Assembly: GCF_988243305.1 (NCBI RefSeq) | Contig: NZ_OZ547136.1 | Strand: one strand, 5' to 3' | Length of the DNA: 64,000 nucleotides | Shown here: positions 1 to 64,000 of the stretch, in pieces | Layout of the letters: the number at the start of each line of letters is the position of its first letter | Numbering within the stretch: position 1 is the stretch's first letter | Program-made: the position numbers and the translations under genes | The notes under the pieces: generated by a model | Told to the model about the DNA's origin: nothing | The model's database searches: none | Seen by the model: the letters and a program-made list of their open reading frames with translations, nothing else

Positions 1-129
1 CATCCGGGAGGATTACTCGCCTTGCGGCTCGCCCTTCGGGCCGTTGCTAAAGCAACGTTATCCTCCCTGGTGCCTGCGGTTATTACCGCCACCTCTTCTA
101 TACCTTCATCGCTGAAAGTACGTAGAATA

Positions 130-206
130 TGGTGCATCCGGGAGGATTCGAACCTCCGACCGCTCGGTTCGTAGCCGAGTACTCTATCCAGCTGAGCTAC
201 GGATGC
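130..206 (-). tRNA. argV: tRNA-Arg (anticodon ACG)
   Basis: Reverse complement reads GCATCCGTAGCTCAGCTGGATAGAGTACTCGGCTACGAACCGAGCGGTCGGAGGTTCGAATCCTCCCGGATGCACCA, with ACG in the anticodon loop and a CCA end. Which paralog of the arg tRNA cluster this is, is uncertain. Confidence 0.9.
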
Positions 207-209
207 AAA

Positions 210-302
210 TGGCGGTGAGGCGGGGATTCGAACCCCGGATGCAGCTTTTGACCGCATACTCCCTTAGCAGGGGAGCGCCTTCAGCCTCTCGGCCACCTCA
301 CC
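210..302 (-). tRNA. serV: tRNA-Ser (anticodon GCT), long variable arm
   Basis: Reverse complement reads GGTGAGGTGGCCGAGAGGCTGAAGGCGCTCCCCTGCTAAGGGAGTATGCGGTCAAAAGCTGCATCCGGGGTTCGAATCCCCGCCTCACCGCCA; class II tRNA with GCT anticodon. Confidence 0.9.
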
Positions 303-576
303 ACACGCCTCTTACGAGTGCTTCGAAGAACTTGTTTATCGCTCATCGTCGCTGCGTGGCGCACATATTACTTTCTGAGACTTATAAGTCAAACAATTTT
401 TCCCACACTTTTATCGTTTGCACACTTCACGCTCAATTAGTCTGTAAAAACGTCAAAAAGAGTGTTTTATCAACAGAAAAACGGAGGTCTGTCAGATAGC
501 AGTAATGCAAAAAAATGGAGACTTAAGTTGAATGAACGGGAGTAAAGCGAAAAGACTATAGAGTGAAGGAGAAATT

Positions 577-602
577 TTGAGGGTGCGTCTCACCGATAAA
601 GA
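577..602 (-). terminator. Hairpin just downstream of csrA (GCGTCTCA / TGAGACGC stem), putative terminator
   Basis: Inverted repeat read directly; the following U-tract is weak. Confidence 0.4.
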
Positions 603-617
603 TGAGACGCGGAAAGA

Positions 618-803
618 TTAGTAACTGGACTGCTGGGATTTTTCAGCCTGGATACGCTGGTAGATCTCTTCACGGTGAACAGAAACTTCCTTCGGGGCAT
701 TTACGCCAATACGTACCTGGTTGCCCTTTACCCCTAAAACTGTCACGGTGACCTCATCCCCAATCATGAGGGTCTCACCAACTCGACGAGTCAGAATCAG
801 CAT
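618..803 (-). CDS. csrA: Carbon storage regulator CsrA
   Basis: 61 aa [64 protein letters not shown], recognised as CsrA. Confidence 0.97.
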
Positions 804-1037
804 TCTTTGCTCCTTGAAAGATTAAAAGAGTCGGGTCTCTCTGTATCCCGGCATTATCCATCATATAACGCCAAAAAGTAAGCAATGACAAACACATTAC
901 ATGTAAGCAGTCATGGCATTACATTCTGTTAAACCTAAGTTTAGCCGATATACACAACTTCAACCTGACTTTATCGTTGTCGATAGCGTTAATGCGAATG
1001 CCGTGAAGCGAGTCCACGGCATTGCCTGACGCTTATA

Positions 1038-3668
1038 TTATTGCAATTTCGCGCTGACCCAGCCTTTCACACTGGCTAACGCTGCAGGTAAGGCCGCAGC
1101 ATCCGTACCACCGGCTTGCGCCATGTCAGGACGTCCACCACCCTTGCCGCCCACCTGCTGAGCGACCATACCAATCAGTTCCCCTGCTTTCACACGATCT
1201 GTGACGTCCTTAGATACGCCTGCAATCAGAGAAACCTTACCTTCGGCTACCGTTGCCAGCACGATAATTGTCGACCCCAGCTGATTTTTTAAATCGTCAA
1301 CCATGGTACGCAACATTTTCGGCTCAACACCGCTAAGCTCGCTAACCAACAGCTTAACACCATTAACATCAATTGCCTTACTGGAAAGATTTGCGCTCTC
1401 CTGTGCGGCAGCTTGTTCTTTAAGCTGTTGTAACTCTTTTTCCAGCTGACGCGTACGTTCCAGTACTGAGCGCACTTTATCAGCCAGATTATTGCTATCG
1501 CCTTTCAGCAGATGCGCGACTTCGTTTAAGCGATCGCTGTCTGCATGAACGGTGGCGATAGCGCCTTCTCCGGTTACCGCTTCGATACGACGAACGCCTG
1601 CAGCAGTACCCGATTCAGAGATGATGCGGAACAGACCAATATCACCAGTGCGGCTGGCGTGAGTACCGCCACACAGCTCGGTGGAGAAATCGCCCATGCT
1701 CAGCACGCGTACGCGCTCATCATACTTCTCGCCGAACAGCGCCATAGCGCCTTTCGCTTTCGCCGCTTCGAGATCCATGATGTTGGTTTCGATAGGCAAA
1801 TTGCGACGAATCTGTGCGTTCACCAGGTCTTCGACCGCACGAATCTCTTCTGGTTTCATCGCTTCGTTGTGTGAGAAGTCGAAGCGCAGCACTTTGTCGT
1901 TAACCAGTGAACCTTTCTGCGATACATGAGTACCCAGAACCTGGCGCAGCGCAGCGTGCATCAGGTGCGTTGCGGAGTGATTCAGACGAATACGGGCGCG
2001 ACGAGCTTCATCAACATCAGCCTGCACCGCGTCGCCCACTTTCAGAGAACCCGCAGCAAGTTTACCGATGTGACCAATCGCCTGGCCGTATTTCTGCGTA
2101 TCTTCCACCGCAAAGGAGAAGTTAGCGCCTTTCAGTTCGCCTTTATCACCAACCTGACCGCCGGATTCCGCATAGAATGGCGTTTGATCCAGCACGACCA
2201 CAGCTTCCTGGCCTGCATTGATGGCATCAACCGCTTTACCATCAACAAACAGCGCGGTCACTTTGCCGTTCAGTTCCAGATGGTCATAGCCTTTAAATTC
2301 AGATGCGCTGTCAACACGGATCATTGCGTTGTAATCGGCACCAAAGCCGCTGGCTTCGCGCGCGCGACGACGCTGCTCTTCCATTGCTGCTTCGAAACCA
2401 GCTTCGTCAACTTTGATGTTGCGCTCACGACAAACATCAGCCGTCAGGTCAACCGGGAAGCCATAGGTGTCGTACAGACGGAAAGCCGTTTCACCATCCA
2501 GCGTATCACCAGAAAGTTTTGCCAGCTCTTCATCCAGCAGCGCCAGACCGCGCTCCAGAGTACGGGCAAACTGCTCTTCTTCAGTCTTCAGCACCTGCTC
2601 AACCTGCGCCTGCTGGCGTTTCAGGTCTTCACCCGCAGAGCCCATTACGTCGATCAGCGGACCAACCAGTTTGTAGAAGAAGGTTTCTTTCGCGCCCAGC
2701 ATATTGCCGTGACGCACTGCGCGACGAATGATACGACGCAGTACATAACCACGGTTTTCATTGGACGGCATTACGCCATCCGCGATCAGGAACGCACAAG
2801 AACGAATGTGGTCAGCGATTACGCGCAGCGATTTATTGCTCAGATCGGTCGCGCCAGTGACTTTCGCTACCGCCTGGATCAGCGTGCGGAACAGGTCGAT
2901 GTCATAGTTAGAGTTAACGTGTTGCAGCACCGCAGCAATACGCTCCAGACCCATACCGGTATCTACAGACGGCTTCGGCAGCGGTTCCATCGTGCCATCT
3001 GCCTGGCGGTTGAACTGCATGAAGACGATGTTCCAGATCTCAATGTAGCGATCGCCGTCTTCTTCCGGACTTCCCGGAGGGCCACCCCAAATGTGGTCGC
3101 CGTGATCGTAGAAGATTTCGGTGCACGGGCCGCACGGACCAGTGTCACCCATCTGCCAGAAGTTGTCAGATGCGTATGGCGCACCTTTGTTATCGCCGAT
3201 GCGAATAATACGTTCGCGCGGGATCCCTACTTCTTTTTCCCAGATTTCGTAGGCTTCGTCGTCGCTTTCATAGACGGTAACCCACAGACGCTCTTTCGGC
3301 AGGGCAAACCATTTTTCGCTGGTCAGCAGTTCCCATGCAAACTGAATGGCATCGTGTTTGAAATAGTCGCCGAAGCTGAAGTTGCCCAGCATTTCGAAGA
3401 AGGTATGGTGACGCGCGGTGTAACCGACGTTTTCCAGGTCGTTGTGTTTACCACCCGCACGCACGCAGCGTTGGGAAGTGGTAGCGCGGGAATAATTACG
3501 CTTGTCGAGCCCAAGGAACACATCCTTGAACTGGTTCATCCCGGCGTTGGTAAACAACAAAGTTGGGTCGTTATGGGGTACCAGGGAGCTGCTGGCAACT
3601 ACCTGATGTCCCTTACTATGGAAAAAGTCGAGAAACGCCTGACGGATCTCAGCGGTGCTCTTGCTCAT
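1038..3668 (-). CDS. alaS: Alanine--tRNA ligase
   Basis: 876 aa ORF with class II aaRS core and C-terminal editing/DHHA1 region, recognised as AlaS; conserved position next to csrA and recX. Confidence 0.97.
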
Positions 3669-3795
3669 AATTATCCTGAAATCAAGCTAACGAAATATCG
3701 CCACCAGCTACAGCGTGTCTTAACCGCCGGGCTGGTAACTGAAAAGTGGGAATAAGATAAGTTTTCTTGACTGGGAAGTAAAATACCGTATGCGT

Positions 3796-4296
3796 TCAGT
3801 CGGCAAAATTTCGCCAAATATCCTGGATATCTTCCATCAGATAGCCACGATAGAGCAGAAAACGCTGGATCTTAACTTTTTCTGAAAAGACAGTTGGCAA
3901 AGGTTCGCCATATTTTCGCGTCGCCTGATCGCGCGCCAGTGCGCACCAGTCGATGTCACATTCACGCATCGCTTTTTCTGTCGCTTCGCGGGAAATACCT
4001 TTCTGATTCAGTTCCTGACGAATACGCGCAGGTCCATAACCTTTGCGGCTACGGCTGGCGATAAAGCGCGCAACAAATCGGCTATCATCGAGATAGCCAT
4101 GTTCATGGCACCAGGCGATAACGCGCTCGTAATCTTCTGCCGTGGCATCAATCTCTTCCGGGCCATTTTTGCCCATAATCGGTGCCGCGAGTTTACGTCG
4201 CAGTTCTTGCTCACTGTGATCGCGCACCGCCAGAATGCGTACCGCACGATCCAACAGGCGAGCATATGCCGGGCGACGGGACGTTGATTCTGTCAT
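3796..4296 (-). CDS. recX: RecA regulator RecX
   Basis: 166 aa ORF recognised as RecX, immediately downstream of recA. Confidence 0.95.
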
Positions 4297-4309
4297 GGCA
4301 TATCCTTAC

Positions 4310-4352
4310 AACTTAAAAAAGCAAAAGGGCCGCAGATGCGACCCTTGTGTAT
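4310..4352 (-). terminator. Hairpin plus T-tract between recA and recX (partial terminator)
   Basis: AAGGGCCGCAGATGCGACCCTT inverted repeat followed on the minus strand by a T-rich run. Confidence 0.45.
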
Positions 4353-4364
4353 CAAACAAGACGA

Positions 4365-5505
<1,141 letters not shown>

Positions 5506-6003
5506 TCAAGTGTTTTGTAGAAATTGTTGCCACAAGGTCTGCAATGCATACGCAGTAGCCTGACGACGCACCGCATCACGGTCACCGCTGAAGCATTCCC
5601 GCCGGGTAATGCCTTCACCACGGGCAGTGGCAAAAGCAAACCAGACGGTGCCGACAGGCTTCTCTTCACTGCCGCCATCCGGCCCGGCGATACCACTAAT
5701 AGACACGGCATAATCAGCACGAGCCGCTTTCAGTGCGCCTATCGCCATTTCCACCACGACAGGTTCGCTCACCGCGCCATGCTGCGCCAGCGTCTCTTCG
5801 CGTACACCGATCATTTGCGCTTTCGCTTCGTTACTGTAGGTGACAAATCCGCGTTCAAACCAGGCGGAACTGCCGGCAATATCGGTAATCACTTTCGCTA
5901 CCCAACCACCGGTACAAGACTCAGCAGTTGTTACGGTTGCGCCACGGGCTTTCAGCGCCTGCCCAACCTGTTCGCTTAACTGCATCAGTTCACTGTCAGT
6001 CAT
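5506..6003 (-). CDS. pncC: NMN amidohydrolase PncC (CinA-like competence/damage-inducible domain)
   Basis: 165 aa recognised as YgaD/PncC; conserved position upstream of recA. Confidence 0.9.
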   Translation of the reverse strand: MTDSELMQLSEQVGQALKARGATVTTAESCTGGWVAKVITDIAGSSAWFERGFVTYSNEAKAQMIGVREETLAQHGAVSEPVVVEMAIGALKAARADYAVSISGIAGPDGGSEEKPVGTVWFAFATARGEGITRRECFSGDRDAVRRQATAYALQTLWQQFLQNT

Positions 6004-6147
6004 CACAACCTCTGTCAGTCAAAAATTTATGCCGGACAAGATAGCACTTTCGTCAGGAAGATGGTGTTGGCGTTGCAATTTTACGAGGAGGATTCAGAAA
6101 AAAGCTGATTAGCCAGAGGGAAGCTCACGCTCCCCTCTTGCAAATAG

Positions 6148-7233
6148 TTACTGCACGCGCGCCAGCGCCACGGCTTGTCCTAACTGCCAGACCGCCATTG
6201 CGTAATGGGTACTGTGGTTGTAACGGGTGATGGTGTAGAAGTTCGGCAGACCGTACCAGTACTGGTAACCGGTACCGACATCCAGACGCAGCAGGCTGGC
6301 TTGTTGATGGTTGCCCAGCGGCTGCTGTGGCGTTAAACCTGCCGCGGCAAGCTGCGAAATGCTGTACTTGGTTTTGAAGCCATTTGGCAAGCCTGGAGCC
6401 TGACCGTTTGCCATCACCGCAACCTGATCACCTTTCACCCAGCCGTGCGCTTTGAAATAGTTCGCCACACTACCGATCGCATCAACCGGATCCCACAGGT
6501 TGATATGCCCGTCGCCGCTGAAATCTACCGCATATTGTTTGTAAGACGACGGCATAAACTGTCCGTAGCCCATCGCCCCGGCAAAGGAACCTTTCAGATT
6601 GAGCGGATCGTCCTGCTCATCGCGCGCCATCAGCAGGAAAGTTTCCAGCTCGCCAGAGAAATACTCCGCGCGGCGTGGGTAGTTAAATGACAGCGTTGCC
6701 AGCGCATCGAGGATACGGGTTTTCCCCATCACGCGCCCCCAGCGGGTTTCAACGCCGATAATCCCGACGATAATTTCCGGCGGTACGCCATACACCTGCC
6801 ACGCGCGATTCAACGCATCTTCATACTGATTCCAGAAAACCACACCATTCTGCACGTTGTCCGGCGTAATAAATTTTTTGCGATAACGCAGCCATGCGCC
6901 GTTCGGACCTGATGGCGGTTTCACCGAAGTAGTTGGTGCCTGGTTATCCATCAGCCGCAATACCGAATCCAGACGTTTCGCCTGGGAGAGAATTTCCTGC
7001 AACTGCTGACGATCGAAACCGTGTTTGTTCACCATTTTGTCGATGAACTGCTGGGCATTCGGGTTATTAGCGAAATCGCCGCCCATCTGCATCACATTGT
7101 GCTGCGGCTCAAGCAGGAAGCCGCCAGACGGCGTTCCGGTGGTCGTTTCAGTCTCAGTAGGTTTTGGCTTGCTGGTACAGGCGGCAAGCAACACAAAAAG
7201 GGGAAGCAATGTTACATAACGACGCTTGAACAT
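6148..7233 (-). CDS. mltB: Membrane-bound lytic murein transglycosylase B (lipoprotein)
   Basis: Start trimmed to MFKRRYVTLLPLFVLLAAC (lipobox), recognised as MltB. Confidence 0.93.
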   Translation of the reverse strand: MFKRRYVTLLPLFVLLAACTSKPKPTETETTTGTPSGGFLLEPQHNVMQMGGDFANNPNAQQFIDKMVNKHGFDRQQLQEILSQAKRLDSVLRLMDNQAPTTSVKPPSGPNGAWLRYRKKFITPDNVQNGVVFWNQYEDALNRAWQVYGVPPEIIVGIIGVETRWGRVMGKTRILDALATLSFNYPRRAEYFSGELETFLLMARDEQDDPLNLKGSFAGAMGYGQFMPSSYKQYAVDFSGDGHINLWDPVDAIGSVANYFKAHGWVKGDQVAVMANGQAPGLPNGFKTKYSISQLAAAGLTPQQPLGNHQQASLLRLDVGTGYQYWYGLPNFYTITRYNHSTHYAMAVWQLGQAVALARVQ

Positions 7234-7470
7234 GAGGGGTCCATTTAACAGATTCAACCAGGGGCAAGTATGGTAAAGCATCACGCCCCGCACAAGGAAG
7301 CGGTAGTCACTGCCCGATACGGACTTTACATAACTCAACTCATTCTCCTCGCTATCCTTTTATTCAAACTTTCAAATTAAAATATTTATCTTTCATTTTG
7401 CGATCAAAATAACACTTTTAAATCTTTCAATCTGATTAGATTAGGTTGCCGTTTGGTAATAAAACAATAA

Positions 7471-9008
<1,538 letters not shown>

Positions 9009-9018
9009 AGGCTGAAAC

Positions 9019-10173
<1,155 letters not shown>

Positions 10174-10189
10174 TCAACAGCGGAGATCC

Positions 10190-10250
10190 GTTAAGGATCT
10201 CCGCGAGACTAATAAAATGCCTGATGCGCTACGCTTATCAGGCCTACAGG
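10190..10250 (+). repeat. Stem-loop (GCGGAGATCC/GGATCTCCGC) followed by a REP-like palindromic unit after srlD
   Basis: Perfect 10-bp inverted repeat, then GCCTGATGCGCTACGCTTATCAGGCCTAC, which has typical REP structure. Confidence 0.6.
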
Positions 10251-10278
10251 ACTTCCGCCACTACATTAAGGAAAAGTT

Positions 10279-10638
10279 ATGGTATCCGCACTCATCACCG
10301 TCGCCGTTATCGCCTGGTGTGCGCAACTGGCCTTAGGCGGTTGGCAAATTTCTCGTTTTAACCGTGCCTTCGACACACTATGCCAGCAAGGGCGGGTTGG
10401 CGTGGGCCGTTCCAGCGGGCGCTTTAAACCGCGGGTCGTGGTCGCCATCGCCCTGGACGATCAGCAACGCATCGTCGACACCTTGTTTATGAAAGGACTG
10501 ACCGTCTTCGCCCGACCACAAAAAATTCCCGCAATTACCGGTATGTATGCGGGTGATTTACAGCCCGATGTGATCTTTCCCCATGATCCACTATCACAGA
10601 ATGCTCTATCATTGGCGCTTAAACTGAAACGTGGATAA
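10279..10638 (+). CDS. gutM: Glucitol operon activator GutM
   Basis: 119 aa recognised as GutM; position between srlD and srlR. Confidence 0.9.
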   Translation: MVSALITVAVIAWCAQLALGGWQISRFNRAFDTLCQQGRVGVGRSSGRFKPRVVVAIALDDQQRIVDTLFMKGLTVFARPQKIPAITGMYAGDLQPDVIFPHDPLSQNALSLALKLKRG

Positions 10639-10704
10639 TTTCGTTGTGAATGTTACTTGCTTGCGAAGTTATCATTTTGAAACCTAAATCAGGTAATCAC
10701 GCCC

Positions 10705-11478
10705 ATGAAACCTCGTCAGCGTCAGGCCGCCATTCTGGAGTATCTGCAAAAGCAGGGTAAATGCTCGGTTGAAGAATTGGCGCAATACTTTGACACCACA
10801 GGCACAACCATTCGCAAAGATCTGGTCATTCTGGAACATGCCGGAACCGTCATTCGTACTTATGGCGGAGTGGTGTTGAATAAAGAGGAATCCGATCCGC
10901 CTATCGATCATAAAACACTCATCAACACCCACAAGAAAGAGCTGATTGCAGAAGCTGCCGTTAGTTTTATCCATGATGGCGATTCGATCATTCTTGATGC
11001 TGGCAGTACCGTTTTGCAGATGGTTCCCCTGCTCTCGCGCTTTAATAACATCACAGTGATGACCAACAGTCTGCATATCGTCAATGCGCTATCCGAACTG
11101 GATAACGAACAAACTATCCTGATGCCAGGCGGAACATTTCGTAAAAAATCGGCCTCATTTCACGGGCAACTGGCAGAGAATGCCTTCGAGCATTTCACCT
11201 TCGATAAATTGTTTATGGGCACCGACGGCATCGATCTCAATGCGGGCGTAACCACGTTCAACGAGGTTTATACCGTCAGTAAGGCAATGTGCAATGCCGC
11301 GCGCGAAGTGATTTTGATGGCAGACTCATCAAAGTTTGGCCGTAAAAGCCCCAACGTAGTTTGCAGTCTTGAAAGCGTCGATAAGCTAATTACCGACGCA
11401 GGTATCGATCCAGCGTTTCGTCAGGCGCTGGAAAAGAAAGGGATCGATGTGATCATAACCGGAGAGAGCAATGAGTGA
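10705..11478 (+). CDS. srlR: DeoR-family glucitol repressor
   Basis: 257 aa with N-terminal HTH and DeoR C-terminal sugar-binding domain. Confidence 0.92.
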
Positions 11479-12436
11479 AGCACTACTGAACGCGGGACGT
11501 CAGACGTTAATGCTGGAGTTGCAGGAAGCAAGCCGTTTACCGGAACGTCTGGGCGATGATTTTGTTCGCGCCGCCAATATCATCCTGCACTGCGAAGGCA
11601 AAGTGGTGGTTTCGGGAATTGGCAAATCGGGCCACATTGGTAAGAAAATCGCCGCAACGCTTGCCAGCACTGGCACACCGGCTTTTTTTGTCCATCCGGC
11701 AGAAGCACTGCACGGCGATCTGGGGATGATTGAAAGCCGCGATGTGATGCTGTTTATCTCTTACTCCGGTGGCGCGAAGGAACTGGATCTGATTATTCCG
11801 CGTCTGGAAGATAAATCTATCGCGCTGCTGGCGATGACCGGCAAACCGACGTCACCGCTGGGCCTGGCGGCAAAAGCGGTGCTGGATATCTCCGTAGAAC
11901 GCGAAGCCTGTCCGATGCACCTTGCGCCGACCTCCAGCACCGTGAATACCCTGATGATGGGTGACGCGCTGGCGATGGCGGTCATGCAGGCGCGCGGATT
12001 TAATGAAGAAGATTTTGCCCGCTCCCACCCTGCAGGAGCACTGGGCGCTCGCTTGCTGAATAAAGTGCATCATCTGATGCGTCGTGATGACGCTATCCCA
12101 CAAGTAGCGTTAACCGCCAGCGTGATGGATGCGATGCTGGAACTCAGCCGCACTGGTCTGGGGCTGGTGGCGGTATGTGACGCTCAACAACAGGTACAAG
12201 GCGTCTTTACCGACGGCGATTTACGTCGCTGGCTGGTTGGCGGCGGCGCACTCACCACGCCAGTTAATGAAGCGATGACGACAGGCGGCACCACATTACA
12301 GGCACAAAGTCGCGCCATCGACGCCAAAGAGATCCTGATGAAGCGCAAAATCACTGCCGCACCGGTAGTGGATGAAAACGGCAAACTCACCGGCGCAATT
12401 AACCTGCAGGATTTCTATCAGGCCGGGATTATTTAA
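11471..12436 (+). CDS. gutQ: D-arabinose 5-phosphate isomerase (SIS + CBS domains)
   Basis: 321 aa recognised as GutQ. Confidence 0.92.
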
Positions 12437-13947
12437 TCCTTCAGCCCCAGACGTTTCGCCAGCCGATGCAGGTTGGCGACGTCGGTTTCCAGCATCCGCG
12501 CACAGGCGGCCCAGTTGTGATGATTTTGCGCCAGCGCCTGACGAATGGTTTCACGCTGGAACGCTTCTGTCGCTTCACGAAGATTTTGCTTAACAACGGG
12601 CACCGCCGCTGCTTCTGGCGGCGGCAACGTCACATCAGGAAAAGCAAAATGTTGCGCCTCAAGAATCACTTCATCGCCGCTGCGGGTGGCTCTCGACAGT
12701 ACTACCGCCCGATGAATAGCATGTTCCAGTTCGCGCACGTTTCCCGGAAAACTGTAGTGTTGCAGTAAATTTTGCGCCCCGGCACTTAATACCACGCGGG
12801 AGAGCCCCAGCCGCAAACGACACTGCTCGCAGAAATACCCCGCCAGCAGAATGACATCATCGCCCCGCTCACGCAGCGGCGGCACCGAAAGTGGGAACAC
12901 GCTCAGGCGATGAAACAAATCGGCGCGGAATCGCCCTGCCAGTACCTCTTCGCGTAAGTCGCGGTTAGTCGCCGCCAGCACGCGCACATCGACCCGCAAA
13001 CTGCGGTCATCGCCAACACGCTGAATATCGCCATACTGCAACACTCGCAGCAACTTGGCCTGCAATGCCAACGACAACTCGCCGATCTCATCGAGAAACA
13101 GTGTGCCGTTATCCGCCATTTCAAACTTCCCGCTGCGGTTACTGATAGCGCCAGTAAACGCCCCTTTCACATGCCCGAACAGTTCACTTTCCGCCACACT
13201 TTCCGGCAGTGCGGCACAGTTGAGATAGACCAGCGGATTCACCGCCCGTGGCGAGGCTTCATGAATCGCTTTCGCCACCAGCTCCTTACCGGTTCCCGTC
13301 TCACCGCTGATCAGGACGTTGAGATCGGACGCCGCCACAATCTCAATCTCTTTTTTCAATTGCGTCATGCCTGGCGACAAGCCAATCATCTGCGTCTGTT
13401 TCACCGCTTCAAACGGCGCGGCATCGCCCGGCAGCATATTCTGGCTTTCCAGTTGCTCAATCAGCAACGCATTGCTTAACGCTCCCGCCGCCAGCGCGGC
13501 AATCAGGCGTAACTCTTCGTCGCTGAAAACATCGAACTGATCGGGCTGCATCCCGTCGAGCGTCAATGCGCCGATCAGGTTTTGCCCGGCAAACAATGGC
13601 AGACCAACGCAGGCGTGAACCTTCAGACTCTCCTGCCCGGGAATCAAACCGTCATAGGGATCGGGCAATTCGCTGTCTGCGGGAAAGCGCACCACGTCCC
13701 CGGCGCGGGCAATCGCTTCCAGCCGTGGATGCCCTTCCAGCGCAAAGCGTCTACCGAGTACATCCTTCGCCAGCCCGTCGATGGCAAGCGGAATAAACTG
13801 CCGCGAGTCATAACGTAGCAACGCAGAGGCATCACACTCCAGCACCTGACGCAGCGTGGTGATCAGGCGCTGAAAACGATCCTGATGACCAATCCCACGC
13901 TGCAATTCGATGGCGATATTCGCCAGCACATCAACGGAAAAACTCAT
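12433..13947 (-). CDS. norR: Sigma-54-dependent NO-responsive activator NorR
   Basis: Start trimmed to [16 protein letters not shown]; GAF domain, AAA+ domain with [14 protein letters not shown] motif and C-terminal HTH. Confidence 0.95.
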
Positions 13948-13959
13948 CTTTGCCTCACT

Positions 13960-14015
13960 GTCAATTTGACTATAGATATTGTCATATCGACCATTTGATT
14001 GATAGTCATTTTGAC
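13960..14015 (+). promoter_or_regulatory. Three NorR-type enhancer sites (GT-N7-AC): GTCAATTTGAC, GTCATATCGAC, GTCATTTTGAC
   Basis: Three spaced GT-N7-AC inverted repeats in the norR-norV divergent region, matching the known NorR binding motif. Confidence 0.8.
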
Positions 14016-14070
14016 TACTCATTAATGAGCATAATTTTATTTATAGAGTAAAAACAATCAGATAAAAAAC

Positions 14071-14086
14071 TGGCACGCAATCTGCA
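14071..14086 (+). promoter_or_regulatory. Sigma-54 promoter (-24/-12) for norVW
   Basis: TGGCACGCAATCTGCA matches the TGGCAC-N5-TTGCA consensus, about 48 bp upstream of the norV ATG. Confidence 0.85.
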
Positions 14087-14133
14087 ATTAGCAAGACATC
14101 TTTTTAGAACACGCTGAATAAATTGAGGTTGCT

Positions 14134-15573
14134 ATGTCTATTGTGGTGAAAAATAACATTCATTGGGTTGGTCAACGTGACTGGGAAGTGCGTGATTTTC
14201 ACGGCACGGAATATAAAACGCTGCGCGGCAGCAGCTACAACAGCTACCTCATCCGCGAAGAAAAAAACGTGCTGATCGACACCGTTGACCATAAATTCAG
14301 CCGCGAATTTGTGCAGAACCTGCGTAATGAAATCGATCTGGCGGATATCGATTACATCGTGATTAACCATGCAGAAGAGGACCACGCCGGGGCGCTGACC
14401 GAACTGATGGCGCAAATTCCCGATACGCCGATTTACTGTACTGCCAACGCTATCGACTCGATAAATGGTCATCACCATCATCCGGAGTGGAATTTTAATG
14501 TGGTGAAAACTGGCGACACGCTGGATATCGGCAACGGCAAACAGCTCATTTTTGTCGAAACGCCAATGCTGCACTGGCCGGACAGCATGATGACTTACCT
14601 GACAGGCGACGCGGTGCTATTCAGTAACGATGCTTTCGGTCAGCACTACTGCGACGAGCATCTGTTCAACGATGAAGTGGATCAGACGGAGCTTTTCGAG
14701 CAGTGCCAGCGTTACTACGCCAATATCCTGACGCCGTTCAGCCGCCTGGTAACGCCGAAAATTACCGAGATCCTGGGCTTTAACTTACCAGTCGATATGA
14801 TAGCGACCTCTCACGGCGTGGTATGGCGCGATAACCCGACGCAAATTGTCGAGCTGTACCTGAAATGGGCGGCGGATTATCAGGAAGACAGAATCACCAT
14901 TTTCTACGACACCATGTCGAATAATACCCGCATGATGGCCGATGCTATCGCCCAGGGTATTGCGGAAACCGACCCACGCGTGGCGGTGAAAATTTTCAAC
15001 GTCGCCCGAAGCGATAAAAACGAAATCCTGACCAATGTCTTCCGCTCAAAAGGCGTGCTGGTCGGCACTTCTACGATGAATAATGTGATGATGCCGAAAA
15101 TCGCCGGGCTGGTGGAGGAGATGACTGGTTTACGCTTCCGTAACAAACGCGCCAGTGCTTTCGGCTCTCACGGCTGGAGCGGCGGTGCGGTGGATCGTCT
15201 TTCCACACGCCTGCAGGATGCAGGTTTCGAAATGTCGCTTAGCCTGAAAGCCAAATGGCGACCGGACCAGGACGCTCTGGAGTTATGCCGTGAACACGGT
15301 CGCGAAATCGCCCGTCAGTGGGCGCTCGCGCCGCTGCCGCAGAGCACGGTGAATACGGTAGTTAAAGAAGAAACCTCTGCCACCACGACGGCTGACCTCG
15401 GCCCACGGATGCAGTGCAGCGTCTGCCAGTGGATTTACGATCCGGCAAAAGGCGAGCCAATGCAGGACGTTGCGCCAGGAACGCCGTGGAGTGAAGTCCC
15501 GGATAACTTCCTGTGCCCGGAATGCTCTCTCGGCAAAGACGTCTTTGACGAACTGGCATCGGAGGCAAAATGA
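14134..15573 (+). CDS. norV: Anaerobic NO reductase flavorubredoxin
   Basis: 479 aa with metallo-beta-lactamase, flavodoxin and C-terminal rubredoxin (CxxC ... CPxC) modules. Confidence 0.96.
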
Positions 15574-16703
15574 GCAACGGCATTGTGATCATTGGTTCGG
15601 GCTTCGCCGCCCGCCAACTGGTGAAAAATATTCGCAAACAGGACGCCAGTATTCCATTAACTCTGATTGCCGCCGACAGCATGGATGAGTACAACAAACC
15701 GGATCTCAGCCATGTTATCAGCCAGGGGCAACGTGCCGATGACCTTACCCGCCAGACGGCGGGTGAATTTGCCGAGAAGTTTAATCTGCACCTGTTTCCG
15801 CACACCTGGGTGACGGATATCGATGCCGAAGCCCATGTGGTGAAAAGTCAGAATAATCAGTGGCAATACGACAAGTTAGTGCTGGCAACCGGAGCCAGCG
15901 CCTTTGTCCCGCCAGTGCCTGGGCGTGAGTTAATGCTGACGTTAAATAGTCAGCAAGAGTATCGCGCCTGTGAAACGCAACTGCGGGATGCCCGACGCGT
16001 GTTGATTGTTGGCGGTGGCTTGATTGGTAGCGAACTGGCGATGGATTTTTGTCGTGCAGGCAAAGCGGTCACGCTAATCGACAACGCTGCCAGTATTCTG
16101 GCGTCGTTAATGCCACCGGAAGTAAGCAGCCGCTTGCAGCATCGGTTGACGGAGATGGGCGTTCATCTGCTGTTGAAATCTCAGTTGCAGGGGCTGGAAA
16201 AAACGGATTCTGGCATTCTGGCAACGCTGGACCGCCAGCGCAGCATCGAAGTGGATGCGGTAATTGCCGCCACCGGGCTGCGCCCGGAAACCGCCCTGGC
16301 ACGACGCGCCGGGCTGACGATTAATCGCGGCGTTTGCGTCGATAGTTATCTGCAAACCAGTAATGCCGATATTTATGCGCTGGGCGATTGCGCGGAAATT
16401 AACGGTCAGGTATTGCCGTTCCTCCAGCCGATTCAACTTAGCGCGATGGTGCTGGCAAAAAATCTTCTCGGCAATAACACGCCGCTGAAACTCCCTGCGA
16501 TGCTGGTGAAAATCAAAACGCCGGAATTACCGCTGCATCTGGCAGGCGAAACCCAGCGTCAGGATTTACGCTGGCAAATTAATACCGAACACCAGGGAAT
16601 GGTGGCGCGCGGTGTTGATGATGCTGACCAGCTTCGCGCCTTTGTGGTCAGTGAGGATCGGATGAAAGAGGCGTTTGGATTGTTGAAAACGTTGCCGGTA
16701 TAG
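15570..16703 (+). CDS. norW: NADH:flavorubredoxin reductase
   Basis: 377 aa FAD/NAD(P)-binding oxidoreductase (GSGFAA, GGGLIG), translationally coupled to norV. Confidence 0.95.
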
Positions 16704-16715
16704 GCATGTTTTTCT

Positions 16716-16756
16716 CCCTCGCCCAAAGGGCGAGGGGACTGTCCGCGCTCTTTTTA
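16716..16756 (+). terminator. Hairpin (CCCTCGCCC aaa GGGCGAGGG) with T-run after norW
   Basis: Perfect 9-bp stem; T-tract about 12 nt downstream. Confidence 0.5.
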
Positions 16757-16780
16757 CGCTTAGTTACGCCACATCCGCCA

Positions 16781-19021
16781 CTATGCAGCATGCAGGATGC
16801 GCGCCGCAGCAATAACCCCCTGCCCCAGAGACAAGCCGCCATCACCCGCCGGTAAACTCTGCGGAAAGAGTAATGTGAAATCAGCGAGATAATGCGCCAG
16901 GCGTGTACGCAGCAATCGGTTATGAATAACCCCACCGCTAAATACCAGCGTAGTGATACCGCGCATCGTGGCCTGCTCACGCATCAACGCGGCAAAACCC
17001 TGCGCCAGCGCATCATGAAACGCCCACGCGCGTTGATTAACCGGTGCCAGCCAGTTCAGCCACTGCTGCCAGAAAGTGGCGAGATCCAGTTGATTGTCCA
17101 CCAGCGGTATCGTCACCGGATGCGTCACTCCGTCGCATGAAGCTGCTAGCGCCTCCAGAGCACAAGCCGCTTCACCTTCATAGCTTAACGTGGCTGGCGC
17201 ACAGCCCAGTGCCGCCGCCACAGCATCGAACAAACGTCCACACGATGATGCCAGCGGCGCGTTAATTCCACGCTCAATGGCCCGCGCCAGCACGCTCCAG
17301 TTTTGCTGTTGCACACTTGCCGTTTCAGGGTAATTCTGCCACTCCGGCACAAAGCGCAGGCACTGCGCCAGCAGGTTACGCCACGGCTGCTTCGCCGCCA
17401 AATCGCCCCCCGGAAGCGCCACTGCAGGCAAGCCGCCCAGGTGCTGGCATTCGCGATAGTTCACCCGCAGGCACTCGCCGCCCCATAAAGCGCCGTTCTC
17501 CCCCATACCGATACCGTCGAGCGTCAACGCAATGACATCACCGCCATCCAGTGGCCAGTGATGTTCTGCCAGACACGCCGCCGCATGAGCATGATGATGC
17601 AGCACCGTTTGCGTCGGCAGATTCATTTCGCGCGCCCACTGGCTGGAGACATAGCCCGGATGTGCGTCATGCACAACGTATTGCGGGGTAAAATCGTAGA
17701 TGTTTTGCATCAGGCGTAACGCTTCGCGCCACTGCATCTGGATGCCATCGTCACTTAAATCGCCCAGATGCTGACTCAACACTGCTTGTTCACCGCGCAC
17801 CAGGCAGAAGGTATTTTTCAGATCCGCGCCGAGACACAGCACAGGCGGAACATTTTTAAAGCCCGGAGGCAAAGCCAGCGCATCCGGCACATACCCCCGC
17901 GAACGGCGCAGCATTTCGCCGCTTTCACGCACCACCGAATCATCCATCCGCTGCACGATGTCGCGGTTATGTATCAAGAATCCGTCGGCAATGCCCTGCA
18001 AATCCGCCAGCGCCTGTTCGTTGCTGATAGCCGGTGGTTTACCGCTCAGGTTACCGGAGGTCATCACCAGCGGGCATTGCAGTTCCTGTAACAGCAAATG
18101 CTGGAGCGGGTTCGCAGGCAACATTACCCCGACTTCGTTAAGGCCAGGGGCGATATCATCACAAAGCTCAGGTACATATTTTTTATCCACCAGCACAATC
18201 GGCGCGGCGGGCGTGGTAAGCAACTGGCGCGTAGCGTCTGGTAAACCGTCAGCCACTGGCAACATGACCGCCAGCGGTTTCGCCGGGCGATGTTTGCGCG
18301 CCCGAAGTGTCGCCACCGCGTTACTGTTACGTGCATCGCAGGCAAGATGAAATCCGCCAATCCCTTTGATGGCGACAATGTTGCCCATTTTTAACTGTGC
18401 GATAGCTGCCTGTAATGCCGCCTCTTGTTCCGCATGTTCATCATGACTTACCCATTCAAGATGGGGGCCACACTCCGGGCAGGCCACCGGCTGGGCGTGG
18501 AAGCGACGATCGAGCGGGTCGCGATATTCTTTGTCACAGGCCGGACACAGCGGAAACGCCGCCATCACGGTAAACGGGCGGTCGTAAGGCATCGCGCGAA
18601 TAATGGTGAAACGTGGGCCGCAGTGGGTACAGTTGATAAACGGATAACGATAACGCCGCTCGCCCGGGGTATTCATTTCAGCAAGACAGGCAGGACAAGT
18701 CGCGGCATCGGGAACAATTTGCGTATTCATGACTCCGCCTGTGCTCTGACGGATAGTGAACTCGGTGGGCAGTTGTGACCAGATAAACGGCTCACGCTCG
18801 ACGCTATCAATACGCGCCAGCGGCGGGCAGTGCTGATGCAACTGCACAAGAAACGTTTCCGGGTCTTCCAGCAGCCGGACTTCCACTCCATCGCCGTCAT
18901 TACAGACATCGCCGTGAAGATTTAATTGCTGTGCCAGCTGCCAGACAAACGGACGAAAACCGACGCCCTGCACTTTGCCACGAATACGCAGTTGGACACC
19001 GCAAGATGTGTTTTTTGCCAT
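16781..19021 (-). CDS. hypF: Carbamoyltransferase HypF ([NiFe]-hydrogenase maturation)
   Basis: Start trimmed to [25 protein letters not shown] (acylphosphatase domain), followed by Zn-finger CxxC pairs, YrdC and Kae1-like domains. Confidence 0.95.
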
Positions 19022-19173
19022 TGAGTTATTCCCGCCATCATGAATTGCGTAACCCGCCCAGCCGGACACGACAGCGTCGTATCCGGCAATCACAGGTCGG
19101 CGATACCGCCCGCTCCGTATTCTACGAATATTTCCGGGAATTCCTTTGATGCCAGAACAGTTCAGTAAGATTT

Positions 19174-19701
19174 TTAGAACATCAGCGCCGTACGGCGACG
19201 TTTTTCTGCGCTCAGTTGTTCAAGTTTATTACGATCGACACAAATCAGCGCATGAGTCGGGCAAGCCGCCATACACGCCGGGCCGTCTTCACGATGGTTG
19301 CACAGGTCACATTTATTGGCTTCGGCTTTGTCAGCCCGTACATTCAGCCCCGCGCCGCTGTTGCGAATCACCGGACGTACCACCACTTCCATCGCGCCAT
19401 ACGGGCAAGCCACAACGCAGGTTTTGCAACCAATGCAACGTTCCTGCATCACATGAACAAACCCTTTATCACGGCTGATAGCACCATTCGGGCAGACGTT
19501 AGCGCACGGTGCATCTTCACACTGACGGCAGACGGTCGCCGTAGAAATGTTCACACCTTTAATGACATGGATACGCGGTAAAAATGTTTCCGGGGTCAGC
19601 GATGCACAGTCCTGATTTTCCTGATGAGAAACCACGCACGCCACTTCACAGGTACGGCAACCAATACATTTACTCGCGTCAGCAATGATGAAACGGTTCA
19701 T
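19174..19701 (-). CDS. hydN: Ferredoxin-like electron transport protein HydN (4x[4Fe-4S])
   Basis: Start trimmed to [22 protein letters not shown]; several CxxCxxCxxxCP motifs. Confidence 0.93.
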
Positions 19702-19849
19702 CAAATTCTCCAGCAATGACAGTTAATGCGCCGATACATTCACAAATCATGCCAGTTTTTAATTTACTGTTATTTAAGGAAATTAAATTCTGTAATGCAG
19801 GAAAAACGATGTCATCGACACTAGTGACGATGACATGTGATGACAATGT

Positions 19850-20860
19850 TTATTGCGAAAGAGCAATGAGGGAGCCGCGGCGGATCAGTTTTCCGCTGAA
19901 GGTTTTCGGCGGTGAGAAATCCCCACCATCGAGCATAAAAATCAGCCGTCCAATAATTTCCTGAATCATCTCAGTCACCGGAATTTTTACGCTGGAGAGC
20001 GCCGGAACGATATAGGGGGCAATGGCGATATCATCGAATCCGATAACTGACACCTGCTCTGGCACCGCTACGCCGCGCTCGTGTAACGCTTTCATCGCAC
20101 CTATCGCCATATCGTCGTTACTGGCAACTAACGCGCTAAATTTAGCCCCACGTTCGAGCAACGTTTCTACCCCTTCGGCCCCGCTGGCGGGCGTCCATTT
20201 ACCGTTAGCGATAAGTTTTTCATTGAGCGCAATACCATGCTGCGACAGCGCGTCTTTATACCCGGCAAGACGTTCAATGCTGGTGGGGGAATCCATCGAG
20301 CCGGTAAGGAAAGCAATCTCCTGATGCCCGGCGTTTATCAACTCTGCCACGGCGTTAAAGCTGGTCTGTTTATGATCGCACCAGACGCTATGGCTGCTAT
20401 TTTTGCGCAGGCGGCGATTAAGCACCATTATCGGCTGACTGTGTGCGTCAATGATGTCATCAATCTCATCCACACTTAAAAAACGCGGGTAAATCATAAT
20501 GGCGTCGCAGCGCAAATCCAGCAGATACTGAATCGCCTGGCGCTCTTCTTCGGCGCTGTGTTTACCATCTGCCAATAGCAACTGCCGCCCTTTCTCTTCC
20601 GCCATTCGCGCGGCATGAAACAGTAATTCACTAAAATAAATGCCGTGGTAAAGTGTGTTGGTCACGACCAGCCCCAGCGTCTGAGTACTCTTCGCCGACA
20701 GATTGCGCGCCAGCAAGTTTGGACGGTAACCGCTCTCTTCTACCGCCTGAAACACGCGATCTTTAGTCTCCTGGCTGACGTAGCCATTACCTGAAAGCAC
20801 GCGGGAAACGGTCGCTTTTGAAACCCCGGCGCGCTTCGCCACTTCCAGCATCGTCGTCAT
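19850..20860 (-). CDS. ascG: LacI/GalR-family repressor of the asc operon
   Basis: Start trimmed to MTTMLEVAKRAGVSKATVSRVL (HTH), with periplasmic-binding-protein-like core. Confidence 0.93.
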   Translation of the reverse strand: MTTMLEVAKRAGVSKATVSRVLSGNGYVSQETKDRVFQAVEESGYRPNLLARNLSAKSTQTLGLVVTNTLYHGIYFSELLFHAARMAEEKGRQLLLADGKHSAEEERQAIQYLLDLRCDAIMIYPRFLSVDEIDDIIDAHSQPIMVLNRRLRKNSSHSVWCDHKQTSFNAVAELINAGHQEIAFLTGSMDSPTSIERLAGYKDALSQHGIALNEKLIANGKWTPASGAEGVETLLERGAKFSALVASNDDMAIGAMKALHERGVAVPEQVSVIGFDDIAIAPYIVPALSSVKIPVTEMIQEIIGRLIFMLDGGDFSPPKTFSGKLIRRGSLIALSQ

Positions 20861-20946
20861 CATTTTCATCCCTTTACACGTAATCAACGCAGTGTACTGC
20901 ACCGTTTGCCGATTGTCCTTGCGCAATCGGCGGGAAAAATATTCAG

Positions 20947-20960
20947 GTGACCGGTTTCAC
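20947..20960 (+). promoter_or_regulatory. Putative AscG operator 1 (GTGACCGGTTTCAC)
   Basis: Imperfect palindrome centred on CCGG in the ascG-ascF divergent region. Confidence 0.6.
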
Positions 20961-21020
20961 AAATATAAAAAATGAACAATTAACTCTCTTGCTTATTTAG
21001 TGACAACTATTCATGATTTT

Positions 21021-21035
21021 GTGAAACCGGTTTCC
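21021..21035 (+). promoter_or_regulatory. Putative AscG operator 2 (GTGAAACCGGTTTCC)
   Basis: Contains the perfect 12-bp palindrome GAAACCGGTTTC; second copy of the same motif about 74 bp from operator 1. Confidence 0.65.
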
Positions 21036-21119
21036 TAATTCCGTTTCAGCATCGGCATTTTTCCGTCACGTCGACTGATAACAACTACATCTACCCTACT
21101 GATAACAGGATAAAATCCG

Positions 21120-24010
<2,891 letters not shown>

Positions 24011-24018
24011 GTAACCGT

Positions 24019-24085
24019 GCCGGATGCGGCGTGAACGCCTTATCCGGCCTACAAGGCCCGATAAGCGTTGCGCATCGGGCAATCT
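24019..24085 (+). repeat. BIME / REP pair (GCCGGATGCGGCGTGAACGCCTTATCCGGCCTAC plus inverted partner)
   Basis: Canonical REP sequence and a second palindromic unit immediately after the ascB stop. Confidence 0.85.
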
Positions 24086-24107
24086 GGGGTTTGGCATCAG
24101 TCAAAAA

Positions 24108-24527
24108 TCAAAGAAACCATTCCGGCTTAACGCCAAATCGGGCTGAAAGTGCCTTAATGTGGGATATCGTCAGGGATCGTTGTCCAGATAAAATCTGACT
24201 GACCAGGGATTTAGAGCCGATTTCGTTCTTCAAATCCGCATAGGTCAGATTATGTTGATCAATCAGCGTACGAAGTAACGCCACGCCAACCGGCATTGCT
24301 GCAACGGCTTTGTCGAACTCTGCAAACTTTTCGTTATTGTTTTCATATTCTGCAATGCGGCTCGCCAGAAAGTCGATAAGTGGATTGGTGTCATCTTCTT
24401 CAATCAAATATTCGACCAGTTCCAGTGCTTCACGATAATCATCTTCTGAGTCACTGCCTCCCAGAAAGGGGACTGCATTGACCAGTTCTCTTGTTGCTTT
24501 AACAGCGCGTGCAGCATTAGCAGTCAT
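24108..24527 (-). CDS. HigA-family antitoxin-like protein (C-terminal XRE-type HTH)
   Basis: 162-aa ORF; likely start at MTANAARAVKATRELVNAVPFLGG (about 139 aa). Its layout parallels K-12 HigA/YgjM as I recall it (AVAPFLAG ... ALELV ... IGSKS.VS..LSG.R.LT..H...L..RFG). No HigB-sized partner fits upstream. Confidence 0.6.
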   Translation of the reverse strand: MTANAARAVKATRELVNAVPFLGGSDSEDDYREALELVEYLIEEDDTNPLIDFLASRIAEYENNNEKFAEFDKAVAAMPVGVALLRTLIDQHNLTYADLKNEIGSKSLVSQILSGQRSLTISHIKALSARFGVKPEWFL

Positions 24528-24762
24528 TCTTTGTTCTCTCTGTAGTAACGTGTCAGACGCCCACTTTTCTAAAATGCCAGGTTTGCTCGGCATCATAAGG
24601 CATGGTCAGGAGAGGTTTCAGCGCCCGCTTTTGCGCGTATTCGCTGTCACTCATTGGCAGATATTCGGTAAAGCTGGTGGCCTGTGCAGGCAGCACAAAG
24701 CAAAATAAAAAAGCGCACATCCCTGTTCTGATTTTCAATTCCCTGAATTCCTTACTGAAAAA

Positions 24763-25233
24763 CTACTCTTCTTCCACCGCTAGCTGCGCAAATCCACCGT
24801 TCCCTTCCCAGCCTTCCAGCCGTTGATAAACGGTTTCTACCGCGTCTTTAATCGGCTGGGTCATCGGGTAGTAAAAGCCGACGATATCCGGCTGGATGCC
24901 GAGGAAAATCACTTCGCCAATGTCTTCTTTTAACTGGTCGATAAGGTAGTTCAGCGGCATGTTATGGGTAGTCATCATAAACATCTCGGCGATGTCATCC
25001 GGGTCGATGATGCGGATCTCGCCGGGGTTTAGCCCCATATCCGTGGCGTCGACAATCAGCAGTCGCGTAGGGCGCAGTTCACGGATGGCGACGATGTCGT
25101 TTTCCGGTGCGCTACCGCCGTCAATCACCACCCAGTGACCTTTCGGCGCGGCGGCGCACTTTTCCGCCAGCAGCGGACCTGCGCCATCATCGCCCATCAT
25201 GCTATTGCCAACACAGAGTAAAACGTCAGTCAC
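24763..25233 (-). CDS. hycI: Hydrogenase 3 maturation endopeptidase HycI
   Basis: 156 aa recognised as HycI ([20 protein letters not shown]). Confidence 0.95.
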   Translation of the reverse strand: MTDVLLCVGNSMMGDDGAGPLLAEKCAAAPKGHWVVIDGGSAPENDIVAIRELRPTRLLIVDATDMGLNPGEIRIIDPDDIAEMFMMTTHNMPLNYLIDQLKEDIGEVIFLGIQPDIVGFYYPMTQPIKDAVETVYQRLEGWEGNGGFAQLAVEEE

Positions 25234-25636
25234 GCAATCTCCTCACCATCAAATAGATGGCGTTTTCCTGATGAATATCATGCAACATACTTAACAGCAT
25301 TGTACTCCATTCTTTCTGCTGCGAAGTTTGCGCTGCCCGGGCTTTATCGAATGCGTTGGCCAACATCGGCACATGGTTAATGTCGATGACGATCTCACCA
25401 TATTTCGGCACGCCTTCCATTTTGCGGCGGGCTTCGCTGCCCGCCTCCAGAGTGGCAATCCATGCCAGATATTCATCCCACGGACAGGTGAGCGCCGCTT
25501 CCAGGCAATCGATAACCCCAAGGTGGTGACCAATCGCCAGGCTGTAATAGACCACCTGCTGCGCCTCGGCGGGCGTGGCATCGTTCTCATCAATAAATTT
25601 ACGGCTCAGTTGACTGAACACCACCTTTTCGCTCAT
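25226..25636 (-). CDS. hycH: Formate hydrogenlyase assembly protein HycH
   Basis: 136 aa recognised as HycH. Confidence 0.93.
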
Positions 25637-26400
25637 CGGATACGCGCCTCTTCAACAACATGATTCAGATGGCTGACAATCTCGTTCAGACGCGGATCGT
25701 TTTCCGCTTCCAGCCAGCGAGCAACCTGCTCTTCGCCCTGCCCTAACTGTGTCAGGAAGTCATCGGCAATCTGACGACCGTAACGATAACCTGCCAGGCG
25801 GCGTGCTTCGCGATCTACTTTCACACGCAGCGGCTGCACCATATCGCCATGCAGGATCTCCGCCGGTTGTTCATCCTGCTCACCCGGCCCACGGGCGTGA
25901 ATTTTCTGCTCCAGCAGGCCGAGCGCCATTGCAAAGCCGTACAGCGTGGCGGCAGGCGTTGGCGGGCAGCCAGGGATATAAACATCCACCGGGACGATTT
26001 TATCCGTACCGCCCCACACGCAGTAGAGATCGTGGAAGATCCCGCCGCTGTTACCGCAGGCACCGTAGGAGATACAAATTTTCGGGTCCGGCGCGGACTG
26101 CCACGCACGCAGCGCAGGGGATCGCATTGCACGGGTGACCGCGCCGGTAAACAGTAAAATATCCGCATGACGCGGTGAAGGAACGACTTTAATGCCGAAG
26201 CGTTCTGCATCAAACAGCGGCGAAAGCGTGGCAAAAATTTCGATTTCGCAGCCGTTGCAGCCGCCGCAGTCCACGCGGTAAACGTAGGCAGAACGTTTGA
26301 TTTTTTTCAGTAACGACGCCTTCATGCTGGCGATGGATTCATCCACCGTCATCGGGACCGGAATGCCGTTGGCGTCACGGGGGCCTAATAAATTGCTCAT
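25633..26400 (-). CDS. hycG: FHL complex [NiFe] hydrogenase small subunit (NuoB-like)
   Basis: 255 aa recognised as HycG, with Fe-S cysteine motifs. Confidence 0.95.
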
Positions 26401-26942
26401 CAGATGGCCTCTTTCATATGGCGAGTCAGTTCAATACGGTCGGACGGCACCAGGCATTTCTGGCGCTTACATTCCGGGCAAGTCTCAAAGCTTTCGCGGT
26501 GGGTTTCCGCGCGGCTGTCACCATTGTGCTTAAGCAGCGCAATGGCGTAGTCGATCTCTTTCTGAACGGCAAAAGGACGATTGCAGACGCGGCAGTTGCA
26601 CAGCGCGAAACGGGACTGTTGCAGGAAGTCTTCTTTCTTCCACACCGCCAGTTCGTACTCTTGCGACAGTTTGATCGCCGCCGTCGGGCAAACTTCTTCG
26701 CAGCGTCCACAGAAGATGCAGCGCCCGAGATTAAACTCCCAGGCAAGCTCTCCTGTGGCGAGGTCAGTTTCAACCGTTAAGGCGTTTGACGGGCAGGCAT
26801 TGACGCAGGCCGCGCAGCCGATGCACTGCTGCGGGTTCTGCTCTGGCTTACCACGGAAGTTTTTATCAACCGCAATCGGCTCCAGCGGATAAGACGAGGT
26901 CGCCGTGCCGGTTTTGATGACTTTTTTGATAAAGGTAAACAT
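26400..26942 (-). CDS. hycF: FHL complex iron-sulfur subunit (2x[4Fe-4S])
   Basis: 180 aa with [12 protein letters not shown] and [12 protein letters not shown] ferredoxin motifs. Confidence 0.95.
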
Positions 26943-26951
26943 GGCGATTCC

Positions 26952-28661
26952 TTATTTCAGCGGCGAGTTTTTACGCTCAATGCTGTAGCGCTCGAGTTCT
27001 TTGTACGGCACCACTTTGCTCTTTTTCTTACGCACATCGACCACGGTCATGCGGTCGGTACAGGAGTAGCAAGGGTCCAGGCTACCGATAATCAGCGGCG
27101 CATCGGAAACGGTGTTGCCGCGCAGCATGTAGCGCAGGGTCGGCCAGTTCGCGTAGGTCGCCGCACGGCAGCGCCAGCGGTACAGCTTCTGGTTGTCGCC
27201 GGTCATGCTCCAGTGGATATCGTCGCCGCGCGGCGCTTCGGCAAAGCCCAGCGCGAAACGGTGCGGAATGTAGGTAAAGCCTTCCACCATCAGCGGGCCG
27301 CCCGGCAAGTTATCCAGACCGTAATCGATCATATTCAGCGCGGTATAGACTTCGTTGATACGCACTTTCAGACGGGAAATAACGTCGCAGCCCTGCTCGC
27401 TGTGGACTTCCATTGGCAGCAGGCCATAACCAACAAACGGGTGATCGGCACGGGTATCACGGGCGTGACCGCTGGCACGGACCATCGGGCCAACGTTACT
27501 GAAGTCGCGGGCAATTTCCGGGTCCAGACGACCAATGCCGACGGTGCGCTGTTCCATGTTCGGTGTGCTCAGCAGCACATCCACCAGCTCCTGCACTTCA
27601 CGACGCATCTGTTGTGCCAGCTGGCGGGTCTGGATCATGTCGTCTTTCAGCAGATCGCGACGAATCCCGCCGATCAGGTTCAGGCCGTAGGTTTTACGTG
27701 CACCGGTAAGGATCTCTGCCATTTTCATGGAGGTTTCACGCACGCGGAAGAACTGCATAAAGCCGGAGTCGAAGCCGGTAAAGTGACAGGCGAGGCCGAG
27801 GTTGAGCAGATGCGAGTGCAGGCGTTCTACCTCCAGCAGAATGGCGCGGATCATCTGCGCACGTTCTGGCACCTGAATACCCATCGCGTTTTCCACCGAC
27901 GTGGTGTAGGCGGTGCTGTGAGCAAAGCCGCAGATCCCGCACACACGGTCAGAGAGGAAGGTCACTTCGTTGTAACCCATGCGGGTTTCCGCCAGTTTTT
28001 CCATGCCGCGATGGACATAGAACAGGCGGTAGTCGGCGTCGATAATGTTTTCGCCATCGACGAACAGACGGAAGTGACCCGGTTCGTCGGAAGTGACGTG
28101 CAGCGGACCAATCGGCACGACATTGTTTTTCTTGTCGCCCAGTTCGTTGATGAACTCGTAGGTTTCAGCATCGGTAGTCGGTGCCGGACGCTGACGATAA
28201 TCCATGCTGTCTTTACGCAGCGGATAAAGTTCATCCGGCCAGTCATCCGGCAGCACCAGACGGCGTTCATCTGGCAGACCAACCGGAATCAAACCGTACA
28301 TATCGCGCACTTCGCGCTCGCCCCACACCGCCGCCGGAACGCGCGGTGTCACGGACGGATATTCCGGTTTGTTGGCGTCAACTTCGACGCGAACCGTGAT
28401 CCAGCACTTAGTGCCCTTCTCCATCGACAGCACGTAATAAACGGCGTAATGACCATTCAGTTTGCGTTCGTCGTTACCAAACAGCACCGACAGCCAGCCA
28501 CCCTGCTTGTAATAGAGAAACTCCACTACTTCCGGCAGATAGTTCACCTTTACGGTGACAGTCAGCTGATCTTTGGTCTGCCAGGCGTGGTCCAGCACGA
28601 CGCCCGGAAATGCCTCATTCAGCGCGGCGAGATAATGTTGACCTAATTTTTCTTCAGACAT
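26952..28661 (-). CDS. hycE: Hydrogenase 3 large subunit
   Basis: Start trimmed to MSEEKLGQHY; NuoC/NuoD-like fusion with C-terminal DPCxSC Ni-binding motif. Confidence 0.96.
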   Translation of the reverse strand: MSEEKLGQHYLAALNEAFPGVVLDHAWQTKDQLTVTVKVNYLPEVVEFLYYKQGGWLSVLFGNDERKLNGHYAVYYVLSMEKGTKCWITVRVEVDANKPEYPSVTPRVPAAVWGEREVRDMYGLIPVGLPDERRLVLPDDWPDELYPLRKDSMDYRQRPAPTTDAETYEFINELGDKKNNVVPIGPLHVTSDEPGHFRLFVDGENIIDADYRLFYVHRGMEKLAETRMGYNEVTFLSDRVCGICGFAHSTAYTTSVENAMGIQVPERAQMIRAILLEVERLHSHLLNLGLACHFTGFDSGFMQFFRVRETSMKMAEILTGARKTYGLNLIGGIRRDLLKDDMIQTRQLAQQMRREVQELVDVLLSTPNMEQRTVGIGRLDPEIARDFSNVGPMVRASGHARDTRADHPFVGYGLLPMEVHSEQGCDVISRLKVRINEVYTALNMIDYGLDNLPGGPLMVEGFTYIPHRFALGFAEAPRGDDIHWSMTGDNQKLYRWRCRAATYANWPTLRYMLRGNTVSDAPLIIGSLDPCYSCTDRMTVVDVRKKKSKVVPYKELERYSIERKNSPLK

Positions 28662-28678
28662 GCTCAAACTCTCTTTAA

Positions 28679-29602
28679 TCACGCCGCCAGCAAGGAGACG
28701 AACGCTAAAAATGCAAAGCCAAACCCAGCCCAGGTAATGCGCGGAGTAATATCAAGACGCAGACGGGCCATGCTGTTTTCGAACAGCGCGATAACCAGTA
28801 CGCCGACGACCAGTTTGACGATGGCAATCACCAGCGCCAGCAGCAGCCCACCGGCGGTGAAGGTTTCCATTTGTCCCCACGGAATAAACACCCCGACGAA
28901 CATCTGCAACACCACCAGCTGTTTCAGGCTGATAGCCCATTTCATGACGCCAAAGCCACTGCCGCTATACTCAGAGAGCGGACCTTCCTGCAACTCCTGC
29001 TCGGCTTCCGCCAGGTCGAACGGCAGTTTGCCCATTTCGATAAAGGTGGCGAATGCACAGGCACAAAGCGCCAGCACCAGCGGGATGCTCTGGCTCAGCG
29101 GCCAGTGATAAACGGTGTCGGTGATGTTGCTGATGTTGGTGGAACCGGCAACCTGCGCCGCAACCCACAGACCAAGCAGCAGCATCGGTTCGACCAGCAC
29201 GCCAAGCATCGCTTCACGGCTCGCGCCGATAGCGGTAAACGGGCTACCGGTATCCAGACCAGAAATGGCAAAGAAGAAACGCGCGATGGCAAAGAGATAC
29301 AGTAAAGTGATCAAATCGCCCAGCTGCGGCAGCGGAGAACCAACGGTCACCACCGGCAGCGCAGTAGCGATAGTCAGCATGACGCCCACCATCACATACG
29401 GCGTCAGGCGGAACACCCAGCCGGAGGCATCCGGGCCAACACTCTGGCGGCCCAGCAGTTTGATAATGTCGCGATACTCCTGCAACACGCCCGGCCCGCG
29501 ACGGTTATGCAAGCGGGCGCGCGCCACGCGGGTTATACCGGAGAGCAGCGGCGCAACGGCAAATAACACCAGCGCCTGAATTAACGGATATAAAACACTC
29601 AT
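28679..29602 (-). CDS. hycD: FHL membrane subunit (NuoH-like)
   Basis: 307 aa polytopic membrane protein recognised as HycD. Confidence 0.94.
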   Translation of the reverse strand: MSVLYPLIQALVLFAVAPLLSGITRVARARLHNRRGPGVLQEYRDIIKLLGRQSVGPDASGWVFRLTPYVMVGVMLTIATALPVVTVGSPLPQLGDLITLLYLFAIARFFFAISGLDTGSPFTAIGASREAMLGVLVEPMLLLGLWVAAQVAGSTNISNITDTVYHWPLSQSIPLVLALCACAFATFIEMGKLPFDLAEAEQELQEGPLSEYSGSGFGVMKWAISLKQLVVLQMFVGVFIPWGQMETFTAGGLLLALVIAIVKLVVGVLVIALFENSMARLRLDITPRITWAGFGFAFLAFVSLLAA

Positions 29603-29604
29603 TC

Positions 29605-31431
29605 TCAGGCTCCTCGTGAAACAATAATCACCACCAGTACCGCCAGTTCAACCAGCGCCATCCGGCGGAACAGCAACGCACTCCCCTCGCACTGCCAGCC
29701 CGGTACCAGCGACACCGGATTCAGCCATTTGCGCAGTTTCAGCACCGGCGCAAACGCCTGTTTCACCGGCATGGCAAAACCGTGAGCAGTAATCACCATT
29801 GATTTTTCATGGTCGTAGCCGCACACCCAGGCCGCGCCGCGGGAACGCGACGGCAAACGATCGCCTTTGCAAATCGCCATAATGATGAATGGCAGCAGCG
29901 GGCAGGCAATCAGCAGCAACGTGATCATGGGTTGAGAAACGGTGGTGTTAGCAGGCTCCAGCGGCAGAGGTACAGCAGCAGAGAGCATCGGCAGCAGCCA
30001 CGGCGCAGCAACACCGCCAATTACGCAGCAAATCGCCAGTGCCACTACGCTTACGCTCATCAGGAGCGGCGCACAGGTGGCGTTTTCGGCTTCTTTGGTA
30101 CGCGGCGCGCCGAGGAACGTGACGCCATAGACTTTCGCCATACACATCACCGCCAGCGCACCGGTAATTGCCAGACCCACTGCGAGCAGCGGCCCCAGCA
30201 GACGGGCAACAAACGCGCCACTATTGCTCAGTTTGAAGAAGGATTGATAGATAACCCATTCCCCGGCAAACCCGTTCAGCGGCGGCAACGCAGCCATTGC
30301 CATCAGCCCAACTAACATGGCGATGGAGATAACCGGCATTTTCTTGCCAATACCACCGAGTTTTTCGATATCGCGATGACCGGTACGGAACCAGACGCTC
30401 CCCGCCCCGAGGAACAGTACGCTTTTGAACAGGCTATGGTTAAGCAGATGGTACAGACCACCAACCAGGCCAAGAGCAATCAGCGCCGGTTGTTCGAGCG
30501 CAATACCCGTTACGCCAGCGCCCAGCCCCAGCAGGATGATGCCGATATTTTCCAGGGTGTGGTAAGCCAGCAGGCGCTGGATGTTGTGCTCCATCAGCGC
30601 ATACAGACCGCCGACGAACGCGGTGATCATACCGAGCACCAGCAGCGCGATCCCCCACCACAGCGGTGCGTTACCGCCCAGCAGCGACAGGGTTAAAATG
30701 CCCAGCAGGCCGATTTTCATCACCACCGTAGAAAACAACGCGGCAGCTGGCGCAGAGGCGTTAGCATGTGCCTGCGGCACCCAGCCGTGCAGCGGAATAA
30801 TCCCGGCCAGCAGGCCAAAGCCAATCACACCGAGCAGCCAGATATCGGAACCGAGCGGCAGCTGTTGCATACGCATATCCAGCAGGCGCAGATCCAGCGT
30901 GCCGTAACGCTGCCACAGCAGCCAGCAGGCAATCGCCAGCAGCAGAGTGCCAAGACGCCCCAGCGCAAACCACAGTTTGCCCTCTTTGCTGTTGCTGGTA
31001 AGGAACACCGCGCACAGGGCCATGATTTCGGCCATTACCACGAACATGCTGAGGTTGCTGGCAATGACGGCGCAGACGGCGGCAGCCATCAACATATTGA
31101 TCTGCAAGCCGTTGCACTTCACCTGCGCGTGGCGATGCCAGTCAATGTTGTAGAGGCTGACAAACAGACCGCACAGACCGAGCGTAATCAGCCAAATCGC
31201 GTTAAGCGGAGAGATTTGCACATCGTAGCTTACCAGCGACAGCGCACCGCTCACGCCAACCGCGCCAGTCAGCACAGTAAAGCCCGCGGCTGCCGTATAC
31301 AGGCTACCAACCGCGCCGCCAATTCCGGCTATCCAGCCGCTTAGCGCCTTTTGAAAAGAAAAGAGAAATGCCAGAACAGCGGCGGCGACAAACCACGCCA
31401 CGCCGCTATTGATCAGGGAAATTGCGCTCAT
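29605..31431 (-). CDS. hycC: FHL membrane subunit (NuoL/M antiporter-like)
   Basis: 608 aa polytopic membrane protein recognised as HycC. Confidence 0.94.
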   Translation of the reverse strand: MSAISLINSGVAWFVAAAVLAFLFSFQKALSGWIAGIGGAVGSLYTAAAGFTVLTGAVGVSGALSLVSYDVQISPLNAIWLITLGLCGLFVSLYNIDWHRHAQVKCNGLQINMLMAAAVCAVIASNLSMFVVMAEIMALCAVFLTSNSKEGKLWFALGRLGTLLLAIACWLLWQRYGTLDLRLLDMRMQQLPLGSDIWLLGVIGFGLLAGIIPLHGWVPQAHANASAPAAALFSTVVMKIGLLGILTLSLLGGNAPLWWGIALLVLGMITAFVGGLYALMEHNIQRLLAYHTLENIGIILLGLGAGVTGIALEQPALIALGLVGGLYHLLNHSLFKSVLFLGAGSVWFRTGHRDIEKLGGIGKKMPVISIAMLVGLMAMAALPPLNGFAGEWVIYQSFFKLSNSGAFVARLLGPLLAVGLAITGALAVMCMAKVYGVTFLGAPRTKEAENATCAPLLMSVSVVALAICCVIGGVAAPWLLPMLSAAVPLPLEPANTTVSQPMITLLLIACPLLPFIIMAICKGDRLPSRSRGAAWVCGYDHEKSMVITAHGFAMPVKQAFAPVLKLRKWLNPVSLVPGWQCEGSALLFRRMALVELAVLVVIIVSRGA

Positions 31432-32039
31432 TTAGCCTCTCCACTTTGAGCCTGCTGAAACAAGGTGAGATCGCCAAAGTCCGTGTTAAAAGTCAGCTCA
31501 CGCTTACGTTTGCTGACGCGGGCGATATCGGTGTTATCCACCAGATGCAGGGCTTTAGTCGGGCACATCCGCACGCAGGCCGGACCTTGTTCATCAAAAC
31601 TACAAAGGTCACATTTGACGGCGATCGCGCGAATACCTGGCACCCAGTCAAGCAATGTGCTGACACGCGCCGGAGCAGGCGGTGCCGGTGGCGCTTTCGG
31701 GGTATTGGCGTTTGCCGGAATATCCAGCGGACGGCTGCCGGAAAATTCAATTGCGCCAAACGGGCAGGCGATGCCGCACAGTTTGCAGCTTACGCACAGA
31801 CTTTCATTCAACTGCACGGCCCCATCAACGCGGGTGATGGCGTTAACCGGGCAAACCACCGCACAGGGCGCATCTTCACAGTGGTGACAGAGCTGCGGCG
31901 CAGATTCTTTTTCATTGAGCATCACTCGCAGGCGCGGCATTGATTGCAGGCCGTGCTGGCGATGCGTCTCTGAACAGGCGGCCTCACAGGTGTGGCAGCC
32001 GATACAGAGCGTGGAGTCAGCAATTACAAAACGATTCAC
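31428..32039 (-). CDS. hycB: FHL iron-sulfur subunit (4x[4Fe-4S])
   Basis: 203 aa with several CxxCxxCxxxCP motifs. Confidence 0.94.
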   Translation of the reverse strand: MNRFVIADSTLCIGCHTCEAACSETHRQHGLQSMPRLRVMLNEKESAPQLCHHCEDAPCAVVCPVNAITRVDGAVQLNESLCVSCKLCGIACPFGAIEFSGSRPLDIPANANTPKAPPAPPAPARVSTLLDWVPGIRAIAVKCDLCSFDEQGPACVRMCPTKALHLVDNTDIARVSKRKRELTFNTDFGDLTLFQQAQSGEAK

Positions 32040-32163
32040 CAGGCATTCCTCAGGTGATTGTCATTTTTGACGAAAACATGCCGATGAAATGTCATTTTCG
32101 ACACTCATCGACACGCCCATCCCCAAACAGGCGTAACGCCTGCAAAACGGGCAAAGCCTCAGC

Positions 32164-32625
32164 TCATGCTGCCGGGCTTTGTCCCTTTACCAGTTGGCTT
32201 AAATTCACCGGCACATTGTTTTCAATGGCGGTGTATAAGCTGTCGTAAACGCCAGCGATTTTTTCGAGATAGTGTTCCAGAACCTGTTCGCGATCGCGGA
32301 TGTTGACCTTGCCATCAATCATGCCGTCAATGCTCAGTTGCGCCTGCGCAATCCGCTGTTTGTCTTCACCATCTTTTGTTTCGACGTAATACTCGATGGT
32401 GTGGCTGTTAAAGCCATCCGCCAGGGTGACGTAAATGCGAAAATGTTCAAAAAGGACGAAACAGAGTTCTTTGTCCGGCGCGCAGCTCATGGCGTGATGC
32501 AGGCGCGCTTTCGATAACGTGATCCCCTGAACCAGCGAATTGCAGTAGATGTGCCACTGGTCCTGTAGGCGACGATGCCGCTGTGCGATGTAATCGGCTT
32601 TCTCGCTTATTTCCCAAATAGTCAT
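32164..32625 (-). CDS. hycA: Formate hydrogenlyase regulatory protein HycA
   Basis: 153 aa recognised as HycA; first gene of the hyc operon. Confidence 0.93.
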   Translation of the reverse strand: MTIWEISEKADYIAQRHRRLQDQWHIYCNSLVQGITLSKARLHHAMSCAPDKELCFVLFEHFRIYVTLADGFNSHTIEYYVETKDGEDKQRIAQAQLSIDGMIDGKVNIRDREQVLEHYLEKIAGVYDSLYTAIENNVPVNLSQLVKGQSPAA

Positions 32626-32661
32626 TGTCAGGTTACCCGTTTAACAGAGATGCCAGCTTTA

Positions 32662-32677
32662 AGCATTTTTTGTGCCA
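32662..32677 (-). promoter_or_regulatory. Sigma-54 promoter for the hyc operon
   Basis: Minus strand reads TGGCACAAAAAATGCT (GG-N10-GC) about 40 bp upstream of hycA. Confidence 0.7.
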
Positions 32678-32790
32678 ACTTTTAATTTATTGTTATTAAA
32701 GCGATTTTTAAGCTAAAGATGAATTTCGTCGCCGTGTCGACGTGTCATTTCGACATCATCGACATTATTCACCGCAGGGATAATCAACAC

Positions 32791-32806
32791 TGGCACAATT
32801 ATTGCT
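32791..32806 (+). promoter_or_regulatory. Sigma-54 promoter for the hyp operon
   Basis: TGGCACAATTATTGCT is a perfect -24/-12 element about 30 bp upstream of hypA; TCGAC-rich repeats upstream (about 32725-32760) are consistent with an FhlA UAS. Confidence 0.75.
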
Positions 32807-32836
32807 TGTAGCTGGCAATAGTTAATGGGAGGCGAT

Positions 32837-33187
32837 ATGCACGAAATAACCCTCTGCCAACGGGCACTGGAATTGATCGAACAGCAGGCCGCAAAACACG
32901 GCGCAAAACGCGTAACTGGGGTCTGGCTCAAAATTGGCGCATTTTCTTGTGTCGAAACCAGCTCTCTTGCCTTTTGTTTTGATCTGGTTTGCCGCGGCAG
33001 CGTGGCGGAAGGTTGTAAACTGCACCTCGAAGAACAAGAGGCCGAATGCTGGTGTGAAACATGCCAACAGTATGTGACGCTACTGACCCAGCGCGTCCGC
33101 CGCTGTCCACAGTGTCATGGTGACATGCTACAGATTGTGGCAGACGACGGTTTACAGATTCGGCGGATAGAAATAGACCAGGAGTGA
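32837..33187 (+). CDS. hypA: Hydrogenase nickel insertion protein HypA
   Basis: Start trimmed to MHEITLCQRALELIEQ; zinc-finger CxxC ... CxxC. Confidence 0.95.
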   Translation: MHEITLCQRALELIEQQAAKHGAKRVTGVWLKIGAFSCVETSSLAFCFDLVCRGSVAEGCKLHLEEQEAECWCETCQQYVTLLTQRVRRCPQCHGDMLQIVADDGLQIRRIEIDQE

Positions 33188-33190
33188 GCG

Positions 33191-34063
33191 ATGTGTACAA
33201 CATGCGGTTGCGGTGAAGGCAACCTGTATATCGAGGGTGATGAACATAACCCTCATTCCGCGTTTCGTAGCGCGCCATTTGCCCCGGCGGCACGCCCGAA
33301 GATGAAAATCACCGGCATTAAAACGCCTGAATTTACCCCCAGCCAGACTGAAGAAGGCGACCTGCATTACGGTCATGGCGAAGCGGGCACTCACGCGCCG
33401 GGCATGAGCCAGCGTCGGATGCTGGAAGTCGAAATTGACGTGCTGGACAAAAATAACCGTCTGGCTGAACGCAACCGCGCGCGCTTTGCTGCCCGCAAGC
33501 AACTAGTGCTCAACCTGGTTTCCAGCCCTGGTTCCGGTAAAACCACCCTGCTGACGGAAACCTTAATGCGCCTGAAAGACAGCGTTCCGTGCGCGGTTAT
33601 TGAAGGCGACCAGCAAACCGTGAACGATGCCGCGCGCATTCGCGCTACCGGCACACCAGCGATTCAGGTGAATACCGGTAAAGGCTGCCATCTTGACGCA
33701 CAGATGATTGCCGACGCCGCGCCGCGCCTGCCACTGGACGATAACGGTATTCTGTTTATCGAAAACGTCGGCAACCTCGTGTGCCCGGCCAGCTTCGATC
33801 TCGGTGAAAAACACAAAGTGGCGGTGCTTTCCGTTACCGAAGGTGAAGACAAACCGCTGAAATATCCGCATATGTTTGCCGCAGCTTCGCTGATGCTGCT
33901 CAACAAAGTTGACTTGCTGCCGTATCTCAACTTTGACGTTGAGAAGTGCATCGCCTGCGCCCGCGAAGTCAATCCAGAAATTGAAATCATCCTTATTTCC
34001 GCCACCAGCGGCGAAGGGATGGACCAGTGGCTGAACTGGCTGGAGACACAGCGATGTGCATAG
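33191..34063 (+). CDS. hypB: Hydrogenase nickel incorporation GTPase HypB
   Basis: 290 aa with N-terminal [10 protein letters not shown] metal-binding motif and [10 protein letters not shown]-loop. Confidence 0.96.
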
Positions 34064-34326
34064 GCGTTCCCGGCCAGATCCGCACCATTGACGGCAACCA
34101 GGCGAAAGTCGACGTCTGCGGCATTCAGCGCGATGTCGATTTAACGTTAGTCGGCAGCTGCGATGAAAACGGTCAGCCACGCGTAGGCCAGTGGGTACTG
34201 GTTCACGTTGGCTTTGCCATGAGCGTAATTAATGAAGCCGAAGCGCGCGACACTCTCGACGCCTTACAAAACATGTTTGACGTTGAGCCGGATGTCGGTG
34301 CGCTGTTGTATGGCGAGGAAAAATAA
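34054..34326 (+). CDS. hypC: Hydrogenase maturation chaperone HypC
   Basis: Start trimmed to [15 protein letters not shown] (90 aa). Confidence 0.95.
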
Positions 34327-35447
34327 TGCGTTTTGTTGATGAATATCGCGCGCCGGAACAGGTGATGCAGTTAATTGAGCATCTGCGCGAACGTGCTTCA
34401 CATCTCTCTTACACCGCCGAACGCCCTCTGCGGATTATGGAAGTGTGTGGCGGTCATACCCACGCCATTTTTAAATTCGGCCTCGACCAGTTGCTGCCGG
34501 AAAACGTTGAGTTTATCCACGGTCCCGGTTGCCCGGTGTGCGTACTGCCGATGGGCAGAATCGACACCTGCGTGGAGATTGCCAGCCATCCGGAAGTCAT
34601 CTTCTGTACCTTTGGCGACGCCATGCGCGTACCAGGGAAACAGGGTTCGCTGTTACAGGCAAAGGCACGCGGTGCCGATGTGCGCATCGTTTACTCGCCG
34701 ATGGATGCGTTGAAACTGGCGCAGGAGAATCCAACCCGCAAAGTGGTGTTCTTCGGCTTAGGTTTTGAAACTACCATGCCGACCACCGCCATCACGTTGC
34801 AACAGGCAAAAGCCCGCGATGTGCAGAATTTTTACTTCTTCTGCCAGCACATTACGCTTATCCCGACGCTGCGCAGTTTGCTGGAACAGCCAGATAACGG
34901 TATCGACGCGTTCCTCGCGCCGGGCCACGTCAGTATGGTGATCGGCACTGATGCCTATAATTTTATCGCCAGCGATTTTCATCGTCCGCTGGTGGTCGCT
35001 GGTTTCGAACCGCTTGATCTACTGCAAGGCGTGGTCATGCTGGTGGAGCAGAAAATAGCGGCCCACAGCAAGGTAGAGAATCAGTATCGCCGGGTAGTGC
35101 CGGATGCCGGTAACCTGCTGGCGCAACAGGCAATTGCCGATGTGTTCTGTGTCAACGGCGACAGCGAATGGCGCGGCTTAGGCGTGATTGAATCTTCCGG
35201 GGTGCACCTGACGCCGGATTATCAGCGATTCGATGCCGAAGCACATTTCCGCCCGGCACCGCAGCAGGTCTGCGATGACCCGCGTGCGCGTTGTGGCGAA
35301 GTATTAACGGGCAAATGTAAGCCGCATCAATGCCCGCTATTTGGTAACACCTGTAATCCTCAAACCGCGTTTGGTGCGCTGATGGTTTCCTCCGAAGGAG
35401 CGTGCGCCGCGTGGTATCAGTATCGTCAGCAGGAGAGTGAAGCGTGA
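34326..35447 (+). CDS. hypD: Hydrogenase maturation protein HypD
   Basis: 373 aa with conserved CGGHTHAI and CPVC motifs. Confidence 0.96.
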   Translation: MRFVDEYRAPEQVMQLIEHLRERASHLSYTAERPLRIMEVCGGHTHAIFKFGLDQLLPENVEFIHGPGCPVCVLPMGRIDTCVEIASHPEVIFCTFGDAMRVPGKQGSLLQAKARGADVRIVYSPMDALKLAQENPTRKVVFFGLGFETTMPTTAITLQQAKARDVQNFYFFCQHITLIPTLRSLLEQPDNGIDAFLAPGHVSMVIGTDAYNFIASDFHRPLVVAGFEPLDLLQGVVMLVEQKIAAHSKVENQYRRVVPDAGNLLAQQAIADVFCVNGDSEWRGLGVIESSGVHLTPDYQRFDAEAHFRPAPQQVCDDPRARCGEVLTGKCKPHQCPLFGNTCNPQTAFGALMVSSEGACAAWYQYRQQESEA

Positions 35448-36454
35448 ATAATATCCAACTCGCCCACGGCAGCGGCGGCCAGGCGATGCAGCAATTAATC
35501 AACAGCCTGTTTATGGAAGCCTTTGCCAACCCGTGGCTGGCAGAGCAGGAAGATCAGGCCCGTCTTGATCTGGCGCAGCTGGTAGCGGAAGGCGACCGTC
35601 TGGCGTTCTCCACCGACAGTTACGTCATTGACCCGCTGTTCTTTCCTGGCGGTAATATCGGCAAGCTGGCGATTTGCGGCACCGCGAACGACGTTGCGGT
35701 CAGTGGCGCAATTCCGCGCTATCTCTCCTGTGGCTTTATCCTCGAAGAAGGATTGCCGATGGAGACACTGAAAGCCGTAGTGACCAGCATGGCAGAAACC
35801 GCCCGCGCGGCAGGCATTGCCATCGTTACTGGCGACACCAAAGTGGTGCAGCGCGGCGCGGCAGATAAACTGTTTATCAACACCGCTGGCATGGGCGCAA
35901 TTCCGGCGAATATTCACTGGGGCGCACAGACGCTAACCGCAGGCGATGTATTGCTGGTTAGCGGTACACTCGGCGACCACGGGGCGACTATCCTTAACCT
36001 GCGTGAGCAACTGGGGCTGGACGGCGAACTGGTCAGCGACTGCGCGGTACTAACGCCGCTTATTCAGACGCTGCGTGACATTCCCGGCGTGAAAGCGCTG
36101 CGTGATGCCACCCGTGGTGGTGTGAACGCGGTAGTTCATGAGTTCGCGGCAGCCTGCGGTTGCGGTATTGAAATTTCAGAAGCGGCACTGCCGGTTAAAC
36201 CTGCTGTGCGCGGCGTTTGCGAACTGCTGGGACTGGACGCCCTTAACTTTGCCAACGAAGGCAAACTGGTGATCGCCGTTGAACGCAACGCGGCAGAGCA
36301 AGTGCTGGCGGCGTTACATTCCCATCCACTGGGAAAAGACGCGGCGCTGATTGGTGAAGTGGTGGAACGTAAAGGTGTTCGTCTTGCCGGTCTGTATGGC
36401 GTGAAACGAACCCTCGATTTACCACACGCCGAACCGTTACCGCGTATATGCTAA
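35444..36454 (+). CDS. hypE: Hydrogenase maturation carbamoyl dehydratase HypE
   Basis: 336 aa PurM-like protein recognised as HypE. Confidence 0.95.
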   Translation: MNNIQLAHGSGGQAMQQLINSLFMEAFANPWLAEQEDQARLDLAQLVAEGDRLAFSTDSYVIDPLFFPGGNIGKLAICGTANDVAVSGAIPRYLSCGFILEEGLPMETLKAVVTSMAETARAAGIAIVTGDTKVVQRGAADKLFINTAGMGAIPANIHWGAQTLTAGDVLLVSGTLGDHGATILNLREQLGLDGELVSDCAVLTPLIQTLRDIPGVKALRDATRGGVNAVVHEFAAACGCGIEISEAALPVKPAVRGVCELLGLDALNFANEGKLVIAVERNAAEQVLAALHSHPLGKDAALIGEVVERKGVRLAGLYGVKRTLDLPHAEPLPRIC

Positions 36455-36527
36455 TAAAATTCTAAATCTCCTATAGTTAGTCAATGACCTTTTGCACCGC
36501 TTTGCGGTGCTTTCCTGGAAGAACAAA

Positions 36528-38606
36528 ATGTCATATACACCGATGAGTGATCTCGGACAACAAGGGTTGTTCGACATCACTCGGACACTATTGCAGCAGC
36601 CCGATCTGGCCTCGCTGTGTGAGGCTCTTTCGCAACTGGTAAAGCGTTCTGCGCTCGCCGACAACGCGGCTATTGTGTTGTGGCAAGCGCAGACTCAACG
36701 TGCGTCTTATTACGCATCGCGTGAAAAAGACACCCCCATTAAATATGAAGACGAAACTGTTCTGGCACACGGTCCGGTACGCAGCATTTTGTCGCGCCCT
36801 GATACGCTGCATTGCAGTTACGAAGAATTTTGTGAAACCTGGCCGCAGCTGGCCGCAGGTGGGCTATACCCAAAATTTGGTCACTATTGCCTGATGCCAC
36901 TGGCGGCAGAAGGGCATATTTTTGGTGGCTGTGAATTTATTCGTTATGACGATCGCCCCTGGAGCGAAAAAGAGTTCAATCGTCTGCAAACATTTACGCA
37001 GATCGTTTCTGTCGTCACCGAACAAATCCAGAGTCGAGTCGTTAACAATGTTGACTATGAGTTGTTATGCCGGGAACGCGATAACTTCCGCATCCTGGTC
37101 GCCATCACCAACGCGGTGCTTTCCCGCCTGGATATGGACGAACTGGTCAGCGAAGTCGCCAAAGAAATCCATTACTATTTCGACATTGACGATATCAGCA
37201 TTGTCTTACGCAGCCACCGTAAAAACAAACTCAACATCTACTCCACTCACTATCTTGATAAACAACATCCCGCCCACGAACAGAGCGAAGTCGATGAAGC
37301 CGGAACCCTCACCGAACGCGTGTTCAAAAGCAAAGAGATGCTGCTGATTAATCTCCACGAGCGGGACGATTTAGCCCCCTATGAACGCATGTTGTTCGAC
37401 ACCTGGGGCAACCAGATTCAAACCTTGTGCCTGTTACCGCTGATGTCTGGCGATACCATGCTGGGCGTGCTGAAACTGGCGCAATGCGAAGAGAAAGTGT
37501 TTACCACTACCAATTTGAATTTACTGCGCCAGATTGCCGAACGTGTGGCAATCGCTGTCGATAACGCCCTCGCCTATCAGGAAATCCATCGTCTGAAAGA
37601 ACGGCTGGTTGATGAAAACCTCGCCCTGACCGAGCAGCTCAACAATGTTGATAGTGAATTTGGCGAGATTATTGGCCGCAGCGAAGCCATGTACAGCGTA
37701 CTTAAACAAGTTGAAATGGTGGCGCAAAGTGACAGTACTGTTCTGATCCTCGGTGAAACTGGTACAGGTAAAGAGCTGATTGCCCGCGCGATCCATAATC
37801 TCAGTGGGCGTAATAATCGCCGCATGGTCAAAATGAACTGCGCGGCGATGCCTGCCGGATTGCTGGAGAGCGATCTGTTTGGTCATGAGCGTGGGGCTTT
37901 TACCGGTGCCAGCGCCCAGCGTATCGGTCGTTTTGAACTGGCGGATAAAAGCTCCCTGTTCCTCGACGAAGTGGGCGATATGCCACTGGAGTTACAGCCG
38001 AAGTTGCTGCGTGTATTACAGGAACAGGAGTTTGAACGTCTCGGCAGCAACAAAATCATTCAGACGGACGTGCGTCTAATCGCCGCAACTAACCGCGATC
38101 TGAAAAAAATGGTCGCCGACCGAGAGTTCCGTAGCGATCTCTATTACCGCCTGAACGTATTCCCGATCCACCTGCCGCCACTACGCGAGCGTCCGGAAGA
38201 TATTCCGCTGCTGGCGAAAGCCTTTACCTTCAAAATTGCCCGTCGTCTGGGGCGTAATATCGACAGCATTCCTGCCGAGACGCTGCGCACCTTGAGCAAC
38301 ATGGAGTGGCCGGGTAACGTACGCGAACTGGAAAACGTCATTGAGCGCGCAGTATTGCTGACACGCGGCAACGTGCTGCAGCTGTCATTGCCAGATATTG
38401 TTTTACCGGAACCAGAAACGCCGCCTGCCGCAACAGTTGTCGCTCAGGAGGGCGAAGATGAATATCAGTTGATTGTTCGCGTGCTGAAAGAAACTAACGG
38501 CGTGGTTGCCGGGCCTAAAGGCGCTGCGCAACGTCTGGGGCTGAAACGCACGACCCTGCTGTCACGGATGAAGCGGCTTGGAATTGATAAATCGGCATTG
38601 ATTTAA
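36528..38606 (+). CDS. fhlA: Formate hydrogenlyase transcriptional activator FhlA (sigma-54 dependent)
   Basis: Start trimmed to MSYTPMSDLGQQGLFDITR; two GAF regions, AAA+ domain ([14 protein letters not shown]) and C-terminal HTH. Confidence 0.96.
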   Translation: MSYTPMSDLGQQGLFDITRTLLQQPDLASLCEALSQLVKRSALADNAAIVLWQAQTQRASYYASREKDTPIKYEDETVLAHGPVRSILSRPDTLHCSYEEFCETWPQLAAGGLYPKFGHYCLMPLAAEGHIFGGCEFIRYDDRPWSEKEFNRLQTFTQIVSVVTEQIQSRVVNNVDYELLCRERDNFRILVAITNAVLSRLDMDELVSEVAKEIHYYFDIDDISIVLRSHRKNKLNIYSTHYLDKQHPAHEQSEVDEAGTLTERVFKSKEMLLINLHERDDLAPYERMLFDTWGNQIQTLCLLPLMSGDTMLGVLKLAQCEEKVFTTTNLNLLRQIAERVAIAVDNALAYQEIHRLKERLVDENLALTEQLNNVDSEFGEIIGRSEAMYSVLKQVEMVAQSDSTVLILGETGTGKELIARAIHNLSGRNNRRMVKMNCAAMPAGLLESDLFGHERGAFTGASAQRIGRFELADKSSLFLDEVGDMPLELQPKLLRVLQEQEFERLGSNKIIQTDVRLIAATNRDLKKMVADREFRSDLYYRLNVFPIHLPPLRERPEDIPLLAKAFTFKIARRLGRNIDSIPAETLRTLSNMEWPGNVRELENVIERAVLLTRGNVLQLSLPDIVLPEPETPPAATVVAQEGEDEYQLIVRVLKETNGVVAGPKGAAQRLGLKRTTLLSRMKRLGIDKSALI

Positions 38607-38650
38607 CAGATGTGGTTATACTCGATCAACATTCAATGAAAGGAGGCAGT

Positions 38651-39079
38651 ATGGCAGTTTCAGCAAGAAATCAATTAACCGGAACGGTTAGCGCAGTAGC
38701 AATGGGCGCTGTGAATGATGAAGTAGAACTGACGCTGGCAGGTGGTGCAAAACTGGTGGCAATTGTGACTCACAGCAGCCAGCAGGCTCTTGGTCTGGCA
38801 AAAGGGAAAGAAGCGATTGCCCTGATTAAAGCCCCGTGGGTCACGCTGGCAACGGAAGACTGTGGACTGAAATTCTCTGCTCGCAACCAATTTGCTGGCA
38901 GCGTGTCGACAATCACCGAAGGCGCAGTGAACGCCACTGTCCATATCAAAACGGATGCGGGTTTTGAAATTGTGGCAGTGGTAACAAATGAAAGTCAGGA
39001 TGAAATGAAACTCACCACTGGCTCGCGCGTTATTGCATTGATCAAAGCATCAGCCATCCTGATTGCCACCAAAGCGTAA
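38651..39079 (+). CDS. Tandem TOBE-domain (di-Mop) molybdate/tungstate-binding-like protein
   Basis: About 142 aa from MAVSARNQL, preceded by AGGAGG. Two internal repeats of about 70 aa (SARNQLTGTVS...AIALIKAPWVTLA and SARNQFAGSVS...VIALIKASAILIA) match the Mop/TOBE fold signature. Confidence 0.75.
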   Translation: MAVSARNQLTGTVSAVAMGAVNDEVELTLAGGAKLVAIVTHSSQQALGLAKGKEAIALIKAPWVTLATEDCGLKFSARNQFAGSVSTITEGAVNATVHIKTDAGFEIVAVVTNESQDEMKLTTGSRVIALIKASAILIATKA

Positions 39080-39090
39080 GCGCCTTATTT

Positions 39091-39127
39091 GCCGGAGAGT
39101 ATGGCTCTCCGGCAGATTTATTTCTTT
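39091..39127 (+). terminator. Hairpin (GCCGGAGAG ... CTCTCCGGC) plus T-rich tail after the TOBE gene
   Basis: Perfect 9-bp stem followed by TTTATTTCTTT; convergent with the ygbA 3' end. Confidence 0.6.
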
Positions 39128-39462
39128 GGACGATATTTTTCTGGCAACTCCGGCACCGGACGCTTGTCATCGATGAGATGACGCACGGTTAAGATCGGAT
39201 GACGCCACAGCATTCGCGGCCCAGCCCAACGCATAATCTGTTTCATCTCTTCACGCTTTGCAGGCTGGTAACAGTGCACCGGACACTGCTTACAGGCTGG
39301 TTTCTCTTCGCCGAACACACATTTATCCAGCCGCTTTTGCGCGTAAGTAAACAACGCCTCATAATGCTCCGGCTCCGCTGACGCCTGCGGGCATTTCGCT
39401 TGATAAAGATCGATCATTTTTTTAATCGTCAGTTTTTCACGAGAGATACGCTTGCCGGACAT
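39118..39462 (-). CDS. ygbA: YgbA (nitrosative-stress-induced, Cys-rich small protein)
   Basis: 114 aa MSGKRISREKLTIKKMIDLYQAKCPQ... recognised as YgbA. Confidence 0.88.
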   Translation of the reverse strand: MSGKRISREKLTIKKMIDLYQAKCPQASAEPEHYEALFTYAQKRLDKCVFGEEKPACKQCPVHCYQPAKREEMKQIMRWAGPRMLWRHPILTVRHLIDDKRPVPELPEKYRPKK

Positions 39463-39748
39463 GCTGCCTCCATACTCTTAAGGTGTATTTATATTACAAC
39501 TTAATTTGAAAGGGGACTATGGCTCTGAAGGAGGAGGTTTATTCAACCGACGCAATTTTGCGTACCTGCTTCATAAGCATCACGCAAAAGCTGCAAAACA
39601 GCATCTTTCCCGGAATCACCATCAAGAACTCGCCGTTCGCTTCTTCCCCTGAAATGATTAACTCCGGTATCATGTGCGCCTTATGTGATTACAACGAAAA
39701 TAAAAACCATCACACCCCATTTAATATCAGGGAACCGGACATAACCCC

Positions 39749-42310
39749 ATGAGTGCAATAGAAAATTTCGATGCCCATACGCCCATGATGCAGCAGTATC
39801 TCAAGCTGAAAGCCCAGCATCCCGAGATCCTGCTGTTTTACCGGATGGGTGATTTTTATGAACTGTTTTATGACGACGCAAAACGCGCGTCGCAACTGCT
39901 GGATATTTCACTGACCAAACGCGGTGCTTCGGCGGGAGAGCCGATCCCGATGGCGGGGATCCCCTACCATGCGGTGGAAAACTACCTCGCCAAACTGGTG
40001 AATCAGGGCGAGTCCGTTGCCATCTGCGAACAAATTGGCGATCCGGCGACCAGCAAAGGTCCGGTTGAGCGCAAAGTTGTGCGTATCGTTACGCCGGGCA
40101 CCATCAGCGATGAAGCCCTGTTACAAGAGCGCCAGGACAATCTGCTGGCGGCTATCTGGCAGGACAGCAAAGGTTTCGGCTACGCGACGCTGGATATCAG
40201 TTCCGGTCGTTTTCGCCTGAGCGAACCGGCTGACCGGGAAACGATGGCGGCAGAACTGCAACGCACTAATCCGGCGGAACTGCTATATGCAGAAGATTTT
40301 GCTGAAATGTCGTTAATTGAAGGTCGTCGCGGTCTGCGCCGTCGTCCGCTGTGGGAGTTTGAAATCGACACCGCGCGCCAGCAGTTGAATCTGCAATTTG
40401 GCACCCGCGATCTGGTCGGTTTTGGCGTCGAGAACGCGCCGCGCGGACTTTGTGCTGCCGGTTGTCTGTTGCAGTATGCGAAAGATACTCAACGCACGAC
40501 CCTGCCGCATATTCGTTCTATCACCATGGAACGTGAGCAGGACAGCATCATTATGGATGCCGCGACACGTCGTAACCTGGAAATTACTCAGAACCTGGCG
40601 GGCGGTGCGGAAAACACGCTGGCTTCAGTGCTCGACTGCACTGTAACGCCAATGGGTAGTCGTATGCTGAAACGCTGGCTGCATATGCCAGTGCGCGATA
40701 CCCGCGTGTTGCTTGAGCGCCAGCAAACTATTGGCGCATTGCAGGATTTCACCGCCGAGCTACAGCCGGTGCTGCGTCAGGTCGGCGACCTGGAACGTAT
40801 TCTGGCACGTCTGGCTTTACGAACTGCTCGCCCACGCGATCTGGCCCGTATGCGTCACGCTTTCCAGCAACTGCCGGAGCTGCGTGCGCAGTTAGAAAAT
40901 GTCGATAGCGCTCCGGTACAGGCGCTGCGTGAGAAGATGGGTGAGTTTGCCGAACTGCGCGATCTGCTGGAGCGGGCCATTATCGACACACCGCCGGTAC
41001 TGGTGCGCGACGGTGGTGTTATCGCATCGGGCTATAACGAAGAGCTGGATGAGTGGCGCGCGCTGGCTGACGGCGCGACCGATTATCTGGAGCGTCTGGA
41101 AGTCCGCGAGCGTGAACGTACCGGCCTGGACACGCTGAAAGTTGGCTTTAATGCGGTGCACGGCTACTACATTCAGATCAGCCGTGGACAAAGCCATCTG
41201 GCCCCCATCAATTACATGCGTCGCCAGACGCTGAAAAACGCCGAGCGCTACATTATTCCAGAGCTAAAAGAGTACGAAGACAAAGTTCTCACCTCAAAAG
41301 GCAAAGCACTGGCACTGGAAAAACAACTTTATGAAGAGCTGTTCGACCTGCTGTTGCCGCATCTGGAAGCGTTGCAACAGAGCGCGAGCGCGCTGGCGGA
41401 ACTTGATGTGCTGGTTAACCTGGCGGAACGGGCCTATACCCTGAACTACACCTGCCCGACCTTCATTGATAAACCGGGTATTCGCATCACCGAAGGTCGC
41501 CATCCGGTGGTTGAACAGGTACTGAACGAGCCATTTATCGCCAACCCGCTGAACCTGTCGCCGCAGCGTCGCATGTTGATCATTACCGGTCCGAATATGG
41601 GCGGTAAAAGTACCTATATGCGCCAGACCGCACTGATTGCGCTGATGGCCTACATCGGCAGCTATGTACCGGCACAAAAAGTCGAGATTGGACCTATCGA
41701 CCGTATCTTCACCCGCGTAGGGGCAGCGGATGATCTGGCATCCGGGCGTTCAACCTTTATGGTGGAGATGACCGAAACCGCCAATATTCTGCATAACGCC
41801 ACCGAGTACAGTCTGGTACTGATGGATGAGATTGGGCGCGGGACGTCCACTTACGATGGTCTGTCGCTGGCGTGGGCGTGCGCGGAAAATCTGGCGAATA
41901 AGATTAAAGCGTTGACGTTGTTTGCCACCCACTATTTCGAGCTGACCCAGTTACCGGAGAAAATGGAAGGCGTCGCCAACGTGCATCTCGATGCACTGGA
42001 GCACGGCGACACCATTGCCTTTATGCACAGCGTGCAGGATGGCGCGGCGAGCAAAAGCTACGGCCTGGCGGTTGCAGCTCTGGCGGGCGTGCCAAAAGAG
42101 GTTATTAAGCGCGCACGGCAAAAACTGCGTGAGCTGGAAAGCATTTCGCCGAACGCCGCCGCGACACAGGTCGATGGCACGCAGATGTCGCTGCTTTCAG
42201 TGCCGGAAGAAACCTCGCCCGCGGTGGAAGCGCTGGAAAATCTCGACCCGGATTCACTCACTCCGCGCCAGGCGCTGGAGTGGATTTATCGGTTGAAGAG
42301 TCTGGTATAA
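39749..42310 (+). CDS. mutS: DNA mismatch repair protein MutS
   Basis: 853 aa full-length MutS with Walker [10 protein letters not shown]. Confidence 0.98.
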
Positions 42311-42315
42311 TATTA

Positions 42316-42344
42316 ATGAGCCCCGATTAAACTTCGGGGCTCAT
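42316..42344 (+). terminator. mutS terminator hairpin (ATGAGCCCCG ... CGGGGCTCAT)
   Basis: Perfect 10-bp stem right after the mutS stop, followed by a T-rich sequence. Confidence 0.65.
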
Positions 42345-42414
42345 ATATCTCTTATCCGATAGATAAAAAAGGAGTAAAATAAACACTATTAAGAACAAAA
42401 CATTCAAGAAAAAA

Positions 42415-43278
42415 ATGAGAATAACGATTGCATCAATAATTTTAATAATTAGCGCCACTGCAATAGGCGCCGAAGATACCCCTTCACATTTTGATATTCC
42501 CGAGCAAGTATTAAATAATATTACGAAGGAATCACGAAATAAACTGCAGGATATCATTGCCAAGGCTCAACATGGCGATAAAGCCTCACAAACGGTGATG
42601 GGACTCATATACCTGAATGGTCTATCTGAAAGTCCTTCAGTGAAGGATATAAACAAAGCATTTTATTGGCTCAACCTTGCAGCAAAGCAAAATTATGATG
42701 AAGCTGAATTTTACTTAGGACAGATTTATCATTACGGATATGATAATACGGGGCCTAACTATCGTATTGCGATATACTGGTATGAGAAAGCGGCAGAAAA
42801 AGGGAATGAACAAGCTCAAATAAACTGTGCGAATATTTATCAATTTGGCCCACAGGAATTCCAAAACATTAACAAAGCCAAGTATTGGCTTCAGAAAGCA
42901 GTACAGAAGGACAATCCTATTGCACATGCAAACTTAGGGATTATCGGAATTCAAGAGAATAAGTATGCTGAAGCTATCCCTCACTTAAAAATAGCGGCAG
43001 AAAAGGGTCAGCGACTCGGCCAATATAATTACGGGACACTTTTTTTTAATGGTCAGGGCGTTCCCAAAGATATACGACAGGCTAAATACTGGTTTGAGAA
43101 AGCTGCTACTCAAAACTTACCTATTGCACAAATTACTTTAGGACAAATTTATGCCTGGGGGCTTGATGAAAATGGCATAAATAAAGAAGAAGCGTTGCTC
43201 TGGTTAAATAAAGCCAAAGCCCAAGGTCAATTTACTGATAAACAGATCAACGCCATTATTTCAAAAAAAATAGACTAA
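42415..43278 (+). CDS. Secreted Sel1-like repeat (SLR/TPR-like) protein
   Basis: 287 aa with signal-peptide-like N-terminus MRITIASIILIISATAIGA and at least five Sel1 motifs (e.g. KAFYWLNLAAKQNYDEAEFYLGQIYHYG, IAIYWYEKAAEKGNEQAQINCANIYQFG, QAKYWFEKAATQNLPIAQITLGQIYAWG). Markedly AT-rich compared with the flanks. Confidence 0.8.
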   Translation: MRITIASIILIISATAIGAEDTPSHFDIPEQVLNNITKESRNKLQDIIAKAQHGDKASQTVMGLIYLNGLSESPSVKDINKAFYWLNLAAKQNYDEAEFYLGQIYHYGYDNTGPNYRIAIYWYEKAAEKGNEQAQINCANIYQFGPQEFQNINKAKYWLQKAVQKDNPIAHANLGIIGIQENKYAEAIPHLKIAAEKGQRLGQYNYGTLFFNGQGVPKDIRQAKYWFEKAATQNLPIAQITLGQIYAWGLDENGINKEEALLWLNKAKAQGQFTDKQINAIISKKID

Positions 43279-43290
43279 CTCCAAACCAAA

Positions 43291-43959
43291 ATGCTCAAAT
43301 CAATGCCATCTATTCGCTATCACAAAATAGAATCATTTAATTATCGCCATATATGGGCCGTTGGTGATATTCATGGCGATTATCAATTATTACAATCCCG
43401 CTTACACCAACTCTCTTTTTGCCCCTAAACTGACTTACTTATTTCCGTAGGCGATAATATTGATCGTGGGCCGGATAGTCTTAACGTGCTACGCCTGTTA
43501 AACCAGCCCTGGTTTACATCGGTTAAAGGCAACCACGAGGCAATGGCGCTTGATGCCTTCGCGACTGGCGATGGCAATATGTGGCTTGCCAGTGGCGGTG
43601 ACTGGTTCTTTGAGTTAAATGATTCAGAACAAAAAGAAGCAATAGACCTGTTGCTTCGCTTTCATCATCTTCCGCATATTATAGAAATCACTAACGATAT
43701 TATAAAATATGTTATCGCACATGCAGATTATCCGGGTGATGAATATCAGTTTGGCAAGGAAGTAGCGGAAAGAGAGGTACTCTGGCCTGTTGATCGCGTG
43801 CAGAAATCACTCAAAGGCGAGTTAAAAGAAATAAACGGTGCCGACTGTTTTATCTTCGGGCATATGATGTTTACAAATATCCAGACATTTGCCAATCAGG
43901 TTTATATTGATACCGGCTCGCCGGAAAGCGGGCGGTTATCGTTTTATAAAATAAAATGA
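43291..43959 (+). pseudogene. pphB: Ser/Thr protein phosphatase 2 (PP-lambda family), interrupted by in-frame TAA at about 43426-43428
   Basis: Frame reads MLKSMPSIRYHKIESFNYRHIWAVGDIHGDYQLLQSRLHQLSFCP-stop-TDLLISVGDNIDRGPDSLNVLRLLNQPWFTSVKGNHEAMA...; the stop lies between the GDxHG and GDxxDRG metallophosphatase motifs. Confidence 0.8.
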
Positions 43960-43963
43960 CAAG

Positions 43964-44002
43964 ACCGGGTAAGGCAAAGCCTCTACCCGGCACTTTTTTA
44001 TT
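43964..44002 (+). terminator. Hairpin (CCGGGTA ... TACCCGG) with T-tract, between convergent pphB and the decarboxylase operon
   Basis: Inverted repeat followed by CTTTTTTATT. Confidence 0.55.
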
Positions 44003-44237
44003 AACGCTTATCTGCCACCAGCAGTGGCGGAATGCTCGGCACCATTGGCGCGTCATCAATATCTTTCTGCGTCATGCGGAACGCTTCGGGATAATGTTCG
44101 CGGCTGGTGCGGCGCAGCGGTTCGGTATCGCGCCAGGTATAGAGGCAATGCTGGCACTGGTAGACCGTCCAGACATCTTTTACCGGCGATTTCGCCATCA
44201 CTTCAATCTGTTCATCAGCACAACGTGGACAAATCAT
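44001..44237 (-). CDS. Small subunit of UbiD-type non-oxidative hydroxyarylic acid decarboxylase (BsdD/VdcD-like)
   Basis: 78 aa MICPRCADEQIEVMAKSPVKDVWTVYQCQHCLYTWRDTEP with CxxC ... CxxC zinc-ribbon signature; resembles B. subtilis BsdD as I recall it. Confidence 0.8.
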   Translation of the reverse strand: MICPRCADEQIEVMAKSPVKDVWTVYQCQHCLYTWRDTEPLRRTSREHYPEAFRMTQKDIDDAPMVPSIPPLLVADKR

Positions 44238-44247
44238 CTTGTTCTCC

Positions 44248-45675
44248 TTATTGACGTGCGGCCAGCATAGCGGTCAGTTTTTCAGCCCAGGCTTTGGTTT
44301 CCGGTAAATCCACCACCGGCTGGCTGTAGTGACCACGGTTGTCCGGGGCGACAGGCGTGGTGGCGTCGATAATCAGCTTGTCGGTGATACCGGCCGGGCT
44401 TGAGCCGGGGTCGAGTTCCAGCACGGACATATTCGGCAACTGCACCAAATCCCCTGCCGGGTTCACTTTCGAAGAGAGCGCCCACATCACCTGCGGCAGG
44501 TTGAACGGATCAACGTCTTCATCGACCATAATCACCATCTTCACGTAGCCCAGACCGTGTGGCGTGGTCATCGCACGCAGGCCCACCGCGCGGGCAAAGC
44601 CACCGTAGCGTTTTTTGGTGGAGATAATCGCCAGCAGGCCGTGGGTGTACATGGCGTTCACCGCCTGCACTTCCGGGAACTCGGCTTTCAGTTGCTGATA
44701 CAGCGGCACGCAGGTGGCTGGCCCCATCAGGTAGTCGATTTCTGTCCACGGCATGCCGAGGTACAGCGATTCGAAAATCGGCCTGGTGCGGTAAGAGACT
44801 TTATCGATACGCACCACGGTCATGTTACGCCCGCCGGAGTAGTGCCCGGTAAACTCACCGAACGGCCCTTCGATTTCGCGTTTACGACTTTCGATGACCC
44901 CTTCGAGGATCACTTCTGAACCCCACGGCACATCAAAACCAGTCAGCGGGGCGGTGGCGATCGGGTACGGGCTTTCACGCAGCGCGCCTGCCATTTCGTA
45001 CTCGGACTGATCATATTTCAGCGGCGTGGCCCCCATCAGCGTGATGATCGGATCGTTACCCAAGGTGATGGCAATCGGCAGATCTTCACCGCGTTCTTCC
45101 GCTTTATGCAGATGCAGGGCGATATCGTGCATCGGCACCGGTTGCAGGCCGAGCTTACGTTTGCCCTTCACTTCCATACGATAGATACCGACGTTCTGCT
45201 TGCCGAAGTTATCCGGGTCGAGCGGATCGCGGGAAACCACGCACGCTTTGTCGAGATAGAAACCGCCATCGCCATCGTTTAAACGAAACAGCGGCAGGAT
45301 ATCGAACAGGTTGATCTCGTCGCCATCGACGGTGTTCTGCGCCCAGGCTGGATTGGCGCGGCGCTCCGGGGCAATCGGGAAGTTATCCCAGCGGCGGATA
45401 AACTCATCAATCTGCTTTTTGACCGGGGTGTTTGGCGGCAGGCCGAGGGAAATCGCGTGGTTCTGCCAGGAACCGATGGTATTCATCGCCACACGGGCAT
45501 CGGTAAAGCCGCGAATATTGTCAAACCACAGCGCGGGCGCGCCGTCGCCGATACGCCCGGTGGCGTTAGCTGCTGCTGCCAGATCCGGTTCCGCGTTCAC
45601 CTCTTCGCTGATTTTCAGTAACTGTCCGTGGTCATCAAGCGCCTGTAAAAAGCTGCGTAAATCATCAAATGCCAT
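44248..45675 (-). CDS. UbiD-family (prFMN-dependent) aromatic acid decarboxylase, BsdC/VdcC-like
   Basis: 475 aa with the full-length UbiD fold; sits in operon between the UbiX-like and small-subunit genes. Confidence 0.85.
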   Translation of the reverse strand: MAFDDLRSFLQALDDHGQLLKISEEVNAEPDLAAAANATGRIGDGAPALWFDNIRGFTDARVAMNTIGSWQNHAISLGLPPNTPVKKQIDEFIRRWDNFPIAPERRANPAWAQNTVDGDEINLFDILPLFRLNDGDGGFYLDKACVVSRDPLDPDNFGKQNVGIYRMEVKGKRKLGLQPVPMHDIALHLHKAEERGEDLPIAITLGNDPIITLMGATPLKYDQSEYEMAGALRESPYPIATAPLTGFDVPWGSEVILEGVIESRKREIEGPFGEFTGHYSGGRNMTVVRIDKVSYRTRPIFESLYLGMPWTEIDYLMGPATCVPLYQQLKAEFPEVQAVNAMYTHGLLAIISTKKRYGGFARAVGLRAMTTPHGLGYVKMVIMVDEDVDPFNLPQVMWALSSKVNPAGDLVQLPNMSVLELDPGSSPAGITDKLIIDATTPVAPDNRGHYSQPVVDLPETKAWAEKLTAMLAARQ

Positions 45676-46267
45676 TATTCATTCTCCTGAGAAAAATTCC
45701 GGACCTGCGGCAATCCTTGCCAGCGCCTGGCGTGGGATGTTCGAGGCCAAATTGATCCAGCACGCGGGCTACCACGTGGTGGACAATGTCATCTACCGTT
45801 TCGGGATGGTTATAAAAGGCAGGCATCGGCGGCACCATCGCCACGCCCATGCGTGAAAGTGCGAGCATATTTTCGAGATGGATGGTGCTAAGCGGCATTT
45901 CACGCGGCACCAGCACTAGTTTGCGGCCTTCTTTGAGCACGACGTCCGCCGCGCGCCCTACCAGGCCATCGGCGTAACCGACACGGATACCGGCGAGCGT
46001 TTTCATACTGCACGGAATAACGATCATGCCGTCGGTACGAAAGGAACCTGAGGAGATGGTCGCCGCCTGATCCGCCGGGTTATGACTGAAGTCTGCGAGG
46101 GCAGCAACATCGCGAGCGCTGTAAGGCGTTTCCAGTTCAATGGTGGTTTTCGCCCACTTCGACATCACCAGATGAGTCTCGACATTCGGCATCTCCCGCA
46201 GCGCTTGCAGTAATGCCACCCCAAGAGGCGCACCGGTAGCCCCTGTCATCCCGACGATCAGTCTCAT
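45665..46267 (-). CDS. UbiX/Pad1-family flavin prenyltransferase (BsdB/VdcB-like)
   Basis: 200 aa MRLIVGMTGATGAPLGVALLQAL ... typical UbiX N-terminus; overlaps the start of the UbiD-like gene. Confidence 0.85.
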   Translation of the reverse strand: MRLIVGMTGATGAPLGVALLQALREMPNVETHLVMSKWAKTTIELETPYSARDVAALADFSHNPADQAATISSGSFRTDGMIVIPCSMKTLAGIRVGYADGLVGRAADVVLKEGRKLVLVPREMPLSTIHLENMLALSRMGVAMVPPMPAFYNHPETVDDIVHHVVARVLDQFGLEHPTPGAGKDCRRSGIFLRRMNNGI

Positions 46268-46283
46268 TGTTTATTCTCTTAAT

Positions 46284-46390
46284 TGTTCGTATACGAACGT
46301 TATTATTAAAATACGCCTCTGTTTTCATCGCGGCAAGCACTGAAAAGTAACAACATCTTCTTCGTCACTGAAAAACCGCTATGATAGCGG
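46284..46390 (+). promoter_or_regulatory. Divergent promoter region with two palindromes (GTTCGTATACGAAC and CCGCTATGATAGCGG), candidate MarR operators
   Basis: Perfect 14-bp palindrome and a 15-bp palindrome between the decarboxylase operon and the MarR gene. Confidence 0.5.
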
Positions 46391-46821
46391 CAGATAGTTT
46401 GCCCGGAGTTTACATGGCGTTACGAAATAAAGCGTTCCATCAGTTACGACAGCTTTTTCAGCAGCACACGGCTCGCTGGCAGCACGAGTTACCTGACCTC
46501 ACCAAACCACAGTACGCGGTGATGCGCGCCATTGCTGATAAGCCTGGTATCGAACAGGTGGCACTGATAGAAGCAGCAGTCAGCACCAAAGCAACGCTGG
46601 CAGAAATGTTGGCAAGAATGGAAAATCGTGGCTTAGTCAGACGTGAACATGACGCCGCTGACAAGCGGCGTCGCTTTGTCTGGCTGACTGCCGAAGGAGA
46701 AAAGGTACTTGCTGCGGCGATCCCCATTGGTGACAGTGTGGATGAGGAATTTTTGGGGCGTTTGAGTGCAGAAGAGAAGGAGCTGTTTATGCAGTTGGTG
46801 CGCAAGATGATGAGCAAATAG
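46381..46821 (+). CDS. MarR/SlyA-family transcriptional regulator
   Basis: 146 aa with winged-HTH core (QYAVMRAIADKPGIEQVALIEAAVSTKATLAEMLARMENRGLVRREHDAADKRRRFVWLT); divergent from the decarboxylase operon. True start may be Met12. Confidence 0.8.
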   Translation: MIAADSLPGVYMALRNKAFHQLRQLFQQHTARWQHELPDLTKPQYAVMRAIADKPGIEQVALIEAAVSTKATLAEMLARMENRGLVRREHDAADKRRRFVWLTAEGEKVLAAAIPIGDSVDEEFLGRLSAEEKELFMQLVRKMMSK

Positions 46822-46941
46822 GATGCTGATTGCCGGGTAGGACGCTGACGAGTCTTATCCAGGCGACAAAACACACCGACTTCCCAAACAAAAGAAAAAG
46901 GCCAGCCTCGCTTGAGACTGGCCTTTCTGACAGATGCTTAC

Positions 46942-47920
46942 TTACTCGCGGAACAGCGCTTCGATATTCAGCCCCTGCGTTTGCAGGATTTCGCGCAAAC
47001 GGCGCAGGCCTTCAACCTGAATCTGGCGAACACGTTCACGGGTGAGGCCAATTTCACGACCTACATCTTCCAGTGTTGCCGCTTCGTACCCCAGCAAACC
47101 GAATCGACGTGCCAGTACTTCACGCTGTTTGGCGTTCAGCTCGAACAGCCATTTGACGATGCTCTGCTTCATATCGTCATCTTGCGTGGTATCTTCCGGA
47201 CCGTTCTCTTTTTCATCGGCCAGGATGTCCAGCAACGCTTTTTCGGAATCACCACCCAGCGGGGTGTCTACCGAGGTAATGCGCTCGTTAAGACGAAGCA
47301 TACGGCTGACGTCATCAACTGGCTTATCCAGTTGCTCTGCGATCTCTTCCGCACTTGGTTCGTGGTCCAGTTTATGGGACAACTCGCGTGCGGTTCGCAG
47401 GTAAACGTTCAGCTCCTTTACGATGTGAATCGGCAAACGAATAGTACGGGTTTGGTTCATAATCGCCCGTTCGATCGTCTGGCGAATCCACCAGGAAGCG
47501 GAAACCACGTTCCGGGTCAAACTTCTCTACCGCGCGGATCAGCCCCAGGTTGCCCTCTTCGATCAGGTCCAGCAACGCCAGACCACGATTGCCATAACGG
47601 CGGGCAATTTTTACCACCAGACGCAAGTTACTCTCGATCATCCGGCGGCGGGAGGCAACATCTCCACGCAGTGCGCGACGCGCAAAATAAACTTCTTCTT
47701 CGGCCGTTAACAGTGGTGAATAACCAATCTCACCAAGGTAAAGCTGAGTCGCGTCCAACACACGCTGTGTGGCTCCCTGCGATAACAGTTCCTCTTCGGC
47801 CAAATCGTTATCACTGGGTTCCTCTTCTACTAAGGCCTTTTCGTCAAAAACCTCAACTCCGTTCTCATCAAATTCCGCATCTTCATTTAAATCATGAACT
47901 TTCAGCGTATTCTGACTCAT
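46942..47920 (-). pseudogene. rpoS: RNA polymerase sigma factor RpoS (sigma-38) disrupted by an internal deletion/frameshift of about 14 bp
   Basis: Two overlapping minus-strand ORFs in different frames: 47372..47956 encodes RpoS from [11 protein letters not shown] to [11 protein letters not shown] then runs out of frame; 46942..47520 encodes [14 protein letters not shown] ... LFRE. The junction reads CGCTTC|CTGGTGGATT and residues STYAT are missing. Span is 979 bp against the 993 bp expected. Confidence 0.85.
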
Positions 47921-47982
47921 AAGGTGGCTCCTACCCGTGATCCCTTGACGGAACATTCAAGCAAAAGCCTGGTTCCGCCGAT

Positions 47983-49122
47983 TTATCGCTGCGGCAAATA
48001 ACGCAGCGGGTTTACGGATTTCCCCTTGTAACGAATTTCAAAATGCAAGCGTGTTGAACTGGTTCCGGTGCTACCCATGGTTGCTATTTTTTGCCCCGCC
48101 TTCACTTCTTGTTGTTCCCGGACCAGCATTGTGTCGTTATGGGCGTAGGCACTCAGGTAATCATCATTATGTTTGATGATAATCAGATTACCGTAGCCGC
48201 GCAGCGCGTTACCGGCATAAACAACGCGGCCATCTGCGGTCGCGATAATTGCCTGTCCTTTGCTGCCTGCGATATCAATCCCCTTGTTGCCCCCCTCAGA
48301 AGCGCCAAAGGTTTCGATCACTTTGCCCTCAGTCGGCCAGCGCCAGGTGGAGATAGGCGTACTGGTTGATGTACTGCTGACAGTCGGCTCGGTTGTGCTT
48401 GCTGTTGGTACCGTTACAGGCGCTGTGACCGTGGTCGCAGTTGGCTTGTTGTTCGGCAACATTTTGTTAGCACTCTGTTCACCCGAAGACTCAGAATACG
48501 TAATTGTCGGTTGCGACGCAACAGCAACGGTGGAATTTTGTGCAGGCTTGATCACAACTCCTTGCTCTGCTGCGTCGGCCTGGGTAATGGCATTTCCGCC
48601 AGTGATTGGCGTACCGGAAGCATTACCCACCTGCAAGGTCTGACCAACGTTCAGCGCGTATGGTGCCTGAATATTGTTGCGCTGAGCAAGGTCACGGAAA
48701 TCGTTGCCAGTAATCCAGGCGATATAGAAAAGTGTGTCGCCTTTTTTCACGGTATAGGTACTGCCGCTATAGCTGCCTTTCGGAATGTTCCCATACTGAC
48801 GGTTATAGACGATGCGTCCGTTTTCCATCTGTACCGGCTGCTGAGCTACTGGCTGCACCGGCTGGATTTGCGGTTGTTGAGTGGCCTGAATTTGTGGCTG
48901 CTGTACCGGCTGAATTTGCGGTTGCTGCGCTGTAGACGTCGTTCCCATTTTCGGCGGTGGCGTAATCAACATACCAGAATTGGTATTTGCAGGCGCATTG
49001 CCATTAACGGAGCTGACCGGTGCCGGTGGATTTGAAGTGTCAGAACAGCCTGCCAGCCATAGCGAAACCAGTGACAAAGCCGCAATGCGGCGAACGGTGA
49101 ATTTTGGGCTTCCCGCGCTCAT
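47983..49122 (-). CDS. nlpD: Murein hydrolase activator lipoprotein NlpD (LysM + M23 domains)
   Basis: 379 aa with lipobox LAGCS, QPQIQ repeats and C-terminal M23 peptidase-like domain; rpoS promoters are known to lie within it. Confidence 0.95.
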
Positions 49123-49261
49123 TTATCCCCCAGGAAAAATTGGTTAATAACCAGTGACATAATTACCGTGCAAGGCACCATACTGAACACTGGAAAAGAT
49201 GTTCACGATACGCTGACCTGCGGCAAAATAACCAGGAAAAATCCAGGTATTTCCTCACGTT

Positions 49262-50623
<1,362 letters not shown>

Positions 50624-50643
<20 letters not shown>

Positions 50644-51673
50644 AATCACCTGTTGTGTTGATAAGTTCCCTGACAACGCTGGTTGCAAAACTTCCCGCCG
50701 GAAGCCAGAAACGGATTTCTACGGTGACGTCATCCCACCAGTTCCAGCTTAATTGTTGCGGATACAGCAGCATCGCTCTGCGCGCGGCTTCAACTTTTTC
50801 GCGCACCAGTAAGGCTTGTAATTCAGTTTCTGCGGCGACAGCTGCTTGTTCGAATGCCAACGCTTCACGCTGAGTTCCCCATTCGCCACTGCCCGGCAAT
50901 GCGGCGGTTATCATCAGCTCTTTATCGTTGACGCGACGCTGTAATTCCGCCAGTTCTTCGGTGGTTGCTACAAACCAGCTACCACGTCCGGCTAATTGTA
51001 GCGCATCGCCGTCAACAACTTGATTAACGTCTGCTTTTTTGAGGCGCTCAGCAACAATCTGATTAAACAACGCACTGCGGGCTGCCGACAACCAAAAACT
51101 CCGTTTATTGCGATCGCGCACCGGAGTATTGGTTTGCGCCCAGCGCAGCGCGCCCTGCAAGTTGCTACCGCCAATCCCGAAACGTTGGGCACCGAAGTAG
51201 TTCGGTACACCTTTTACGCAAATATCGATCAGACGTTGTTCAACGTCATCGCGATTGCTCACTTCGCGCAGAACCAGGGTAAAGGCGTTACCTTTCAGCG
51301 CCCCTAAACGCAGCTTGCGCTTGTGCCGCGCATACTCCAGCACCTGGCAGCCTTCCAGTTGAAAGGCGCTCAGATCGGGCATTTCCTTGCCCGGCACGCG
51401 AGCACATAACCACTGTTCCGTTACAGCATGTTTGTCTTTTTGCCCAGCGAAGCTGACTTCACGGGCATGAATTTTAAGGAATTTCGCCAGTGCATCCGCC
51501 ACAAAACGGGTATTGCAGCCGTTTTTGAGGATTCTAACCAGAATATGCTCACCTTCACCATCAGGCTCAAAGCCCAAATCTTCCACCACCACAAAGTCTT
51601 CCGGATTGGCTTTCAGCAGCCCGGTGCCTTGCGGTTTACCGTGGAGGTAAGTGAGATTATCAAACTCAATCAT
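50624..51673 (-). CDS. truD: tRNA pseudouridine(13) synthase TruD
   Basis: 349 aa recognised as TruD. Confidence 0.94.
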
Positions 51674-52149
51674 TTTGTTGCCTTAATGAGTAGCGCCACC
51701 GCTTCACAGGCAATCCCTTCCCCACGTCCGGTAAATCCAAGTTTTTCCGTAGTAGTGGCTTTCACGTTAACATCATCCATATGGCAGCCGAGATCTTCGG
51801 CAATAAACACGCGCATTTGTGGAATGTGCGGCAACATCTTCGGTGCCTGAGCGATGATAGTGACATCGACGTTGCCCAGGGTATAACCCTTCGCCTGAAT
51901 ACGACGCCAGGCTTCGCGTAGCAGCTCGCGGCTGTCGGCACCTTTAAATGCCGGATCGGTATCCGGGAACAGCTTGCCGATATCCCCCAGCGCCGCCGCG
52001 CCAAGCAATGCATCGGTCAACGCATGGAGCGCCACGTCGCCATCAGAATGCGCCAGCAATCCTTTTTCGTAAGGAATGCGTACGCCACCAATGATAATTG
52101 GGCCTTCACCGCCAAAGGCGTGTACGTCAAAACCGTGTCCAATTCGCAT
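51670..52149 (-). CDS. ispF: 2-C-methyl-D-erythritol 2,4-cyclodiphosphate synthase
   Basis: 159 aa [27 protein letters not shown], recognised as IspF. Confidence 0.96.
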
Positions 52150-52859
52150 TATGTATTCTCCTGATGGATGGTTCGGGTGAGGTAAAACTCGGCCAGTGCC
52201 AAATCTTCCGGGCGCGTGACTTTAATGTTATCCGCGCGGCCTTCGACCAACTGCGGATGAAATCCGCAATATTCCAGCGCCGAGGCTTCGTCGGTAATGG
52301 TAGCGCCTTCATTTAGAGCGCGCGTCAGGCAGTCATGTAACAGCTCACGAGGGAAAAATTGCGGCGTCAGCGCGTGCCATAAGCCGTTGCGATCAACGGT
52401 ATGAGCAATGGCATTTTTGCCCGGTTCAGCACGTTTCATCGTATCGCGCACTGGTGCGGCGAGGATCCCCCCCGTGCGGCTGGTTTCGCTCAACGCCAAC
52501 AATCGCGCGAGGTCATCCTGATGCAGACAAGGACGAGCGGCGTCATGCACCAATACCCACTGCGCGTCGCCAGCGGCTTTCAGACCTGCCAGCACCGAAT
52601 CGGCACGCTCATCACCGCCATCTACAACGGTGATTTGCGGATGATTCGCCAGAGGAAGTTGTGCAAAACGGCTATCGCCAGGACTTATGGCAATGACGAC
52701 ATGTTTCACCCGGGGATGCGCCAGCAGCGCATGCACCGAGTGTTCAAGAATGGTTTGATTACCGATTGAGAGATATTGCTTAGGACATTCCGTTTGCATT
52801 CGACGGCCAAATCCGGCCGCCGGAACCACGGCGCAAACATCCAAATGAGTGGTTGCCAT
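52149..52859 (-). CDS. ispD: 2-C-methyl-D-erythritol 4-phosphate cytidylyltransferase
   Basis: 236 aa [21 protein letters not shown], recognised as IspD. Confidence 0.96.
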
Positions 52860-52877
52860 GTTAATTCCTGGGCTGAT

Positions 52878-53189
52878 TTATCGATTGTTTTGCCCCGCAG
52901 ACTGTGCGCGCTTCGACGCGTCAGGCACCAGACGATAAAAAGTTTCGCCCGGCCTGGTCATGCTGAGTTCATTACGCGCACGCTCTTCGAGCGCCTCCTG
53001 GCCGCCATTGAGATCGTCAATTTCGGCAAAAAGTTGATCGTTTCGCGCTTTAAGTTTCGCGTTTGTAGCTTGCTGTGCCGCCACATCATCATTGACGCGG
53101 GTATAGTCATGTATACCGTTCTTACCGAACCACAGCGAATACTGTAGCCAGACCAGAATAGCCAGCAACAGCAGCGTTAGTTTACCCAT
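52878..53189 (-). CDS. ftsB: Cell division protein FtsB
   Basis: 103 aa with N-terminal transmembrane helix and coiled coil. Confidence 0.94.
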
Positions 53190-53382
53190 CCTGCCCCCTG
53201 AAAAACGGCATCATCATCCCATGCATCCGAAGACGACTCTACATCCTCTGTTGGGGATACCGCGACAACGCGGGCAAATGTACCACATTTGTCCATTGTT
53301 ACGTATACCCAGGGCGTGCAGAACATAATCTCATTATTAGTTACGGTTTGAATTATGAACAGAGGAGACAAGAAAGTACAAA

Positions 53383-53706
53383 TTAGCCCAGTAGCCACAT
53401 AAACAGTGCGCCAAACATAATGCCTACTGTCATCAGGGTGAAAACAATACTGTAGCGTAGCTTTCCGTCCATCAATGAATGCAGCGCAATCCCCACCACT
53501 ACCGCGACAGGCATCAGTGCCAGAAAGAAAGGCCAGGTGTAGATAAAGAAAAACAGCGTGTTAGAGCCATAAATCAACATCGGCATCGCCAGCGCAAATA
53601 ACCATGAGATAAAACCGACCACGGCACCAGGCAGTGACCATGTGGTTTCTTCATCCTCAGTAAGGCTGTCGTTATTTGTTAGTGTAATGTTATGGCTATT
53701 ACGCAT
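53383..53706 (-). CDS. ygbE: Inner membrane protein YgbE (DUF3561)
   Basis: 107 aa small membrane protein recognised as YgbE. Confidence 0.85.
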   Translation of the reverse strand: MRNSHNITLTNNDSLTEDEETTWSLPGAVVGFISWLFALAMPMLIYGSNTLFFFIYTWPFFLALMPVAVVVGIALHSLMDGKLRYSIVFTLMTVGIMFGALFMWLLG

Positions 53707-53755
53707 ATTTGATCCTGTTACTTTGACGAACCGGGCATGGAAACCCGGTGGTGTC

Positions 53756-54361
53756 TCAGGATCTGATAATATCGTTCTGTCTCAACAGATCTAATAATTG
53801 CTGTACCAAATTTGTTACTAATTGTTCACCATTGAGATGAATTTCTGCCGATTCAGGCGCTTCGTAAACGGAATCTATTCCCGTAAAGTTGCGCAGTTCA
53901 CCGGCACGCGCTTTCTTATATAAGCCTTTTGGATCGCGGGCTTCGCAAATCGCCAGCGGCGTATCGACAAATACTTCGATAAAGCGCCCTTCTCCTACGC
54001 GTTCACGAACCATCTGGCGTTCGGCGCGGTGTGGCGAGATGAATGCGGTCAGCACCACCAGTCCGGCTTCAACCATCAAATTCGCCACTTCACCGACGCG
54101 ACGGATATTCTCTTTACGATCGGCATCGCTAAAACCGAGATCGCTGCATAATCCGTGGCGAACATTGTCGCCATCCAGCAGATACGTACTGACGCCGAGT
54201 TTATGTAACGCCTCCTCCAGCGCCCCGGCGACCGTTGATTTACCGGACCCGGAGAGGCCGGTAAACCACAGCACTACACCACGATGACCGTGGTGTAGCT
54301 CGCGTTGTTGTACAGTGACTGGATGGCTATGCCAGACGACGTTTTCGTCATGCAGCGCCAT
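53756..54361 (-). CDS. cysC: Adenylyl-sulfate kinase
   Basis: 201 aa with P-loop GLSGSGKST. Confidence 0.96.
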
Positions 54362-55788
54362 TATTTATCCCCCAGCAAATCGCGTGCGCCCCAGTGCGGA
54401 AAGTGGCGACGAACCAGGGCATTCAATTCCAGTTCAAATGCACTGAATTCAGATGGCGCAGCAGTTGCCTGGCTAACTGGCTCGTGCACCATACCGGCAC
54501 CCACGGTCACATTGCTCAGGCGATCGATAAAAATCAGCCCACCGGTAACCGGATTTTGCTGATAACGATCTAACACCAGTGGCTCGTCAAAAGTGAGATC
54601 CACCAGGCCGATGCCGTTCAGCGGCAGGTTTTCAACTTCGCGTTGGGTAAGGTTATTAATATCAACCTGATAACGAATACCATCAACACGAGCACGCGTC
54701 TTCTTACCGGCAATTTTGATGTCATAACTCTGGCCCGCGGAAAGCGGCTGTTCCGCCATCCATACCACATCCACCGACGCGCTCTGCACAGCCGGTAACG
54801 CTTCGTCTGCCGCCAGCAGCAGATCGCCACGGCTGATGTCGATCTCATCCGTCAGCACCAGGGTGATCGCTTCTCCGGCAAAGGCTTCTTCGCGATCGCC
54901 ATCAAAAGTCACGATCCGCGCGACGTTTGATTCCACACCAGAGGGCAGCACTTTGACACGTTGCCCGACTTCCACTCGACCGGATGCCAGCGTTCCGGCG
55001 TAGCCACGAAAATCGAGATTCGGGCGATTAACGTACTGCACCGGGAAGCGCATTGGCTGGGCATCCACCACTCGCTGGATCTCCACGGTTTCCAGCACTT
55101 CGAGCAGTGTCGGACCGCTGTACCACGGCATACTTTCACTTTGCGAAGCCACGTTGTCACCTTCCAGTGCGGAGAGCGGCACAAAGCGGATATCCAGATT
55201 ACCCGGCAGCTGCCCGGCAAAGGTCAGATAATCTTCACGAATACGGGTGAACGTCTCTTCACTGTAATCCACCAGATCCATTTTGTTGATCGCCACGACC
55301 AGATGTTTGATCCCCAACAGTGTGGAGATAAAACTGTGACGACGGGTTTGATCGAGCACGCCTTTACGGGCATCGATCAGTAAGATCGCCAGTTCACATG
55401 TCGATGCGCCAGTCGCCATATTGCGAGTGTACTGCTCGTGCCCTGGGGTATCGGCGATAATAAATTTACGCTTCTCGGTAGAGAAATAACGGTAAGCCAC
55501 GTCAATGGTGATGCCCTGTTCGCGCTCAGCTTGCAGGCCGTCCACCAGCAGTGCCAGATCCAGTTTTTCGCCCTGGGTGCCGTGACGTTTACTGTCGTTA
55601 TGCAGCGATGAGAGCTGATCTTCGTAGATTTGGCGGGTATCGTGCAGCAGGCGACCAATCAGGGTACTTTTGCCGTCATCGACGCTACCACAGGTCAGAA
55701 AACGCAGCAGGCTTTTATGTTGTTGCGCAATCATCCAGGCTTCGACGCCGCCTTCATTGGCGATTTGTTGTGCAAGTGCGGTGTTCAT
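54361..55788 (-). CDS. cysN: Sulfate adenylyltransferase subunit 1 (GTPase)
   Basis: 475 aa with GTPase motifs GSVDDGKST and DTPGH. Confidence 0.96.
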
Positions 55789-55789
55789 C

Positions 55790-56698
55790 TTAAAAATACC
55801 CCTGACGTTTTTTCAACTCCATGGATCCCGCCTGGTCGCGGTCAATCACGCGACCCTGACGTTCACTGGTGGTGGAAACCAGCATCTCTTCGATGATTTC
55901 CGGCAGTGTTTGTGCATTTGACTCCACCGCACCGGTCAGCGGCCAGCAGCCCAGCGTACGGAAACGCACCATCCGTTTTTTAATCACTTCTCCCGGTTGC
56001 AGGTCGATACGGTTGTCATCAATCATCATCAACATACCGTCGCGTTCCAGAACCGGTCGTTCCGCAGCGAGATACAGTGGAACAATGTCAATATTTTCCA
56101 GCCAGATGTATTGCCAGATATCCTGCTCGGTCCAGTTAGAGAGCGGGAAGACGCGGATGCTTTCGCCTTTGTTAATTTGCCCGTTGTAGTTGTGCCACAG
56201 CTCCGGGCGCTGATTTTTCGGATCCCAGCGATGGAAGCGGTCACGGAAAGAGTAGATTCGCTCTTTAGCGCGGGATTTCTCTTCGTCGCGGCGCGCACCA
56301 CCGAAGGCGGCATCAAAACCGTATTTATTCAGCGCCTGTTTCAGGCCTTCAGTTTTCATAATATCGGTATGTTTCGCGCTGCCATGAACGAATGGATTAA
56401 TCCCCATCGCCACGCCTTCCGGGTTTTTATGCACCAGCAGCTCGCAGCCGTAGGCTTTAGCCGTACGATCGCGGAACTCATACATCTCGCGGAATTTCCA
56501 GCCGGTATCGACATGCAGCAACGGGAAAGGCAGCGTACCTGGATAAAACGCCTTGCGCGCCAGATGCAGCATGACGCTGGAATCTTTACCGATAGAGTAG
56601 AGCATCACCGGATTTGAGAATTCTGCCGCCACCTCGCGAATAATGTGGATGCTTTCCGCCTCCAGTTGCCGCAGGTGAGTAAGTCGTTTTTGATCCAT
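55790..56698 (-). CDS. cysD: Sulfate adenylyltransferase subunit 2
   Basis: 302 aa PAPS-reductase-like fold, recognised as CysD. Confidence 0.96.
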
Positions 56699-56949
56699 AA
56701 CCGTTCCTTTGCAATACCGCTATTTTCTTGCCATCAGATGTTTCGACTATAGGGAGCGTAAGAGAACGAATGAAATTACCAATTAGAATGAGTAGTTCCT
56801 TAACGGAATAACGATTTGGCAAAGCTAATATCAAAAAGTGCTTAAGGCACCGGATTTCGGGCGTTTAGGAAGATTTGAAATTGTTTTAGCGCAGCGGCAG
56901 TTTCATACTATGGCGGTAAAAAAATTTGCATGGTATTTAAGGACTCACT

Positions 56950-57987
56950 ATGTTTTCCGCATTGCGCCACCGTACCGCTGCCCTGGCGCTCGGCGTATGC
57001 TTTATTCTCCCCGTACACGCCTCGTCACCTAAACCTGGCGATTTTGCTAATACCCAGGCACGACATATTGCTACTTTCTTTCCGGGACGCATGACCGGAA
57101 CTCCTGCAGAAATGTTATCTGCCGATTATATTCGCCAGCAGTTTCAGCAAATGGGTTATCGCAGTGATATTCGGACATTTAATAGTCGGTATATTTATAC
57201 CGCCCGCGATAATCGCAAGAGCTGGCATAACGTGACGGGAAGTACGGTGATTGCCGCTCATGAAGGCAAAGCGCCGCAGCAGATCATCATTATGGCGCAT
57301 CTGGATACTTACGCCCCGCTGAGCGATGCTGACGCCGATGCCAATCTCGGCGGGCTGACGTTACAAGGAATGGATGATAACGCCGCAGGTTTAGGTGTCA
57401 TGCTGGAACTGGCAGAACGCCTGAAAAATACGCCTACCGAGTATGGTATTCGATTTGTGGCGACCAGTGGTGAAGAGGAAGGGAAATTAGGTGCTGAGAA
57501 TTTACTCAAGCGGATGAGTGACACCGAAAAGAAAAATACGCTGCTGGTGATTAATCTCGATAACTTAATTGTTGGCGATAAATTGTATTTCAACAGCGGC
57601 GTAAAAACCCCTGAAGCAGTAAGGAAATTAACGCGCGACAGGGCGCTGGCAATTGCGCGTAGTCATGGAATTGCCGCAACGACCAATCCGGGTTTGAATA
57701 AAAATTATCCGAAGGGTACTGGCTGTTGTAATGACGCCGAAGTTTTCGACAAAGCCGGTATTGCCGTACTTTCGGTAGAAGCAACAAATTGGAATCTTGG
57801 GAATAAGGATGGTTATCAGCAACGCGCAAAAACAGCTGCATTCCCTGCGGGAAATAGCTGGCATGACGTAAGACTGGATAATCAACAACATATTGATAAG
57901 GCACTTCCAGGAAGAATAGAACGTCGCTGCCGTGATGTTATGCGGATAATGCTACCGCTGGTGAAGGAGCTGGCGAAGGCGTCTTGA
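56950..57987 (+). CDS. iap: Alkaline phosphatase isozyme conversion aminopeptidase (M28 family)
   Basis: 345 aa with signal peptide, recognised as Iap. Confidence 0.93.
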   Translation: MFSALRHRTAALALGVCFILPVHASSPKPGDFANTQARHIATFFPGRMTGTPAEMLSADYIRQQFQQMGYRSDIRTFNSRYIYTARDNRKSWHNVTGSTVIAAHEGKAPQQIIIMAHLDTYAPLSDADADANLGGLTLQGMDDNAAGLGVMLELAERLKNTPTEYGIRFVATSGEEEGKLGAENLLKRMSDTEKKNTLLVINLDNLIVGDKLYFNSGVKTPEAVRKLTRDRALAIARSHGIAATTNPGLNKNYPKGTGCCNDAEVFDKAGIAVLSVEATNWNLGNKDGYQQRAKTAAFPAGNSWHDVRLDNQQHIDKALPGRIERRCRDVMRIMLPLVKELAKAS

Positions 57988-58007
57988 TGGGTTTGAAAAT
58001 AGGAGCT

Positions 58008-60414
58008 GGGAGTTCTACCGCAGGGGCGGGGAACTCCAAGTGATATCCATCATCGCATCCAGTGCGTCCGGTTTATCCCCGCTGACGCGGGGAACTCCGT
58101 GTGGGAACTACGAGTAGGCCGTTTTCTCTCGGTTTATCCCCGCTGGCGCGGGGAACTCCAATATCCGCGCCGTACCCAGCAAATGCTGACGGTTTATCCC
58201 CGCTGGCGCGGGGAACTCTACCGCATATTCACCAAAGTCCTCTATTTTGTCGGTTTATCCCCGCTGACGCGGGGAACTCGAGCGGACGCTCGACGATAAC
58301 ACCGATTTGCAAGGTTTATCCCCGCTGGCGCGGGGAACTCCAATATCCGCGCCGTACCCAGCAAATGCTGACGGTTTATCCCCGCTGGCGCGGGGAACTC
58401 TACCGCATATTCACCAAAGTCCTCTATTTTGTCGGTTTATCCCCGCTGACGCGGGGAACTCGAGCGGACGCTCGACGATAACACCGATTTGCAAGGTTTA
58501 TCCCCGCTGACGCGGGGAACTCCCGTCAGGCCGCGTCAATCGTTTAGCCCACGGCGGTTTATCCCCGCTGACGCGGGGAACTCACATGGAGTACATCATG
58601 AACAGACCACTGACCCGGTTTATCCCCGCTGACGCGGGGAACTCAGATTTTAGATGAGATGAAGTTGAATAGTTTACGGTTTATCCCCGCTGACGCGGGG
58701 AACTCATAAATCATTCTTTTCTTTCATCACCTACGACCGGTTTATCCCCGCTGACGCGGGAAACTCCTGTAGACGTTCTTTGGTAATGGTTTTCATCACG
58801 GTTTATCCCCGCTGACGCGGGGAACTCAATACTACAAACATCAAATGCGTTATTTACTGCGGTTTATCCCCGCTGACGCGGGGAACTCTAAGCCGTGACG
58901 AGGGTCGCCGCTGGCGTCAACGGTTTATCCCCGCTGACGCGGGGAACTCTTACAGATGTAATAAATCACACATGTAATAGCCGGTTTATCCCCGCTGACG
59001 CGGGGAACTCGATCGGGAGGATTTTAAACGCTGGTCAATGGCCGGTTTATCCCCGCTGACGCGGGGAACTCAATTACCGGGTGTCTAGTGCTCATACGCA
59101 GCCCGGTTTATCCCCGCTGACGCGGGGAACTCAATTACTGGGTGTCTCGTGCTCATATGCAGCCCGGTTTATCCCCGCTGACGCGGGGAACTCTTTCCCC
59201 CATGCGGGAAGCGCGTGCGATTTCGCGGTTTATCCCCGCTGACGCGGGGAACTCTTTTAGGTGTGCTGAGATTATTTGTCGCGGCGCGGTTTATCCCCGC
59301 TGACGCGGGGAACTCTTATCAGCAGCCAGACCAGCATTCGGGGAATACGGTTTATCCCCGCTGACGCGGGGAACTCATGATCAAATCAGTGCCGAGCTGG
59401 TGCAGATGCGGTTTATCCCCGCTGACGCGGGGAACTCAAAACAGGTTTGCCTGTCGCCCTCCGGTCCACCGGTTTATCCCCGCTGACGCGGGGAACTCCA
59501 ATCCGTTTATTACTTTATTTCTGCCGCCTTCGGTTTATCCCCGCTGACGCGGGGAACTCCAACGTTTTGGTAATCAACGGAAGGAGCTTCGCGGTTTATC
59601 CCCGCTGACGCGGGGAACTCAATAAATTCAGGAGCGGTAACGATATATTTAACGGTTTATCCCCGCTGACGCGGGGAACTCGTAAAGGCGTTGCCCTGTT
59701 CCGTCGCTGTTGTCGGTTTATCCCCGCTGACGCGGGGAACTCATCCGTTAATTATTGAGAGAGCTATCAGCTATCGGTTTATCCCCGCTGACGCGGGGAA
59801 CTCACCATCAGTCCTTGAGCCGAGAAAATCGCCGCCGGTTTATCCCCGCTGACGCGGGGAACTCAGCTATATACGGGAGCAAGATTATAATATCTGCGGT
59901 TTATCCCCGCTGACGCGGGGAACTCTTTCGCCCAATCTTGCGCGCTCTGACCTATCTGGGTTTATCCCCGCTGACGCGGGGAACTCGTGGGTGGCTGCCG
60001 TCGCGGCTGGTGCTGCGGCGGTTTATCCCCGCTGACGCGGGGAACTCACTGAGTATTTGCCTCAAGTGATGTACTGGTCCGGTTTATCCCCGCTGACGCG
60101 GGGAACTCAATATCGCCGTCAATGCCAATATTTTTCCGCGCGGTTTATCCCCGCTGACGCGGGGAACTCGTGAAAATAGAGGAAGGGCGCATTATTGGCG
60201 GCGGTTTATCCCCGCTGACGCGGGGAACTCGCGTCAGAAGCGATTGAATCAATAGCGGATCACGGTTTATCCCCGCTGACGCGGGGAACTCGTCCATTTT
60301 CCCCCTGGAGGCTGTAATTCACCGCGGTTTATCCCCGCTGACGCGGGGAACTCTTATTCAGCCAACGCGGCGCGGGGCTTGTTTGCGGTTTATCCCCGCT
60401 GACGCGGGGAACTC
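58008..60414 (-). CRISPR. Type I-E CRISPR array: 39 full 29-nt repeats plus one degenerate terminal repeat, 39 spacers (31-33 nt)
   Basis: Repeat CGGTTTATCCCCGCTG(A/G)CGCGGGGAACTC at about 61-bp period, i.e. GAGTTCCCCGCG(T/C)CAGCGGGGATAAACCG on the transcribed strand. The degenerate repeat is at the iap end and the AT-rich leader at the cas2 end. Confidence 0.97.
58130..58493 (-). repeat. Tandem duplication (2 x 182 bp) of a three-spacer/three-repeat block inside the CRISPR array
   Basis: Spacers CAATATCCGCGCCGTACCCAGCAAATGCTGA, TACCGCATATTCACCAAAGTCCTCTATTTTGT and GAGCGGACGCTCGACGATAACACCGATTTGCA occur twice in the same order, each copy with the same GGC/GGC/GAC repeat variants; ORF-track peptides are duplicated accordingly. 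Confidence 0.95.
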
Positions 60415-60519
60415 TCTAAAAGTATACATTTGTTCTTAAAGCATTTTTTCCCATAAAAACAACCCACCAACCTTAATGTAACATTTCCTTATTATTAAAG
60501 ATCAGCTAATTCTTTGTTT
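60415..60519 (-). promoter_or_regulatory. CRISPR leader (AT-rich) with array promoter
   Basis: AT-rich segment between the last repeat and the cas2 stop; sets array polarity. Confidence 0.8.
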
Positions 60520-61723
<1,204 letters not shown>

Positions 61724-61738
61724 TTTATTACACCTAAA

Positions 61739-62338
61739 TCACAGTGGAGCCAAAGATAGCAAGCCACATCCCATCGATTTAGCTGGCCCAATACCTTGCT
61801 GTACAAGATCTATTAACGCTGGCGCGTCGTTGATGGTGATCACCCCTTCAAAGCAAACCGTTTGAATCTTTCCACTTTTACCATCACCAGAAAAATACTG
61901 TGGCCGTTCCGATATGGGATGCACATCTTCAACGCGCGCCGCATTGCCCAATTTACGTTGCAACCACGCGATTTGTTCTGCTTCTTTTATTAACGGAACC
62001 CGACAGCGTTTAATATTCCCTTTACTATCCAGGCGCTTTTGATTGTCGAGAATAGTTTTGATCGGATTTGCCCGAAGCCGAAAATAGAGTGGAACACCAA
62101 CCTGAAGTTGAAATTCAACCTGTTTAGTTTTAATGACTGTCGCAACAGCAGTTGAAACAGGCATTTGCGCTGACTGCAATAAAACATGACAGCCTTCTGG
62201 TGTGTTTCGCTTCTCAACATGAAAAAGAAAATCACGAGCAGCATCCGGTCTGTTTGGAAATAAATGCCATAATCCCTGGTGAAGTTGGTAAAGATCCCTG
62301 CTCCAGGCCCTGGCAATGATGACTTTACTGAGATACAT
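61739..62338 (-). CDS. cas6e: Cas6e (CasE) pre-crRNA endoribonuclease
   Basis: 199 aa recognised as CasE. Confidence 0.95.
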   Translation of the reverse strand: MYLSKVIIARAWSRDLYQLHQGLWHLFPNRPDAARDFLFHVEKRNTPEGCHVLLQSAQMPVSTAVATVIKTKQVEFQLQVGVPLYFRLRANPIKTILDNQKRLDSKGNIKRCRVPLIKEAEQIAWLQRKLGNAARVEDVHPISERPQYFSGDGKSGKIQTVCFEGVITINDAPALIDLVQQGIGPAKSMGCGLLSLAPL

Positions 62339-62999
62339 CCATACCTCCTTTAATCACATACCATTCTCGGGAAGCAAATTGTCGAGGTAAGGTGATCATC
62401 GGTTCGTCGCGCGCCGTAAATTTTAAATGATGCCCTGTAACTGATTCCTCACTATAAATATCGCCGCCAACGGGCTCATAATTTAATAGCGCCTTCTGAG
62501 GATCCGATGCCTGACATGTCCCCAAAAAAAGCGGGTGTGTTAGTGGGCAACTTCTCCGCCCCAGGTAGGGTGTATACCGAGGCTTTAATACTGCTTTTTC
62601 AAGTTCTGAGATAACCATCGTTGCATGGGGTGTTAACCAGAGAGCGACGGTAAAGGAGGCATCACATAAATATTCGCGCCATGTTTGAATCGTTTCATGA
62701 CTTTTCAAACCACGGTAATCTTCTCGCGCTCCAAGGACTGTATGGTAATCACGCAACCCCGTTACAGACACACGACGATCGTCAAGAATGAGTTCATCGC
62801 AGCGCACTGCAAATTGCACACTCTCTGATAACACCTGTAATGAAGAAGTATCATCACGTTGGATCCCAAGACAAGCCCCGAGTAGCCCTAATAACCCGCT
62901 TCGGGTCGGAAAACTTCCGGTAGGTCGCGTTCCTTCAAAGGTCGGCAGCCCCCAGGCTTGCATTGGCCCAGCAAGCCGCAAGATCAAATAAGATCTCAT
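62325..62999 (-). CDS. cas5: Cas5e (CasD) Cascade subunit
   Basis: Start trimmed to MRSYLILRLAGPMQAWG. Confidence 0.94.
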   Translation of the reverse strand: MRSYLILRLAGPMQAWGLPTFEGTRPTGSFPTRSGLLGLLGACLGIQRDDTSSLQVLSESVQFAVRCDELILDDRRVSVTGLRDYHTVLGAREDYRGLKSHETIQTWREYLCDASFTVALWLTPHATMVISELEKAVLKPRYTPYLGRRSCPLTHPLFLGTCQASDPQKALLNYEPVGGDIYSEESVTGHHLKFTARDEPMITLPRQFASREWYVIKGGMDVSQ

Positions 63000-63001
63000 G
63001 T

Positions 63002-64000
63002 TCATGCCTCGCCATTATTACGAACCCAGGATTTTAACTGTTCTAAAGTAGGCATTTGTTTAACTTGAGCAGTAATTGGGTCTACATCAGATAAGCTGAA
63101 TTGCGCAGCAGCTCCGTTCAGACCATATCCATTGGCAACGCGATCCCAATATTGATTAAACGCCTGTATAGACGGTTGCAAAAAGCCATCTTTCGCTTTA
63201 ACAGCTTTTTCAAAAGCATTTGCCATAGAAAGTGGCATATCGGAGAAATTAACCATTACCATATCCGCAGGGTTAAAAGCGGCATAAGTACGCTGTTTTG
63301 CTCCAGGGACCTCTGTTGCCAGCATATGAACAACATTGGTTGCAATTTCCAGAGCCTGCTCCCTGGAGGCACCACCTAAATTTTCCTGAAGTTGAGCGAG
63401 GTTAATGTTGGCGTAACGATAAAAAACACCCGATGAAAATTCCTGAGTTCCCAGATGTGCAGAACCTTGTTCCTGTAAATCATCTACAGCGGTGAACCAG
63501 TCAATATCTGAATCAACCTGATGAGTAGTGATCGCATGCGCAATGGACATTGCACCATCAACTTTTCCCAACTCACTCATCATGCCGCTGGTTGCCATTC
63601 TTCCGCTAAGCGCAATATCAACACCCTGCTGTAAATTCACACGTATGGCGGCAATATCTTCCTTAAGAACTTTGAGCAGCTTTTTATCATCCAGATTATC
63701 AGCCTCTGCTTTTGCAACCTGCTCACAGAACCAGGCTATTTCTCCCACAACCCAGGGAGTAACCGCATCGGCAGAAATCTTTTCGGCTTCATCAACTAAT
63801 TTACCGGAGAGCAGCGCTAATGTCTTATCGATGATTTTTTGGTCAAAACGTTCACCAAGTTTTTGCCGAAGAACATCACGTAATTGTGCAAGATGAATTG
63901 TTCTGAGACTGGATTCACCAATATTTTGTGCGTAATAATCACTTTTACGCATCGCACGTTTAAGGCTTTGACTTGAAATTCTTACTCGTCTTTTCCCGCC
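63002..64000 (-). CDS. cas7: Cas7e (CasC) Cascade backbone subunit, 5' end beyond the window
   Basis: C-terminal 316+ aa of a CasC-like protein; the frame is open to the window edge. Confidence 0.85.

Follow-up and report, generated by a model that had tools for sequence, protein, structure and literature searches.

The window, i.e. the whole stretch of 64,000 nucleotides that was analysed, starts in the serV-arg tRNA cluster of Escherichia coli, which adjoins csrA and alaS, all these genes being encoded on the minus strand. Its first 620 bases are matched in 5425 of 5426 complete E. coli genomes, in several of them at 100% identity. One genome that is 100% identical over these 620 nt (L001, where window positions 1-620 are found at 3001-3620, the window coordinate being the L001 coordinate minus 3000) provides the sequence that continues the cluster past the window edge. 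The features found at this end of the window, and one that lies beyond it, are the following:

1-129, minus strand: tRNA-linked repeat (TLR), assigned to raV, 129 of its 134 nt being in the window (RNA position p = 130 - window coordinate); 133 of the 134 positions are identical to the unit between argV and argY in K-12
1-14, minus strand: copy of the tRNA-Arg(ACG) 3' end, which forms the 3' terminus of the TLR, 14 of its 19 nt being in the window; identical to 135-148
130-206, minus strand: argV, tRNA-Arg(ACG), the source of the copied 3' end (ARAGORN; Rfam tRNA, 67.1 bits; annotated in matching genomes)
210-302, minus strand: serV, tRNA-Ser(GCU), the first gene of the operon (ARAGORN and Rfam; annotated in matching genomes)
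365-392 (L001 3392-3365), minus strand: promoter-like site TTGACT-16-TAATAT upstream of serV (consensus match only)
L001 2335-2321, minus strand, outside the window: terminator-like hairpin, about 107 nt past the last TLR (consensus match only)

In the stretch that was scanned, the site upstream of serV is the sole promoter-like site on this strand and the site after the last TLR the sole terminator-like one; together, the two would delimit an operon. That no terminator-like site was detected between the tRNAs of the scanned stretch suggests that the whole unit is co-transcribed, and serV-argVYZQ is indeed handled as one transcription unit in the literature. Following transcription past argV and raV, an ordinary 64-nt spacer leads to the next tRNA-Arg (as seen in L001), and a second unit, 90% identical to the first, is found behind the last tRNA-Arg of the cluster in the genome type to which the window belongs. 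Matches on the opposite strand were discarded: the tRNA-Arg(tcg) reported by ARAGORN at 115-186 (+) is an antisense artefact of argV, and the Rfam matches 'Plastid-ycf2' and 'Plastid-psbI-rps4' at 132-206 (+) and 213-267 (+) are sub-threshold antisense artefacts of argV and serV.

The tRNA 3' end at the edge of the window

Within the 64 kb, the sequence CATCCGGGAGGATT has two exact matches, one at positions 1-14 and the other, at 135-148, inside argV (130-206, minus strand); no additional site appears when one mismatch is allowed. With 0.04 matches expected by chance against two observed, and two matches being reached in none of 100 shuffles, a chance match is rejected. Past position 14 the two copies part ways (ACTCGCC versus CGAACCT), so that no tRNA body follows the first one. 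Thus, a preliminary description of the locus, which had noticed at 1-14 a segment identical to the 3' part of the neighbouring tRNA-Arg and not continued by the rest of a tRNA, is borne out on both counts, the identity being 14/14; its placing of the fragment 'downstream of tRNA-Arg' is also correct in the sense of transcription, the genes being on the minus strand. Neither the repeat family to which the fragment belongs nor the pairing partner of the tRNA-like end, an internal arm, was recognized there.

The copy is in fact longer than the window reveals, the window edge cutting through the repeat with 14 of its 19 nt inside and the last five (CACCA) just outside. These five bases are deduced from four genomes that are 100% identical; in L001 the bases preceding the window start are TGGTG, so that the full copy amounts to 19 nt plus one T. 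On the transcribed (minus) strand it consists of the 3'-terminal 19 nt of tRNA-Arg, AATCCTCCCGGATGCACCA, and a further T common to both places, and therefore spans tRNA-Arg(ACG) from A58 of the T loop to the CCA end. The 19/19-nt copy with the shared T is also present in the identical genomes L001 and L002 and in K-12. A truncated but real tRNA gene at the window edge is rejected in view of the divergence after 14 nt (after 19 nt in the full-length genomes).

A catalogued tRNA-linked repeat

The complete unit measures 134 nt and begins at the base right after the CCA of argV (window position 129, descending on the minus strand). It lies directly downstream of a tRNA gene, on the same strand and within an operon; its 3'-terminal 18-19 bp reproduce the 3' end of the gene just upstream (14/14 in the window, 19/19 in the identical genomes and in K-12); and it corresponds to raV, one of the 22 TLRs catalogued in K-12. 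Judged by its sequence, then, window 1-129 is raV, the TLR found behind argV in the E. coli serV-argVYZQ operon.

According to the historical account in PMC8144298, TLRs were first seen in 1978 in the tyrT locus (Egan & Landy 1978, cited there) and catalogued in 1999 (Rudd 1999, cited there); ten loci of K-12 together carry 22 of them. The strain table of the same paper (2021) lists 'argY/Z/Q, raQ/Z/V' in a strain deleted for all 22 TLRs, which shows that the unit after argV had already been given a name, raV; the designations raV, raZ and raQ of the arg-linked TLRs are EcoGene names as used there. No function is known for the TLRs of tRNA operons, an early claim for the Tyr-linked rtT RNA having been withdrawn (PMC8144298).

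The element is, therefore, already known and catalogued, and is neither the trace of a new mobile element nor a broken tRNA gene. With the E. coli TLRs raV, raZ and raQ it shares every defining feature; the difference lies in the number of units in the cluster, namely three in K-12 (after argV, argZ and argQ) against two in the window's genome type, and is not one of substance. The raV, raZ and raQ units are annotated by neither RefSeq nor Rfam.

Anatomy and predicted fold

From 5' to 3', the unit consists of two 5' hairpins, a 5' arm (GCACCAG followed by GGAGG), a conserved three-hairpin module and the tRNA-like end AAU-CCUCC-CGGAUGC-ACCA. Its RNA has a minimum free energy of -57.7 kcal/mol (z = -5.4 relative to shuffled controls), and the structural elements are, in the direction of transcription:

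96-127, minus strand (RNA 3-34): 5' hairpin, right after the tRNA (minimum-free-energy fold; five of eight pairs changed on both sides across genera)
76-89, minus strand (RNA 41-54, GCGGUAAUAACCGC): second small hairpin (minimum-free-energy fold; not in the consensus structure of 13 aligned sequences)
60-73, minus strand (RNA 57-70): 5' arm GCACCAGGGAGGAU, pairing with the pseudo-tRNA 3' end (inverted repeat, fold, compensation in Hafnia)
19-57, minus strand: conserved three-hairpin module in the place of the T loop, common to the tyrT RtT and to Lys-, Pro- and 5S-linked repeats
57-42, minus strand: P2 of the module, CGUUGC/GCAACG, invariant
41-31, minus strand: P3 of the module, GCCC-GAA-GGGC, invariant
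28-19, minus strand: P4 of the module, variable but compensated (covarying)

The 5' arm is best described as the 5' strand of an acceptor stem (GCACCAG, against GCAUCCG in the tRNA) fused directly to the 5' strand of a T stem (GGAGG). As it pairs with the tRNA-like end, the RNA would terminate in an acceptor/T-stem-like helix with a free, single-stranded ACCA tail, the module standing in place of the T loop. This closing helix is imperfect, with a bulge or mismatches, and 12 of its 14 positions are paired without gaps. A score of ungapped 14-nt complementarity with G-U pairs allowed discriminated poorly, its background being 9-11 of 14, and a fold-based swap test was used instead. In this test, 36 of 49 units have a cognate 3' end that forms 8 bp or more with the upstream arm, a number that drops to 4 of 49 when the 3' end of another class is put in its place.

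Covariation was assessed on 13 arg-linked units from five genera (Escherichia, Enterobacter, Phytobacter, Brenneria and Hafnia). In this alignment 92.5% of the cells assigned to pairs are indeed paired, compared with 31-49% when the partners are slid by one to three columns; for helix 2, formed by the 5' arm and the tRNA-like end, the value is 94%, and in eight pairs both partners have changed. With a score of 0.228 against 0.120 in shuffles, the covariation was equalled by none of 500 shuffles, a significance that is overstated by the phylogenetic relatedness of the sequences. Hafnia provides the clearest single example: the acceptor stem and the T stem of its tRNA-Arg differ, its TLR ends in the Hafnia version of the tRNA 3' end, and its 5' arm carries the matching G-to-A change, by which a G-C pair becomes A-U. 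Altogether, the invariance of P2 and P3, the compensated stems and an arm that tracks the neighbouring tRNA point to selection on the structure of the RNA or at least on the neutralization of a stray tRNA end.

Relatives behind other stable RNA genes

The Rfam family RtT (RF00391) matches the arg-linked units over its full model with 25.9, 29.4 and 33.8 bits (E = 2e-5 when the search is limited to the unit alone), and the window copy, which lacks the last 5 nt, with 21.5 bits; the gathering score of the family is 45, and Tyr-linked units reach 133-137 bits. Along CGGCCCGAAGGGCGAG...CGAGUAAUCC the arg units are nearly the same as the RtT model, and the alignment of arg and Tyr units runs through P2, P3 and the variable P4, and then through GAGUAAUCC into the cognate tRNA end. 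Membership in Rfam RtT was, nevertheless, rejected: the 3' half is homologous, but scores below the gathering threshold mean that the arg units do not belong to the family as Rfam defines it.

The comparison with RtT/rttR of the tyrT-tyrV operon reveals the same architecture, with a homologous 3' half and a closing helix between 5' arm and tRNA-like end. The Tyr units are, however, longer (175-178 nt, against 134 nt for the arg units) and contain extra hairpins with GGUUCGA that the arg units lack; they end in the 3' end of tRNA-Tyr, the arg units in that of tRNA-Arg; and there is no tpr-like ORF in the arg units. The RrA, RrB and RrF repeats, found after 5S rRNA in rrnA, rrnB and rrnD (PMC8144298), belong to this TLR class as well: 5S-linked units contain the P2-P3 module, their 3' end repeats that of the stable RNA upstream, and the RNAs are released from the operon transcript by processing (PMC8144298). 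They differ in being placed between two terminators; GGA motifs are described for them, as is in vitro binding to Hfq and CsrA (PMC8144298), and in the CsrA-sponge predictor InvenireSRNA the 19 TLRs of tRNA operons score below 0.01 (PMC8144298). Finally, 3'ETS-leuZ, a functional tRNA spacer RNA, resembles raV in that it is part of a polycistronic tRNA precursor and could outlast it as a separate molecule, but it contains no copy of a tRNA end and acts as an sRNA sponge.

The distribution of the module core was surveyed with one genome per species in 100,044 species; the range of hosts given here is a lower bound. Among the matches listed (at least 120 stretches), about half of which are chance matches in GC-rich genomes, it is found behind tRNA-Tyr, tRNA-Arg(ACG), tRNA-Lys, tRNA-Pro and 5S rRNA in many Enterobacterales, and behind tRNA-Arg(CCG) in Marinobacterium. 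Every one of these copies finishes with the 3' end of the gene next to it, in Marinobacterium only partly so. In Marinobacterium lutimaris (L029), outside the Enterobacterales, tRNA-Arg(CCG) is followed by tandem TLR units of the long form, in which the first 11 nt of the 3' end (AATCCCTCCAG) match the neighbouring tRNA before diverging and the complementary 5' arm (CTGGAGGG) is kept.

The module was also encountered in other settings. The P2-P3 part (AACGTTGC-N4-GCAACGGCCCGAAGGGYGA) occurs in intergenic repeats of Pectobacterium zantedeschiae (L092, L093) and of a Pasteurellaceae MAG (L077, L078), with no tRNA gene within several hundred bases and, in L093, in tandem; its presence away from tRNAs suggests that this RNA/DNA motif may be mobile or in wider use. 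In a Pseudomonadales MAG (L105, around position 6990) the module directly follows a sequence resembling the 5' part of tRNA-Ser (GGTGAGGTGTCCGAGTGGTCGA...), with tRNA-Ser(GGA) about 100 nt further on, an arrangement, seen in the region from about 130 nt upstream to 70 nt downstream of the module, that differs from that of the enterobacterial TLRs.

Presence, absence and copy number in E. coli

The 115-nt body of the unit is present in 5156 of the 5426 E. coli genomes, in one to six copies each; all 10,557 matches are chromosomal, none is on a plasmid and none is annotated. No sign of a species in which nearly identical copies had recently reached new tRNA sites was seen, either among these 10,557 matches as regards plasmids or in the four genomes inspected for position (L001, L002, L003 and L125), where all copies lie within the serV-arg cluster. 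Of the 5426 complete genomes, 3708 (about 68%) contain the junction that runs from the TLR through argV to serV, and in the remaining 32% or so, ST131 and O157:H7 among them, the match begins only at the tRNA. In O157:H7 (L125), argV is directly followed by a 64-nt spacer identical to the one that otherwise comes after raV, from which it follows that the two alleles differ by a clean indel of 134 bp with the 19(+1)-nt direct repeat at its borders. The same genome carries, after the third tRNA-Arg, a 102-nt spacer (1380-1481, minus strand) in which the first 40 nt or so of a TLR, i.e. the 5' hairpin, are fused to ordinary spacer, in other words a truncated TLR devoid of the tRNA-like end. The position of the units within the arg array varies between genera.

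These data identify the 19(+1)-nt direct repeat as a recombination substrate that gives rise to gain or loss of 134 bp and to a variable copy number, and the indel, the copy-number range and the shifting positions fit unequal recombination between repeats. They also qualify the second suggestion of the preliminary description, namely that the fragment may simply reflect repetitive spacer of the arg-tRNA cluster, with an ordinary conserved spacer in all strains named as the finding that would speak against a trace of recombination. When the upstream extension and spacer comparison that it had proposed are carried out, the unit turns out to be absent at the O157:H7 site and thus not to be a spacer conserved in all strains. 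It is, then, a spacer element of the arg cluster, as supposed, but with about 68% of 5426 genomes carrying it at this position it is not an ordinary one present in every strain. The existence of strains with an empty site, together with that of the strain deleted for all 22 TLRs, implies that any function of raV is dispensable under laboratory conditions.

Proposed transcription and processing

Taking these observations together, we consider it probable, largely by analogy with related repeats, that raV is a TLR carried in a polycistronic tRNA precursor, that its tRNA-like end is processed so as to yield a folded spacer RNA, and that its repeat recombines. In this scheme, raV would be co-transcribed with its neighbours in the serV-arg precursor, and its tRNA-like end would be handled by the same 3'-end machinery as that of a tRNA, with RNase E cutting in the U-rich sequence just past CCA and exonucleases trimming next. 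By these steps the spacer would be released as a discrete, strongly folded RNA.

The processing step is modelled on the ends of two relatives, RttR of the tyrT operon and RrB of rrnB. In K-12, rttR (L004 767-937) is annotated as an RNA of 171 nt, and its 3' end coincides exactly with the pseudo-CCA of a Tyr-linked unit. The 3' end of RrB maps 3 nt past its 5S-like repeat, and the authors suggest that this repeat is recognized like the RNase E site downstream of 5S (PMC8144298). In the searchable literature no report on expression or end mapping specific to raV was found. As there is no genuine T loop in the closing helix, it is uncertain whether RNase P, the CCA-adding enzyme or others that sense the elbow of a tRNA would recognize it.

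Alternative explanations

Without any role at the RNA level, raV would be a harmless, passive by-product of unequal crossing-over or slippage in the tandem tRNA-Arg array. The exact boundaries of the indel at the direct repeat, the one to six copies per genome, the 32% or so of empty sites, the truncated unit of O157:H7, the genus-dependent positions in the array and the existence of a strain deleted for all 22 TLRs are all expected under this explanation. However, it leaves unaccounted for the invariance of P2 and P3 and the compensation in P4, the 5' hairpin and the closing helix across five genera, the retention of the same module after five RNA genes and as far out as Marinobacterium, and a 5' arm that tracks the identity of the neighbouring tRNA, so that we regard a purely passive origin as unlikely.

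An explanation that goes further than the precursor-and-processing scheme would see the TLRs, including raV, as genuine mimics of tRNA instead of spacers, in which an acceptor/T-stem minihelix with an NCCA tail would be capped by the strictly conserved two-hairpin module (CGUUGC-N4-GCAACG, GCCC-GAA-GGGC) replacing the T loop, both strands of the helix co-evolving with the neighbouring tRNA. If so, the enzymes whose substrates are tRNA 3' ends might be decoyed, sensed or titrated by the TLR RNA, or a protein might bind to it, and the module in intergenic repeats unrelated to tRNA could point to a mobile or recruited RNA motif. We view this possibility as distinctly improbable.

The remaining explanations concern the origin or the coding capacity of the unit. 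Homologous bodies behind at least five RNA genes, each with its cognate end, the presence/absence polymorphism with exact boundaries and the P2-P3 module in tandem intergenic repeats away from tRNAs (Pectobacterium, Pasteurellaceae) could be read as the signature of a small mobile element, non-autonomous, for which the 3' ends of stable RNA genes would be the targets and whose insertion would duplicate about 19 nt. But the unit has no terminal inverted repeats, we know of no transposition chemistry that yields a duplication of 19-20 nt, a class-specific 5' arm would not travel with a mobile copy, and deletion between the repeats explains the E. coli polymorphism equally well; such an element is, hence, very unlikely.

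A related idea is that an element once inserted in the 3' end of argV through an integrase, duplicated the attachment core and left 134 bp behind. The segment from the T loop to the CCA end of tRNAs is a typical crossover region of tRNA-targeting integrases, and it is this segment that is duplicated in raV; moreover, the 19(+1)-nt direct repeat flanks a 115-nt insert and O157:H7 has an empty-site allele. In these respects, i.e. a partial copy from T loop to CCA downstream of an intact tRNA and the empty-site allele, raV does resemble the tRNA repeats that integrases of prophages and islands leave behind. It differs from them in comprising only 134 bp, with no integrase, cargo, island or credible ORF in the mere 115 nt between the repeats, in sitting between co-transcribed tRNA genes inside the operon, and in being structured and conserved, with an internal arm complementary to the cognate repeat. 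The same body also follows tRNA-Tyr, tRNA-Lys and tRNA-Pro genes and 5S rRNA, which to our knowledge is not an integrase target, and tandem arrays of units exist. Therefore, of the alternative offered in the preliminary description, that partial tRNA repeats can be remnants of integration or recombination at tRNA genes, the recombination part stands, whereas an integration scar of a mobile island, in 134 bp without integrase or cargo inside the serV-argVYZQ transcription unit, does not and is judged extremely unlikely.

Lastly, the notion that nucleotide conservation reflects a small basic protein like tpr may practically be dismissed: K-12 tpr (MRSFDQGSTRAPARERCRRQRPEGRSAQR; L004 788-877, minus strand) does read QRPEGR through the conserved module and the last arg-linked unit (L001 2401-2499, minus strand) has a TTG-started ORF of 32 aa in the same frame (MRQQRPEGR...), but in raV a TAG in the loop of P2 closes the frame with no start codon beyond, which excludes a tpr-like peptide there, and variation compensates stems rather than being synonymous.

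Implications for the TLR family

The observation from which this analysis started, namely a tRNA end at the edge of the window, is correct and non-random, and its residual interest lies in the function of TLRs and in a gap of annotation. The arg-linked TLRs (L003 352-484, 625-759 and 1040-1173) receive nothing from RefSeq, and the RtT model recognizes the Tyr-linked units (L004 411-1238). As it covers only the Tyr type, the arg-linked TLRs go unannotated and will recur as odd partial tRNAs in sequence scans; the other non-Tyr classes (Lys, Pro, 5S) are probably affected likewise. On the practical side, raV offers a clean presence/absence marker in E. coli, being carried by about 68% of the complete genomes. 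As for the family as a whole, it has been without an established function for more than 45 years, and the conserved module and the helix that tracks the neighbouring tRNA argue that something in it is under selection.

Follow-up and report, generated by a model that had tools for sequence, protein, structure and literature searches.

The norR–norV intergenic region of an Escherichia coli chromosome carries the NorR enhancer and sigma-54 promoter of norVW

The 186-bp gap between the divergent genes norR and norV, in the 64,000-nt stretch of DNA analysed here (the window), is very probably the norR-norVW control region in its canonical E. coli form, working by the published mechanism. It combines three NorR enhancer repeats with a −24/−12 promoter element, an arrangement that is already known: it is a textbook sigma-54 enhancer and promoter in its canonical state. 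We infer that the norVW system of this strain is inducible by NO. The norRVW module of the strain is complete and its control region unbroken, which has little significance beyond annotation; NorVW contributes to nitrosative-stress survival in the gut and in macrophages, and rare natural isolates carry broken control regions.

Gene setting and protein integrity

Comparison with annotated genomes identified the window as a stretch of E. coli chromosome with the gene order csrA-alaS-recA-mltB-srl-gutQ-norR-norVW-hypF-asc-hyc-hyp-fhlA-mutS-rpoS-cys-iap; rpoN and ihfA/B are located outside it. Positions 13948–14133 are exactly the 186 bp between the start codons of norR (13947, minus strand) and norV (14134, plus strand). 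The genes around this gap, and the ribosome-binding site within it, are as follows.

12433–13947, minus strand: norR, NO-sensing sigma-54 enhancer-binding protein with GAF, AAA+ and HTH domains, 504 aa, divergent from norV (ORF list, Pfam, NCBIfam)
14125–14128, plus strand: GAGG, ribosome-binding site of norV (sequence; conserved in the 30-species footprint)
14134–15573, plus strand: norV, flavorubredoxin NO reductase, 479 aa, intact (Pfam, NCBIfam)
15570–16703, plus strand: norW, NADH:flavorubredoxin reductase, 377 aa, with a 4-bp overlap with norV (Pfam, NCBIfam)

An Rfam scan of the whole window returned only two tRNAs near its 5′ end and matched no RNA family between norR and norV.

NorR, NorV and NorW are full-length equivalogs. 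NorR contains the Pfam domains GAF, Sigma54_activat and AAA_lid_14 and scores 825 bits against the NCBIfam equivalog NF003451, for which the cut-off is 476; NorV combines metallo-beta-lactamase/ODP, flavodoxin and rubredoxin domains and reaches 1047 bits with NF003954, and NorW has the Pyr_redox_2 and Rbx_binding domains and reaches 684 bits with NF003437. NorV is identical to its K-12 counterpart at 477 of 479 residues (99.6% aa) and NorR at 496 of 504 (98.4% aa), the NorR substitutions being T177A, C316S, Q380L, R392Q, A418S, E438D, T443P and V446A. Published work on NorR assigns roles to the iron ligands R75, D96, D99, C113 and D131, to R81 and to the GAFTGA loop (PMC4601167, PMC2941729). 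All of these residues, including GAFTGA at 262–267, are unchanged, the last ~58 residues with the DNA-binding end are identical to K-12, and none of the eight substitutions touches a residue with a published role.

Architecture of the enhancer and promoter

The elements of the control region, with the evidence on which each was placed, are listed in the order in which they occur from norR towards norV.

13960–13970, no strand assigned: NorR site 3 (promoter-distal), GTCAATTTGAC (pattern search; identical to K-12; conserved footprint block)
13981–13991, no strand assigned: NorR site 2, GTCATATCGAC, 21 bp from site 3 (pattern search; identical to K-12; conserved block)
14005–14015, no strand assigned: NorR site 1 (promoter-proximal), GTCATTTTGAC, 24 bp from site 2 (pattern search; identical to K-12; conserved block)
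14016–14070, no strand assigned: AT-rich enhancer–promoter spacer, with the SNP (14028) and an A-rich block, 14050–14069, that is conserved (footprint; K-12 alignment)
14071–14086, plus strand: norVW sigma-54 promoter, TGGCACGCAATCTGCA (equivalent to TGGCACGcaatCTGCA), with −24 TGGCACG and −12 CTGCA (pattern search)
14096–14097, plus strand: predicted norVW transcription start (from the −24/−12 spacing)

The original prediction had read three GT-N7-AC inverted repeats upstream of norV, and a pattern search placed all three of them, between 13960 and 14015. Each has the form GTCA-N4-GAC, and their starts lie 21 and 24 bp apart, or about two helical turns each. Sites 3, 2 and 1 match, flanks included, the wild-type forms of the mutagenic primers of Tucker et al. 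2010 (PMC2831303), with the GG/CC of the primers reverted to GT/AC before matching, and site 1 also matches the 21-bp site-1 oligonucleotide GATAGTCATTTTGACTACTCA from the same work. In those experiments each single GT/AC to GG/CC change abolished norV activation, such that the three sites are individually essential, and mutation of any one of them also abolished enhancer-stimulated ATPase activity (PMC2831303). A fourth strict match to the motif, GTCAACGTGAC at 14171–14181, lies inside norV codons 13–16 (GQRD) and was rejected as a site, as it probably reflects chance or the coding sequence; GT-N7-AC is kept at this position in only 25 of 120 related loci, because the third base of the Gly codon varies freely.

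The predicted TGGCACG-N4-CTGCA element was likewise literally correct. Its GG (14072–14073) and GC (14084–14085) are separated by ten bases, and the element lies 48 bp upstream of the norV ATG (14134). It is the sole match to the sigma-54 pattern in the window, both strands combined, where 0.07 matches would be expected, and it is identical to the K-12 element, with which it also shares a −12 sequence (CTGCA) that is one base off the TTGCW consensus, with C in place of T. If the C of the GC at 14085 is taken as −12, then +1 falls at about 14097, and we infer a norVW transcription start near 14096–14097. The sequence around this predicted start, ACA, is compatible with the open-complex assay using only ATP and CTP that is described in PMC2831303.

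Variation within E. coli

Over the whole intergenic region, alignment to K-12 MG1655 was gap-free with 185 of 186 positions identical, so that the motifs stand in the same register as the validated sites and are unmutated. K-12 norVp has the same three sites, spacing, −24/−12 element, distance to norV, ribosome-binding site and divergent norR, and differs from the window in having G rather than A at 14028, and through eight NorR and two NorV amino-acid substitutions. Its three-site enhancer and sigma-54 promoter are reportedly the subject of Tucker et al. 2004 and Gardner et al. 2003. Together with the primer matches and the full-length NorR, NorV and NorW, this near-identity supports the original prediction that the NO-detoxification module is wired as in characterised strains, insofar as wiring may be read from DNA.

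The region is also identical to that of strain E2865 (186/186, within a 281-bp query that matched exactly), and of the 5426 complete E. coli genomes, 5425 have the control region. Its divergence from K-12 (1/186, 0.5%) is lower than that of third codon positions in either flanking gene (8.1% in norR and 5.8% in norV); the whole control region is therefore more constrained than adjoining synonymous sites, and the difference argues for purifying selection across it. We aligned K-12, five variant E. coli genomes and one E. albertii sequence, and among the six E. coli sequences the point variants fell in the spacers, sparing the site cores and the −24/−12 element. Two structural variants were found in addition. 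In the blood-culture isolate AF3 (L129, NZ_OZ547117.1), a 45-bp deletion joins sites 3 and 1 into one, the only site that remains; given the published requirement for three sites, norVW should be non-inducible in this isolate. In AHM8C160RI (L128, NZ_CP104598.1), a 14-bp tandem duplication, CACGCAATCTGCAA, is located at the −24/−12 element. These variants mean that describing a control region as intact is no trivial statement.

The one position that differs from K-12, 14028, is the only difference in the enhancer–promoter spacer; it sits between site 1 and the promoter and outside every motif. The A at this position turns the K-12 sequence CTCATTAATGGG into a perfect 12-bp palindrome, CTCATTAATGAG, at 14018–14029. 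It is a common natural allele: the exact 41-mer around 14028 was found with A in 2007 complete E. coli genomes, compared with 1457 that have the K-12 version. There is a slight probability that this polymorphism tunes norVW induction or creates a binding site for another regulator, in which case E. coli lineages would differ heritably in their responses to NO.

More broadly, the architecture could look intact and yet be altered, with the palindrome at 14028, the eight NorR substitutions, or both shifting the induction level or basal expression away from that of K-12. IHF has been reported to bind where the SNP is located, in the stretch that separates the NorR sites from the norV start (PMC2831303), and NorR is less similar to its K-12 counterpart than NorV is. 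We nevertheless give this reading only a slim chance, as the A allele is the commoner of the two and as no substitution affects an iron ligand, R81, GAFTGA or the C-terminal DNA-binding end. Conservation around position 14028 is also the lowest in the region according to a phylogenetic footprint, made by MAFFT alignment of 30 Enterobacterales sequences (29 related loci and the window), whose peaks coincide with the three sites, the A-rich block at 14050–14069, the −24/−12 element and the ribosome-binding site. Within the spacer, this footprint showed conservation across Enterobacterales at 14050–14069 and none at 14019–14045. Searching the window for the IHF consensus WATCAANNNNTTR with one mismatch allowed gave 53 matches, which at 46 expected is no better than chance, and none of these was in 14016–14070.

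Conservation across genera

To find related loci, we searched 100,044 species genomes for the NorV N-terminus, using a degenerate DNA pattern that presupposes nothing about the promoter. The search yielded 120 loci, which belong to Enterobacterales, Aeromonas, Pseudomonas, Stutzerimonas, Paraburkholderia, Photobacterium and others. Of 114 sequences, made up of the window itself and the 113 related loci with enough upstream DNA, 107 have a GT-N7-AC triple with 19–21 and 24–25 bp spacing upstream of norV. Three loci from Photobacterium aside, every examined locus has TGGCAC-N5-TTG ~63 bp ahead of the norV ATG, and a divergent norR, encoding a protein of 58–99% aa identity, adjoins norV in 96 of the 100 loci with enough flank. 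The survey re-confirms the three-site architecture and its spacing as a conserved property of NorR regulons, in a far larger genome sample than those of the 2004–2005 studies.

In the three Photobacterium loci (L024, L096 and L104), we found no NorR sites, sigma-54 element or adjacent norR at norV; in L024 and L104, the DNA upstream has AACATGTAT-N-ATACATGTT-like palindromes in their place, which resemble the NsrR motif. This pattern agrees with what Rodionov et al. 2005 described for P. profundum (PMC1274295). At the Franconibacter helveticus locus (L111), norV is preceded by three GTCAAAA(A/T)GAC sites together with a TGGCACG-N4-TTG promoter. No norR homologue was detectable anywhere along the 13.9 kb of this locus, and immediately upstream there is a terminator-like hairpin in its place; the norR of this genome presumably has another location.

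The −12 element itself varies among genera. About 40% of the norV upstream regions have TGGCACG-N4-TTGAT, in which GA replaces the canonical −12 GC at the same distance from the ATG; examples come from Enterobacter, Lelliottia, Raoultella, Kosakonia, Klebsiella indica and others (L006, L010, L016, L039, L083, L092 and L110). The −12 GC is kept in E. coli, Citrobacter, Aeromonas and Pseudomonas, and many Enterobacter-like genera thus differ from the window in having TTGAT where it has the YTGCA form.

The position of the sites bears on a different reading, in which they serve mainly as operators for NorR repression of the divergent norR promoter and activation of norVW is secondary. They lie 13–68 bp from the norR start codon, such that any promoter of norR has to flank these sites or overlap with them. 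Hutchings et al. 2002 reportedly described norR of E. coli as negatively autoregulated. NorR is further stated to regulate both norR and norVW (PMC8249747). Against operators being the main function, any single-site mutation abolishes norV activation together with the enhancer-stimulated ATPase, and the triple co-occurs with the norV sigma-54 promoter across genera, including at the F. helveticus locus that has no adjacent norR. A sigma-70 promoter scan for norR gave no match on the minus strand and a single plus-strand match (13979–14006) at chance level. We therefore regard a mainly repressive function as having a very slim chance, and autoregulation of norR through these sites is best seen as a role additional to norVW activation and not as an alternative to it: with the sites this close to the norR start, they probably also mediate the reported control of norR by NorR.

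A last reading, that the motifs are chance matches to a short degenerate consensus in AT-rich intergenic DNA with no regulatory role, has a negligible probability and is already refuted by the conservation data and the published mutagenesis. GT-N7-AC has just four fixed bases and matches singly 204 times in the window, and the strict match inside norV looks like such a chance occurrence, but a triple spaced by 18–23 and 22–27 bp occurs once in the 64 kb, where first-order Markov simulations produced on average 0.03 relaxed-motif triples per 64 kb and, in 300 simulations, no strict GTCA-N4-GAC triple. The same-spacing triples upstream of norV in other genomes, the identity to experimentally validated sites and the low expectation for a sigma-54 match also stand against chance.

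Mechanism and relation to other NorR systems

By the published mechanism (PMC2831303, PMC2941729, PMC4601167), three NorR dimers would bind the three repeats at 13960–14015, and the enhancer DNA would then act as both scaffold and co-activator for assembly of a hexameric AAA+ ring of NorR, as needed for its ATPase activity. Without NO, the N-terminal GAF domain is expected to block the GAFTGA surface that contacts sigma-54; binding of NO at the mononuclear iron of the GAF domain, as a mononitrosyl complex, would relieve this block. IHF may bend the spacer at 14016–14070 so that the ATP-hydrolysing NorR ring reaches sigma-54 RNA polymerase, which would be waiting as a closed complex at 14071–14086, and NorR would drive formation of the open complex. 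Transcription from about 14097 would yield NorV and NorW, which would reduce NO to N2O. In this account, site occupancy, the three-site requirement, hexamer assembly, GAF repression and IHF binding come from published K-12 experiments; the present analysis provides the presence, register, non-randomness and conservation of the DNA elements and the integrity of the three proteins.

Genomic SELEX identified the norR–norV spacer as the only target of NorR in K-12 (PMC8249747). Other described NorR regulons comprise norVW in Salmonella and Erwinia, hmp in Pseudomonas and Vibrio cholerae, and norAB in Ralstonia eutropha (Rodionov et al. 2005, PMC1274295). In these proteobacterial regulons, as in the window, GT-N7-AC sites are arranged in tandem upstream of a sigma-54 promoter and norR is usually adjacent. 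The target gene differs in some taxa. The site spacing in Pseudomonas and Aeromonas is 19–20 and 25 bp, compared with 21 and 24 bp in the window. The arrangement also resembles generic promoters of bacterial enhancer-binding proteins, such as those of NtrC at glnAp2 and NifA with IHF at nifH, with which it shares an activator site located upstream, looping assisted by IHF, and the use of ATP to open a sigma-54 closed complex (PMC2831303, PMC7175178). Unlike generic enhancer-binding proteins, NorR needs three sites and uses its enhancer DNA as a required ligand for hexamer assembly and ATPase activity, and it is controlled by repression through its GAF domain, whereas the generic proteins are controlled by phosphorylation-driven oligomerisation.

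Comparison of the wider window with other E. coli genomes

The closest of the 5,426 complete genomes to the window reaches 99.0% identity over 36–46 kb. Compared with E2865, the window is ~97–98% identical overall with several indels. It lacks a higBA-like toxin–antitoxin pair and a hypothetical gene that E2865 has between ascB and hycI (at 24556/24557), as well as ygbI-ygbN in the polymorphic mutS-rpoS region, and in it fhlA is followed by an additional TOBE-domain gene and mutS by a TPR gene (38607–39121 and 42312–43996). The norW-hypF spacer (16704–16800) is about 150 bp shorter than in E2865. The alignment to E2865 ends just past iap, at about 58460 in the window, within the annotated type I-E CRISPR array of E2865; the remainder of the window, ~58460–64000, presumably holds strain-specific spacers and cas genes.

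Follow-up and report, generated by a model that had tools for sequence, protein, structure and literature searches.

Two CCGG-containing sites lie between a LacI-family repressor gene and a PTS operon in the 64-kb stretch of DNA analyzed here (hereafter, the window). Do they form a pair of operators for one repressor, bridged by a DNA loop, as an earlier note on this sequence proposed, or are they sites for different proteins? The sites are GTGACCGGTTTCAC at 20947-20960 (site 1, with CCGG at 20951-20954) and GTGAAACCGGTTTCC at 21021-21035 (site 2, with CCGG at 21027-21030). Their coordinates and their placement between the two transcription units were confirmed, and the flanking genes are ascG and ascF. 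The distance between them, put at about 74 bp in the note, measures 74 bp from start to start and 76 bp between the CCGG centers. The locus is the already described ascG-ascFB control region of E. coli, with ordinary biology and no new looping system.

The ascG-ascFB locus

The asc operon is the cryptic beta-glucoside operon of E. coli. Its promoter has already been dissected in that species, with repression by AscG, activation by CRP and two reported AscG sites. Ishida, Kori and Ishihama are said to have described the ascG-ascFB regulatory region of E. coli K-12, with its AscG operators and its activation by CRP, in 2009 (J Bacteriol 191:6136). The gene order in the window is hypF-hydN-ascG on the minus strand, ascF-ascB on the plus strand and then hycI, the same order as in E. 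coli (Table 1). The ascG product matches the Pfam domains LacI HTH and Peripla_BP_3, the latter a periplasmic-binding-type sugar domain, and is essentially identical to the AscG proteins of PDB entries 3DBI and 3BRQ.

Table 1. Features of the ascG-ascFB region, with positions in the window
Feature	Position	Strand	Description and basis
ascG	19850-20860	minus	LacI/GalR-family repressor, 336 aa; ORF and translation, annotated as ascG in E. coli genomes
Site 1, CRP site GGTGACCGGTTTCACA	20946-20961		Symmetry center between 20953 and 20954; pattern match, invariant arms, published ChIP-seq
Predicted -35 of ascFB promoter, TTGCTT	20989-20994	plus	Cross-genus conservation of a CTTG block at constant distance from the AscG box
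Predicted -10 of ascFB promoter, CATGAT	21012-21017	plus	Conserved CATGAT/GATGAT block, constant in its distance from the operator
Site 2, primary AscG operator TGTGAAACCGGTTTCCTA	21020-21037		Core GAAACCGGTTTC, center between 21028 and 21029; match to K-12 PascF, conservation, matrix rank
Extra AscG-type half-site hexamer, GTTTCA	21043-21048		13 nt downstream of the right half of the operator; third such hexamer
ascF	21120-22577	plus	PTS EIIBC, leading gene of the regulated ascFB operon; ORF, Pfam PTS_EIIB and PTS_EIIC, annotation
ascB	22586-24010	plus	6-phospho-beta-glucosidase; Pfam Glyco_hydro_1, annotation

The divergent spacer between ascG and ascF is 259 bp long (20861-21119). Aligned to K-12 MG1655 together with 20 bases on each side (299 aligned bases), it shows 4 differences; one of the four falls on the final base of GTGAAACCGGTTTCC (position 21035; C in the window, T in K-12). 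Of 5426 complete E. coli genomes, 4698 carry the ascG-ascF region. Among 4699 E. coli records, 4546 have exactly the window's 40-mer around site 1, and 2149 have exactly its 40-mer around site 2; the remaining 2550 show one or two mismatches in the latter.

Over the ascG-ascF region (19800-22600), the best identity among the matches listed for the 5426 complete E. coli genomes was 98.9%, and nearly all records fell between 95 and 99%. The closest species-representative loci were on a contig binned as a "Citrobacter sp." MAG, with 99% identity in AscG, and in Escherichia sp. E1V33. The former is probably a mis-binned Escherichia contig, and the window may come from a less-sampled Escherichia lineage.

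The two sites against the background of the window

Perfect 12-nt palindromes number 15 in the window, against 15.6 expected, so that palindromy of this length is unremarkable by itself. A search of the window for TGAAACCGGTTTCA with up to 3 mismatches returned 6 matches against 2.96 expected and showed no enrichment; we therefore turned to a weight matrix instead. It was derived from the orthologous operators of 78 other species, which are not independent of one another, and every position of the 64-kb window was scored on either strand. Site 2 ranked first with 29.8 bits and site 1 second with 9.5 bits, and the next locus scored 2.6.

The 11-mer TGTGAAACCGG is common to both sites in inverted orientation: the minus strand of site 1 reads TGTGAAACCGGTCACCTG, and the 11-mer is shared with the left half of site 2. 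The hexamers TGAAAC/GTTTCA occur three times in the 259-bp spacer (at 20954, 21022 and 21043), against 0.13 expected. The two sites stand out by their context, that is by matrix rank, the common 11-mer and conserved positions, and not by palindromy.

Assignment of site 2 to AscG

The earlier note had recommended a comparison with characterized AscG operators, and this comparison favored site 2. Guharajan et al. 2021 (PMC8667592, Table S3) give an AscG binding sequence, TGAAACCGGTTTCT, taken "from PascF", and site 2 is identical to this K-12 sequence at 13 of 14 bases. In the same work, AscG acting on TGAAACCGGTTTCT repressed a synthetic promoter strongly when the sequence was placed at +1, and almost not at all when it was placed at -61 (PMC8667592). 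Site 2 contains the perfect 12-nt palindrome GAAACCGGTTTC at 21023-21034 and agrees at 14 of 16 positions with GTG(A/G)AACC/GGTT(T/C)CAC, an even-length palindrome with a central CpG step.

Orthologous loci were collected by searching with the AscG protein against contigs from one genome per species. This yielded 80 loci with 66-99% identity, in genera that include Escherichia, Citrobacter, Enterobacter, Klebsiella, Raoultella, Kluyvera, Leclercia, Aeromonas and Sodalis. In every one of the 80, ascF is divergently adjacent to ascG, and the spacer contains GTG(A/G)AACCGGTT(T/C)C (80/80). When the sequences of 78 species, ranging from Escherichia as far as Aeromonas and Sodalis, were aligned on this box, positions -9 to +8 around the center of site 2 were almost invariant; the Aeromonas operator is the perfect 16-mer GTGGAACCGGTTCCAC. 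On this sequence evidence, site 2 is an AscG operator.

The C found at operator base 21035 in the window is the usual state in other genera. The alternation of C and T at this end of the operator looks like a common dimorphism of E. coli, and C at this position may change operator strength slightly.

Two further elements resemble AscG half-sites. The GTTTCA downstream of the operator (Table 1) recurs at the same offset in many, but not all, genera. Within the promoter spacer, 21 bp upstream of the left half of the operator, the half-site-like GTGACAAC occupies 21000-21007, a place taken by GTGAAACT in many, again not all, other genera. Both elements could be auxiliary AscG contacts.

Assignment of site 1 to CRP

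The description of the sites as paired CCGG-centered palindromes suits site 2, but not site 1. In site 1 the symmetric arms GTGA/TCAC are centered one base off the CCGG and enclose a non-palindromic spacer of 6 nt, an arrangement that matches the 5-6-5 plan of CRP sites; GGTGACCGGTTTCACA agrees with TGTGA-N6-TCACA at 9 of 10 positions. In 78 other species the equivalent of site 1 reads G(T/C)GATC-nnnn-TCAC: the G, G, A and TCAC never vary (78/78), and A, C, G and T all occur at the four central positions (spacers TCGTCA, TCCCAT, TCAAAA and others). Fixed arms around a free center argue for a CRP footprint and against that of a LacI-family protein, since the latter would keep the central CCGG. 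Haycocks et al. 2015 (PMC4287617, Table 1) report 111 high-confidence CRP ChIP-seq sites for ETEC H10407, and the exact 16-mer of site 1, located between ascG and ascF, is among them (PMC4287617).

From the pattern of arms and spacer in the orthologs and from the published CRP ChIP-seq, site 1 is above all a target of CRP. Of the pair of operators originally envisaged, the downstream member is an AscG operator, whereas the upstream member is mainly a CRP site, with 78/78 conserved arms and a published ChIP-seq peak. The more general expectation that both are binding sites for regulatory proteins of the asc operon is borne out by the PascF match of site 2 and the CRP ChIP-seq at site 1.

Elsewhere in the window, the sole other 9/10 match to the CRP core is TGTGACCGTGGTCGCA at 48424-48439. 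This 16-mer, too, is listed among the CRP ChIP-seq sites of ETEC H10407, where it lies inside the nlpD gene (PMC4287617).

Promoter geometry and a model of regulation

The conserved CTTG and CATGAT blocks, the predicted -35 and -10 elements of ascFB (Table 1), lie 17 nt apart, and both fall between site 1 and site 2. A consensus promoter and terminator scan of 20800-21200 found nothing, including no strong sigma-70 promoter. Both blocks are weak, which fits the empty scan as well as the CRP dependence and crypticity of the operon. From the conservation and spacing of these blocks, ascF transcription would start at about 21023-21025, within the AscG operator; with such a start, the operator would be centered at about +4 to +5 and the CRP site at about -70.5 to -71.5.

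The distance between the CRP and operator centers is 75 bp in 41 species, 74 bp in 32, 65 bp in 4 and 73 bp in 1. The jump of about one helical turn (75 versus 65 bp) is expected if CRP acts from class I positions close to -71.5 and -61.5. The conserved spacing of 74-76 bp can be explained by the geometry of class I contact between CRP and RNA polymerase, with no need of a loop.

We propose that ascFB is transcribed from a weak sigma-70 promoter in the 259-bp spacer, and that this promoter depends on CRP and is silenced by AscG. CRP-cAMP would activate from site 1, at a class I activator position, and an AscG dimer bound at site 2, just downstream of the predicted -10 and over the predicted start, would block RNA polymerase. 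In Escherichia, AscG would also bind weakly to site 1 and compete there with CRP (anti-activation). The identities of the two sites come from the data above or from published work, and we infer the -35 and -10 elements, the transcription start, the class I position of CRP and the double role of site 1. Taken as a whole (a CRP-dependent promoter, AscG at site 2, CRP at site 1 and possibly weak AscG binding there), we consider this model quite likely to be correct.

For ascG itself, a reading of the letters suggests a candidate promoter on the minus strand at 20891-20896 and 20914-20919 (-35 AGGACA, 17-nt spacer, -10 TACACT). Its GCAGTGTACT block recurs in some Citrobacter spacers. The CRP site would lie about 70 bp upstream of the candidate ascG start too, and might serve both divergent promoters.

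Possible use of site 1 by AscG

The spacer and right arm of site 1, CCGGTTTCACA (20951-20961), match an AscG half-site perfectly, central CCGG included. Compared with the AscG palindrome consensus, site 1 matches at 12 of 16 positions: the right half and center are perfect, and the left half matches at 4 of 8. This resemblance is inflated, because the TCACA arm is common to both consensus sequences. An AscG core at this position is found in Escherichia and Kluyvera only, and the CCGG center is not conserved in other genera. The spacer is CCGGTT in Escherichia and TCGGTT in Kluyvera, with CGGTT common to both; in two Kluyvera species it is TCGATT, in which the central CCGG is broken. In a neighbor-joining tree of AscG, Escherichia clusters with Citrobacter, and Kluyvera is not its sister group.

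AscG may also bind site 1 in Escherichia and displace CRP. The AscG and CRP axes at this site are one base apart, which precludes joint binding, so that displacement of the activator is the likely effect. It is plausible that AscG makes a second, weaker contact at site 1, given that Meinhardt 2012 refers to Ishida 2009 for the presence of two AscG sites at ascFB. Our search of the literature found no data on AscG repression through the site 1 sequence.

The gene cluster prpBCDE is the other published target of AscG. In the K-12 prpR-prpB spacer we counted 5 TGAAAC/GTTTCA hexamers, against 0.12 expected, and a palindromic AscG box, sought in this spacer as an independent reference, was not found. 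The presence of hexamers without a palindrome at prpBCDE suggests that half-sites may suffice for AscG binding. Between 150 and 200 of the spacer record, in the promoter region, four direct TGAAAC repeats (aaTGAAACgcggTGAAACattgccTGAAACgttaacTGAAAC) are accompanied by one GTTTCA.

Our tentative suggestion, which we regard as possible and would not press further, is that in Escherichia, and independently in Kluyvera, an ancestral CRP site gained an embedded AscG half-site and became a mutually exclusive activator/repressor switch. Alternatively, site 1 might be a CRP site only, with AscG acting at site 2 alone and the likeness of site 1 to an AscG operator a coincidence aided by the common GTGA/TCACA arms; the reported second AscG contact would then perhaps be the GTTTCA at 21043. 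This fits the unconstrained center of site 1 in most genera, the 4/8 match of its left half to the AscG half-site, and a simple count in which site 1 is one of five 3-mismatch matches, no more than chance; a third half-site hexamer also adjoins site 2. Several observations make this alternative rather unlikely, however. Within a CRP site, a complete CCGGTT spacer would arise by chance about once in 4096 cases, and CGGTT recurs in a non-sister clade, Kluyvera. At spacer position 1, where 72 of 78 other species have the CRP-preferred T, E. coli departs toward the AscG consensus. Site 1 is, in addition, clearly second in the AscG matrix ranking of the window.

If the embedded half-site is indeed used by AscG, it would represent convergent evolution of anti-activation on top of simple promoter occlusion, and it may add to the tightness of asc crypticity in E. 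coli. The possible overlap of CRP and AscG in one element would be a small example of the merging of repressor and activator sites.

DNA looping

The remaining possibility, that both sites are AscG operators and that AscG at the two of them closes a repression loop over the promoter in the manner of lac O1-O3 or gal OE-OI, is very improbable. It draws on the presence of two AscG-like sites, inverted and with TGTGAAACCGG in common, on the two AscG sites at ascFB attributed to Ishida 2009 in a later article, and on the fact that several LacI/GalR paralogs loop DNA. Against these points, AscG (336 aa) aligns to LacI only to about residue 331, ends at the equivalent of about LacI residue 334, and lacks both the tetramerization helix and the leucine-heptad tail. 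In the LacI-AscG chimera LLhA/Q55A, repression depended less than 2-fold on operator spacing, unlike wild-type LacI, LLhG/E62K and LLhT/V52A, for which repression varied with spacing; the authors of the chimera study remark on the contrast between the LLhA/Q55A result and the two annotated ascFB sites.

The comparative data also speak against a loop. Selection does not appear to hold two operators for the same repressor in place, as the upstream AscG-like core is missing in most genera. Outside Escherichia and Kluyvera the spacing is kept all the same, which argues that it is not maintained for a loop between two AscG proteins. The 76 bp between centers correspond to 7.2 helical turns, a distance that is short and not clearly in phase, and the upstream site is occupied in vivo by CRP (published ChIP-seq, PMC4287617). 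The looping proposal of the earlier note is not supported, given the missing tetramerization tail of AscG, the less than 2-fold effect in LLhA/Q55A and a conserved spacing that CRP geometry can explain.

A look-alike set of paired palindromes beside a LacI-family gene is not automatically a looping pair; here a comparative footprint separates the activator site from the operator. The importance of this result beyond correct annotation is small.

Other features of the leader and window

An RNA element in the ascF leader was considered and rejected: the predicted fold is no more stable than that of shuffled sequence (z = -0.34), and no Rfam match was found in the leader. An inverted repeat is present in the leader at 21050-21064 and 21108-21122; CAUCGGCAUUUUUCC could pair with the Shine-Dalgarno/AUG region, and the pairing forms in the predicted fold. 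The leader also contains an exact 10-nt direct repeat, ACTGATAACA, at 21074-21083 and 21098-21107, 24 nt apart and just upstream of the Shine-Dalgarno sequence.

Two good matches to the sigma-54 (-24/-12) pattern face opposite ways, TGGCACAAAAAATGC at 32663-32677 on the minus strand and TGGCACAATTATTGC at 32791-32805 on the plus strand, and presumably mark the divergent hycA/hypA promoters of the formate regulon. A sigma-54 pattern search beside ascG, upstream of hydN, gave no clear match; an RpoN gSELEX peak has been reported upstream of hydN next to ascG (PMC8743547).

Comparison with known systems

The region corresponds to E. coli K-12 ascG-ascFB in locus, gene order and the 259-bp spacer. 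Site 1 is identical in the two, and the operator is TGAAACCGGTTTC(T/C); the difference is its last base, T in K-12 and C in the window.

With the lac O1/O3 and gal OE/OI loops, the asc region has in common a LacI/GalR-family repressor, two similar sites flanking a promoter and a nearby CRP site; in lac, O3 adjoins the CRP site. It differs in that AscG has no tetramerization domain, the chimera assay gave no looping signal and the upstream AscG-like site of asc is not conserved.

Site 2 also resembles the target of PtxS, a LacI-family protein of Pseudomonas, in its ideal palindrome, TGAAACCGGTTTCA, and in its predicted placement over or just after the transcription start (+5 to +18 for PtxS). 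The regulator, its effector (2-ketogluconate) and its regulon are unrelated to those of asc, so the likeness is one of DNA specificity only.

Class I CRP promoters such as lac P1, with CRP at -61.5, share with asc a TGTGA-N6-TCACA site followed by a weak -35/-10 pair, predicted in the case of asc, and a shift of distance by about one helical turn is seen across the asc species (75 versus 65 bp). As in lac P1, a LacI-family operator would overlap the predicted asc start point. With that same predicted start, the asc CRP site would be centered at about -71 in most species and not at -61.5 as in lac P1, and, in a further difference from class I promoters, it may double as a repressor site.

Follow-up and report, generated by a model that had tools for sequence, protein, structure and literature searches.

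What is a gene for a HigA-like helix-turn-helix protein doing between ascB and hycI, with no toxin gene beside it? In the 64,000-nucleotide stretch of DNA analysed here (the window), the left flank of the locus is ascB (6-phospho-beta-glucosidase, 22586..24010, plus strand), an ORF that corresponds to a 1425-nt ascB in all matching E. coli records, and the right flank is hycI (hydrogenase 3 maturation peptidase, 24763..25233, minus strand), placed by ORF and annotation. On the ORF map of the window the two are 752 bp apart (24011-24762) and, as an earlier note made from the letters alone had described, the gap holds a REP/BIME pair (24019-24081) and a minus-strand helix-turn-helix gene (24108..24527). 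The window comes from E. coli or something very closely related to it: its best identity to any of the 5,426 complete E. coli genomes compared was 98.4% over 6 kb. Comparison with other alleles of the same site answers the question: the gene is what survives of a HigB/HigA pair, its antitoxin half, the toxin having been deleted.

A HigA-family gene beside a native BIME

The minus-strand ORF contains both of the motifs quoted previously, ...NAVPFLGG... and ...IGSKSLVSQILSGQRSLTISHIKALSARFG..., and its 139-aa product (24108..24527, beginning MTANAARAV) is identical to RefSeq WP_000126294.1, labelled by PGAP ‘helix-turn-helix domain-containing protein’ or, in some records, ‘HigA family antitoxin’. 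A longer reading of the frame, as a 162-aa ORF (24108..24596), was rejected: its 23 extra codons cross the deletion junction described below, and it is annotated in no RefSeq record. Pfam HTH_3 matched the C-terminus (E=1.1e-8, residues 108-161 of the 162-aa ORF) and phmmer aligned query residues 9-138 with residues 8-136 of the K-12 HigA structure 5IFG_B (E=2.5e-35), in keeping with the HigA-family layout and C-terminal XRE-type domain originally proposed. The protein is predicted to consist of an N-terminal helical region of HigB-binding type followed by the XRE helix-turn-helix.

Judged by these alignments, the protein is a paralogue, at another locus, of K-12 HigA (YgjM). The K-12 HigB-HigA pair (YgjN-YgjM; 5IFG / 6KML) resembles the present one in having an antitoxin, 138-139 aa long, whose helical N-terminal region is followed by an XRE helix-turn-helix at the C-terminus, and which is preceded, in intact alleles of the present locus, by a 103-aa RelE-fold HigB gene with overlapping stop and start; it differs in lying at ygjN-ygjM rather than ascB-hycI, in being roughly half identical in sequence and in that the window has had its own toxin and operator deleted. 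The gene is, by descent, a member of the K-12-type HigA family, and the locus is a toxin-antitoxin (TA) pair no longer, because the window retains no more of higB than its last 10 codons. With the HigA of Proteus vulgaris Rts1 and Vibrio type (TIGR02607) the protein shares its name and the XRE helix-turn-helix fold, but it falls outside that equivalog: an NCBIfam search gave no family over cut-off, TIGR02607 antidote_HigA scoring 14.3 bits (E=0.028) against a cut-off of 47.7 bits.

Similarity to PD-lambda-2, an anti-phage system (Vassallo et al. 2022, PMC9519451), was also seen, HigB resembling PD-Lambda-2_A (E=1.4e-14) and HigA the N-terminal helix-turn-helix part of PD-Lambda-2_B (E=2.4e-14). 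PD-lambda-2, however, has a HigB-like gene, a fusion of a HigA helix-turn-helix with a peptidase and a third gene, whereas HigA of the window is 139 aa long, matches profile positions 9-115 of 402 and shows no peptidase domain in Pfam, and intact alleles of the present locus have no third gene. With the PADLOC similarity partial, and the peptidase fusion and third gene both absent, membership was rejected in favour of distant relationship.

The REP/BIME pair is made up of imperfect palindromes at 24019-24048/52 and 24054-24081, the one inverted relative to the other. This stretch (query positions 320-355) had matches at 37 places in the median E. coli genome, and in Rfam there were only sub-threshold matches to the REP-derived family naRNA4; the element is thus what a REP/BIME is defined to be, an inverted pair of imperfect palindromes of ~30-35 nt from a family dispersed in many intergenic copies. 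The same REPs and BIME are found in the K-12 locus (L005). They had been read as part of an insertion; because K-12 has the same BIME, it lies outside any insertion, and it is native to the site, not part of the higBA cassette. REP sequences are a known target of IS621, and in strain 2015C-3905 the REP/BIME position, between ascB and higA, is occupied by a transposase gene of IS621 (IS110 family; L029:333-1313).

The deleted toxin and the stump beside it

The pair is intact in strain SJ3 (L001), where the same site reads ascB, higA, higB (103 aa), a 247-aa hypothetical gene (hyp) and hycI. SJ3 HigB matched Pfam HigB_toxin (PF09907, 5e-22) and 5IFG_A (E=4.5e-21); an NCBIfam search with HigB returned nothing. 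The toxin gene comes first, its stop overlapping the higA start by 4 nt (ATGA). When the cognate HigB (WP_000547559.1) was compared by tblastn with the whole 64 kb, residues 93-103 alone were recovered (24527-24559, 10/11 identity), so that the lack of an obvious toxin partner, observed at first sight, holds for the entire window. Mapping to L001 and tblastn together delimit a higB remnant of the last 10 codons plus stop, at 24524..24556 on the minus strand.

BLAST breakpoints and comparison of the sequences show the window to equal L001 minus positions 1174-2205, a deletion of 1,032 bp. Window position 24556 corresponds to L001 position 1173, within higB (1141-1452), and the junction, GTGTCAG|ACGCCCAC, lies at 24556..24557. 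The loss comprises codons 1-93 of higB, codons 56-247 of hyp and, between them, the higBA promoter/operator; repeats were looked for, and the endpoints share at most 1 nt of microhomology. The locus has the marks of a degraded TA system, namely an intact pair at the same site in conspecific genomes, a mappable deletion and a toxin remnant. Position directly downstream of a HigB gene, a feature of the HigA family, is lacking in the window and found in 1,092 E. coli genomes. Of the options that the earlier note had entertained, that of an orphan antitoxin is the one upheld, with intact higBA at the same site elsewhere and a deletion junction mapped inside higB and hyp. Its roughly 750-bp insertion was correct as to size (752 bp) but is not a simple insertion; it is rather the residue of an island after the 1,032-bp deletion.

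The deletion also accounts for the small ORF upstream of higA (61 aa; 24553..24738, minus strand, TTG start, 24 nt beyond the hycI stop, with an ATG at 24720), with which an unusual pairing of the helix-turn-helix protein had been suggested. That this ORF encodes a novel small toxin would suit its situation, immediately upstream of higA on the same strand, ending 25 nt from it, in the toxin-first order typical of higBA. However, its translation aligns with residues 1-55 of hyp, a gene of 247-251 aa whose presence at full length is reflected in its C-terminal part, found in 1,461 of the 5,426 complete genomes, and its TGA stop was formed at the deletion junction. Moreover, its N-terminus (MKIRTGMCAFLFCFVLPAQA) is like an export signal, an NCBIfam search with it found no match, and among eight alleles of the window's type (state D, below) it has 4 synonymous and 8 non-synonymous variable sites, as fits neutral drift (P=0.30), the hydrophobic core of the window copy bearing three amino-acid changes private to it (FLFCFV vs FLLSLV). 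On this alignment the ORF is an N-terminal stump of hyp, not a toxin, and the small-toxin reading is very improbable.

Intact hyp lies directly downstream of hycI on the minus strand (L001:1626-2369) and may be co-transcribed with the hyc operon. It carries D-x-D-x-N/DG-like repeats, and no match was found to it in Pfam, NCBIfam or PADLOC; with an N-terminus resembling a signal peptide or export signal, its product looks like a secreted protein. Two allele classes of the gene occur, at >=95% and 80-90% DNA identity. Around the start of the stump and the 3′ end of hycI (24700-24799), the window has 13-14 differences per 100 bp from the nearest state-D alleles, and its hycI is 3 nt longer than theirs, as in K-12. 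The cluster of differences suggests a local recombination mosaic.

Six states of one polymorphic site

Comparison of the ascB-hycI junction across E. coli genomes, as the earlier note had advised, revealed six arrangements, with intact higBA at the same site. State A, as in SJ3, is ascB-BIME-higA-higB-hyp-hycI; state B (strain 103605) has higA and hyp, with higB deleted; state C (CH10268) has higA and higB, with hyp absent; state D (A37, SCU-485, ST131-type strains such as JJ1886, and the window) has higA and the 61-aa ORF; state E (K-12) is a gap without genes; and state F (strain 2D) is ascB-BIME-hyp-hycI, with hyp of 247-251 aa. The higBA cassette (L001 positions 719-1614, 896 bp), flanked by TCAG, separates the BIME from the hyp stop codon.

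In the K-12 derivative NEB5-alpha (L005), ascB and hycI are 158 bp apart with no annotated gene between them, so that the near adjacency of these genes in K-12, and the absence of higA there, were both correct. State F and K-12 share ...GGCATCAGAGCTGGTTCACCCCATCAAGAACATCCC, after which K-12 skips to the hyp start region, ACATCCCTGT, and its spacer keeps the hyp stop and last few codons fused to that start region (L005:700-760). K-12 has therefore lost hyp, consistent with a deletion of ~746 bp between ACATCCC repeats (compared with L028:690-730 and 1440-1480), and its adjacency of ascB and hycI is a derived state.

Across the 5,426 complete E. coli genomes, in which higA, higB, hyp and the junction were each counted separately, higA was present in 2,508, always as one chromosomal copy, and the deleted part of higB in 1,092; by these separate counts, toxin-less higA is commoner than the intact pair. 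The exact junction of the window was found in one piece in 834 genomes (~15%). All seven state-D loci fetched besides the window have the junction GTGTCAG|ACGC, and the loci sharing it include ST131-type genomes with a different left flank; a junction held in common, even beside a different left flank, points to one old deletion event. In the ST131-type genomes ascB is absent, and the place between hydN and higA is taken by a 145-aa hypothetical gene (WP_000536068.1; L007:1021-1458, L010:1-340). The asc operon has thus been replaced in this lineage, whereas its orphan higA allele is the same.

The left endpoints of the higB deletions in states B and D, apparently two independent events, are ~6 nt apart (L002:1165-1195 vs L001:1170-1180; window 24556), and both states keep ~29-35 nt upstream of the higA start. 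Such clustering may reflect selection for the ribosome-binding site of higA, or a local hotspot. Descent of the window allele from the higB-only deletion allele (L002) by a second deletion was considered; it would leave no trace, because the second deletion would erase the first junction, the left endpoints being 6 nt apart.

Beyond E. coli, in species-representative genomes of other Enterobacteriaceae, full higB abuts higA in 11/14 homologous loci (75-82% identity). The locus of Kluyvera georgiana has higA without higB, and that of Serratia sp. DD3 retains only HigB residues 79-103; toxin loss with retention of the antitoxin therefore recurs. Contigs 99% identical to E. coli higA/hyp in metagenome-assembled genomes labelled Collinsella sp. 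and Citrobacter sp. (L012, L023; GTDB) are probably binning contamination.

Taken together, the states would be accommodated by the following history. The ancestral order would have been ascB - BIME - hyp - hycI, persisting in strain 2D, into which an 896-bp higBA cassette, with its own promoter and palindromic operator, would have been inserted, with the BIME on one side and the 3′ end of hyp on the other. One deletion of 1,032 bp, in the line leading to the window, would then have taken away the promoter/operator, three quarters of hyp and all of higB but 33 nt at its end, leaving intact higA and a hyp stump of 55-61 codons. States A and C differ over 160 bp upstream of higB, sharing there only the operator core (L003:1421-1580), and in state C the palindrome is longer, with perfect 13-nt arms (ACGGGTGTTCACA-ATA-TGTAAACACCCGT; L003). 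Repeated entry of the higBA cassette into the site, or entry of a longer version, may account for this.

Probable maintenance, and possible expression and use, of the orphan

Toxin loss is harmless, and loss of the antitoxin first would be lethal; toxin-less alleles therefore accumulate. We have high confidence in reading the locus as a decayed chromosomal type II TA locus whose HigA would still be made, and kept as useful without its toxin. That higA is instead a functionless relic of the deletion, without useful expression and decaying in time, seems unlikely. The removal of both promoter and operator would fit such a relic, as would the clear decay of the neighbouring stump, and degraded TA loci are common (PMC7354431). 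Against it stands the pattern of variation in the gene itself. Of the variable sites of higA in eight state-D alleles, 13 are synonymous and 3 non-synonymous, a ratio that rejects neutrality (P=1.8e-6) and differs from that of the stump in the same alleles (Fisher's exact test, P=0.019). Each of the three non-synonymous changes is a singleton, so that, among these orphan alleles, the HigA protein varies by one residue or not at all despite pairwise synonymous divergence (pS) of up to 0.11, with pN <=0.006 and dN/dS close to 0. Moreover, higA is annotated as an intact CDS in 30/30 records sampled from the 2,508 genomes, and the same protein, WP_000126294.1, occurs in states A, B, C and D. Judged from the eight alleles, orphan higA appears to be maintained by purifying selection, although recombination with toxin-bearing alleles, in which HigA is essential, could be the source of part of its synonymous variation.

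In intact loci, a sigma-70-like site (TTGTGA-17-TATAGT) lies upstream of higB and overlaps the palindrome GTTCACAATATGTAAAC. The palindromic operator in its own promoter that characterises the HigA family has been deleted from the window, where this palindrome has 0 copies within 3 mismatches over the 64 kb. A weak sigma-70-like site, CTGAAA-18-TATGAT (24592..24621, minus strand; 9/12 match in a promoter scan), lies within the stump, 65 nt upstream of higA, and is a possible substitute promoter; it is also found inside the intact hyp of L001, and promoter-like sites in a promoter/terminator scan of the window were no more frequent than in shuffled sequence. From hycI to higA, the same scan found the minus strand free of terminator-like sites. 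Transcription of higA would probably start at the weak internal promoter or run through from hycI and the stump, and HigA would be translated from a ribosome-binding site kept in the surviving 29 nt of higB.

XRE-type antitoxins are DNA-binding repressors, and it might be supposed that HigA, its role against a toxin gone, now serves as a stand-alone XRE-family transcription factor for other genes. The intact helix-turn-helix domain, with zero non-synonymous variation in the orphan alleles, would agree with this, as would the present position of higA, which follows the hyc operon directly and on the same strand. Yet the cognate operator palindrome is absent from the window, and the N-terminal two thirds of the protein, which do not bind DNA and would be needless for DNA binding alone, are conserved as well. 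We regard this explanation as quite improbable, and a regulatory role as the less likely use of a retained HigA.

The most likely reason for retention would be the neutralisation of related HigB toxins carried on plasmids or other mobile DNA, that is, anti-addiction or immunity. Some 515 plasmids (Klebsiella, Enterobacter, Leclercia and others) carry higBA pairs at 60-80% protein identity to the present module, the top matches being ~78%, as for the HigB of NZ_CP074151.1. We propose, tentatively, that higA is a maintained stand-alone gene that could confer chromosomal immunity against the HigB of incoming Klebsiella/Enterobacter-type plasmids or of phage-defence cassettes. Were this so, it would affect the range of mobile elements able to addict or harm the host in the roughly one quarter of E. 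coli genomes that have higA without this higB (1,416/5,426, by separate counts), the 834 that share the junction including pandemic ST131.

Degraded type II TA loci with an orphan antitoxin are a well-known kind, and the present locus itself is undescribed: literature searches for the hycI and higB locus or for WP_000126294 found no paper, and those for orphan higA in E. coli or ST131 found general reviews only. To our knowledge, purifying selection on such orphan antitoxins is not usually documented. Like the degraded-TA orphans surveyed in the Klebsiella pneumoniae complex (PMC7354431), the gene of the window is an intact antitoxin ORF with its toxin deleted, a recognisable remnant and intact homologues on plasmids; unlike them, it belongs to an allele that is widespread, occurring in 834 genomes, and old, with synonymous divergence of up to 0.11. 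The role of orphan antitoxins as anti-addiction modules is an established hypothesis (PMC7354431), for which a natural and widespread orphan offers a convenient test case in clinical lineages such as ST131. What had seemed an unusual, partnerless helix-turn-helix insertion is routine decay of a TA module, and the six states of one polymorphic site document the asymmetry expected of such decay, toxin genes being lost while those for antitoxins are kept. A cognate or cross-reacting HigB may also be encoded outside the 64-kb window, for example by a K-12-type ygjN, the antitoxin of which is about half identical to HigA of the window.

Follow-up and report, generated by a model that had tools for sequence, protein, structure and literature searches.

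The small open reading frame (ORF) immediately upstream of a higA-like gene, at positions 24553–24738 (minus strand) of the window, that is, of the whole 64,000-nucleotide stretch of DNA considered here, is very probably a non-functional 5′ remnant of a conserved secreted-protein gene, left by a 1,032-bp deletion. This description is carried by the homology of the ORF with the gene, the deletion junction, the distribution of the junction in the population, and the relaxed constraint on the ORF relative to the adjacent higA.

Gene order at the locus

The window comes from Escherichia coli: its hycE gene is 99.3% identical to that of the nearest complete genome and 95–99% identical to all others. 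The genes are arranged as ascF-ascB on the plus strand, a REP-type element, and then, on the minus strand, higA, the small ORF, hycI and the rest of the hyc operon. The hycI gene (24763–25233, minus strand), assigned by its ORF and the RefSeq annotation of matching loci, is the final member of the hyc (formate hydrogenlyase) operon. The hycI stop codon, TAG (24765–24763), is situated 24 nt upstream of the TTG codon that opens the small ORF. On the other side, the variable region is bounded by the conserved ascB gene (22574–24010, plus strand), also assigned by its ORF and matching RefSeq loci.

The edge of the island, between ascB and higA, is occupied by the REP-type palindromic element (24005–24081). 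It matches the Rfam family naRNA4 (RF02564) on both strands with scores of 40.1 and 28.5 bits, both below the gathering score of 59.5. This sub-threshold REP/naRNA4 match is the only one in the Rfam scan of positions 23800–25000, and it lies outside the small ORF. The element probably accounts for the approximately 178,000 places matched genome-wide by megablast with the 901-bp locus query.

The gene downstream of the small ORF (24108–24527, minus strand) encodes a protein of 139 aa with an HTH_3 domain (PF01381 in Pfam, E=2.1e-9). Over residues 9–138 it matches HigA/YgjM of E. coli K-12 (PDB 5IFG_B) with E=2.5e-35, and it shares its entire sequence (100% identity) with the toxin-linked HigA encoded in a full island of another strain (locus L002, used below as the intact reference). 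The score of the NCBIfam model TIGR02607 is 14.4 bits at a cut-off of 47.7; presumably, this model describes another HigA lineage. By the match to 5IFG and the HTH_3 domain, the gene is a true HigA paralogue of the YgjM type. The higA frame remains open for 23 codons upstream of the annotated ATG, yielding a 162-aa ORF from the ATG at 24596 (24108–24596, minus strand), and the extended frame overlaps the small ORF in a different frame.

The small ORF and its signal peptide

The original prediction described an ORF of 55–61 codons ending about 26 nt before the likely start of the higA-like gene, and this arrangement is confirmed. The ORF listing contains 61 codons and a stop on the minus strand (24738–24553), starting from TTG and translated as MKIRTGMCAFLFCFVLPAQATSFTEYLPMSDSEYAQKRALKPLLTMPYDAEQTWHFRKVGV; an alternative in-frame ATG at 24720 yields a 55-aa form. 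The stop codon is TGA (24555–24553), the ATG of the higA-like gene is at 24527, and the gap between them is 25 nt.

Comparison of the sequences makes the TTG start better supported than the ATG, for three reasons. Homologues of the Klebsiella type have their first residue in the corresponding alignment column (MKEIIW..., MRFIIG..., MKRIIW...); the additional codons supply the K/R-containing n-region expected of a signal peptide; and a candidate Shine–Dalgarno motif, AAGGA (24749–24753, minus strand), recognised from the sequence, is situated 10 nt upstream. Position 4 is occupied only by R or K across the alleles. The start choice of PGAP is inconsistent, being ATG (55 aa) in L001 and L007 and TTG (61 aa) in L006, L019 and L020. 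The PGAP/RefSeq label is ‘hypothetical protein’, with no flag of a pseudogene fragment.

The hydrophobic leader ending in AQA, pointed out originally, has stood up well. The region MKIRTGMCAFLFCFVLPAQA (24679–24738, minus strand), with the predicted cleavage site AQA|TS, was delimited by inspection and by the alignment of homologues. Inspection reveals the features of a Sec (SPase I) signal peptide, namely K2 and R4, the hydrophobic stretch MCAFLFCFVLP, and then AQA|TS, and no lipobox in the signal sequence. The A-x-A|T pattern occupies the same alignment columns in the Salmonella and Klebsiella homologues. By these signs, the N-terminus of the peptide would be a real signal peptide.

The small ORF runs colinear with the start of intact genes encoding proteins of 253–257 aa in L002, L003, L004, L010–L012 and L016; it corresponds to codons 1–61 of a 257-codon secreted-protein gene (here orf257) that follows hycI elsewhere. 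The intact alleles read ...WHFRKVGV|AGVTLEKMPNEEDYW..., continuing past codon 61 as ...HFRKVGV|AGVTLEKMP..., and the window stops after ...WHFRKVGV. The identity of codons 1–61 to the intact alleles is 92–100%, and in each case the gene is located directly 3′ of hycI.

The length of 61 codons alone is within chance, as 64 ORFs of at least 30 aa are listed in 6 kb, and the many ORFs of like length in the window are what might recommend the reading of the small ORF as a chance open frame devoid of coding history. However, the above level of identity to the 5′ end of a gene conserved, at the same genomic position, from Escherichia to Salmonella and Klebsiella makes this reading hardly credible. 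What sets the small ORF apart from a random one is its codon-by-codon agreement with the beginning of a conserved gene. The suspicion that it may be spurious was correct insofar as it is not a real independent gene, and incorrect insofar as it did not arise by chance.

The 1,032-bp deletion

When the nucleotide sequence of the window is aligned to the full L002 island, a single gap of 1,032 bp appears. The junction, read from this pairwise alignment, is at 24556–24557; on the minus strand it has the form ...AAAGTGGGCGT|CTGACACGTTACTACAGAGAGAACAAAGAATGACTGCT... at 24557|24556, with codon 61 of orf257 on the left and the last 33 nt of higB on the right, and no microhomology was found at it. The fused frame is GT|C TGA, and the ORF ends one base into the higB remainder, out of frame. 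As the fusion is out of frame and the TGA is inside the higB flank, both the length of the small ORF and its stop codon are products of the deletion. Hence the ORF is not a gene for a dedicated small secreted or membrane peptide, as had been proposed, but the 5′ fragment of a 257-codon gene cut by the deletion.

Compared to L002, the window lacks codons 62–257 of orf257 (196 of the 257), the spacer of about 170 bp upstream of higB, and all of higB except for its last 11 codons. The lost spacer is where the higBA promoter would be expected. The surviving end of higB, CTGACACGTTACTACAGAGAGAACAAAGAATGA (...LTRYYRENKE*; 24524–24556, minus strand), identified by the alignment and the junction read-out, includes the ribosome-binding region of higA, as well as the ATGA in which the higB stop and the higA start overlap. 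The intact higB of L002 encodes 103 aa and matches PF09907 with E=4.2e-22, and in the intact islands the higB TGA overlaps the higA ATG in the same manner.

In E. albertii the order is hycI-orf251-higB-higA, and in Salmonella enterica and Klebsiella spallanzanii the orthologue of orf257 is situated directly after hycI. As outgroups possess the intact architecture, the deletion represents the derived condition. The proposed scenario would then start from an ancestor with hycI, orf257, higB and higA, in which one deletion would have joined codon 61 of orf257 to the end of higB out of frame. The toxin gene and the region presumed to contain the higBA promoter would have been lost in the same event, with higA left behind intact as an orphan.

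Other deletions have affected the same region. In E. coli and E. ruysiae, an independent internal deletion of 535 bp (L021, 2687–2688) has given rise to a remnant of 66 aa. Its left breakpoint in the parent gene is only 5 nt from that of the window; both left breakpoints fall within GGGCGT|TGCTG|GCGTGACG, beside a GGCGT...GGCGT direct repeat, and this region may be a deletion hot spot. The higB gene has been lost at least two times, by the window-type deletion of 1,032 bp (834 genomes) and by the L003-type deletion of about 422 bp with a 22-bp filler (about 580 genomes); the loci with higB loss are 24108–24556 in the window, 1594–1665 in L003 and 2701–2810 in L021. After either loss, higA has stayed nearly invariant (pN/pS 0.04). 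Both the window-type and the L003-type deletions have kept the last 28–33 nt of higB, with the right breakpoints only 4 nt apart. The retained nucleotides contain the higA ribosome-binding region, and their retention fits selection for continued higA expression.

The missing toxin

The position of the small ORF, immediately upstream of higA on the same strand, resembles that of the toxin gene in modules with an upstream toxin, such as HigB-HigA (YgjN-YgjM), a type II toxin–antitoxin system of E. coli K-12, whose HigA is a close paralogue of the product of the downstream gene in the window. This resemblance is genuine as far as the place is concerned: as in K-12, intact versions of the island have a PF09907 HigB gene directly upstream of higA, overlapping it at the stop and start codons. 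Unlike the K-12 system, the window keeps just the last 33 nt of the toxin gene, and the ORF upstream of higA is unrelated to HigB.

The possibility that the small ORF itself encodes the toxin cognate to the HigA-like antitoxin, in a novel kind of pair with an upstream toxin, was weighed and has almost nothing to recommend it beyond this position. The true partner at the same place is the 103-aa PF09907 HigB with the ATGA overlap, present in at least 748 genomes. The small ORF matches no toxin family: the remark that the peptide does not look like RelE or HigB is borne out by the Pfam and NCBIfam scans of the 61-aa peptide, which yielded zero matches at E≤1. Further, it carries an export signal, being the N-terminus of an unrelated periplasmic-type protein, and its sequence is unconstrained (see below).

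Toxins of the HigB/RelE type are cytoplasmic proteins of about 90–110 aa that have no export signal and whose genes overlap the antitoxin gene at the stop and start codons. Assignment of the small ORF to this class (PF09907) was considered and rejected, as its product has 61 aa with a signal sequence and its stop codon is situated 25 nt before the higA ATG. The ATGA overlap belongs to the higB remainder.

Orphan antitoxins and decayed chromosomal toxin–antitoxin loci, in which an antitoxin persists, intact and conserved, after loss of its toxin, are well known, and the locus in the window is of this kind. It differs from them in that the loss event has been mapped to the base and that a neighbouring unrelated gene was truncated simultaneously. 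On the comparison with intact islands, the locus is best described as a decayed higBA module of the YgjN/YgjM type beside a truncated neighbouring gene.

Distribution in E. coli

The locus was compared with 5,426 complete E. coli genomes using megablast, and the region between ascB and hycI turned out to vary between strains. Some strains have an empty site, as in K-12 (L005). The full island, consisting of hycI, a gene for a ‘hypothetical protein’ of 247–257 aa, higB and higA, is seen in L002 and in Nissle 1917. In L003 and L011 the long gene is accompanied by higA without higB; L013 has higBA alone; L012 has the long gene alone; and in L004 the long gene is located beside an IS3 element. Finally, the window type, that is, the small ORF with higA, is found in L001, L006–L009, L019 and L020.

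The window-type junction is present in 834 of the 5,426 genomes, as established with a 120-bp junction-centred query covered by at least 80%. With the same coverage, the full 1,742-bp island is found in 748 genomes and the 901-bp locus query in 1,416, leaving roughly 580 genomes (1,416 minus 834) for the combination of the long gene and higA without higB. The carriers of the junction include strains of ST131 and ST648, and in ST131 strains the 120-bp query is matched with 100% identity. The flank of the window is nevertheless not ST131-like, because ascB is present there. In genomes of the ST131 type (L006 1301–1520, L008, L009), higA is followed by a gene for a 145-aa hypothetical protein (WP_000536068.1) and not by ascB, and hycI is annotated one codon shorter, at 468 bp.

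The exact DNA allele of the window occurs in none of the 5,426 complete genomes, the best match being 96.4% identical over 248 bp. At the protein level, the exact 61-aa sequence (P0049) was found in 243 public contigs, and the ST131-type allele of the remnant in more than 1,000; both are labelled either “hypothetical” or “periplasmic or exported protein”.

The parent gene and its family

The parent gene is predicted to encode a Sec-exported protein of about 257 aa; it is a conserved neighbour of hycI, immediately 3′ of it, in E. coli, E. albertii, Salmonella and Klebsiella. Its representatives in E. coli are WP_001341829.1 (strain 02E060) and WP_001305268.1 (Nissle 1917); the orthologues are those of E. 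albertii, Salmonella enterica (269 aa) and K. spallanzanii (250 aa). The remnant in the window shares codons 1–61 with this hycI-downstream gene, as well as its start region, signal peptide and 24-nt distance from hycI; what it lacks with codons 62–257 is almost the whole predicted beta-rich domain.

The search for relatives of the parent retrieved 47 proteins, mostly from Escherichia, Salmonella and Klebsiella, with a few distant metagenomic ones of 340–350 aa. Many homologues of fragment length were also seen. In Escherichia, the parent gene appears to have undergone repeated loss or disruption. When the 247-aa parent was scanned against Pfam and NCBIfam, nothing exceeded the threshold; the family has no model in either collection.

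The AlphaFold2 model of the parent (mean pLDDT 69.9, pTM 0.69) has a high-confidence all-beta core at residues about 41–213. Of this model, the remnant retains the signal peptide, one short helix and a linker of low confidence, and, among the strands, just the first one or two; judging from the model, it cannot form the domain of the parent. Foldseek with the parent model produced no significant match, and neither did a profile search of PDB sequences. A structural lead is provided by periplasmic inhibitor and immunity proteins, namely PliI (3OD9), X-Tfi XAC2610 (4QTQ) and CarG (4O7J), with sequence identity of 5–13%; generic beta-propellers score about equally against the parent, and the lead concerns the parent only, not the 61-aa remnant.

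A literature search on the hycI-higB locus, the ascB-hycI toxin–antitoxin locus and higBA in ST131 found no description of it, and the absence of the parent gene from K-12 may be the reason. In K. spallanzanii (L015 3422–5814), the orthologue in the slot between hycI and ascB is surrounded by a parDE pair and two SymE-toxin-like genes; the hycI-ascB intergenic slot seems to be a place where toxin–antitoxin modules collect across genera.

Selection on the remnant and on the orphan higA

Segregating sites were counted at the nucleotide level in six deletion-carrying genomes. The remnant has 12 nonsynonymous and 3 synonymous sites, compared to 3 and 18, respectively, in the adjacent higA (Fisher test, p=1.2e-4, six carriers). 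Pairwise pN/pS in the shared 61 codons is 0.76 for the remnant alleles and 0.12 for the intact alleles. Counting of events gives 5N:2S for changes found only in remnants and 9N:10S for polymorphism of the intact alleles, the difference not being significant in this small sample (p=0.39). The orphan higA has pN/pS of 0.042, close to 0.040 for the toxin-linked higA. Thus, the remnant is unconstrained relative to the adjacent higA, and the orphan higA is strongly conserved. The evidence from substitutions in the remnant is tempered by the fact that signal peptides in any case tolerate substitutions.

Individual replacements need care. The changes L12F, S13C and N2K, initially listed as signs of decay, were withdrawn, as the E. 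albertii allele, which is intact, has K2, F12 and C13 too. More generally, K2, F12, C13, K4 and N53 of the remnants are all present in intact alleles, and therefore these differences represent standing variation and not decay. The only change in the remnant private to the window is L14F.

It had been suggested that frame-disrupting variation among otherwise identical loci would speak against a coding role of the ORF. This is borne out in part: at least four distinct frameshift positions are observed inside the remnant in near-identical loci (P0039, P0042–P0045), where they fuse the remnant to the extension of the higA frame upstream of its ATG, but these variants are rare, and some of the frameshifts could be assembly errors. 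The remnant is also free of purifying selection when compared to higA. The resulting remnant::HigA fusion ORFs have 188–209 aa; the database entry for one reads ‘HTH-type transcriptional regulator ygjM’. In nearly all carriers, including about 100 variants in the 90% cluster, the ORF is open at 61 codons; this carries little weight, since 183 nt at 2–4% divergence are expected to remain open by chance.

Possible expression of the remnant

The start codon, the ribosome-binding region and the signal peptide survive 24 nt after hycI, so the remnant may still be transcribed together with the hyc operon. If translated, it could give rise to an exported peptide of 41 residues; there is no sign of selection for such a peptide. 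The scan for promoters and terminators yielded nothing above the shuffled background, and, in particular, it revealed no terminator-like site on the minus strand from hycI to higA. A weak sigma-70-like site is situated inside the remnant (24621–24592).

These circumstances allow for a role of the remnant after all. It might have been co-opted as a leader ORF that brings hyc transcription, and ribosomes terminating 25 nt ahead of the higA start, to an orphan higA deprived of its presumed promoter and of translational coupling to higB, or its 41-aa exported peptide might have acquired a new function of its own. At pN/pS of 0.04, the orphan higA must be expressed somehow, and the region upstream of higB, where the promoter of the operon would be expected, is deleted. 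The stop codon of the remnant shortly precedes the ribosome-binding region of higA, no terminator-like site separates higA from hycI, and two independent higB deletions have both retained the last 28–33 nt of higB. However, the protein sequence of the remnant is unconstrained, although a role played by the act of translation would be compatible with that; the weak sigma-70-like site could drive higA without any ORF; and orphan higA genes of the L003 and L021 types are kept despite different upstream contexts. Overall, we consider co-option unlikely. The same is true for its more specific formulation, a translated leader that would place the orphan higA under the anaerobic, formate-induced transcription of the hyc operon, with reinitiation at higA, of which a new function of the exported peptide is the weaker version: it is improbable as well. 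If true, it would mean that a deletion scar has rewired an antitoxin-derived regulator or an anti-addiction factor.

Implications

The preferred description of the small ORF is that of a deletion scar that has probably lost any function of its own. Gene decay of this kind is ordinary, and gene fragments and orphan antitoxins are already known. A candidate small secreted peptide or toxin is thereby removed from consideration, and a RefSeq ‘hypothetical protein’ that about 15% of complete E. coli genomes carry turns out to be a fragment of a pseudogene and should be annotated as such. The value of the context is modest: it provides a base-exact case of toxin loss with the antitoxin kept in major lineages, ST131 and ST648. 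Beyond this, the locus draws attention to a conserved protein, unannotated and probably periplasmic, whose gene directly follows hycI in Escherichia, Salmonella and Klebsiella.

Follow-up and report, generated by a model that had tools for sequence, protein, structure and literature searches.

The interval from 32626 to 32836 is very probably the known hycA-hypA control region of the Escherichia coli formate regulon, in which two outward-pointing sigma-54 promoters, one for the hyc operon and one for the hyp operon, are accompanied by an FhlA enhancer that would act as in the mechanism proposed below. It lies in a 64,000-nucleotide stretch of DNA, here called the window, which was analyzed as a whole. 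This divergent sigma-54 control region was already known; the result is a correct re-identification of it and nothing new. The divergent sigma-54 (NtrA-dependent) promoters of the E. coli K-12 hycA-hypA region were reportedly described by Lutz and coworkers in Mol Microbiol in 1990.

The window is a piece of E. coli chromosome. Positions 32100-33300 were matched with at least 95% identity in 5425 of 5426 complete E. coli genomes, and one strain matched at 100%. The coordinates of hycA and hypA were taken over from the RefSeq annotation of a 100%-identical strain and showed that the interval is exactly the 211-bp region between the two genes. On the left is hycA (32164-32625, minus strand), the first gene of the hyc operon, encoding the formate hydrogenlyase regulator that counteracts FhlA; on the right is hypA (32837-33187, plus strand), the first gene of hypABCDE-fhlA. 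Both assignments are backed by NCBIfam equivalog matches (for hycA, 301 bits with a cut-off of 180), and the same annotation places hycBCD beyond hycA and hypBCDE beyond hypA. The last gene of the hyp transcription unit is fhlA (36528-38606, plus strand), encoding the formate-sensing sigma-54 activator, which was recognized by the NCBIfam equivalog NF011958 (1548 bits, cut-off 830) in a match covering residues 13-704 of the open reading frame 36492-38606. Located 3.7 kb downstream, this gene means that the cognate enhancer-binding AAA+ activator is encoded in the window. A scan of 31500-33500 against Rfam gave no credible RNA family.

The first-pass annotation had proposed divergent sigma-54 promoters for hyc and hyp, and both motifs were present where it had placed them. 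Scoring was performed at all positions on both strands of the 64 kb with the RpoN matrix of PMC7658346, which is based on 186 promoters. The −24/−12 element of the hyp operon, TGGCACAATTATTGCT (32791-32806, plus strand), scored 19.1 bits and ranked first in the window; it has no mismatch to TGGCAC-N5-TTGCW, and its GG and GC dinucleotides are exactly 10 bp apart. The corresponding element of the hyc operon, TGGCACAAAAAATGCT (32662-32677, minus strand), scored 15.2 bits, ranked third, and has one mismatch to the same consensus (A for T before GC). The two motifs point outward within the 211-bp divergent spacer. A score of at least 19 bits, as for the hypA motif, is expected 0.017 times per dinucleotide-shuffled 64 kb; a score of at least 15.2 bits, as for the hycA motif, is expected about once and is unremarkable alone. 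The plain sigma-54 consensus pattern gave 5 matches in the 64 kb with 3.6 expected, which is not significant alone. Because the motif scores were so uneven relative to chance, the case for the promoters rests on their placement, their conservation, and published experiments.

The published experiments place sigma-54 at both motifs. Table 1 of Bonocora et al. 2015 (PMC4591121) lists the sigma-54 ChIP-seq peak OS27 for hycA (TTGGCACAAAAAATGCT, minus strand, 26 nt to the gene) and the peak OS28 for hypA (CTGGCACAATTATTGCT, plus strand, 20 nt to the gene). With FAT values of 91 and 201, respectively, these are among the strongest peaks in the E. coli genome, and both promoters are flagged there as experimentally confirmed in EcoCyc (PMC4591121). 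The centers of the OS27 and OS28 motifs are 128 bp apart, the same distance as in the window. Genomic SELEX showed binding of RpoN holoenzyme to the hycA/hypA spacer (PMC8743547). In Salmonella the counterpart sites were bound by sigma-54 in ChIP-chip, and microarray analysis gave sigma-54-dependent differences of 26-fold for hyc and 5.6-fold for hyp (PMC3844500). According to the literature cited in PMC4591121 and PMC3844500, formate induction of both operons is lost in an rpoN mutant. Activation of the two operons is attributed to FhlA (PMC4591121, PMC8743547, PMC3844500, PMC4987338). Comparison with published promoter data (ChIP-seq, EcoCyc, and the Salmonella results) thus favors the reading given by the annotation.

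From the geometry of the motifs, transcription of hyc is predicted to start at 32651 (minus strand), 12 nt downstream of the C of the −12 element and 26 nt upstream of the hycA start codon, and that of hyp at 32817 (plus strand), 20 nt before the hypA ATG. Both distances agree with those in PMC4591121 Table 1. The hypA ribosome-binding site (Shine-Dalgarno sequence), GGAGGC at 32828-32833 on the plus strand, is at least 85% conserved among 81 sequences. The segments 32651-32677 and 32791-32817 form a 27-nt inverted repeat, TGGCACAAwwwwTGCTTrwAGCTGGCA, which is 81% complementary and runs from the −24 element (−26) to the predicted start (+1). Past the −12 element this symmetry was found only in Escherichia sequences and is lost in other genera.

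Further sigma-54 motifs were seen elsewhere in the window. The norV promoter TGGCACGCAATCTGCA (14071-14086, plus strand) had the second-best RpoN matrix score and matches ChIP-seq peak OS25 of PMC4591121; the hydN-hypF promoter is TGGCATGATTTGTGAA (19739-19754, minus strand). Compared with the K-12 coordinates (PMC4591121), the distance between the norV and hydN motifs is 62 bp shorter in the window, and that between the hydN and hycA motifs is 594 bp longer. Because the spacing of sigma-54 motifs from 14078 to 32670 differs from that in K-12, the window strain carries indels in the asc/hyc interval. A third sigma-54-like motif near the interval, TGGCACATCTACTGCA (32541-32556, minus strand, 15.0 bits), is found within hycA, directed at hycB. 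We do not regard it as a conserved promoter, since its letters follow from the conserved hycA codons W-H-I-Y-C-N (residues W24-N29), its score varies from 4.2 to 19 bits in relatives, about 20 of 80 loci have TGT for TGC and hence no −12 C, and it is absent from the sigma-54 ChIP-seq tables. We conclude that it is probably a by-product of the hycA coding sequence. A terminator scan gave nothing above shuffle expectation. The hyp operon has an internal promoter, and for that reason hypA was searched for an FNR box (TTGAT-N4-ATCAA with at most two mismatches); none was found within the gene.

Conservation was examined by scanning one genome per species with HycA. The scan yielded 80 loci from about 20 genera, including Escherichia, Salmonella, Citrobacter, Enterobacter, Klebsiella, Raoultella, Kluyvera, Kosakonia, Lelliottia, Pseudocitrobacter, and others, with HycA identities from 63% to 100%. 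In all 80 of these Enterobacteriaceae loci hypA is divergent from hycA, the spacer being 188-223 bp long, and a sigma-54 motif is present on each side. The 3' end of the hyc motif is 35-38 nt from the hycA ATG in every locus, and the start of the hyp motif is 44-50 nt from the hypA ATG, with one locus at 58 nt. The conserved blocks of the alignment were both −24/−12 elements, GGAGGC, a TTTA...TG block next to the hyc promoter, and positions 32740-32764.

No other block outside the promoters is as well conserved in the intergenic region as this last one, ACGTGTCATTTCGACATCATCGACA (32740-32764), and its TGTCATTTCG core is at least 85% identical among the 81 sequences from about 20 genera. We regard it as an FhlA-type site (site 2), consisting of TGTC-N5-GACA followed by TCGACA. 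The FhlA consensus of Leonhartsberger et al. 2000, taken from PMC4987338, reads CATTTCGTACGAAATG, and its half-site CATTTCG occurs at 32746-32752. The FhlA matrix used for scoring, which has 14 columns derived from 13 characterized sites and is printed in PMC7658346, assigned 16.3 bits to 32751-32764, and only one match in the window scored higher. The matrix misses the most conserved element, TGTCATTTCGACA, because its spacer is one base too short. A second candidate, site 1, is AATTTCGTCGCCGTGTCGAC at 32722-32741, identified by sequence, with the half-site ATTTCGT at 32723-32729; it is conserved in Escherichia and Salmonella and is not alignable in more distant genera. The full 16-bp palindrome of the consensus was not found in the intergenic segment, which contains half-sites only.

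The annotation had drawn attention to this segment as rich in GTCGAC and TCGAC, and all the elements it listed were found: GTCGAC at 32736-32741, TCGAC at 32750-32754 and 32759-32763, and, in addition, TCGTC at 32726-32730. The count of TCGAC alone is weak, being reached by 28 of 200 shuffles. Its proposal that the segment is an FhlA upstream activating sequence is strengthened by the half-site, the matrix match, and the conservation described above, and has to be refined in that the segment is probably the enhancer of hyc and a second cluster is present in the hycA-hycB spacer. Direct binding of FhlA, and loss of formate- and FhlA-dependent activation on deletion, are said to have been described in 1994 by Schlensog and by Hopper and in 2000 by Leonhartsberger. 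The word TTTCGWC occurs 21 times in the window; 8 of these copies fall within 1.4 kb (32069-33434) around hycA and hypA, 4 of them in the two FhlA-type clusters. In relatives the two copies within hycA differ at synonymous sites, and intragenic copies were therefore treated as chance occurrences. In Klebsiella and Raoultella spacers (L037, L056, and L061) the TGTCATTTCGWCA core is replaced by GACATGTCGATGAC with about 12 extra bases, a variant similar to TGTCGATGACA at the hydN site of E. coli. These two genera carry the enhancer-core variant TGTCGATGAC.

The conserved TTTA...TG block next to the hyc promoter, which separates this promoter from the FhlA-type sites, corresponds to an IHF-like site, TAACAATAAATTA (32683-32695, minus strand), with one mismatch to the consensus WATCAANNNNTTR. 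In 75 of 81 sequences the best IHF-like match had the same location, 18-19 nt before TGGCA; mismatches to the consensus numbered 0-1 in 57 sequences and 2-3 in the other 24, E. coli itself having 1. In the alignment no conserved bend site was found on the hyp side of the intergenic cluster. IHF has been named as an activator of both hyc and hyp (PMC2636881).

The highest FhlA matrix score in the window, 17.5 bits, was obtained outside the annotated interval, for TGTCATTTTCGACA at 32090-32103 in the spacer between hycA and hycB. It is part of a second FhlA-type cluster (32059-32113) with the arrangement TGTCATTTTTGACG ... TGTCATTTTCGACA ctc ATCGACA, in which TGTCATTTTTGACG (32059-32072) scored 12.1 bits. 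The layouts of the two clusters are parallel, TGTCATTTTCGACA-ctc-ATCGACA in the spacer corresponding to TGTCATTTCGACA-tc-ATCGACA in the intergenic region, and can be written in common as TGTCATTT(T)CGACA-N2-3-ATCGACA. The 16-mer GTCATTTTTGACGAAA of the spacer cluster is at least 95% identical among 77 distinct sequences and exceeds every part of the hycA-hypA region in conservation; TCGACAC and TCGACA beside it are also conserved, and the conserved core of the cluster spans 32060-32113. The cluster adjoins the hycB ribosome-binding site and has no promoter of its own nearby. Places with at least four of the hexamers TGTCGA, TCGACA, TGTCAT, and ATGACA in 50 nt numbered exactly three in the 64 kb: the intergenic region, the hycA-hycB spacer, and 19806-19845 upstream of hydN. 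All three belong to the FhlA regulon, and 1 of 200 shuffles gave any such cluster, a statistic that is optimistic because the hexamers were chosen after inspection of the sites. The hycA-hycB spacer is 124 bp long in the window, 124-146 bp in Escherichia, Salmonella, and Citrobacter, and 67-97 bp in other genera. In the longer spacers (in the window, around 32114-32193) the extra part contains hairpins that differ between species; that of E. coli is CAGGCGTTACGCCTG with TTTGGGG after it on the hyc strand. It may represent a partial terminator separating hycA from hycB.

The presence of two clusters raises the question of which serves which promoter. Distances were counted from the starts predicted above, 32651 (minus) and 32817 (plus). 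The intergenic cluster is centered at −93 to −101 from the hyc start, comparable with about −97 for the cluster upstream of the hydN promoter and about −107 for that upstream of the fdhF promoter, and in all three cases (hyc, hydN, and fdhF) the cluster is separated from its promoter by sequence that is A+T-rich or IHF-like. From the hyp start the intergenic cluster is centered only at −65 to −73, and the spacer cluster is about −730 away. FhlA reportedly binds between hycA and hycB, in a region reported by Schlensog et al. in 1994 and Lutz et al. in 1991 to be needed for formate induction of hyp. Schlensog et al. in 1994 reportedly assigned the spacer cluster to hyp, and the primary literature is said to have assigned the intergenic cluster to hyc. 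In the accessible literature outside the primary FhlA papers, no statement on the position of the hyp enhancer was found. From the geometry together with these reports, we infer that the spacer cluster probably acts on the hyp promoter as a remote enhancer, from a distance of about 730 bp. Because the top-scoring spacer cluster probably serves hyp, the intergenic cluster is most likely the enhancer of hyc rather than one common to both promoters.

The strongest competitor is an arrangement in which one shared intergenic enhancer drives both promoters and the spacer cluster is accessory, as a second anchor of an FhlA loop or in the control of hycB. The intergenic cluster lies between the two promoters and upstream of both, it has the same internal layout as the spacer cluster, and the restriction of the intergenic length to 188-223 bp in every one of the 80 loci would be in keeping with a fixed three-part geometry. 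Enhancer-binding proteins in general act in either orientation and at variable distance (PMC3844500). This arrangement nevertheless fits several observations poorly: the center of the intergenic cluster is 65-73 bp from the hyp start as opposed to 93-107 bp at hyc, hydN, and fdhF; the hyp side lacks a conserved bend site; and there would be a second, more strongly conserved cluster without a nearby promoter to serve. The reported need for the hycA-hycB region in formate induction of hyp also speaks against it. We consider a shared enhancer to be a minority possibility, appreciably less probable than separate enhancers for hyc and hyp.

More speculatively, the two clusters, which are 650 bp apart, might be bridged by a single FhlA oligomer with hycA looped out, forming a two-enhancer assembly that feeds both promoters, and GTCATTTTTGACGAAA might also act on the expression of hycB as a roadblock or an mRNA element. 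We think this unlikely and prefer the assignment of the intergenic cluster to hyc and of the spacer cluster to hyp.

It is very improbable that the TCGAC-rich repeats are bound by another regulator, such as ModE, NarL, or HycA, with FhlA acting only from elsewhere. The literature does name another regulator of hyc, ModE, as a secondary activator (PMC2636881), and the failure of the 14-mer FhlA matrix to recognize TGTCATTTCGACA would be in keeping with such a protein. Against this, the TGTCATTTCGACA element carries the published FhlA half-site CATTTCG and is overlapped by the 16.3-bit matrix match. Its words are also present in front of hydN and fdhF, both likewise activated by FhlA, and the element is conserved along with sigma-54 promoters, which need an enhancer-binding protein. 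The idea that the motifs are chance matches and that transcription comes from ordinary sigma-70 promoters can practically be dismissed: the hycA motif score and the number of consensus matches are within chance for 64 kb and there is one weak sigma-70-like match (32825-32798, minus strand), but the sigma-70 scan as a whole gave that 1 match versus 1.2 in shuffles and thus nothing above expectation, ChIP-seq peaks of sigma-54 coincide with both motifs (PMC4591121), and both are kept at a fixed distance in 80 of 80 loci.

With FhlA as the activator, the region would work as follows. Sigma-54 RNA polymerase would wait in closed complexes on the outward promoters at 32662-32677 (hycABCDEFGHI) and 32791-32806 (hypABCDE-fhlA), and FhlA would bind the TGTC/GACA-type repeats between them (32722-32764). 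FhlA binds formate through its N-terminal domain (PMC11291172); formate bound there would lead the AAA+ domain to hydrolyze ATP and to remodel the closed complex into an open one. A bend of the IHF type at 32683-32695 may bring the FhlA sites, about 93-101 bp upstream, to the polymerase at hyc. At hyp, FhlA bound at 32059-32113, about 730 bp away, would loop to the promoter and is most likely its main feed. Two feedback loops follow from the gene order, a positive one in that the hyp transcript carries fhlA, and a negative one in that the hyc transcript begins with hycA, the product of which counteracts FhlA.

Fermentative hydrogen production and pH homeostasis in enteric bacteria are controlled by the hyc and hyp promoters, which are a routine target of biohydrogen engineering. 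The practical yield of the analysis is a set of exact window coordinates for the promoters, the putative bend site, and both FhlA-type clusters, together with an 80-genome footprint that shows which bases are constrained. The probable dependence of the hyp promoter on a remote enhancer inside the hyc operon matters when hycA is deleted or the hyc promoter is replaced.

The closest known system is the hycA-hypA region of E. coli K-12, which is the same locus in another strain, with identical motifs, the same 128-bp spacing of motif centers, and the same start-codon distances of 26 and 20 nt; the window strain differs from it only by indels elsewhere, between norV, hydN, and hycA. In the hycA-hypA region of Salmonella enterica (PMC3844500), the divergent sigma-54 sites are separated by the same 113-bp gap and the enhancer core is conserved (GACATGTCATTTCGTCATTGTCGACAT in L010), whereas the stretch from the −12 element to the start site has diverged and the 27-nt promoter symmetry of E. 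coli is lost.

The FhlA upstream activating sequences of fdhF and hydN-hypF contain the same words as the region described here (TTTCGWC, GTCA-N4-TGAC, and TGTC-N5-6-GACA). The K-12 fdhF upstream region, examined as a separate sequence, has TTTCGTCA and GTCA-N4-TGAC. The hydN cluster in the window, TGTCATCACATGTCATCGTCACTAGTGTCGATGACATCG (19806-19845), is centered about 97 bp upstream with an A+T-rich stretch in between. Both systems resemble the present one in having the cluster about 100 bp upstream of the sigma-54 promoter with an A+T-rich stretch between them. Unlike fdhF and hydN, the hyc/hyp locus has two clusters and two promoters interleaved around hycA, with one cluster inside the hyc transcription unit. 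IHF-assisted sigma-54 promoters of the nifH and glnHp2 type have the order of elements proposed here for hyc, enhancer, bend site, and −24/−12 element; compared with them, the putative IHF-like core at hyc is unusually near the −24 element, as it starts 18 nt before TGGCA.

Follow-up and report, generated by a model that had tools for sequence, protein, structure and literature searches.

The closest described relatives of the protein studied here are the Mop-domain proteins Tub, Mop, ModE and ModG. These share one set of ligands for their oxyanions, in which the backbone of A20-V21-N22 lies on a threefold axis, and S4, R6, S40, K60 and A61 lie at subunit interfaces (PMC11980592). One reference of the same paper states in its title that the Azotobacter vinelandii modG gene is under ModE control. 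Two papers mention an enterobacterial member, both as a polymorphism: Ewers et al. (2014) used c3292 as a PCR marker of length polymorphism between fhlA and mutS (1673 versus 1208 bp; PMC4209514), and Lerminiaux et al. (2020) recorded that some Escherichia have one gene separating fhlA from ygbA, which is labelled “modE” in that paper and is reported for E. fergusonii and E. coli IAI39 (PMC7232297). In the literature searched we found no functional study, biochemical or genetic, of the enterobacterial protein. The gene and the polymorphism are already known, and the family is structurally characterised; our additions are the polarity of the polymorphism (ancestral, and deleted in K-12), the assignment to ModG rather than ModE, and the absence of a ModE box.

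The gene between fhlA and ygbA

We analyzed a stretch of 64,000 nucleotides of E. coli DNA (the window), in which a 142-aa protein is encoded on the + strand at 38651-39079, from an ATG at 38651 to a TAA at 39077-39079. An AGGAGG lies at 38641-38646, 4 bases 5′ of the ATG. The RefSeq annotation of strain MEI003, whose sequence is 100% identical to the window over the 1001 bases compared, gives this coding sequence as WP_000301062.1, “TOBE domain-containing protein,” and the gene is c3292 of CFT073. Other deposited names, spread over thousands of annotated genomes, are “molybdopterin-binding protein,” “transporter” and “molybdenum-pterin-binding protein.” A few GenBank records start the gene at a GTG at 38612, giving 155 aa; we rejected this start because the ATG has both a conserved ribosome-binding site and a conserved N-terminus, MAVSARNQ. 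The interval is laid out as follows.

36528-38606, + strand: fhlA (formate hydrogenlyase transcriptional activator), the upstream neighbor, from the MEI003 RefSeq annotation mapped to the window and the list of open reading frames
38607-38650, + strand: 44-nt spacer between fhlA and the gene, holding TATACT and the ribosome-binding site AGGAGG
38651-39079, + strand: coding sequence of the predicted ModG-type di-Mop molbindin, from the RefSeq annotation, domain matches and fold model
38651-38860, + strand: Mop/TOBE repeat 1, aa 1-70, from the best Pfam stretch (aa 4-66) and the ortholog alignment
38867-39076, + strand: Mop/TOBE repeat 2, aa 73-142, from Pfam, TIGR00638, repeat comparison and alignment
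39087-39117, + strand: predicted intrinsic-terminator hairpin of 14 pairs (7 G-C), then TTATTTCTTT, abutting the ygbA stop codon
39118-39462, - strand: ygbA (YgbA_NO family), the convergent downstream neighbor, 114 aa

A sequence-only reading of this DNA had described a well-formed gene with an AGGAGG-spaced ATG, 142 codons and its own terminator, made of two TOBE/Mop repeats. We confirmed the position, length, ribosome-binding site and terminator that it gave, and profile searches recovered both repeats.

Four features of the surroundings deserve record. YgbA has 114 aa in the window and 117 aa in K-12, because the two haplotypes differ up to the last ygbA codons. RefSeq/PGAP labels fhlA “flhA,” or “formate hydrogenlyase transcriptional activator FlhA,” which is easily confused with the flagellar export gene flhA. 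Between ygbA and mutS, a 44-aa open reading frame on the - strand (39539-39673; hypothetical protein WP_000611937.1) is present both in genomes that carry the ModG-like gene and in K-12-type genomes. Beyond mutS, between it and pphB, a 287-aa open reading frame annotated “tetratricopeptide repeat protein” (42415-43278, + strand) is missing from the K-12 locus, and forms a second small presence/absence polymorphism beside mutS.

Protein family, fold and ligand residues

Two profile families cover the protein almost end to end. Pfam TOBE (PF03459) matched in two stretches with E=8.8e-35 and 119 bits against a cut-off of 22.3, and NCBIfam TIGR00638 (“molybdenum-pterin binding domain,” Mop) likewise in two, with E=4.1e-42; together the stretches span aa 2-140 of 142, with no further domain. 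At an offset of 72 residues, 30 of 70 positions are identical between the repeats. The nearest solved protein is ModG (1H9J), found by phmmer at E=5e-33 and collinear over residues 1-140, with 68 of 140 residues identical (49%) and no gaps. An AlphaFold2 monomer model, built from an alignment of 26 sequences, has pLDDT 95.9 and pTM 0.87, and its top Foldseek matches are the three ModG structures 1H9J, 1H9K and 1H9M (TM 0.94-0.95, rmsd 1.3-1.4 Å), followed by the di-Mop part of E. coli ModE.

Both repeats carry the residues expected of an oxyanion binder. In repeat 1, the alignment places S4, R6, A20-V21-N22, T40 and K60-A61 at the ligand positions (roles from PMC11980592), and the equivalents in repeat 2 are S76, R78, A92-V93-N94, T112 and K132-A133. 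In both repeats these residues are conserved in ModG, and they are invariant or nearly so in 24 orthologs. The inter-repeat linker, E-D-C-G-L-K, contains a cysteine (Cys71, 38861-38863) that is conserved in all Enterobacterales orthologs examined, and is missing from A. vinelandii ModG and more distant relatives.

Two other identities offered by profile models were considered and rejected. The model for the ModE regulator matched only at positions 124-261 of its 263, with 88 bits against a cut-off of 369; the models for the ABC-transporter ATPases ModC and WtpC matched only in their last 60-70 profile positions, with 26-49 bits against cut-offs of 285-440. Because these matches are confined to the C-terminal TOBE parts and fall far under the cut-offs, the protein has neither the N-terminal winged-helix DNA-binding domain of ModE nor an ABC ATPase domain. 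Repeat 2 of E. coli ModE, moreover, is without the SARN and KA motifs, both of which are kept in the protein here. Since the DNA-binding domain is absent and the motifs are retained, the label “modE” (PMC7232297) is a misnomer. Judged by homology and modeled fold, the 142-aa protein is a ModG-type molbindin and not a truncated ModE.

Synteny, age and loss in E. coli

We surveyed relatives at one genome per species, finding 49 loci, and scored synteny by tblastn with the HypE, FhlA, YgbA and MutS of the window. The order hypE, fhlA, ModG-like gene, ygbA was found in about 40 of the 49 loci and in more than 15 genera, in some with sitABCD before ygbA. With or without sitABCD, we saw this arrangement in E. 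albertii, a cryptic Escherichia clade and six or more Citrobacter, and in Klebsiella, Raoultella, Kluyvera, Enterobacter, Pluralibacter, Yokenella, Lelliottia and Kosakonia.

The gene has diverged at about the pace of its neighbors. Its dS is 0.36 to E. albertii, 0.23 to the cryptic clade and about 1.0 to Citrobacter. For fhlA, hypE and ygbA the values in these three comparisons are 0.31-0.65, 0.20-0.40 and about 1.0 or more, respectively (ygbA dS is saturated in two of the three loci), so that the gene falls within or close to the spread of the genes around it. Its G+C content of 50% is like that of ygbA and close to that of fhlA. Against its orthologs dN/dS is 0.02-0.10, and in 27 of 27 species examined the open reading frame is intact and the ribosome-binding site conserved. 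The ModG-like gene is old, vertically inherited and under purifying selection.

Within E. coli the gene is dimorphic. It is carried by 1889 of 5426 complete genomes (35%), at 97.3-100% nucleotide identity among the matches listed, and 1889 of the 1892 genomes with any match to the region have it essentially full-length. The allele of the window (at least 99% identity) is common to 184 genomes, including an ST69 strain. A 120-bp probe found the K-12-type junction, from which the gene is missing, in 3505 of the 5426 genomes (at least 97.5% identity among the matches listed). Carriers include CFT073, E2348/69 and ST131 (phylogroup B2), an ST69 strain (D) and IAI39 (F), and non-carriers include K-12 (A) and O157:H7/O55:H7 (E), these phylogroup statements resting on named strains among the matches listed rather than on all 5426 genomes. 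Such a distribution might be read as decay, with the gene a relic that has no current function: two thirds of E. coli can dispense with it, and IS elements occasionally destroy it. The low dN/dS, the intact reading frames with their conserved ribosome-binding sites, and the near absence of partial copies among E. coli genomes with a match all speak against decay, and we regard it as very improbable.

The dimorphism could equally be taken for a recent gain, in which some E. coli received an accessory gene between fhlA and ygbA. The sequence-only reading had taken it so. That reading was right that K-12 has no gene at this position, as synteny comparison of K-12-type genomes confirms, but it had the polarity wrong. 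Absence from K-12 and O157, and presence in only about a third of E. coli genomes, are what an insertion would give, and the stretch from fhlA to mutS is a recognized hot spot of island acquisition (PMC7232297). Yet the gene occupies the same position and orientation in the Escherichia outgroups and in Citrobacter, Klebsiella, Kluyvera, Enterobacter and Kosakonia (and in E. fergusonii, per PMC7232297), its divergence and base composition are unremarkable, and annotation and comparison with K-12 revealed no flanking repeats or mobility genes at the locus. On these grounds we rejected a horizontally acquired insertion or genomic islet, which has scarcely any probability left.

The structure of the junction points to loss instead. 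The K-12 and O157:H7 junctions are identical base for base, beginning at the base immediately 3′ of the fhlA stop codon and reaching into the terminator, whose hairpin is kept. The hairpin directly after fhlA in K-12 and O157 is a diverged homolog of the one that follows the gene elsewhere. The conserved order of fhlA, gene and ygbA, the ordinary divergence and G+C, and the single shared junction that keeps the terminator argue together that K-12 lost the gene. We conclude from these genome comparisons that the arrangement is ancestral in enteric bacteria and that the K-12 lineage lost the gene by one deletion. The phylogeny of E. coli is in keeping with this, as one loss in the common ancestor of phylogroups A, B1, C and E would account for the dimorphism.

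The junction hairpin has a history of its own. The K-12/O157 hairpin (locus L002, 4208-4243) differs at about a third of positions from that of gene-carrying E. coli (locus L010, 5430-5475; window 39080-39117), including a compensatory change in the stem, but has the 15-mer CCTGTCCGGCATACT in common with the Citrobacter amalonaticus terminator that follows the ortholog there. Together these features suggest an old or recombinant haplotype at a known recombination hot spot.

A few E. coli genomes show independent, IS-mediated damage to the gene. In FDAARGOS_1285 (NZ_CP070152.1; locus L054, 2545-3475), an IS1A truncates it after about 46 codons and nlpD comes next, the whole segment from ygbA through mutS to rpoS being missing at the site in the assembly, so that neither mutS nor rpoS is expected at this place in the strain. 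In E. coli E26 (NZ_CM143883.1; locus L053, 1-3000), IS26, a gene for a GmrSD-domain endonuclease, an IS1 fragment and blaTEM-1 adjoin ygbA, replacing the fhlA side.

Transcription, function and comparison with known molbindins

On the + strand we found no terminator between 38000 and 39087, the first one being that which follows the ModG-like gene, and no consensus sigma-70 promoter was called in 38000-39800. Because the 44-nt spacer is free of terminators and the homologous hairpin stands directly after fhlA in K-12, read-through from fhlA is the simplest inference, and the gene is probably transcribed in this way. By eye we noted a -10-like TATACT in the spacer at 38617-38622. Most orthologous loci have an element of the form TATA(C/A)(T/A) about 30 nt before the ribosome-binding site, across genera with saturated synonymous sites, and in some genera this element overlaps the fhlA stop codon; it could be the -10 box of a weak internal promoter.

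Control by ModE finds no counterpart at this locus. When we ran the E. coli consensus ATCGNTATATA-N5-7-TATATANCGAT (PMC545781) against the 200 nt upstream of the gene at 29 orthologous loci, we found no ModE operator: best scores over the 29 loci were 10-13 of 20 positions, the same as in random windows. A candidate operator upstream of the gene, with a best match of 12-13 of 20, was no better than random windows and was rejected. The neighbors are hypE, fhlA, ygbA and mutS, with no mod, moa or moe gene next to it.

We consider it likely, with good confidence, that the gene encodes a cytoplasmic ModG-type molbindin that buffers or stores molybdate or tungstate, inherited vertically and lost once toward K-12 and O157. 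A transcript reading through from fhlA, possibly joined by one from a weak promoter that overlaps the last part of fhlA, would end at the terminator after the gene, whose counterpart in K-12 serves fhlA. If the protein behaves like A. vinelandii ModG, it would form a trimer that corresponds to the Mop hexamer. The trimer would have room for as many as eight molybdate (or tungstate) oxyanions, at sites on the threefold axis formed by the A-V-N backbone and at others on domain interfaces formed by S, R, T and K-A; the bound pool would then serve as a buffer or store of molybdate inside the cell, from which molybdoenzymes are supplied. A single deletion removed the gene from the E. coli line that gave rise to K-12 and O157. 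The sequence-only reading had already proposed a part in buffering molybdate or tungstate, for which homology to ModG makes a good case; preference between the two oxyanions cannot be read from sequence.

Position raises the further question of the formate hydrogenlyase (FHL) system. A role in that regulon is plausible from the place of the gene next to fhlA. In one form, the loaded di-Mop protein would be a molybdate-sensing regulatory partner and not a store, interacting with FhlA or ModE and so coupling fdhF, hyc and hyp expression to molybdenum supply. The gene lies directly 3′ of fhlA across its short, terminator-free gap in more than 15 genera, and the di-Mop fold is the module by which ModE senses molybdate. 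A Mop molbindin of Rhodobacter capsulatus interacts with a ModE-like regulator, and hyc expression in K-12 is molybdate-dependent, both of which favor a regulatory partner.

Other evidence weighs against sensing. Both repeats keep the full ModG-like binding set, a storage-type pattern unlike that of ModE, and K-12 regulates FHL normally without the gene. Loci with the gene but no fhlA upstream also occur: the Phytobacter/Kosakonia sp. S29 loci (L035, L040, L047) have no fhlA, and hypE, the ModG-like gene and ygbA stand there in direct succession; in Raoultella sp. (L014) and Enterobacter sp. (L030), PTS/beta-glucosidase-like open reading frames, seen by eye in the translations, replace hyp-fhlA upstream; and in Serratia, Cedecea and Edwardsiella the gene sits in unrelated contexts. 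Because it is retained where fhlA is missing or replaced and in unrelated contexts, its selective value is not strictly tied to FhlA. We therefore judge a sensing partner unlikely. About as doubtful, in our estimate, is that the fhlA-linked ModG homolog is a dedicated molybdate/tungstate buffer or sensor for the FHL branch, acting in FdhH maturation or FhlA-dependent transcription and co-transcribed with fhlA. If such a dedicated role were true, the single loss toward K-12 and O157 (phylogroups A and E among those sampled) would make K-12 an atypical model for the coupling of FHL to molybdenum in enterobacteria. Since about 65% of E. coli, including FHL-proficient K-12, are without the gene, any role is dispensable.

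These findings have modest consequences. E. coli outside K-12/O157-type strains has a stand-alone molbindin, and the K-12 state reflects, on our comparisons, the deletion of an ancient enterobacterial gene. This may bear on how the ExPEC-rich phylogroups (B2, D and F) handle molybdenum and tungsten compared with laboratory strains, and the gene is usable as a simple lineage marker. It otherwise matters little, and nothing here challenges current understanding.

Among known systems, c3292 of CFT073 (WP_000301062.1) is the same gene as that of the window, with nothing different. A. vinelandii ModG (1H9J/1H9K/1H9M) is of the same length class (145 aa versus 142 aa here), and has the same architecture of two Mop domains without any other, the ligand residues being kept in both repeats. 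It differs in context: the gene here follows fhlA in a hyp/FHL neighborhood, is unlinked to mod genes and has no detected ModE box upstream. ModG in Azotobacter is tied to the nitrogenase pathway (PMC11980592), whereas the host here is without nitrogenase. The C-terminal di-Mop of E. coli ModE (1H9R/1H9S, 1O7L, 1B9M) has the same tandem Mop fold (TM about 0.89) at 34-37% identity, on a protein that, unlike the one here, has an N-terminal DNA-binding domain. Mop (Clostridium pasteurianum 1GUG, Sporomusa 1FR3) and Tub, or tungbindin (Eubacterium limosum 9BEB), are single Mop domains, as is each repeat here; Tub is 40% identical to the repeat and superposes at an rmsd of about 1.2 Å, with the same ligand pattern of S4/R6/A20-V21-N22/S40/K60-A61. 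In the protein here, unlike these single-domain ones, two domains are fused in one chain, so that three chains, not six, would be needed for a particle with eight sites.

Follow-up and report, generated by a model that had tools for sequence, protein, structure and literature searches.

The gene between mutS and pphB in the 64,000-nucleotide stretch of DNA analysed here (the window), referred to below as sel1, is probably a genuine, selectively maintained accessory gene that encodes an exported Sel1-like repeat (SLR) binding scaffold and was exchanged by recombination with the corresponding region of the Citrobacter/Pseudocitrobacter group. Its open reading frame (42415..43278 in the ORF list; coordinates are those of the window, and the genes and signals located by them lie on its plus strand) starts with ATG, ends with a stop codon at 43276-43278 and specifies a product of 287 aa, as given in the preliminary description; at the base composition of sel1, an open frame of 287 codons would arise by chance with p ~7e-10. 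An exact copy of the protein is filed in UniProt as B7N6W5 (E. coli UMN026), and the allele of E. coli 042 (WP_001223109.1), which RefSeq labels a tetratricopeptide repeat protein and places between mutS and an intact pphB, is 99.7% identical to it. The gene is already in RefSeq and UniProt, then, as an uncharacterised member of a well-known repeat family in a mosaic region.

The base composition of sel1 (37.8% GC, GC3 32.6%) is far below the 64-kb mean of 52.9%, and among all 864-bp segments of the same stretch (mean 53.0%, SD 4.0), the minimum of 37.4% falls inside sel1. The gene is AT-rich, as first described, and has the lowest GC content in the window. The accompanying statement that the flanks are GC-balanced on both sides fits mutS upstream (56.2%) but fails for pphB downstream (42.0%). 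Because pphB is also AT-rich, the AT-rich tract extends beyond sel1 alone, from the mutS stop codon (~42311) to ~43960.

Pfam matches to Sel1 (PF08238) are strong at aa 202-234 (6.6e-11), 96-131 (2.6e-9), 58-94 (1.3e-5) and 133-166 (8.3e-5), and a fifth match at aa 237-271 is weak (E 0.26). An AlphaFold2 model built from nine orthologues (mean pLDDT 87.6), a prediction and not an experimental structure, starts with an N-cap helix, continues through six helix hairpins (aa 56-91, 95-128, 132-163, 168-196, 200-232 and 236-269) and closes with a C-cap helix. Pfam does not detect the hairpin at aa 168-196, the fourth of the six. The preliminary claim of at least five Sel1/SLR motifs is therefore sustained by the four significant matches and the weak one, and the model raises the number to six. 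Pfam, AlphaFold2 and Foldseek together delimit an SLR solenoid at 42526..43263 (aa 38-283), within which a repeat search finds a DNA periodicity of 108 nt (repeat family D1). Foldseek searches of the PDB return SLR crystal structures as all of the top matches (E 1e-10 to 1e-7, TM 0.6-0.7), and in a sequence search of the PDB EsiB/c5321 comes first (4bwr, 5e-49), with SLR proteins from Oxalobacter and Legionella next, and then SEL1L. The Pfam matches and the modelled alpha/alpha superhelix identify the sel1 product as an SLR protein.

The N-terminus has the appearance of a classical Sec/signal peptidase I leader, from which we infer export. The predicted signal peptide (42415..42471; aa 1-19, MRITIASIILIISATAIGA) was delimited by hydropathy and by applying the -3/-1 rule by hand, and consists of M-R, 15 hydrophobic residues (KD above 2) and SATAIGA/ED, with cleavage probably after ATA (ATA/IG) or after IGA (IGA/ED), according to the same manual rule. 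This is a heuristic call, made from a manual check of hydropathy and motifs together with conservation in orthologues: the leader layout is common to all eight of them, and residues 1-24 of the model are unstructured (pLDDT below 50). The hydropathy check found no lipobox cysteine in the leader and no further hydrophobic segment in the protein. Of the original proposal of a secreted protein with a signal peptide, it is the Sec-type leader that the analysis supports; residence in the periplasm is the default expectation.

Upstream of sel1, an alignment of orthologous loci reveals a box, TA(A/T)AATAA, ~35 nt before the ATG (invariant columns 68-75), which is invariant in seven of seven loci, where the coding regions are just 58-65% identical. 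It contains a candidate -10 box, TAAAAT (42375..42380), which reads TATAAT in Citrobacter. A second motif, ATTCAAG (42402..42408), lies in the presumed 5' untranslated region, 7-13 nt before the ATG (invariant columns 95-100). The upstream alignment supports a promoter belonging to sel1 and a short 5' untranslated region. A strict consensus promoter scan lists no -35/-10 pair upstream of sel1, nor the -10 box itself, and sel1 has a weak Shine-Dalgarno sequence. AT-rich DNA such as sel1 is commonly silenced by H-NS, and sel1 may not be expressed in laboratory culture. Four comparisons at three divergence depths give dN/dS of 0.16-0.21 for sel1, and both these values of ~0.2 and the conservation of the -10 box speak for a gene that is functional.

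The next gene, pphB (43303..43959), follows sel1 after a spacer of 24 nt (43279..43302) in which neither the sequence nor the terminator scan offers a terminator; in Pseudocitrobacter the corresponding spacer is 22 nt. The 12-bp gap reported earlier was counted to an in-frame ATG at 43292, and is replaced by 24 nt when the RefSeq-type start (MPSIRY...) at 43303 is used. Since homology with K-12 restarts just 7 nt before the pphB ATG, the region that lies upstream of pphB in K-12 is absent, and with no terminator in the spacer, transcription of pphB in the carriers would most likely start at the sel1 promoter or at promoters within sel1. Co-transcription of sel1 and pphB is thus plausible from the arrangement of the two genes. 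In the window strain pphB is a pseudogene according to its list of differences from 042: codon 42 is TAA (43426-43428) where 042 has GAA, which confirms that the phosphatase gene is disrupted. All 181 genomes that carry sel1 (see below) differ by one base from a 61-nt window probe centred on this codon, and the nonsense codon is private to the window strain. In the same strain ecdB is frameshifted.

The pphB allele that accompanies sel1 is itself divergent, sharing 84-85% identity with the alleles of K-12, O157 and B2. A 61-nt probe for this allele matches 181 genomes, a number equal to that of the sel1 carriers, and from these equal counts sel1 and the divergent allele are taken as fully linked (181 of 181). 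Past pphB, the window shares the "O157-type" content of the mutS-rpoS region, in the order pphB-ecdDCB(yclC/pad1)-marR(slyA)-rpoS. Where pphB and ecdD converge, direct reading of the sequence between them reveals a hairpin, CCGGGTA...TACCCGG, with a T run (43965..43999), which is probably a bidirectional terminator and is outside the listing of the terminator scan, for which the loop limit was 8 nt.

Among 5426 complete E. coli genomes, the sel1 region is present in 181 (3.3%), in every case on the chromosome and with at least 99% identity, and 179 of these carriers hold at least 80% of the region. The preliminary view that K-12 has no gene at this position was correct: its mutS-pphB junction consists of a 105-bp spacer alone, and 5207 of the 5426 genomes (96%) share this K-12-type spacer. 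The carriers include enteroaggregative E. coli (EAEC) 042, and published sequence types are available for SCU-313 (ST69) and for SCU-105 and EcPF15 (both ST394). We take 042, UMN026, ST69 and ST394 to be phylogroup D lineages, an assignment based on four named strains among the 181 carriers. Sources of carriers include birds, cattle, milk and wastewater as well as urinary isolates of ST69 and ST394.

BLASTN breakpoints place the end of homology with K-12 at the stop codon of mutS (42312) and its return at 43297, which is 7 nt ahead of the pphB start codon (43303), so that a segment of 984 bp without a K-12 counterpart (42313..43296, no strand assigned) replaces the K-12 spacer. The preceding gene, mutS (39749..42310, from the ORF list and its RefSeq counterpart in 042), is 95.9% identical to K-12 over its first 2200 nt, and its last ~300 nt are mosaic (93% identical to Pseudocitrobacter, 92% to K-12). 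It is followed by a terminator hairpin (42316..42344; 11 pairs, 7 of them G-C, from the terminator scan), and such a hairpin is kept at the end of mutS in every orthologous locus, each with its own sequence; the K-12 hairpin is also different. An Rfam search over 41800-44400, at E up to 1, returned no RNA element.

The gene was initially described as an inserted islet. A repeat search found no direct or inverted repeats flanking the 984-bp segment, and the ORF list of the window and the RefSeq annotation of 042 contain no integrase, transposase or insertion sequence and no tRNA nearby; insertion by a mobile element was rejected in view of the lack of repeats, integrase, insertion sequence, tRNA and att site. 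An origin from a phage or plasmid was rejected as well: matches on phages or true plasmids are all below 40% identity, with no orthologue among them, and two plasmid matches of "99%" are 4.9-Mb chromosomes mislabelled as plasmids. In place of an insertion there is a haplotype that includes a divergent pphB, with positional orthologues of sel1 after mutS in other genera. Given the missing signatures of mobility, the linkage to pphB and these positional orthologues, homologous exchange of the whole segment is the most likely means by which it entered the species or persisted in it.

Protein searches find a tight group of sel1 orthologues: that of Pseudocitrobacter corydidari has 91% identity, and those of Citrobacter species, together with a small number of metagenomic sequences, have 50-56%. 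After a gap come generic SLR proteins of at most 36% identity. Those of P. corydidari, C. werkmanii, C. enshiensis and other Citrobacter share with sel1 a length of 283-287 aa, the leader and the layout of six repeats; the Citrobacter proteins (C. werkmanii, C. enshiensis and others; 52-56% amino acid identity) are annotated, like that of P. corydidari, as tetratricopeptide repeat proteins. The genes are AT-rich as well (37-42% GC), and 93 residues are invariant across orthologues that have diverged by ~50%. In all seven loci compared outside E. coli (P. corydidari, a Pseudocitrobacter metagenome-assembled genome, a widespread Citrobacter allele, C. enshiensis, C. werkmanii and two further assemblies), sel1 is directly after mutS and upstream of ecdDCB-marR. 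The five Citrobacter-type loci have rpoS after marR, where P. corydidari has other genes. Both Pseudocitrobacter loci have sel1 and pphB in the same order as the E. coli carriers, and the Citrobacter loci are without pphB, of which C. enshiensis retains a 48-aa remnant. A scan of GTDB species with two exact peptide patterns, which is a weak test of absence elsewhere, yielded two loci.

The E. coli allele of sel1 is far nearer to that of Pseudocitrobacter than to those of Citrobacter. Synonymous divergence (dS) between the window and P. corydidari is 0.84 for mutS, 0.22 for sel1, 0.34 for pphB (measured with the 042 allele) and 0.25 for ecdC; for pphB, the 042-type and K-12-type alleles are separated by a dS of 0.72, and K-12 and Pseudocitrobacter by 0.73. 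In a sliding comparison with Pseudocitrobacter, identity is 81-87% in the body of mutS and climbs to 90-97% in the interval from ~42000 to 45600. Judged by dS, the block that begins in the 3' end of mutS and includes sel1 and pphB lies about four times nearer to Pseudocitrobacter than mutS does. The low dS of the block relative to mutS suggests that the block was carried in (or out) through homologous recombination in the mutS-rpoS hot spot, without a mobile element. The simplest reading of these comparisons is that an ancestor of certain E. coli of phylogroup D and a lineage resembling Pseudocitrobacter exchanged the block; a long-lived ancestral or old balanced polymorphism is a less likely source of the haplotype. 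A polymorphic mutS-rpoS region of enteric bacteria has reportedly been described by LeClerc and Cebula, Herbelin, Kotewicz, and Culham and Wood. The region, which is known for intergeneric recombination, is reviewed in a mutS-rpoS typing paper that makes no mention of a sel1 gene (PMC4209514). The literature searched, which did not extend to the older J Bacteriol papers, contained no paper on the sel1 gene or the linked pphB allele.

In the Citrobacter/Pseudocitrobacter group, sel1 is a resident gene of the region with the order mutS-(variable)-ecdDCB-marR-rpoS. Its transcription is predicted to start from its own promoter just past the mutS terminator, and probably runs on into pphB; signal peptidase I would cut ~19 residues off the product, and the mature protein of ~30 kDa would have no enzymatic role and would form an alpha/alpha superhelix from its six SLR hairpins. 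In its groove the superhelix may bind part of a second protein, in the envelope or outside the cell, and modulate this partner, as in characterised SLR proteins. Among SLR proteins that act by binding a partner are ExoR (which binds ExoS), MotX, AlgK, EnhC and EsiB, and by analogy with them the sel1 product would most likely be a periplasmic protein-binding adaptor.

A function directed at the host rather than the envelope, with the protein released and aiding colonisation by EAEC and extraintestinal pathogenic (ExPEC) strains of phylogroup D, is rather unlikely. EsiB binds secretory IgA, and LpnE and LceB are SLR proteins of Legionella; these three proteins (EsiB c5321, 4bwr; LceB, 8sxq; LpnE, 6deh) are the top sequence and fold matches of sel1, and the carriers include pathogens such as EAEC 042 and the urinary ST69 and ST394 isolates. 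Identity to all three is just 29-31%, however, and is located on the repeat consensus; no secretion-system gene adjoins sel1, a Sec leader alone delivers a protein no farther than the periplasm, and the orthologues in Citrobacter and Pseudocitrobacter, like the carriers from birds, cattle, milk and wastewater, argue against such a factor. The close association of sel1 with pphB raises another model, in which the two genes form one module and a periplasmic SLR sensor or adaptor feeds the cytoplasmic PPP-family phosphatase PphB (PrpB), much as ExoR controls ExoS. Missiakas and Raina, in 1997, reportedly linked PrpB to the response to misfolded envelope proteins, and the short spacer without a terminator, the absence of the K-12 sequence upstream of pphB, the linkage in the 181 E. 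coli carriers (from equal counts) and in both Pseudocitrobacter loci, and a weak match to the ExoR profile are all in its favour. The ExoR match reaches only 32 bits against a cut-off of 450, though, and the genes have been decoupled three times: Citrobacter keeps sel1 with pphB lost, pphB occurs with no sel1 in 96% of E. coli, and in the window sel1 is intact beside a pphB with a nonsense codon. Such repeated separation makes an obligatory pairing of sel1 with PphB unlikely; functional coupling of the genes is doubtful and the module model clearly unlikely. The most ambitious synthesis, that sel1-pphB is an intergeneric cassette for SLR adaptor-phosphatase envelope signalling or EsiB-like host binding and contributes to the success of phylogroup D pathogens (ST69, ST394, 042), is quite improbable.

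A reading of sel1 as silent passenger DNA, an AT-rich remnant of xenogeneic origin that has no present function and is carried along in a recombination hot spot, is very improbable. Such a remnant would account for the lowest GC content in the window, the narrow distribution, the weak ribosome-binding site, the lack of a promoter that passes the consensus scan, and the decay of neighbouring genes in the window strain (the pphB nonsense codon and the ecdB frameshift), but is at odds with a dN/dS of ~0.2 over several divergence depths, with the 179 of 181 carriers that hold at least 80% of the region, with a frame that is intact in seven loci of other genera, and with the invariant residues and conserved -10 box of the orthologues. 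Scarcely credible is the suggestion that the sel1 product belongs with the Helicobacter cysteine-rich proteins (Hcp) as a beta-lactamase or penicillin-binding protein; this suggestion stems from the UniRef cluster name of B7N6W5 ("Beta-lactamase") and from the presence of HcpC (1ouv) among the structural matches. Hcp proteins are defined by a disulfide-forming pair of cysteines in each repeat, and the mature sel1 protein, with a single cysteine (C138) and 19% identity to HcpC, was rejected as a member; since it has one cysteine and not a pair per repeat, the name is not supported and is attributed to automatic transfer from Hcp.

The impact of these observations is modest, and sel1 does not challenge current understanding. 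As a marker the gene is clean and near-invariant, and it tags a haplotype that a minority of E. coli have in the mutS-rpoS hot spot; the locus records an exchange between a Pseudocitrobacter-like lineage and E. coli in which the pphB allele was swapped too, adding detail to a classic case of mosaic evolution. EsiB and other SLR proteins have been discussed as antigens, and an exported SLR protein in ST69, ST394 and 042-type pathogens is a reasonable, if unremarkable, candidate for study of envelope or host interactions.

Other functional assignments were rejected on comparison with known families. Measured by NCBIfam profiles and their curated cut-offs, the sel1 product scores 73.1 bits against MerG (NF033786; cut-off 350) and has no mer genes nearby, 50.8 bits against MotX (NF047621; cut-off 330), 43.9 bits against AlgK (NF038194; cut-off 700), whose lipobox it lacks, and 32 bits against ExoR (NF045484; cut-off 450). 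The ORF list and RefSeq annotation place no mer operon and no flagellar, alginate or exoS/chvI context around sel1. An immunity protein of a type VI secretion system, of the PA5086-5088 type, was rejected because fold matches are weak (TM ~0.45) and there is no effector gene near, and a role in anti-phage defence because PADLOC gives only a 22-bit, zero-stretch match to PtuA, and nothing for PphB.

The best match in both sequence and fold is EsiB (c5321, 4bwr) of the uropathogenic E. coli CFT073, which like the sel1 product is an exported superhelix of Sel1-like repeats from E. coli. EsiB is a chain of 467 residues with ~11 repeats, whereas sel1 specifies 287 aa and six repeats; the identity of ~29% is limited to the repeat consensus, with overlapping repeat alignments, and the chromosomal loci differ. 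On the grounds of identity, length and locus, sel1 was rejected as an orthologue of EsiB. A mechanistic analogy may be drawn with ExoR of Sinorhizobium, MotX of Vibrio, AlgK of Pseudomonas and MerG, all of which are Sec-exported SLR/TPR solenoids that bind a partner in the envelope, as the sel1 product may do.

Among carriers of the exported Sel1-repeat gene sel1, the sel1-pphB haplotype is, as judged by sequence comparison, far more uniform than the neighbouring DNA. When window positions 36000-49000 were compared with enteroaggregative E. coli 042, identity was 99.6-100% over positions 41500-44500, and only 94.6-98% in the flanking fhlA, mutS 5', ecdC/B and rpoS/nlpD segments. Comparison with 042 also places a nonsense codon in pphB of the window, where codon 42 (positions 43426-43428) is TAA instead of GAA. 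Within a 61-nt probe centred on this codon, each of the 181 complete genomes that have the same pphB allele shows one base different from the window, and the window strain seems, on these sequences, to be alone in carrying the nonsense codon.

The sel1 region is interrupted in a few carriers, namely E. coli strains 135, LSC52 and Z1323HEC0462 (matches H30, H44 and H43, respectively). In strain 135 (NZ_CP080260.1), the single-piece match covers only 60% of the region, and a truncated product of 152 aa is recorded; in LSC52, a transposase of the ISVsa5 family lies inside the 6-kb stretch.

On the fhlA side of the mutS-rpoS hot spot, another small accessory gene adjoins it: an additional gene encoding a TOBE-domain (molbindin-like) protein (38612-39079, + strand) is located between fhlA and ygbA, and is also annotated there in 042; in the O157:H7 G5295 locus, which is without this gene, ygbA directly follows fhlA. 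In the ygbA-mutS intergenic region (39306-39755), identity to K-12 falls to 92%, versus approximately 98% on both sides, and RefSeq annotates a 44-aa hypothetical protein in this region of 042 and O157.

In the sel1-ecdD interval of five Citrobacter loci (L004-L007 and L012), an ORF of 150-208 aa (for example, L006 6982-7443, - strand), for which no Pfam match was found, takes the place of the pphB gene of E. coli and Pseudocitrobacter. C. enshiensis additionally retains a 48-aa remnant of pphB (L007 7735-7878).

The ecdB gene (- strand), encoding the UbiX-like subunit B of hydroxyarylic acid decarboxylase, has a 1-bp deletion relative to 042 near its 3' end (approximately 45727-45743; the window reads CTGGCGTG-GGATG and 042 reads CTGGCGTGAGGATG), which puts the final ~20 codons into another reading frame. 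The resulting ORF has 200 aa, rather than 197 aa, and shares 11 nt with ecdC; the deletion could be either a true lesion or a sequencing error. For ecdC (44248-45675), compared with loci L003, L008 and L010, identity between E. coli and Pseudocitrobacter is 94.5-95.6%, for D-type and O157-type E. coli alike, and dS between the two genera is 0.25, as against 0.84 for mutS. The entire ecdDCB cluster, and not just sel1-pphB, looks to have been shared horizontally by E. coli and Pseudocitrobacter.
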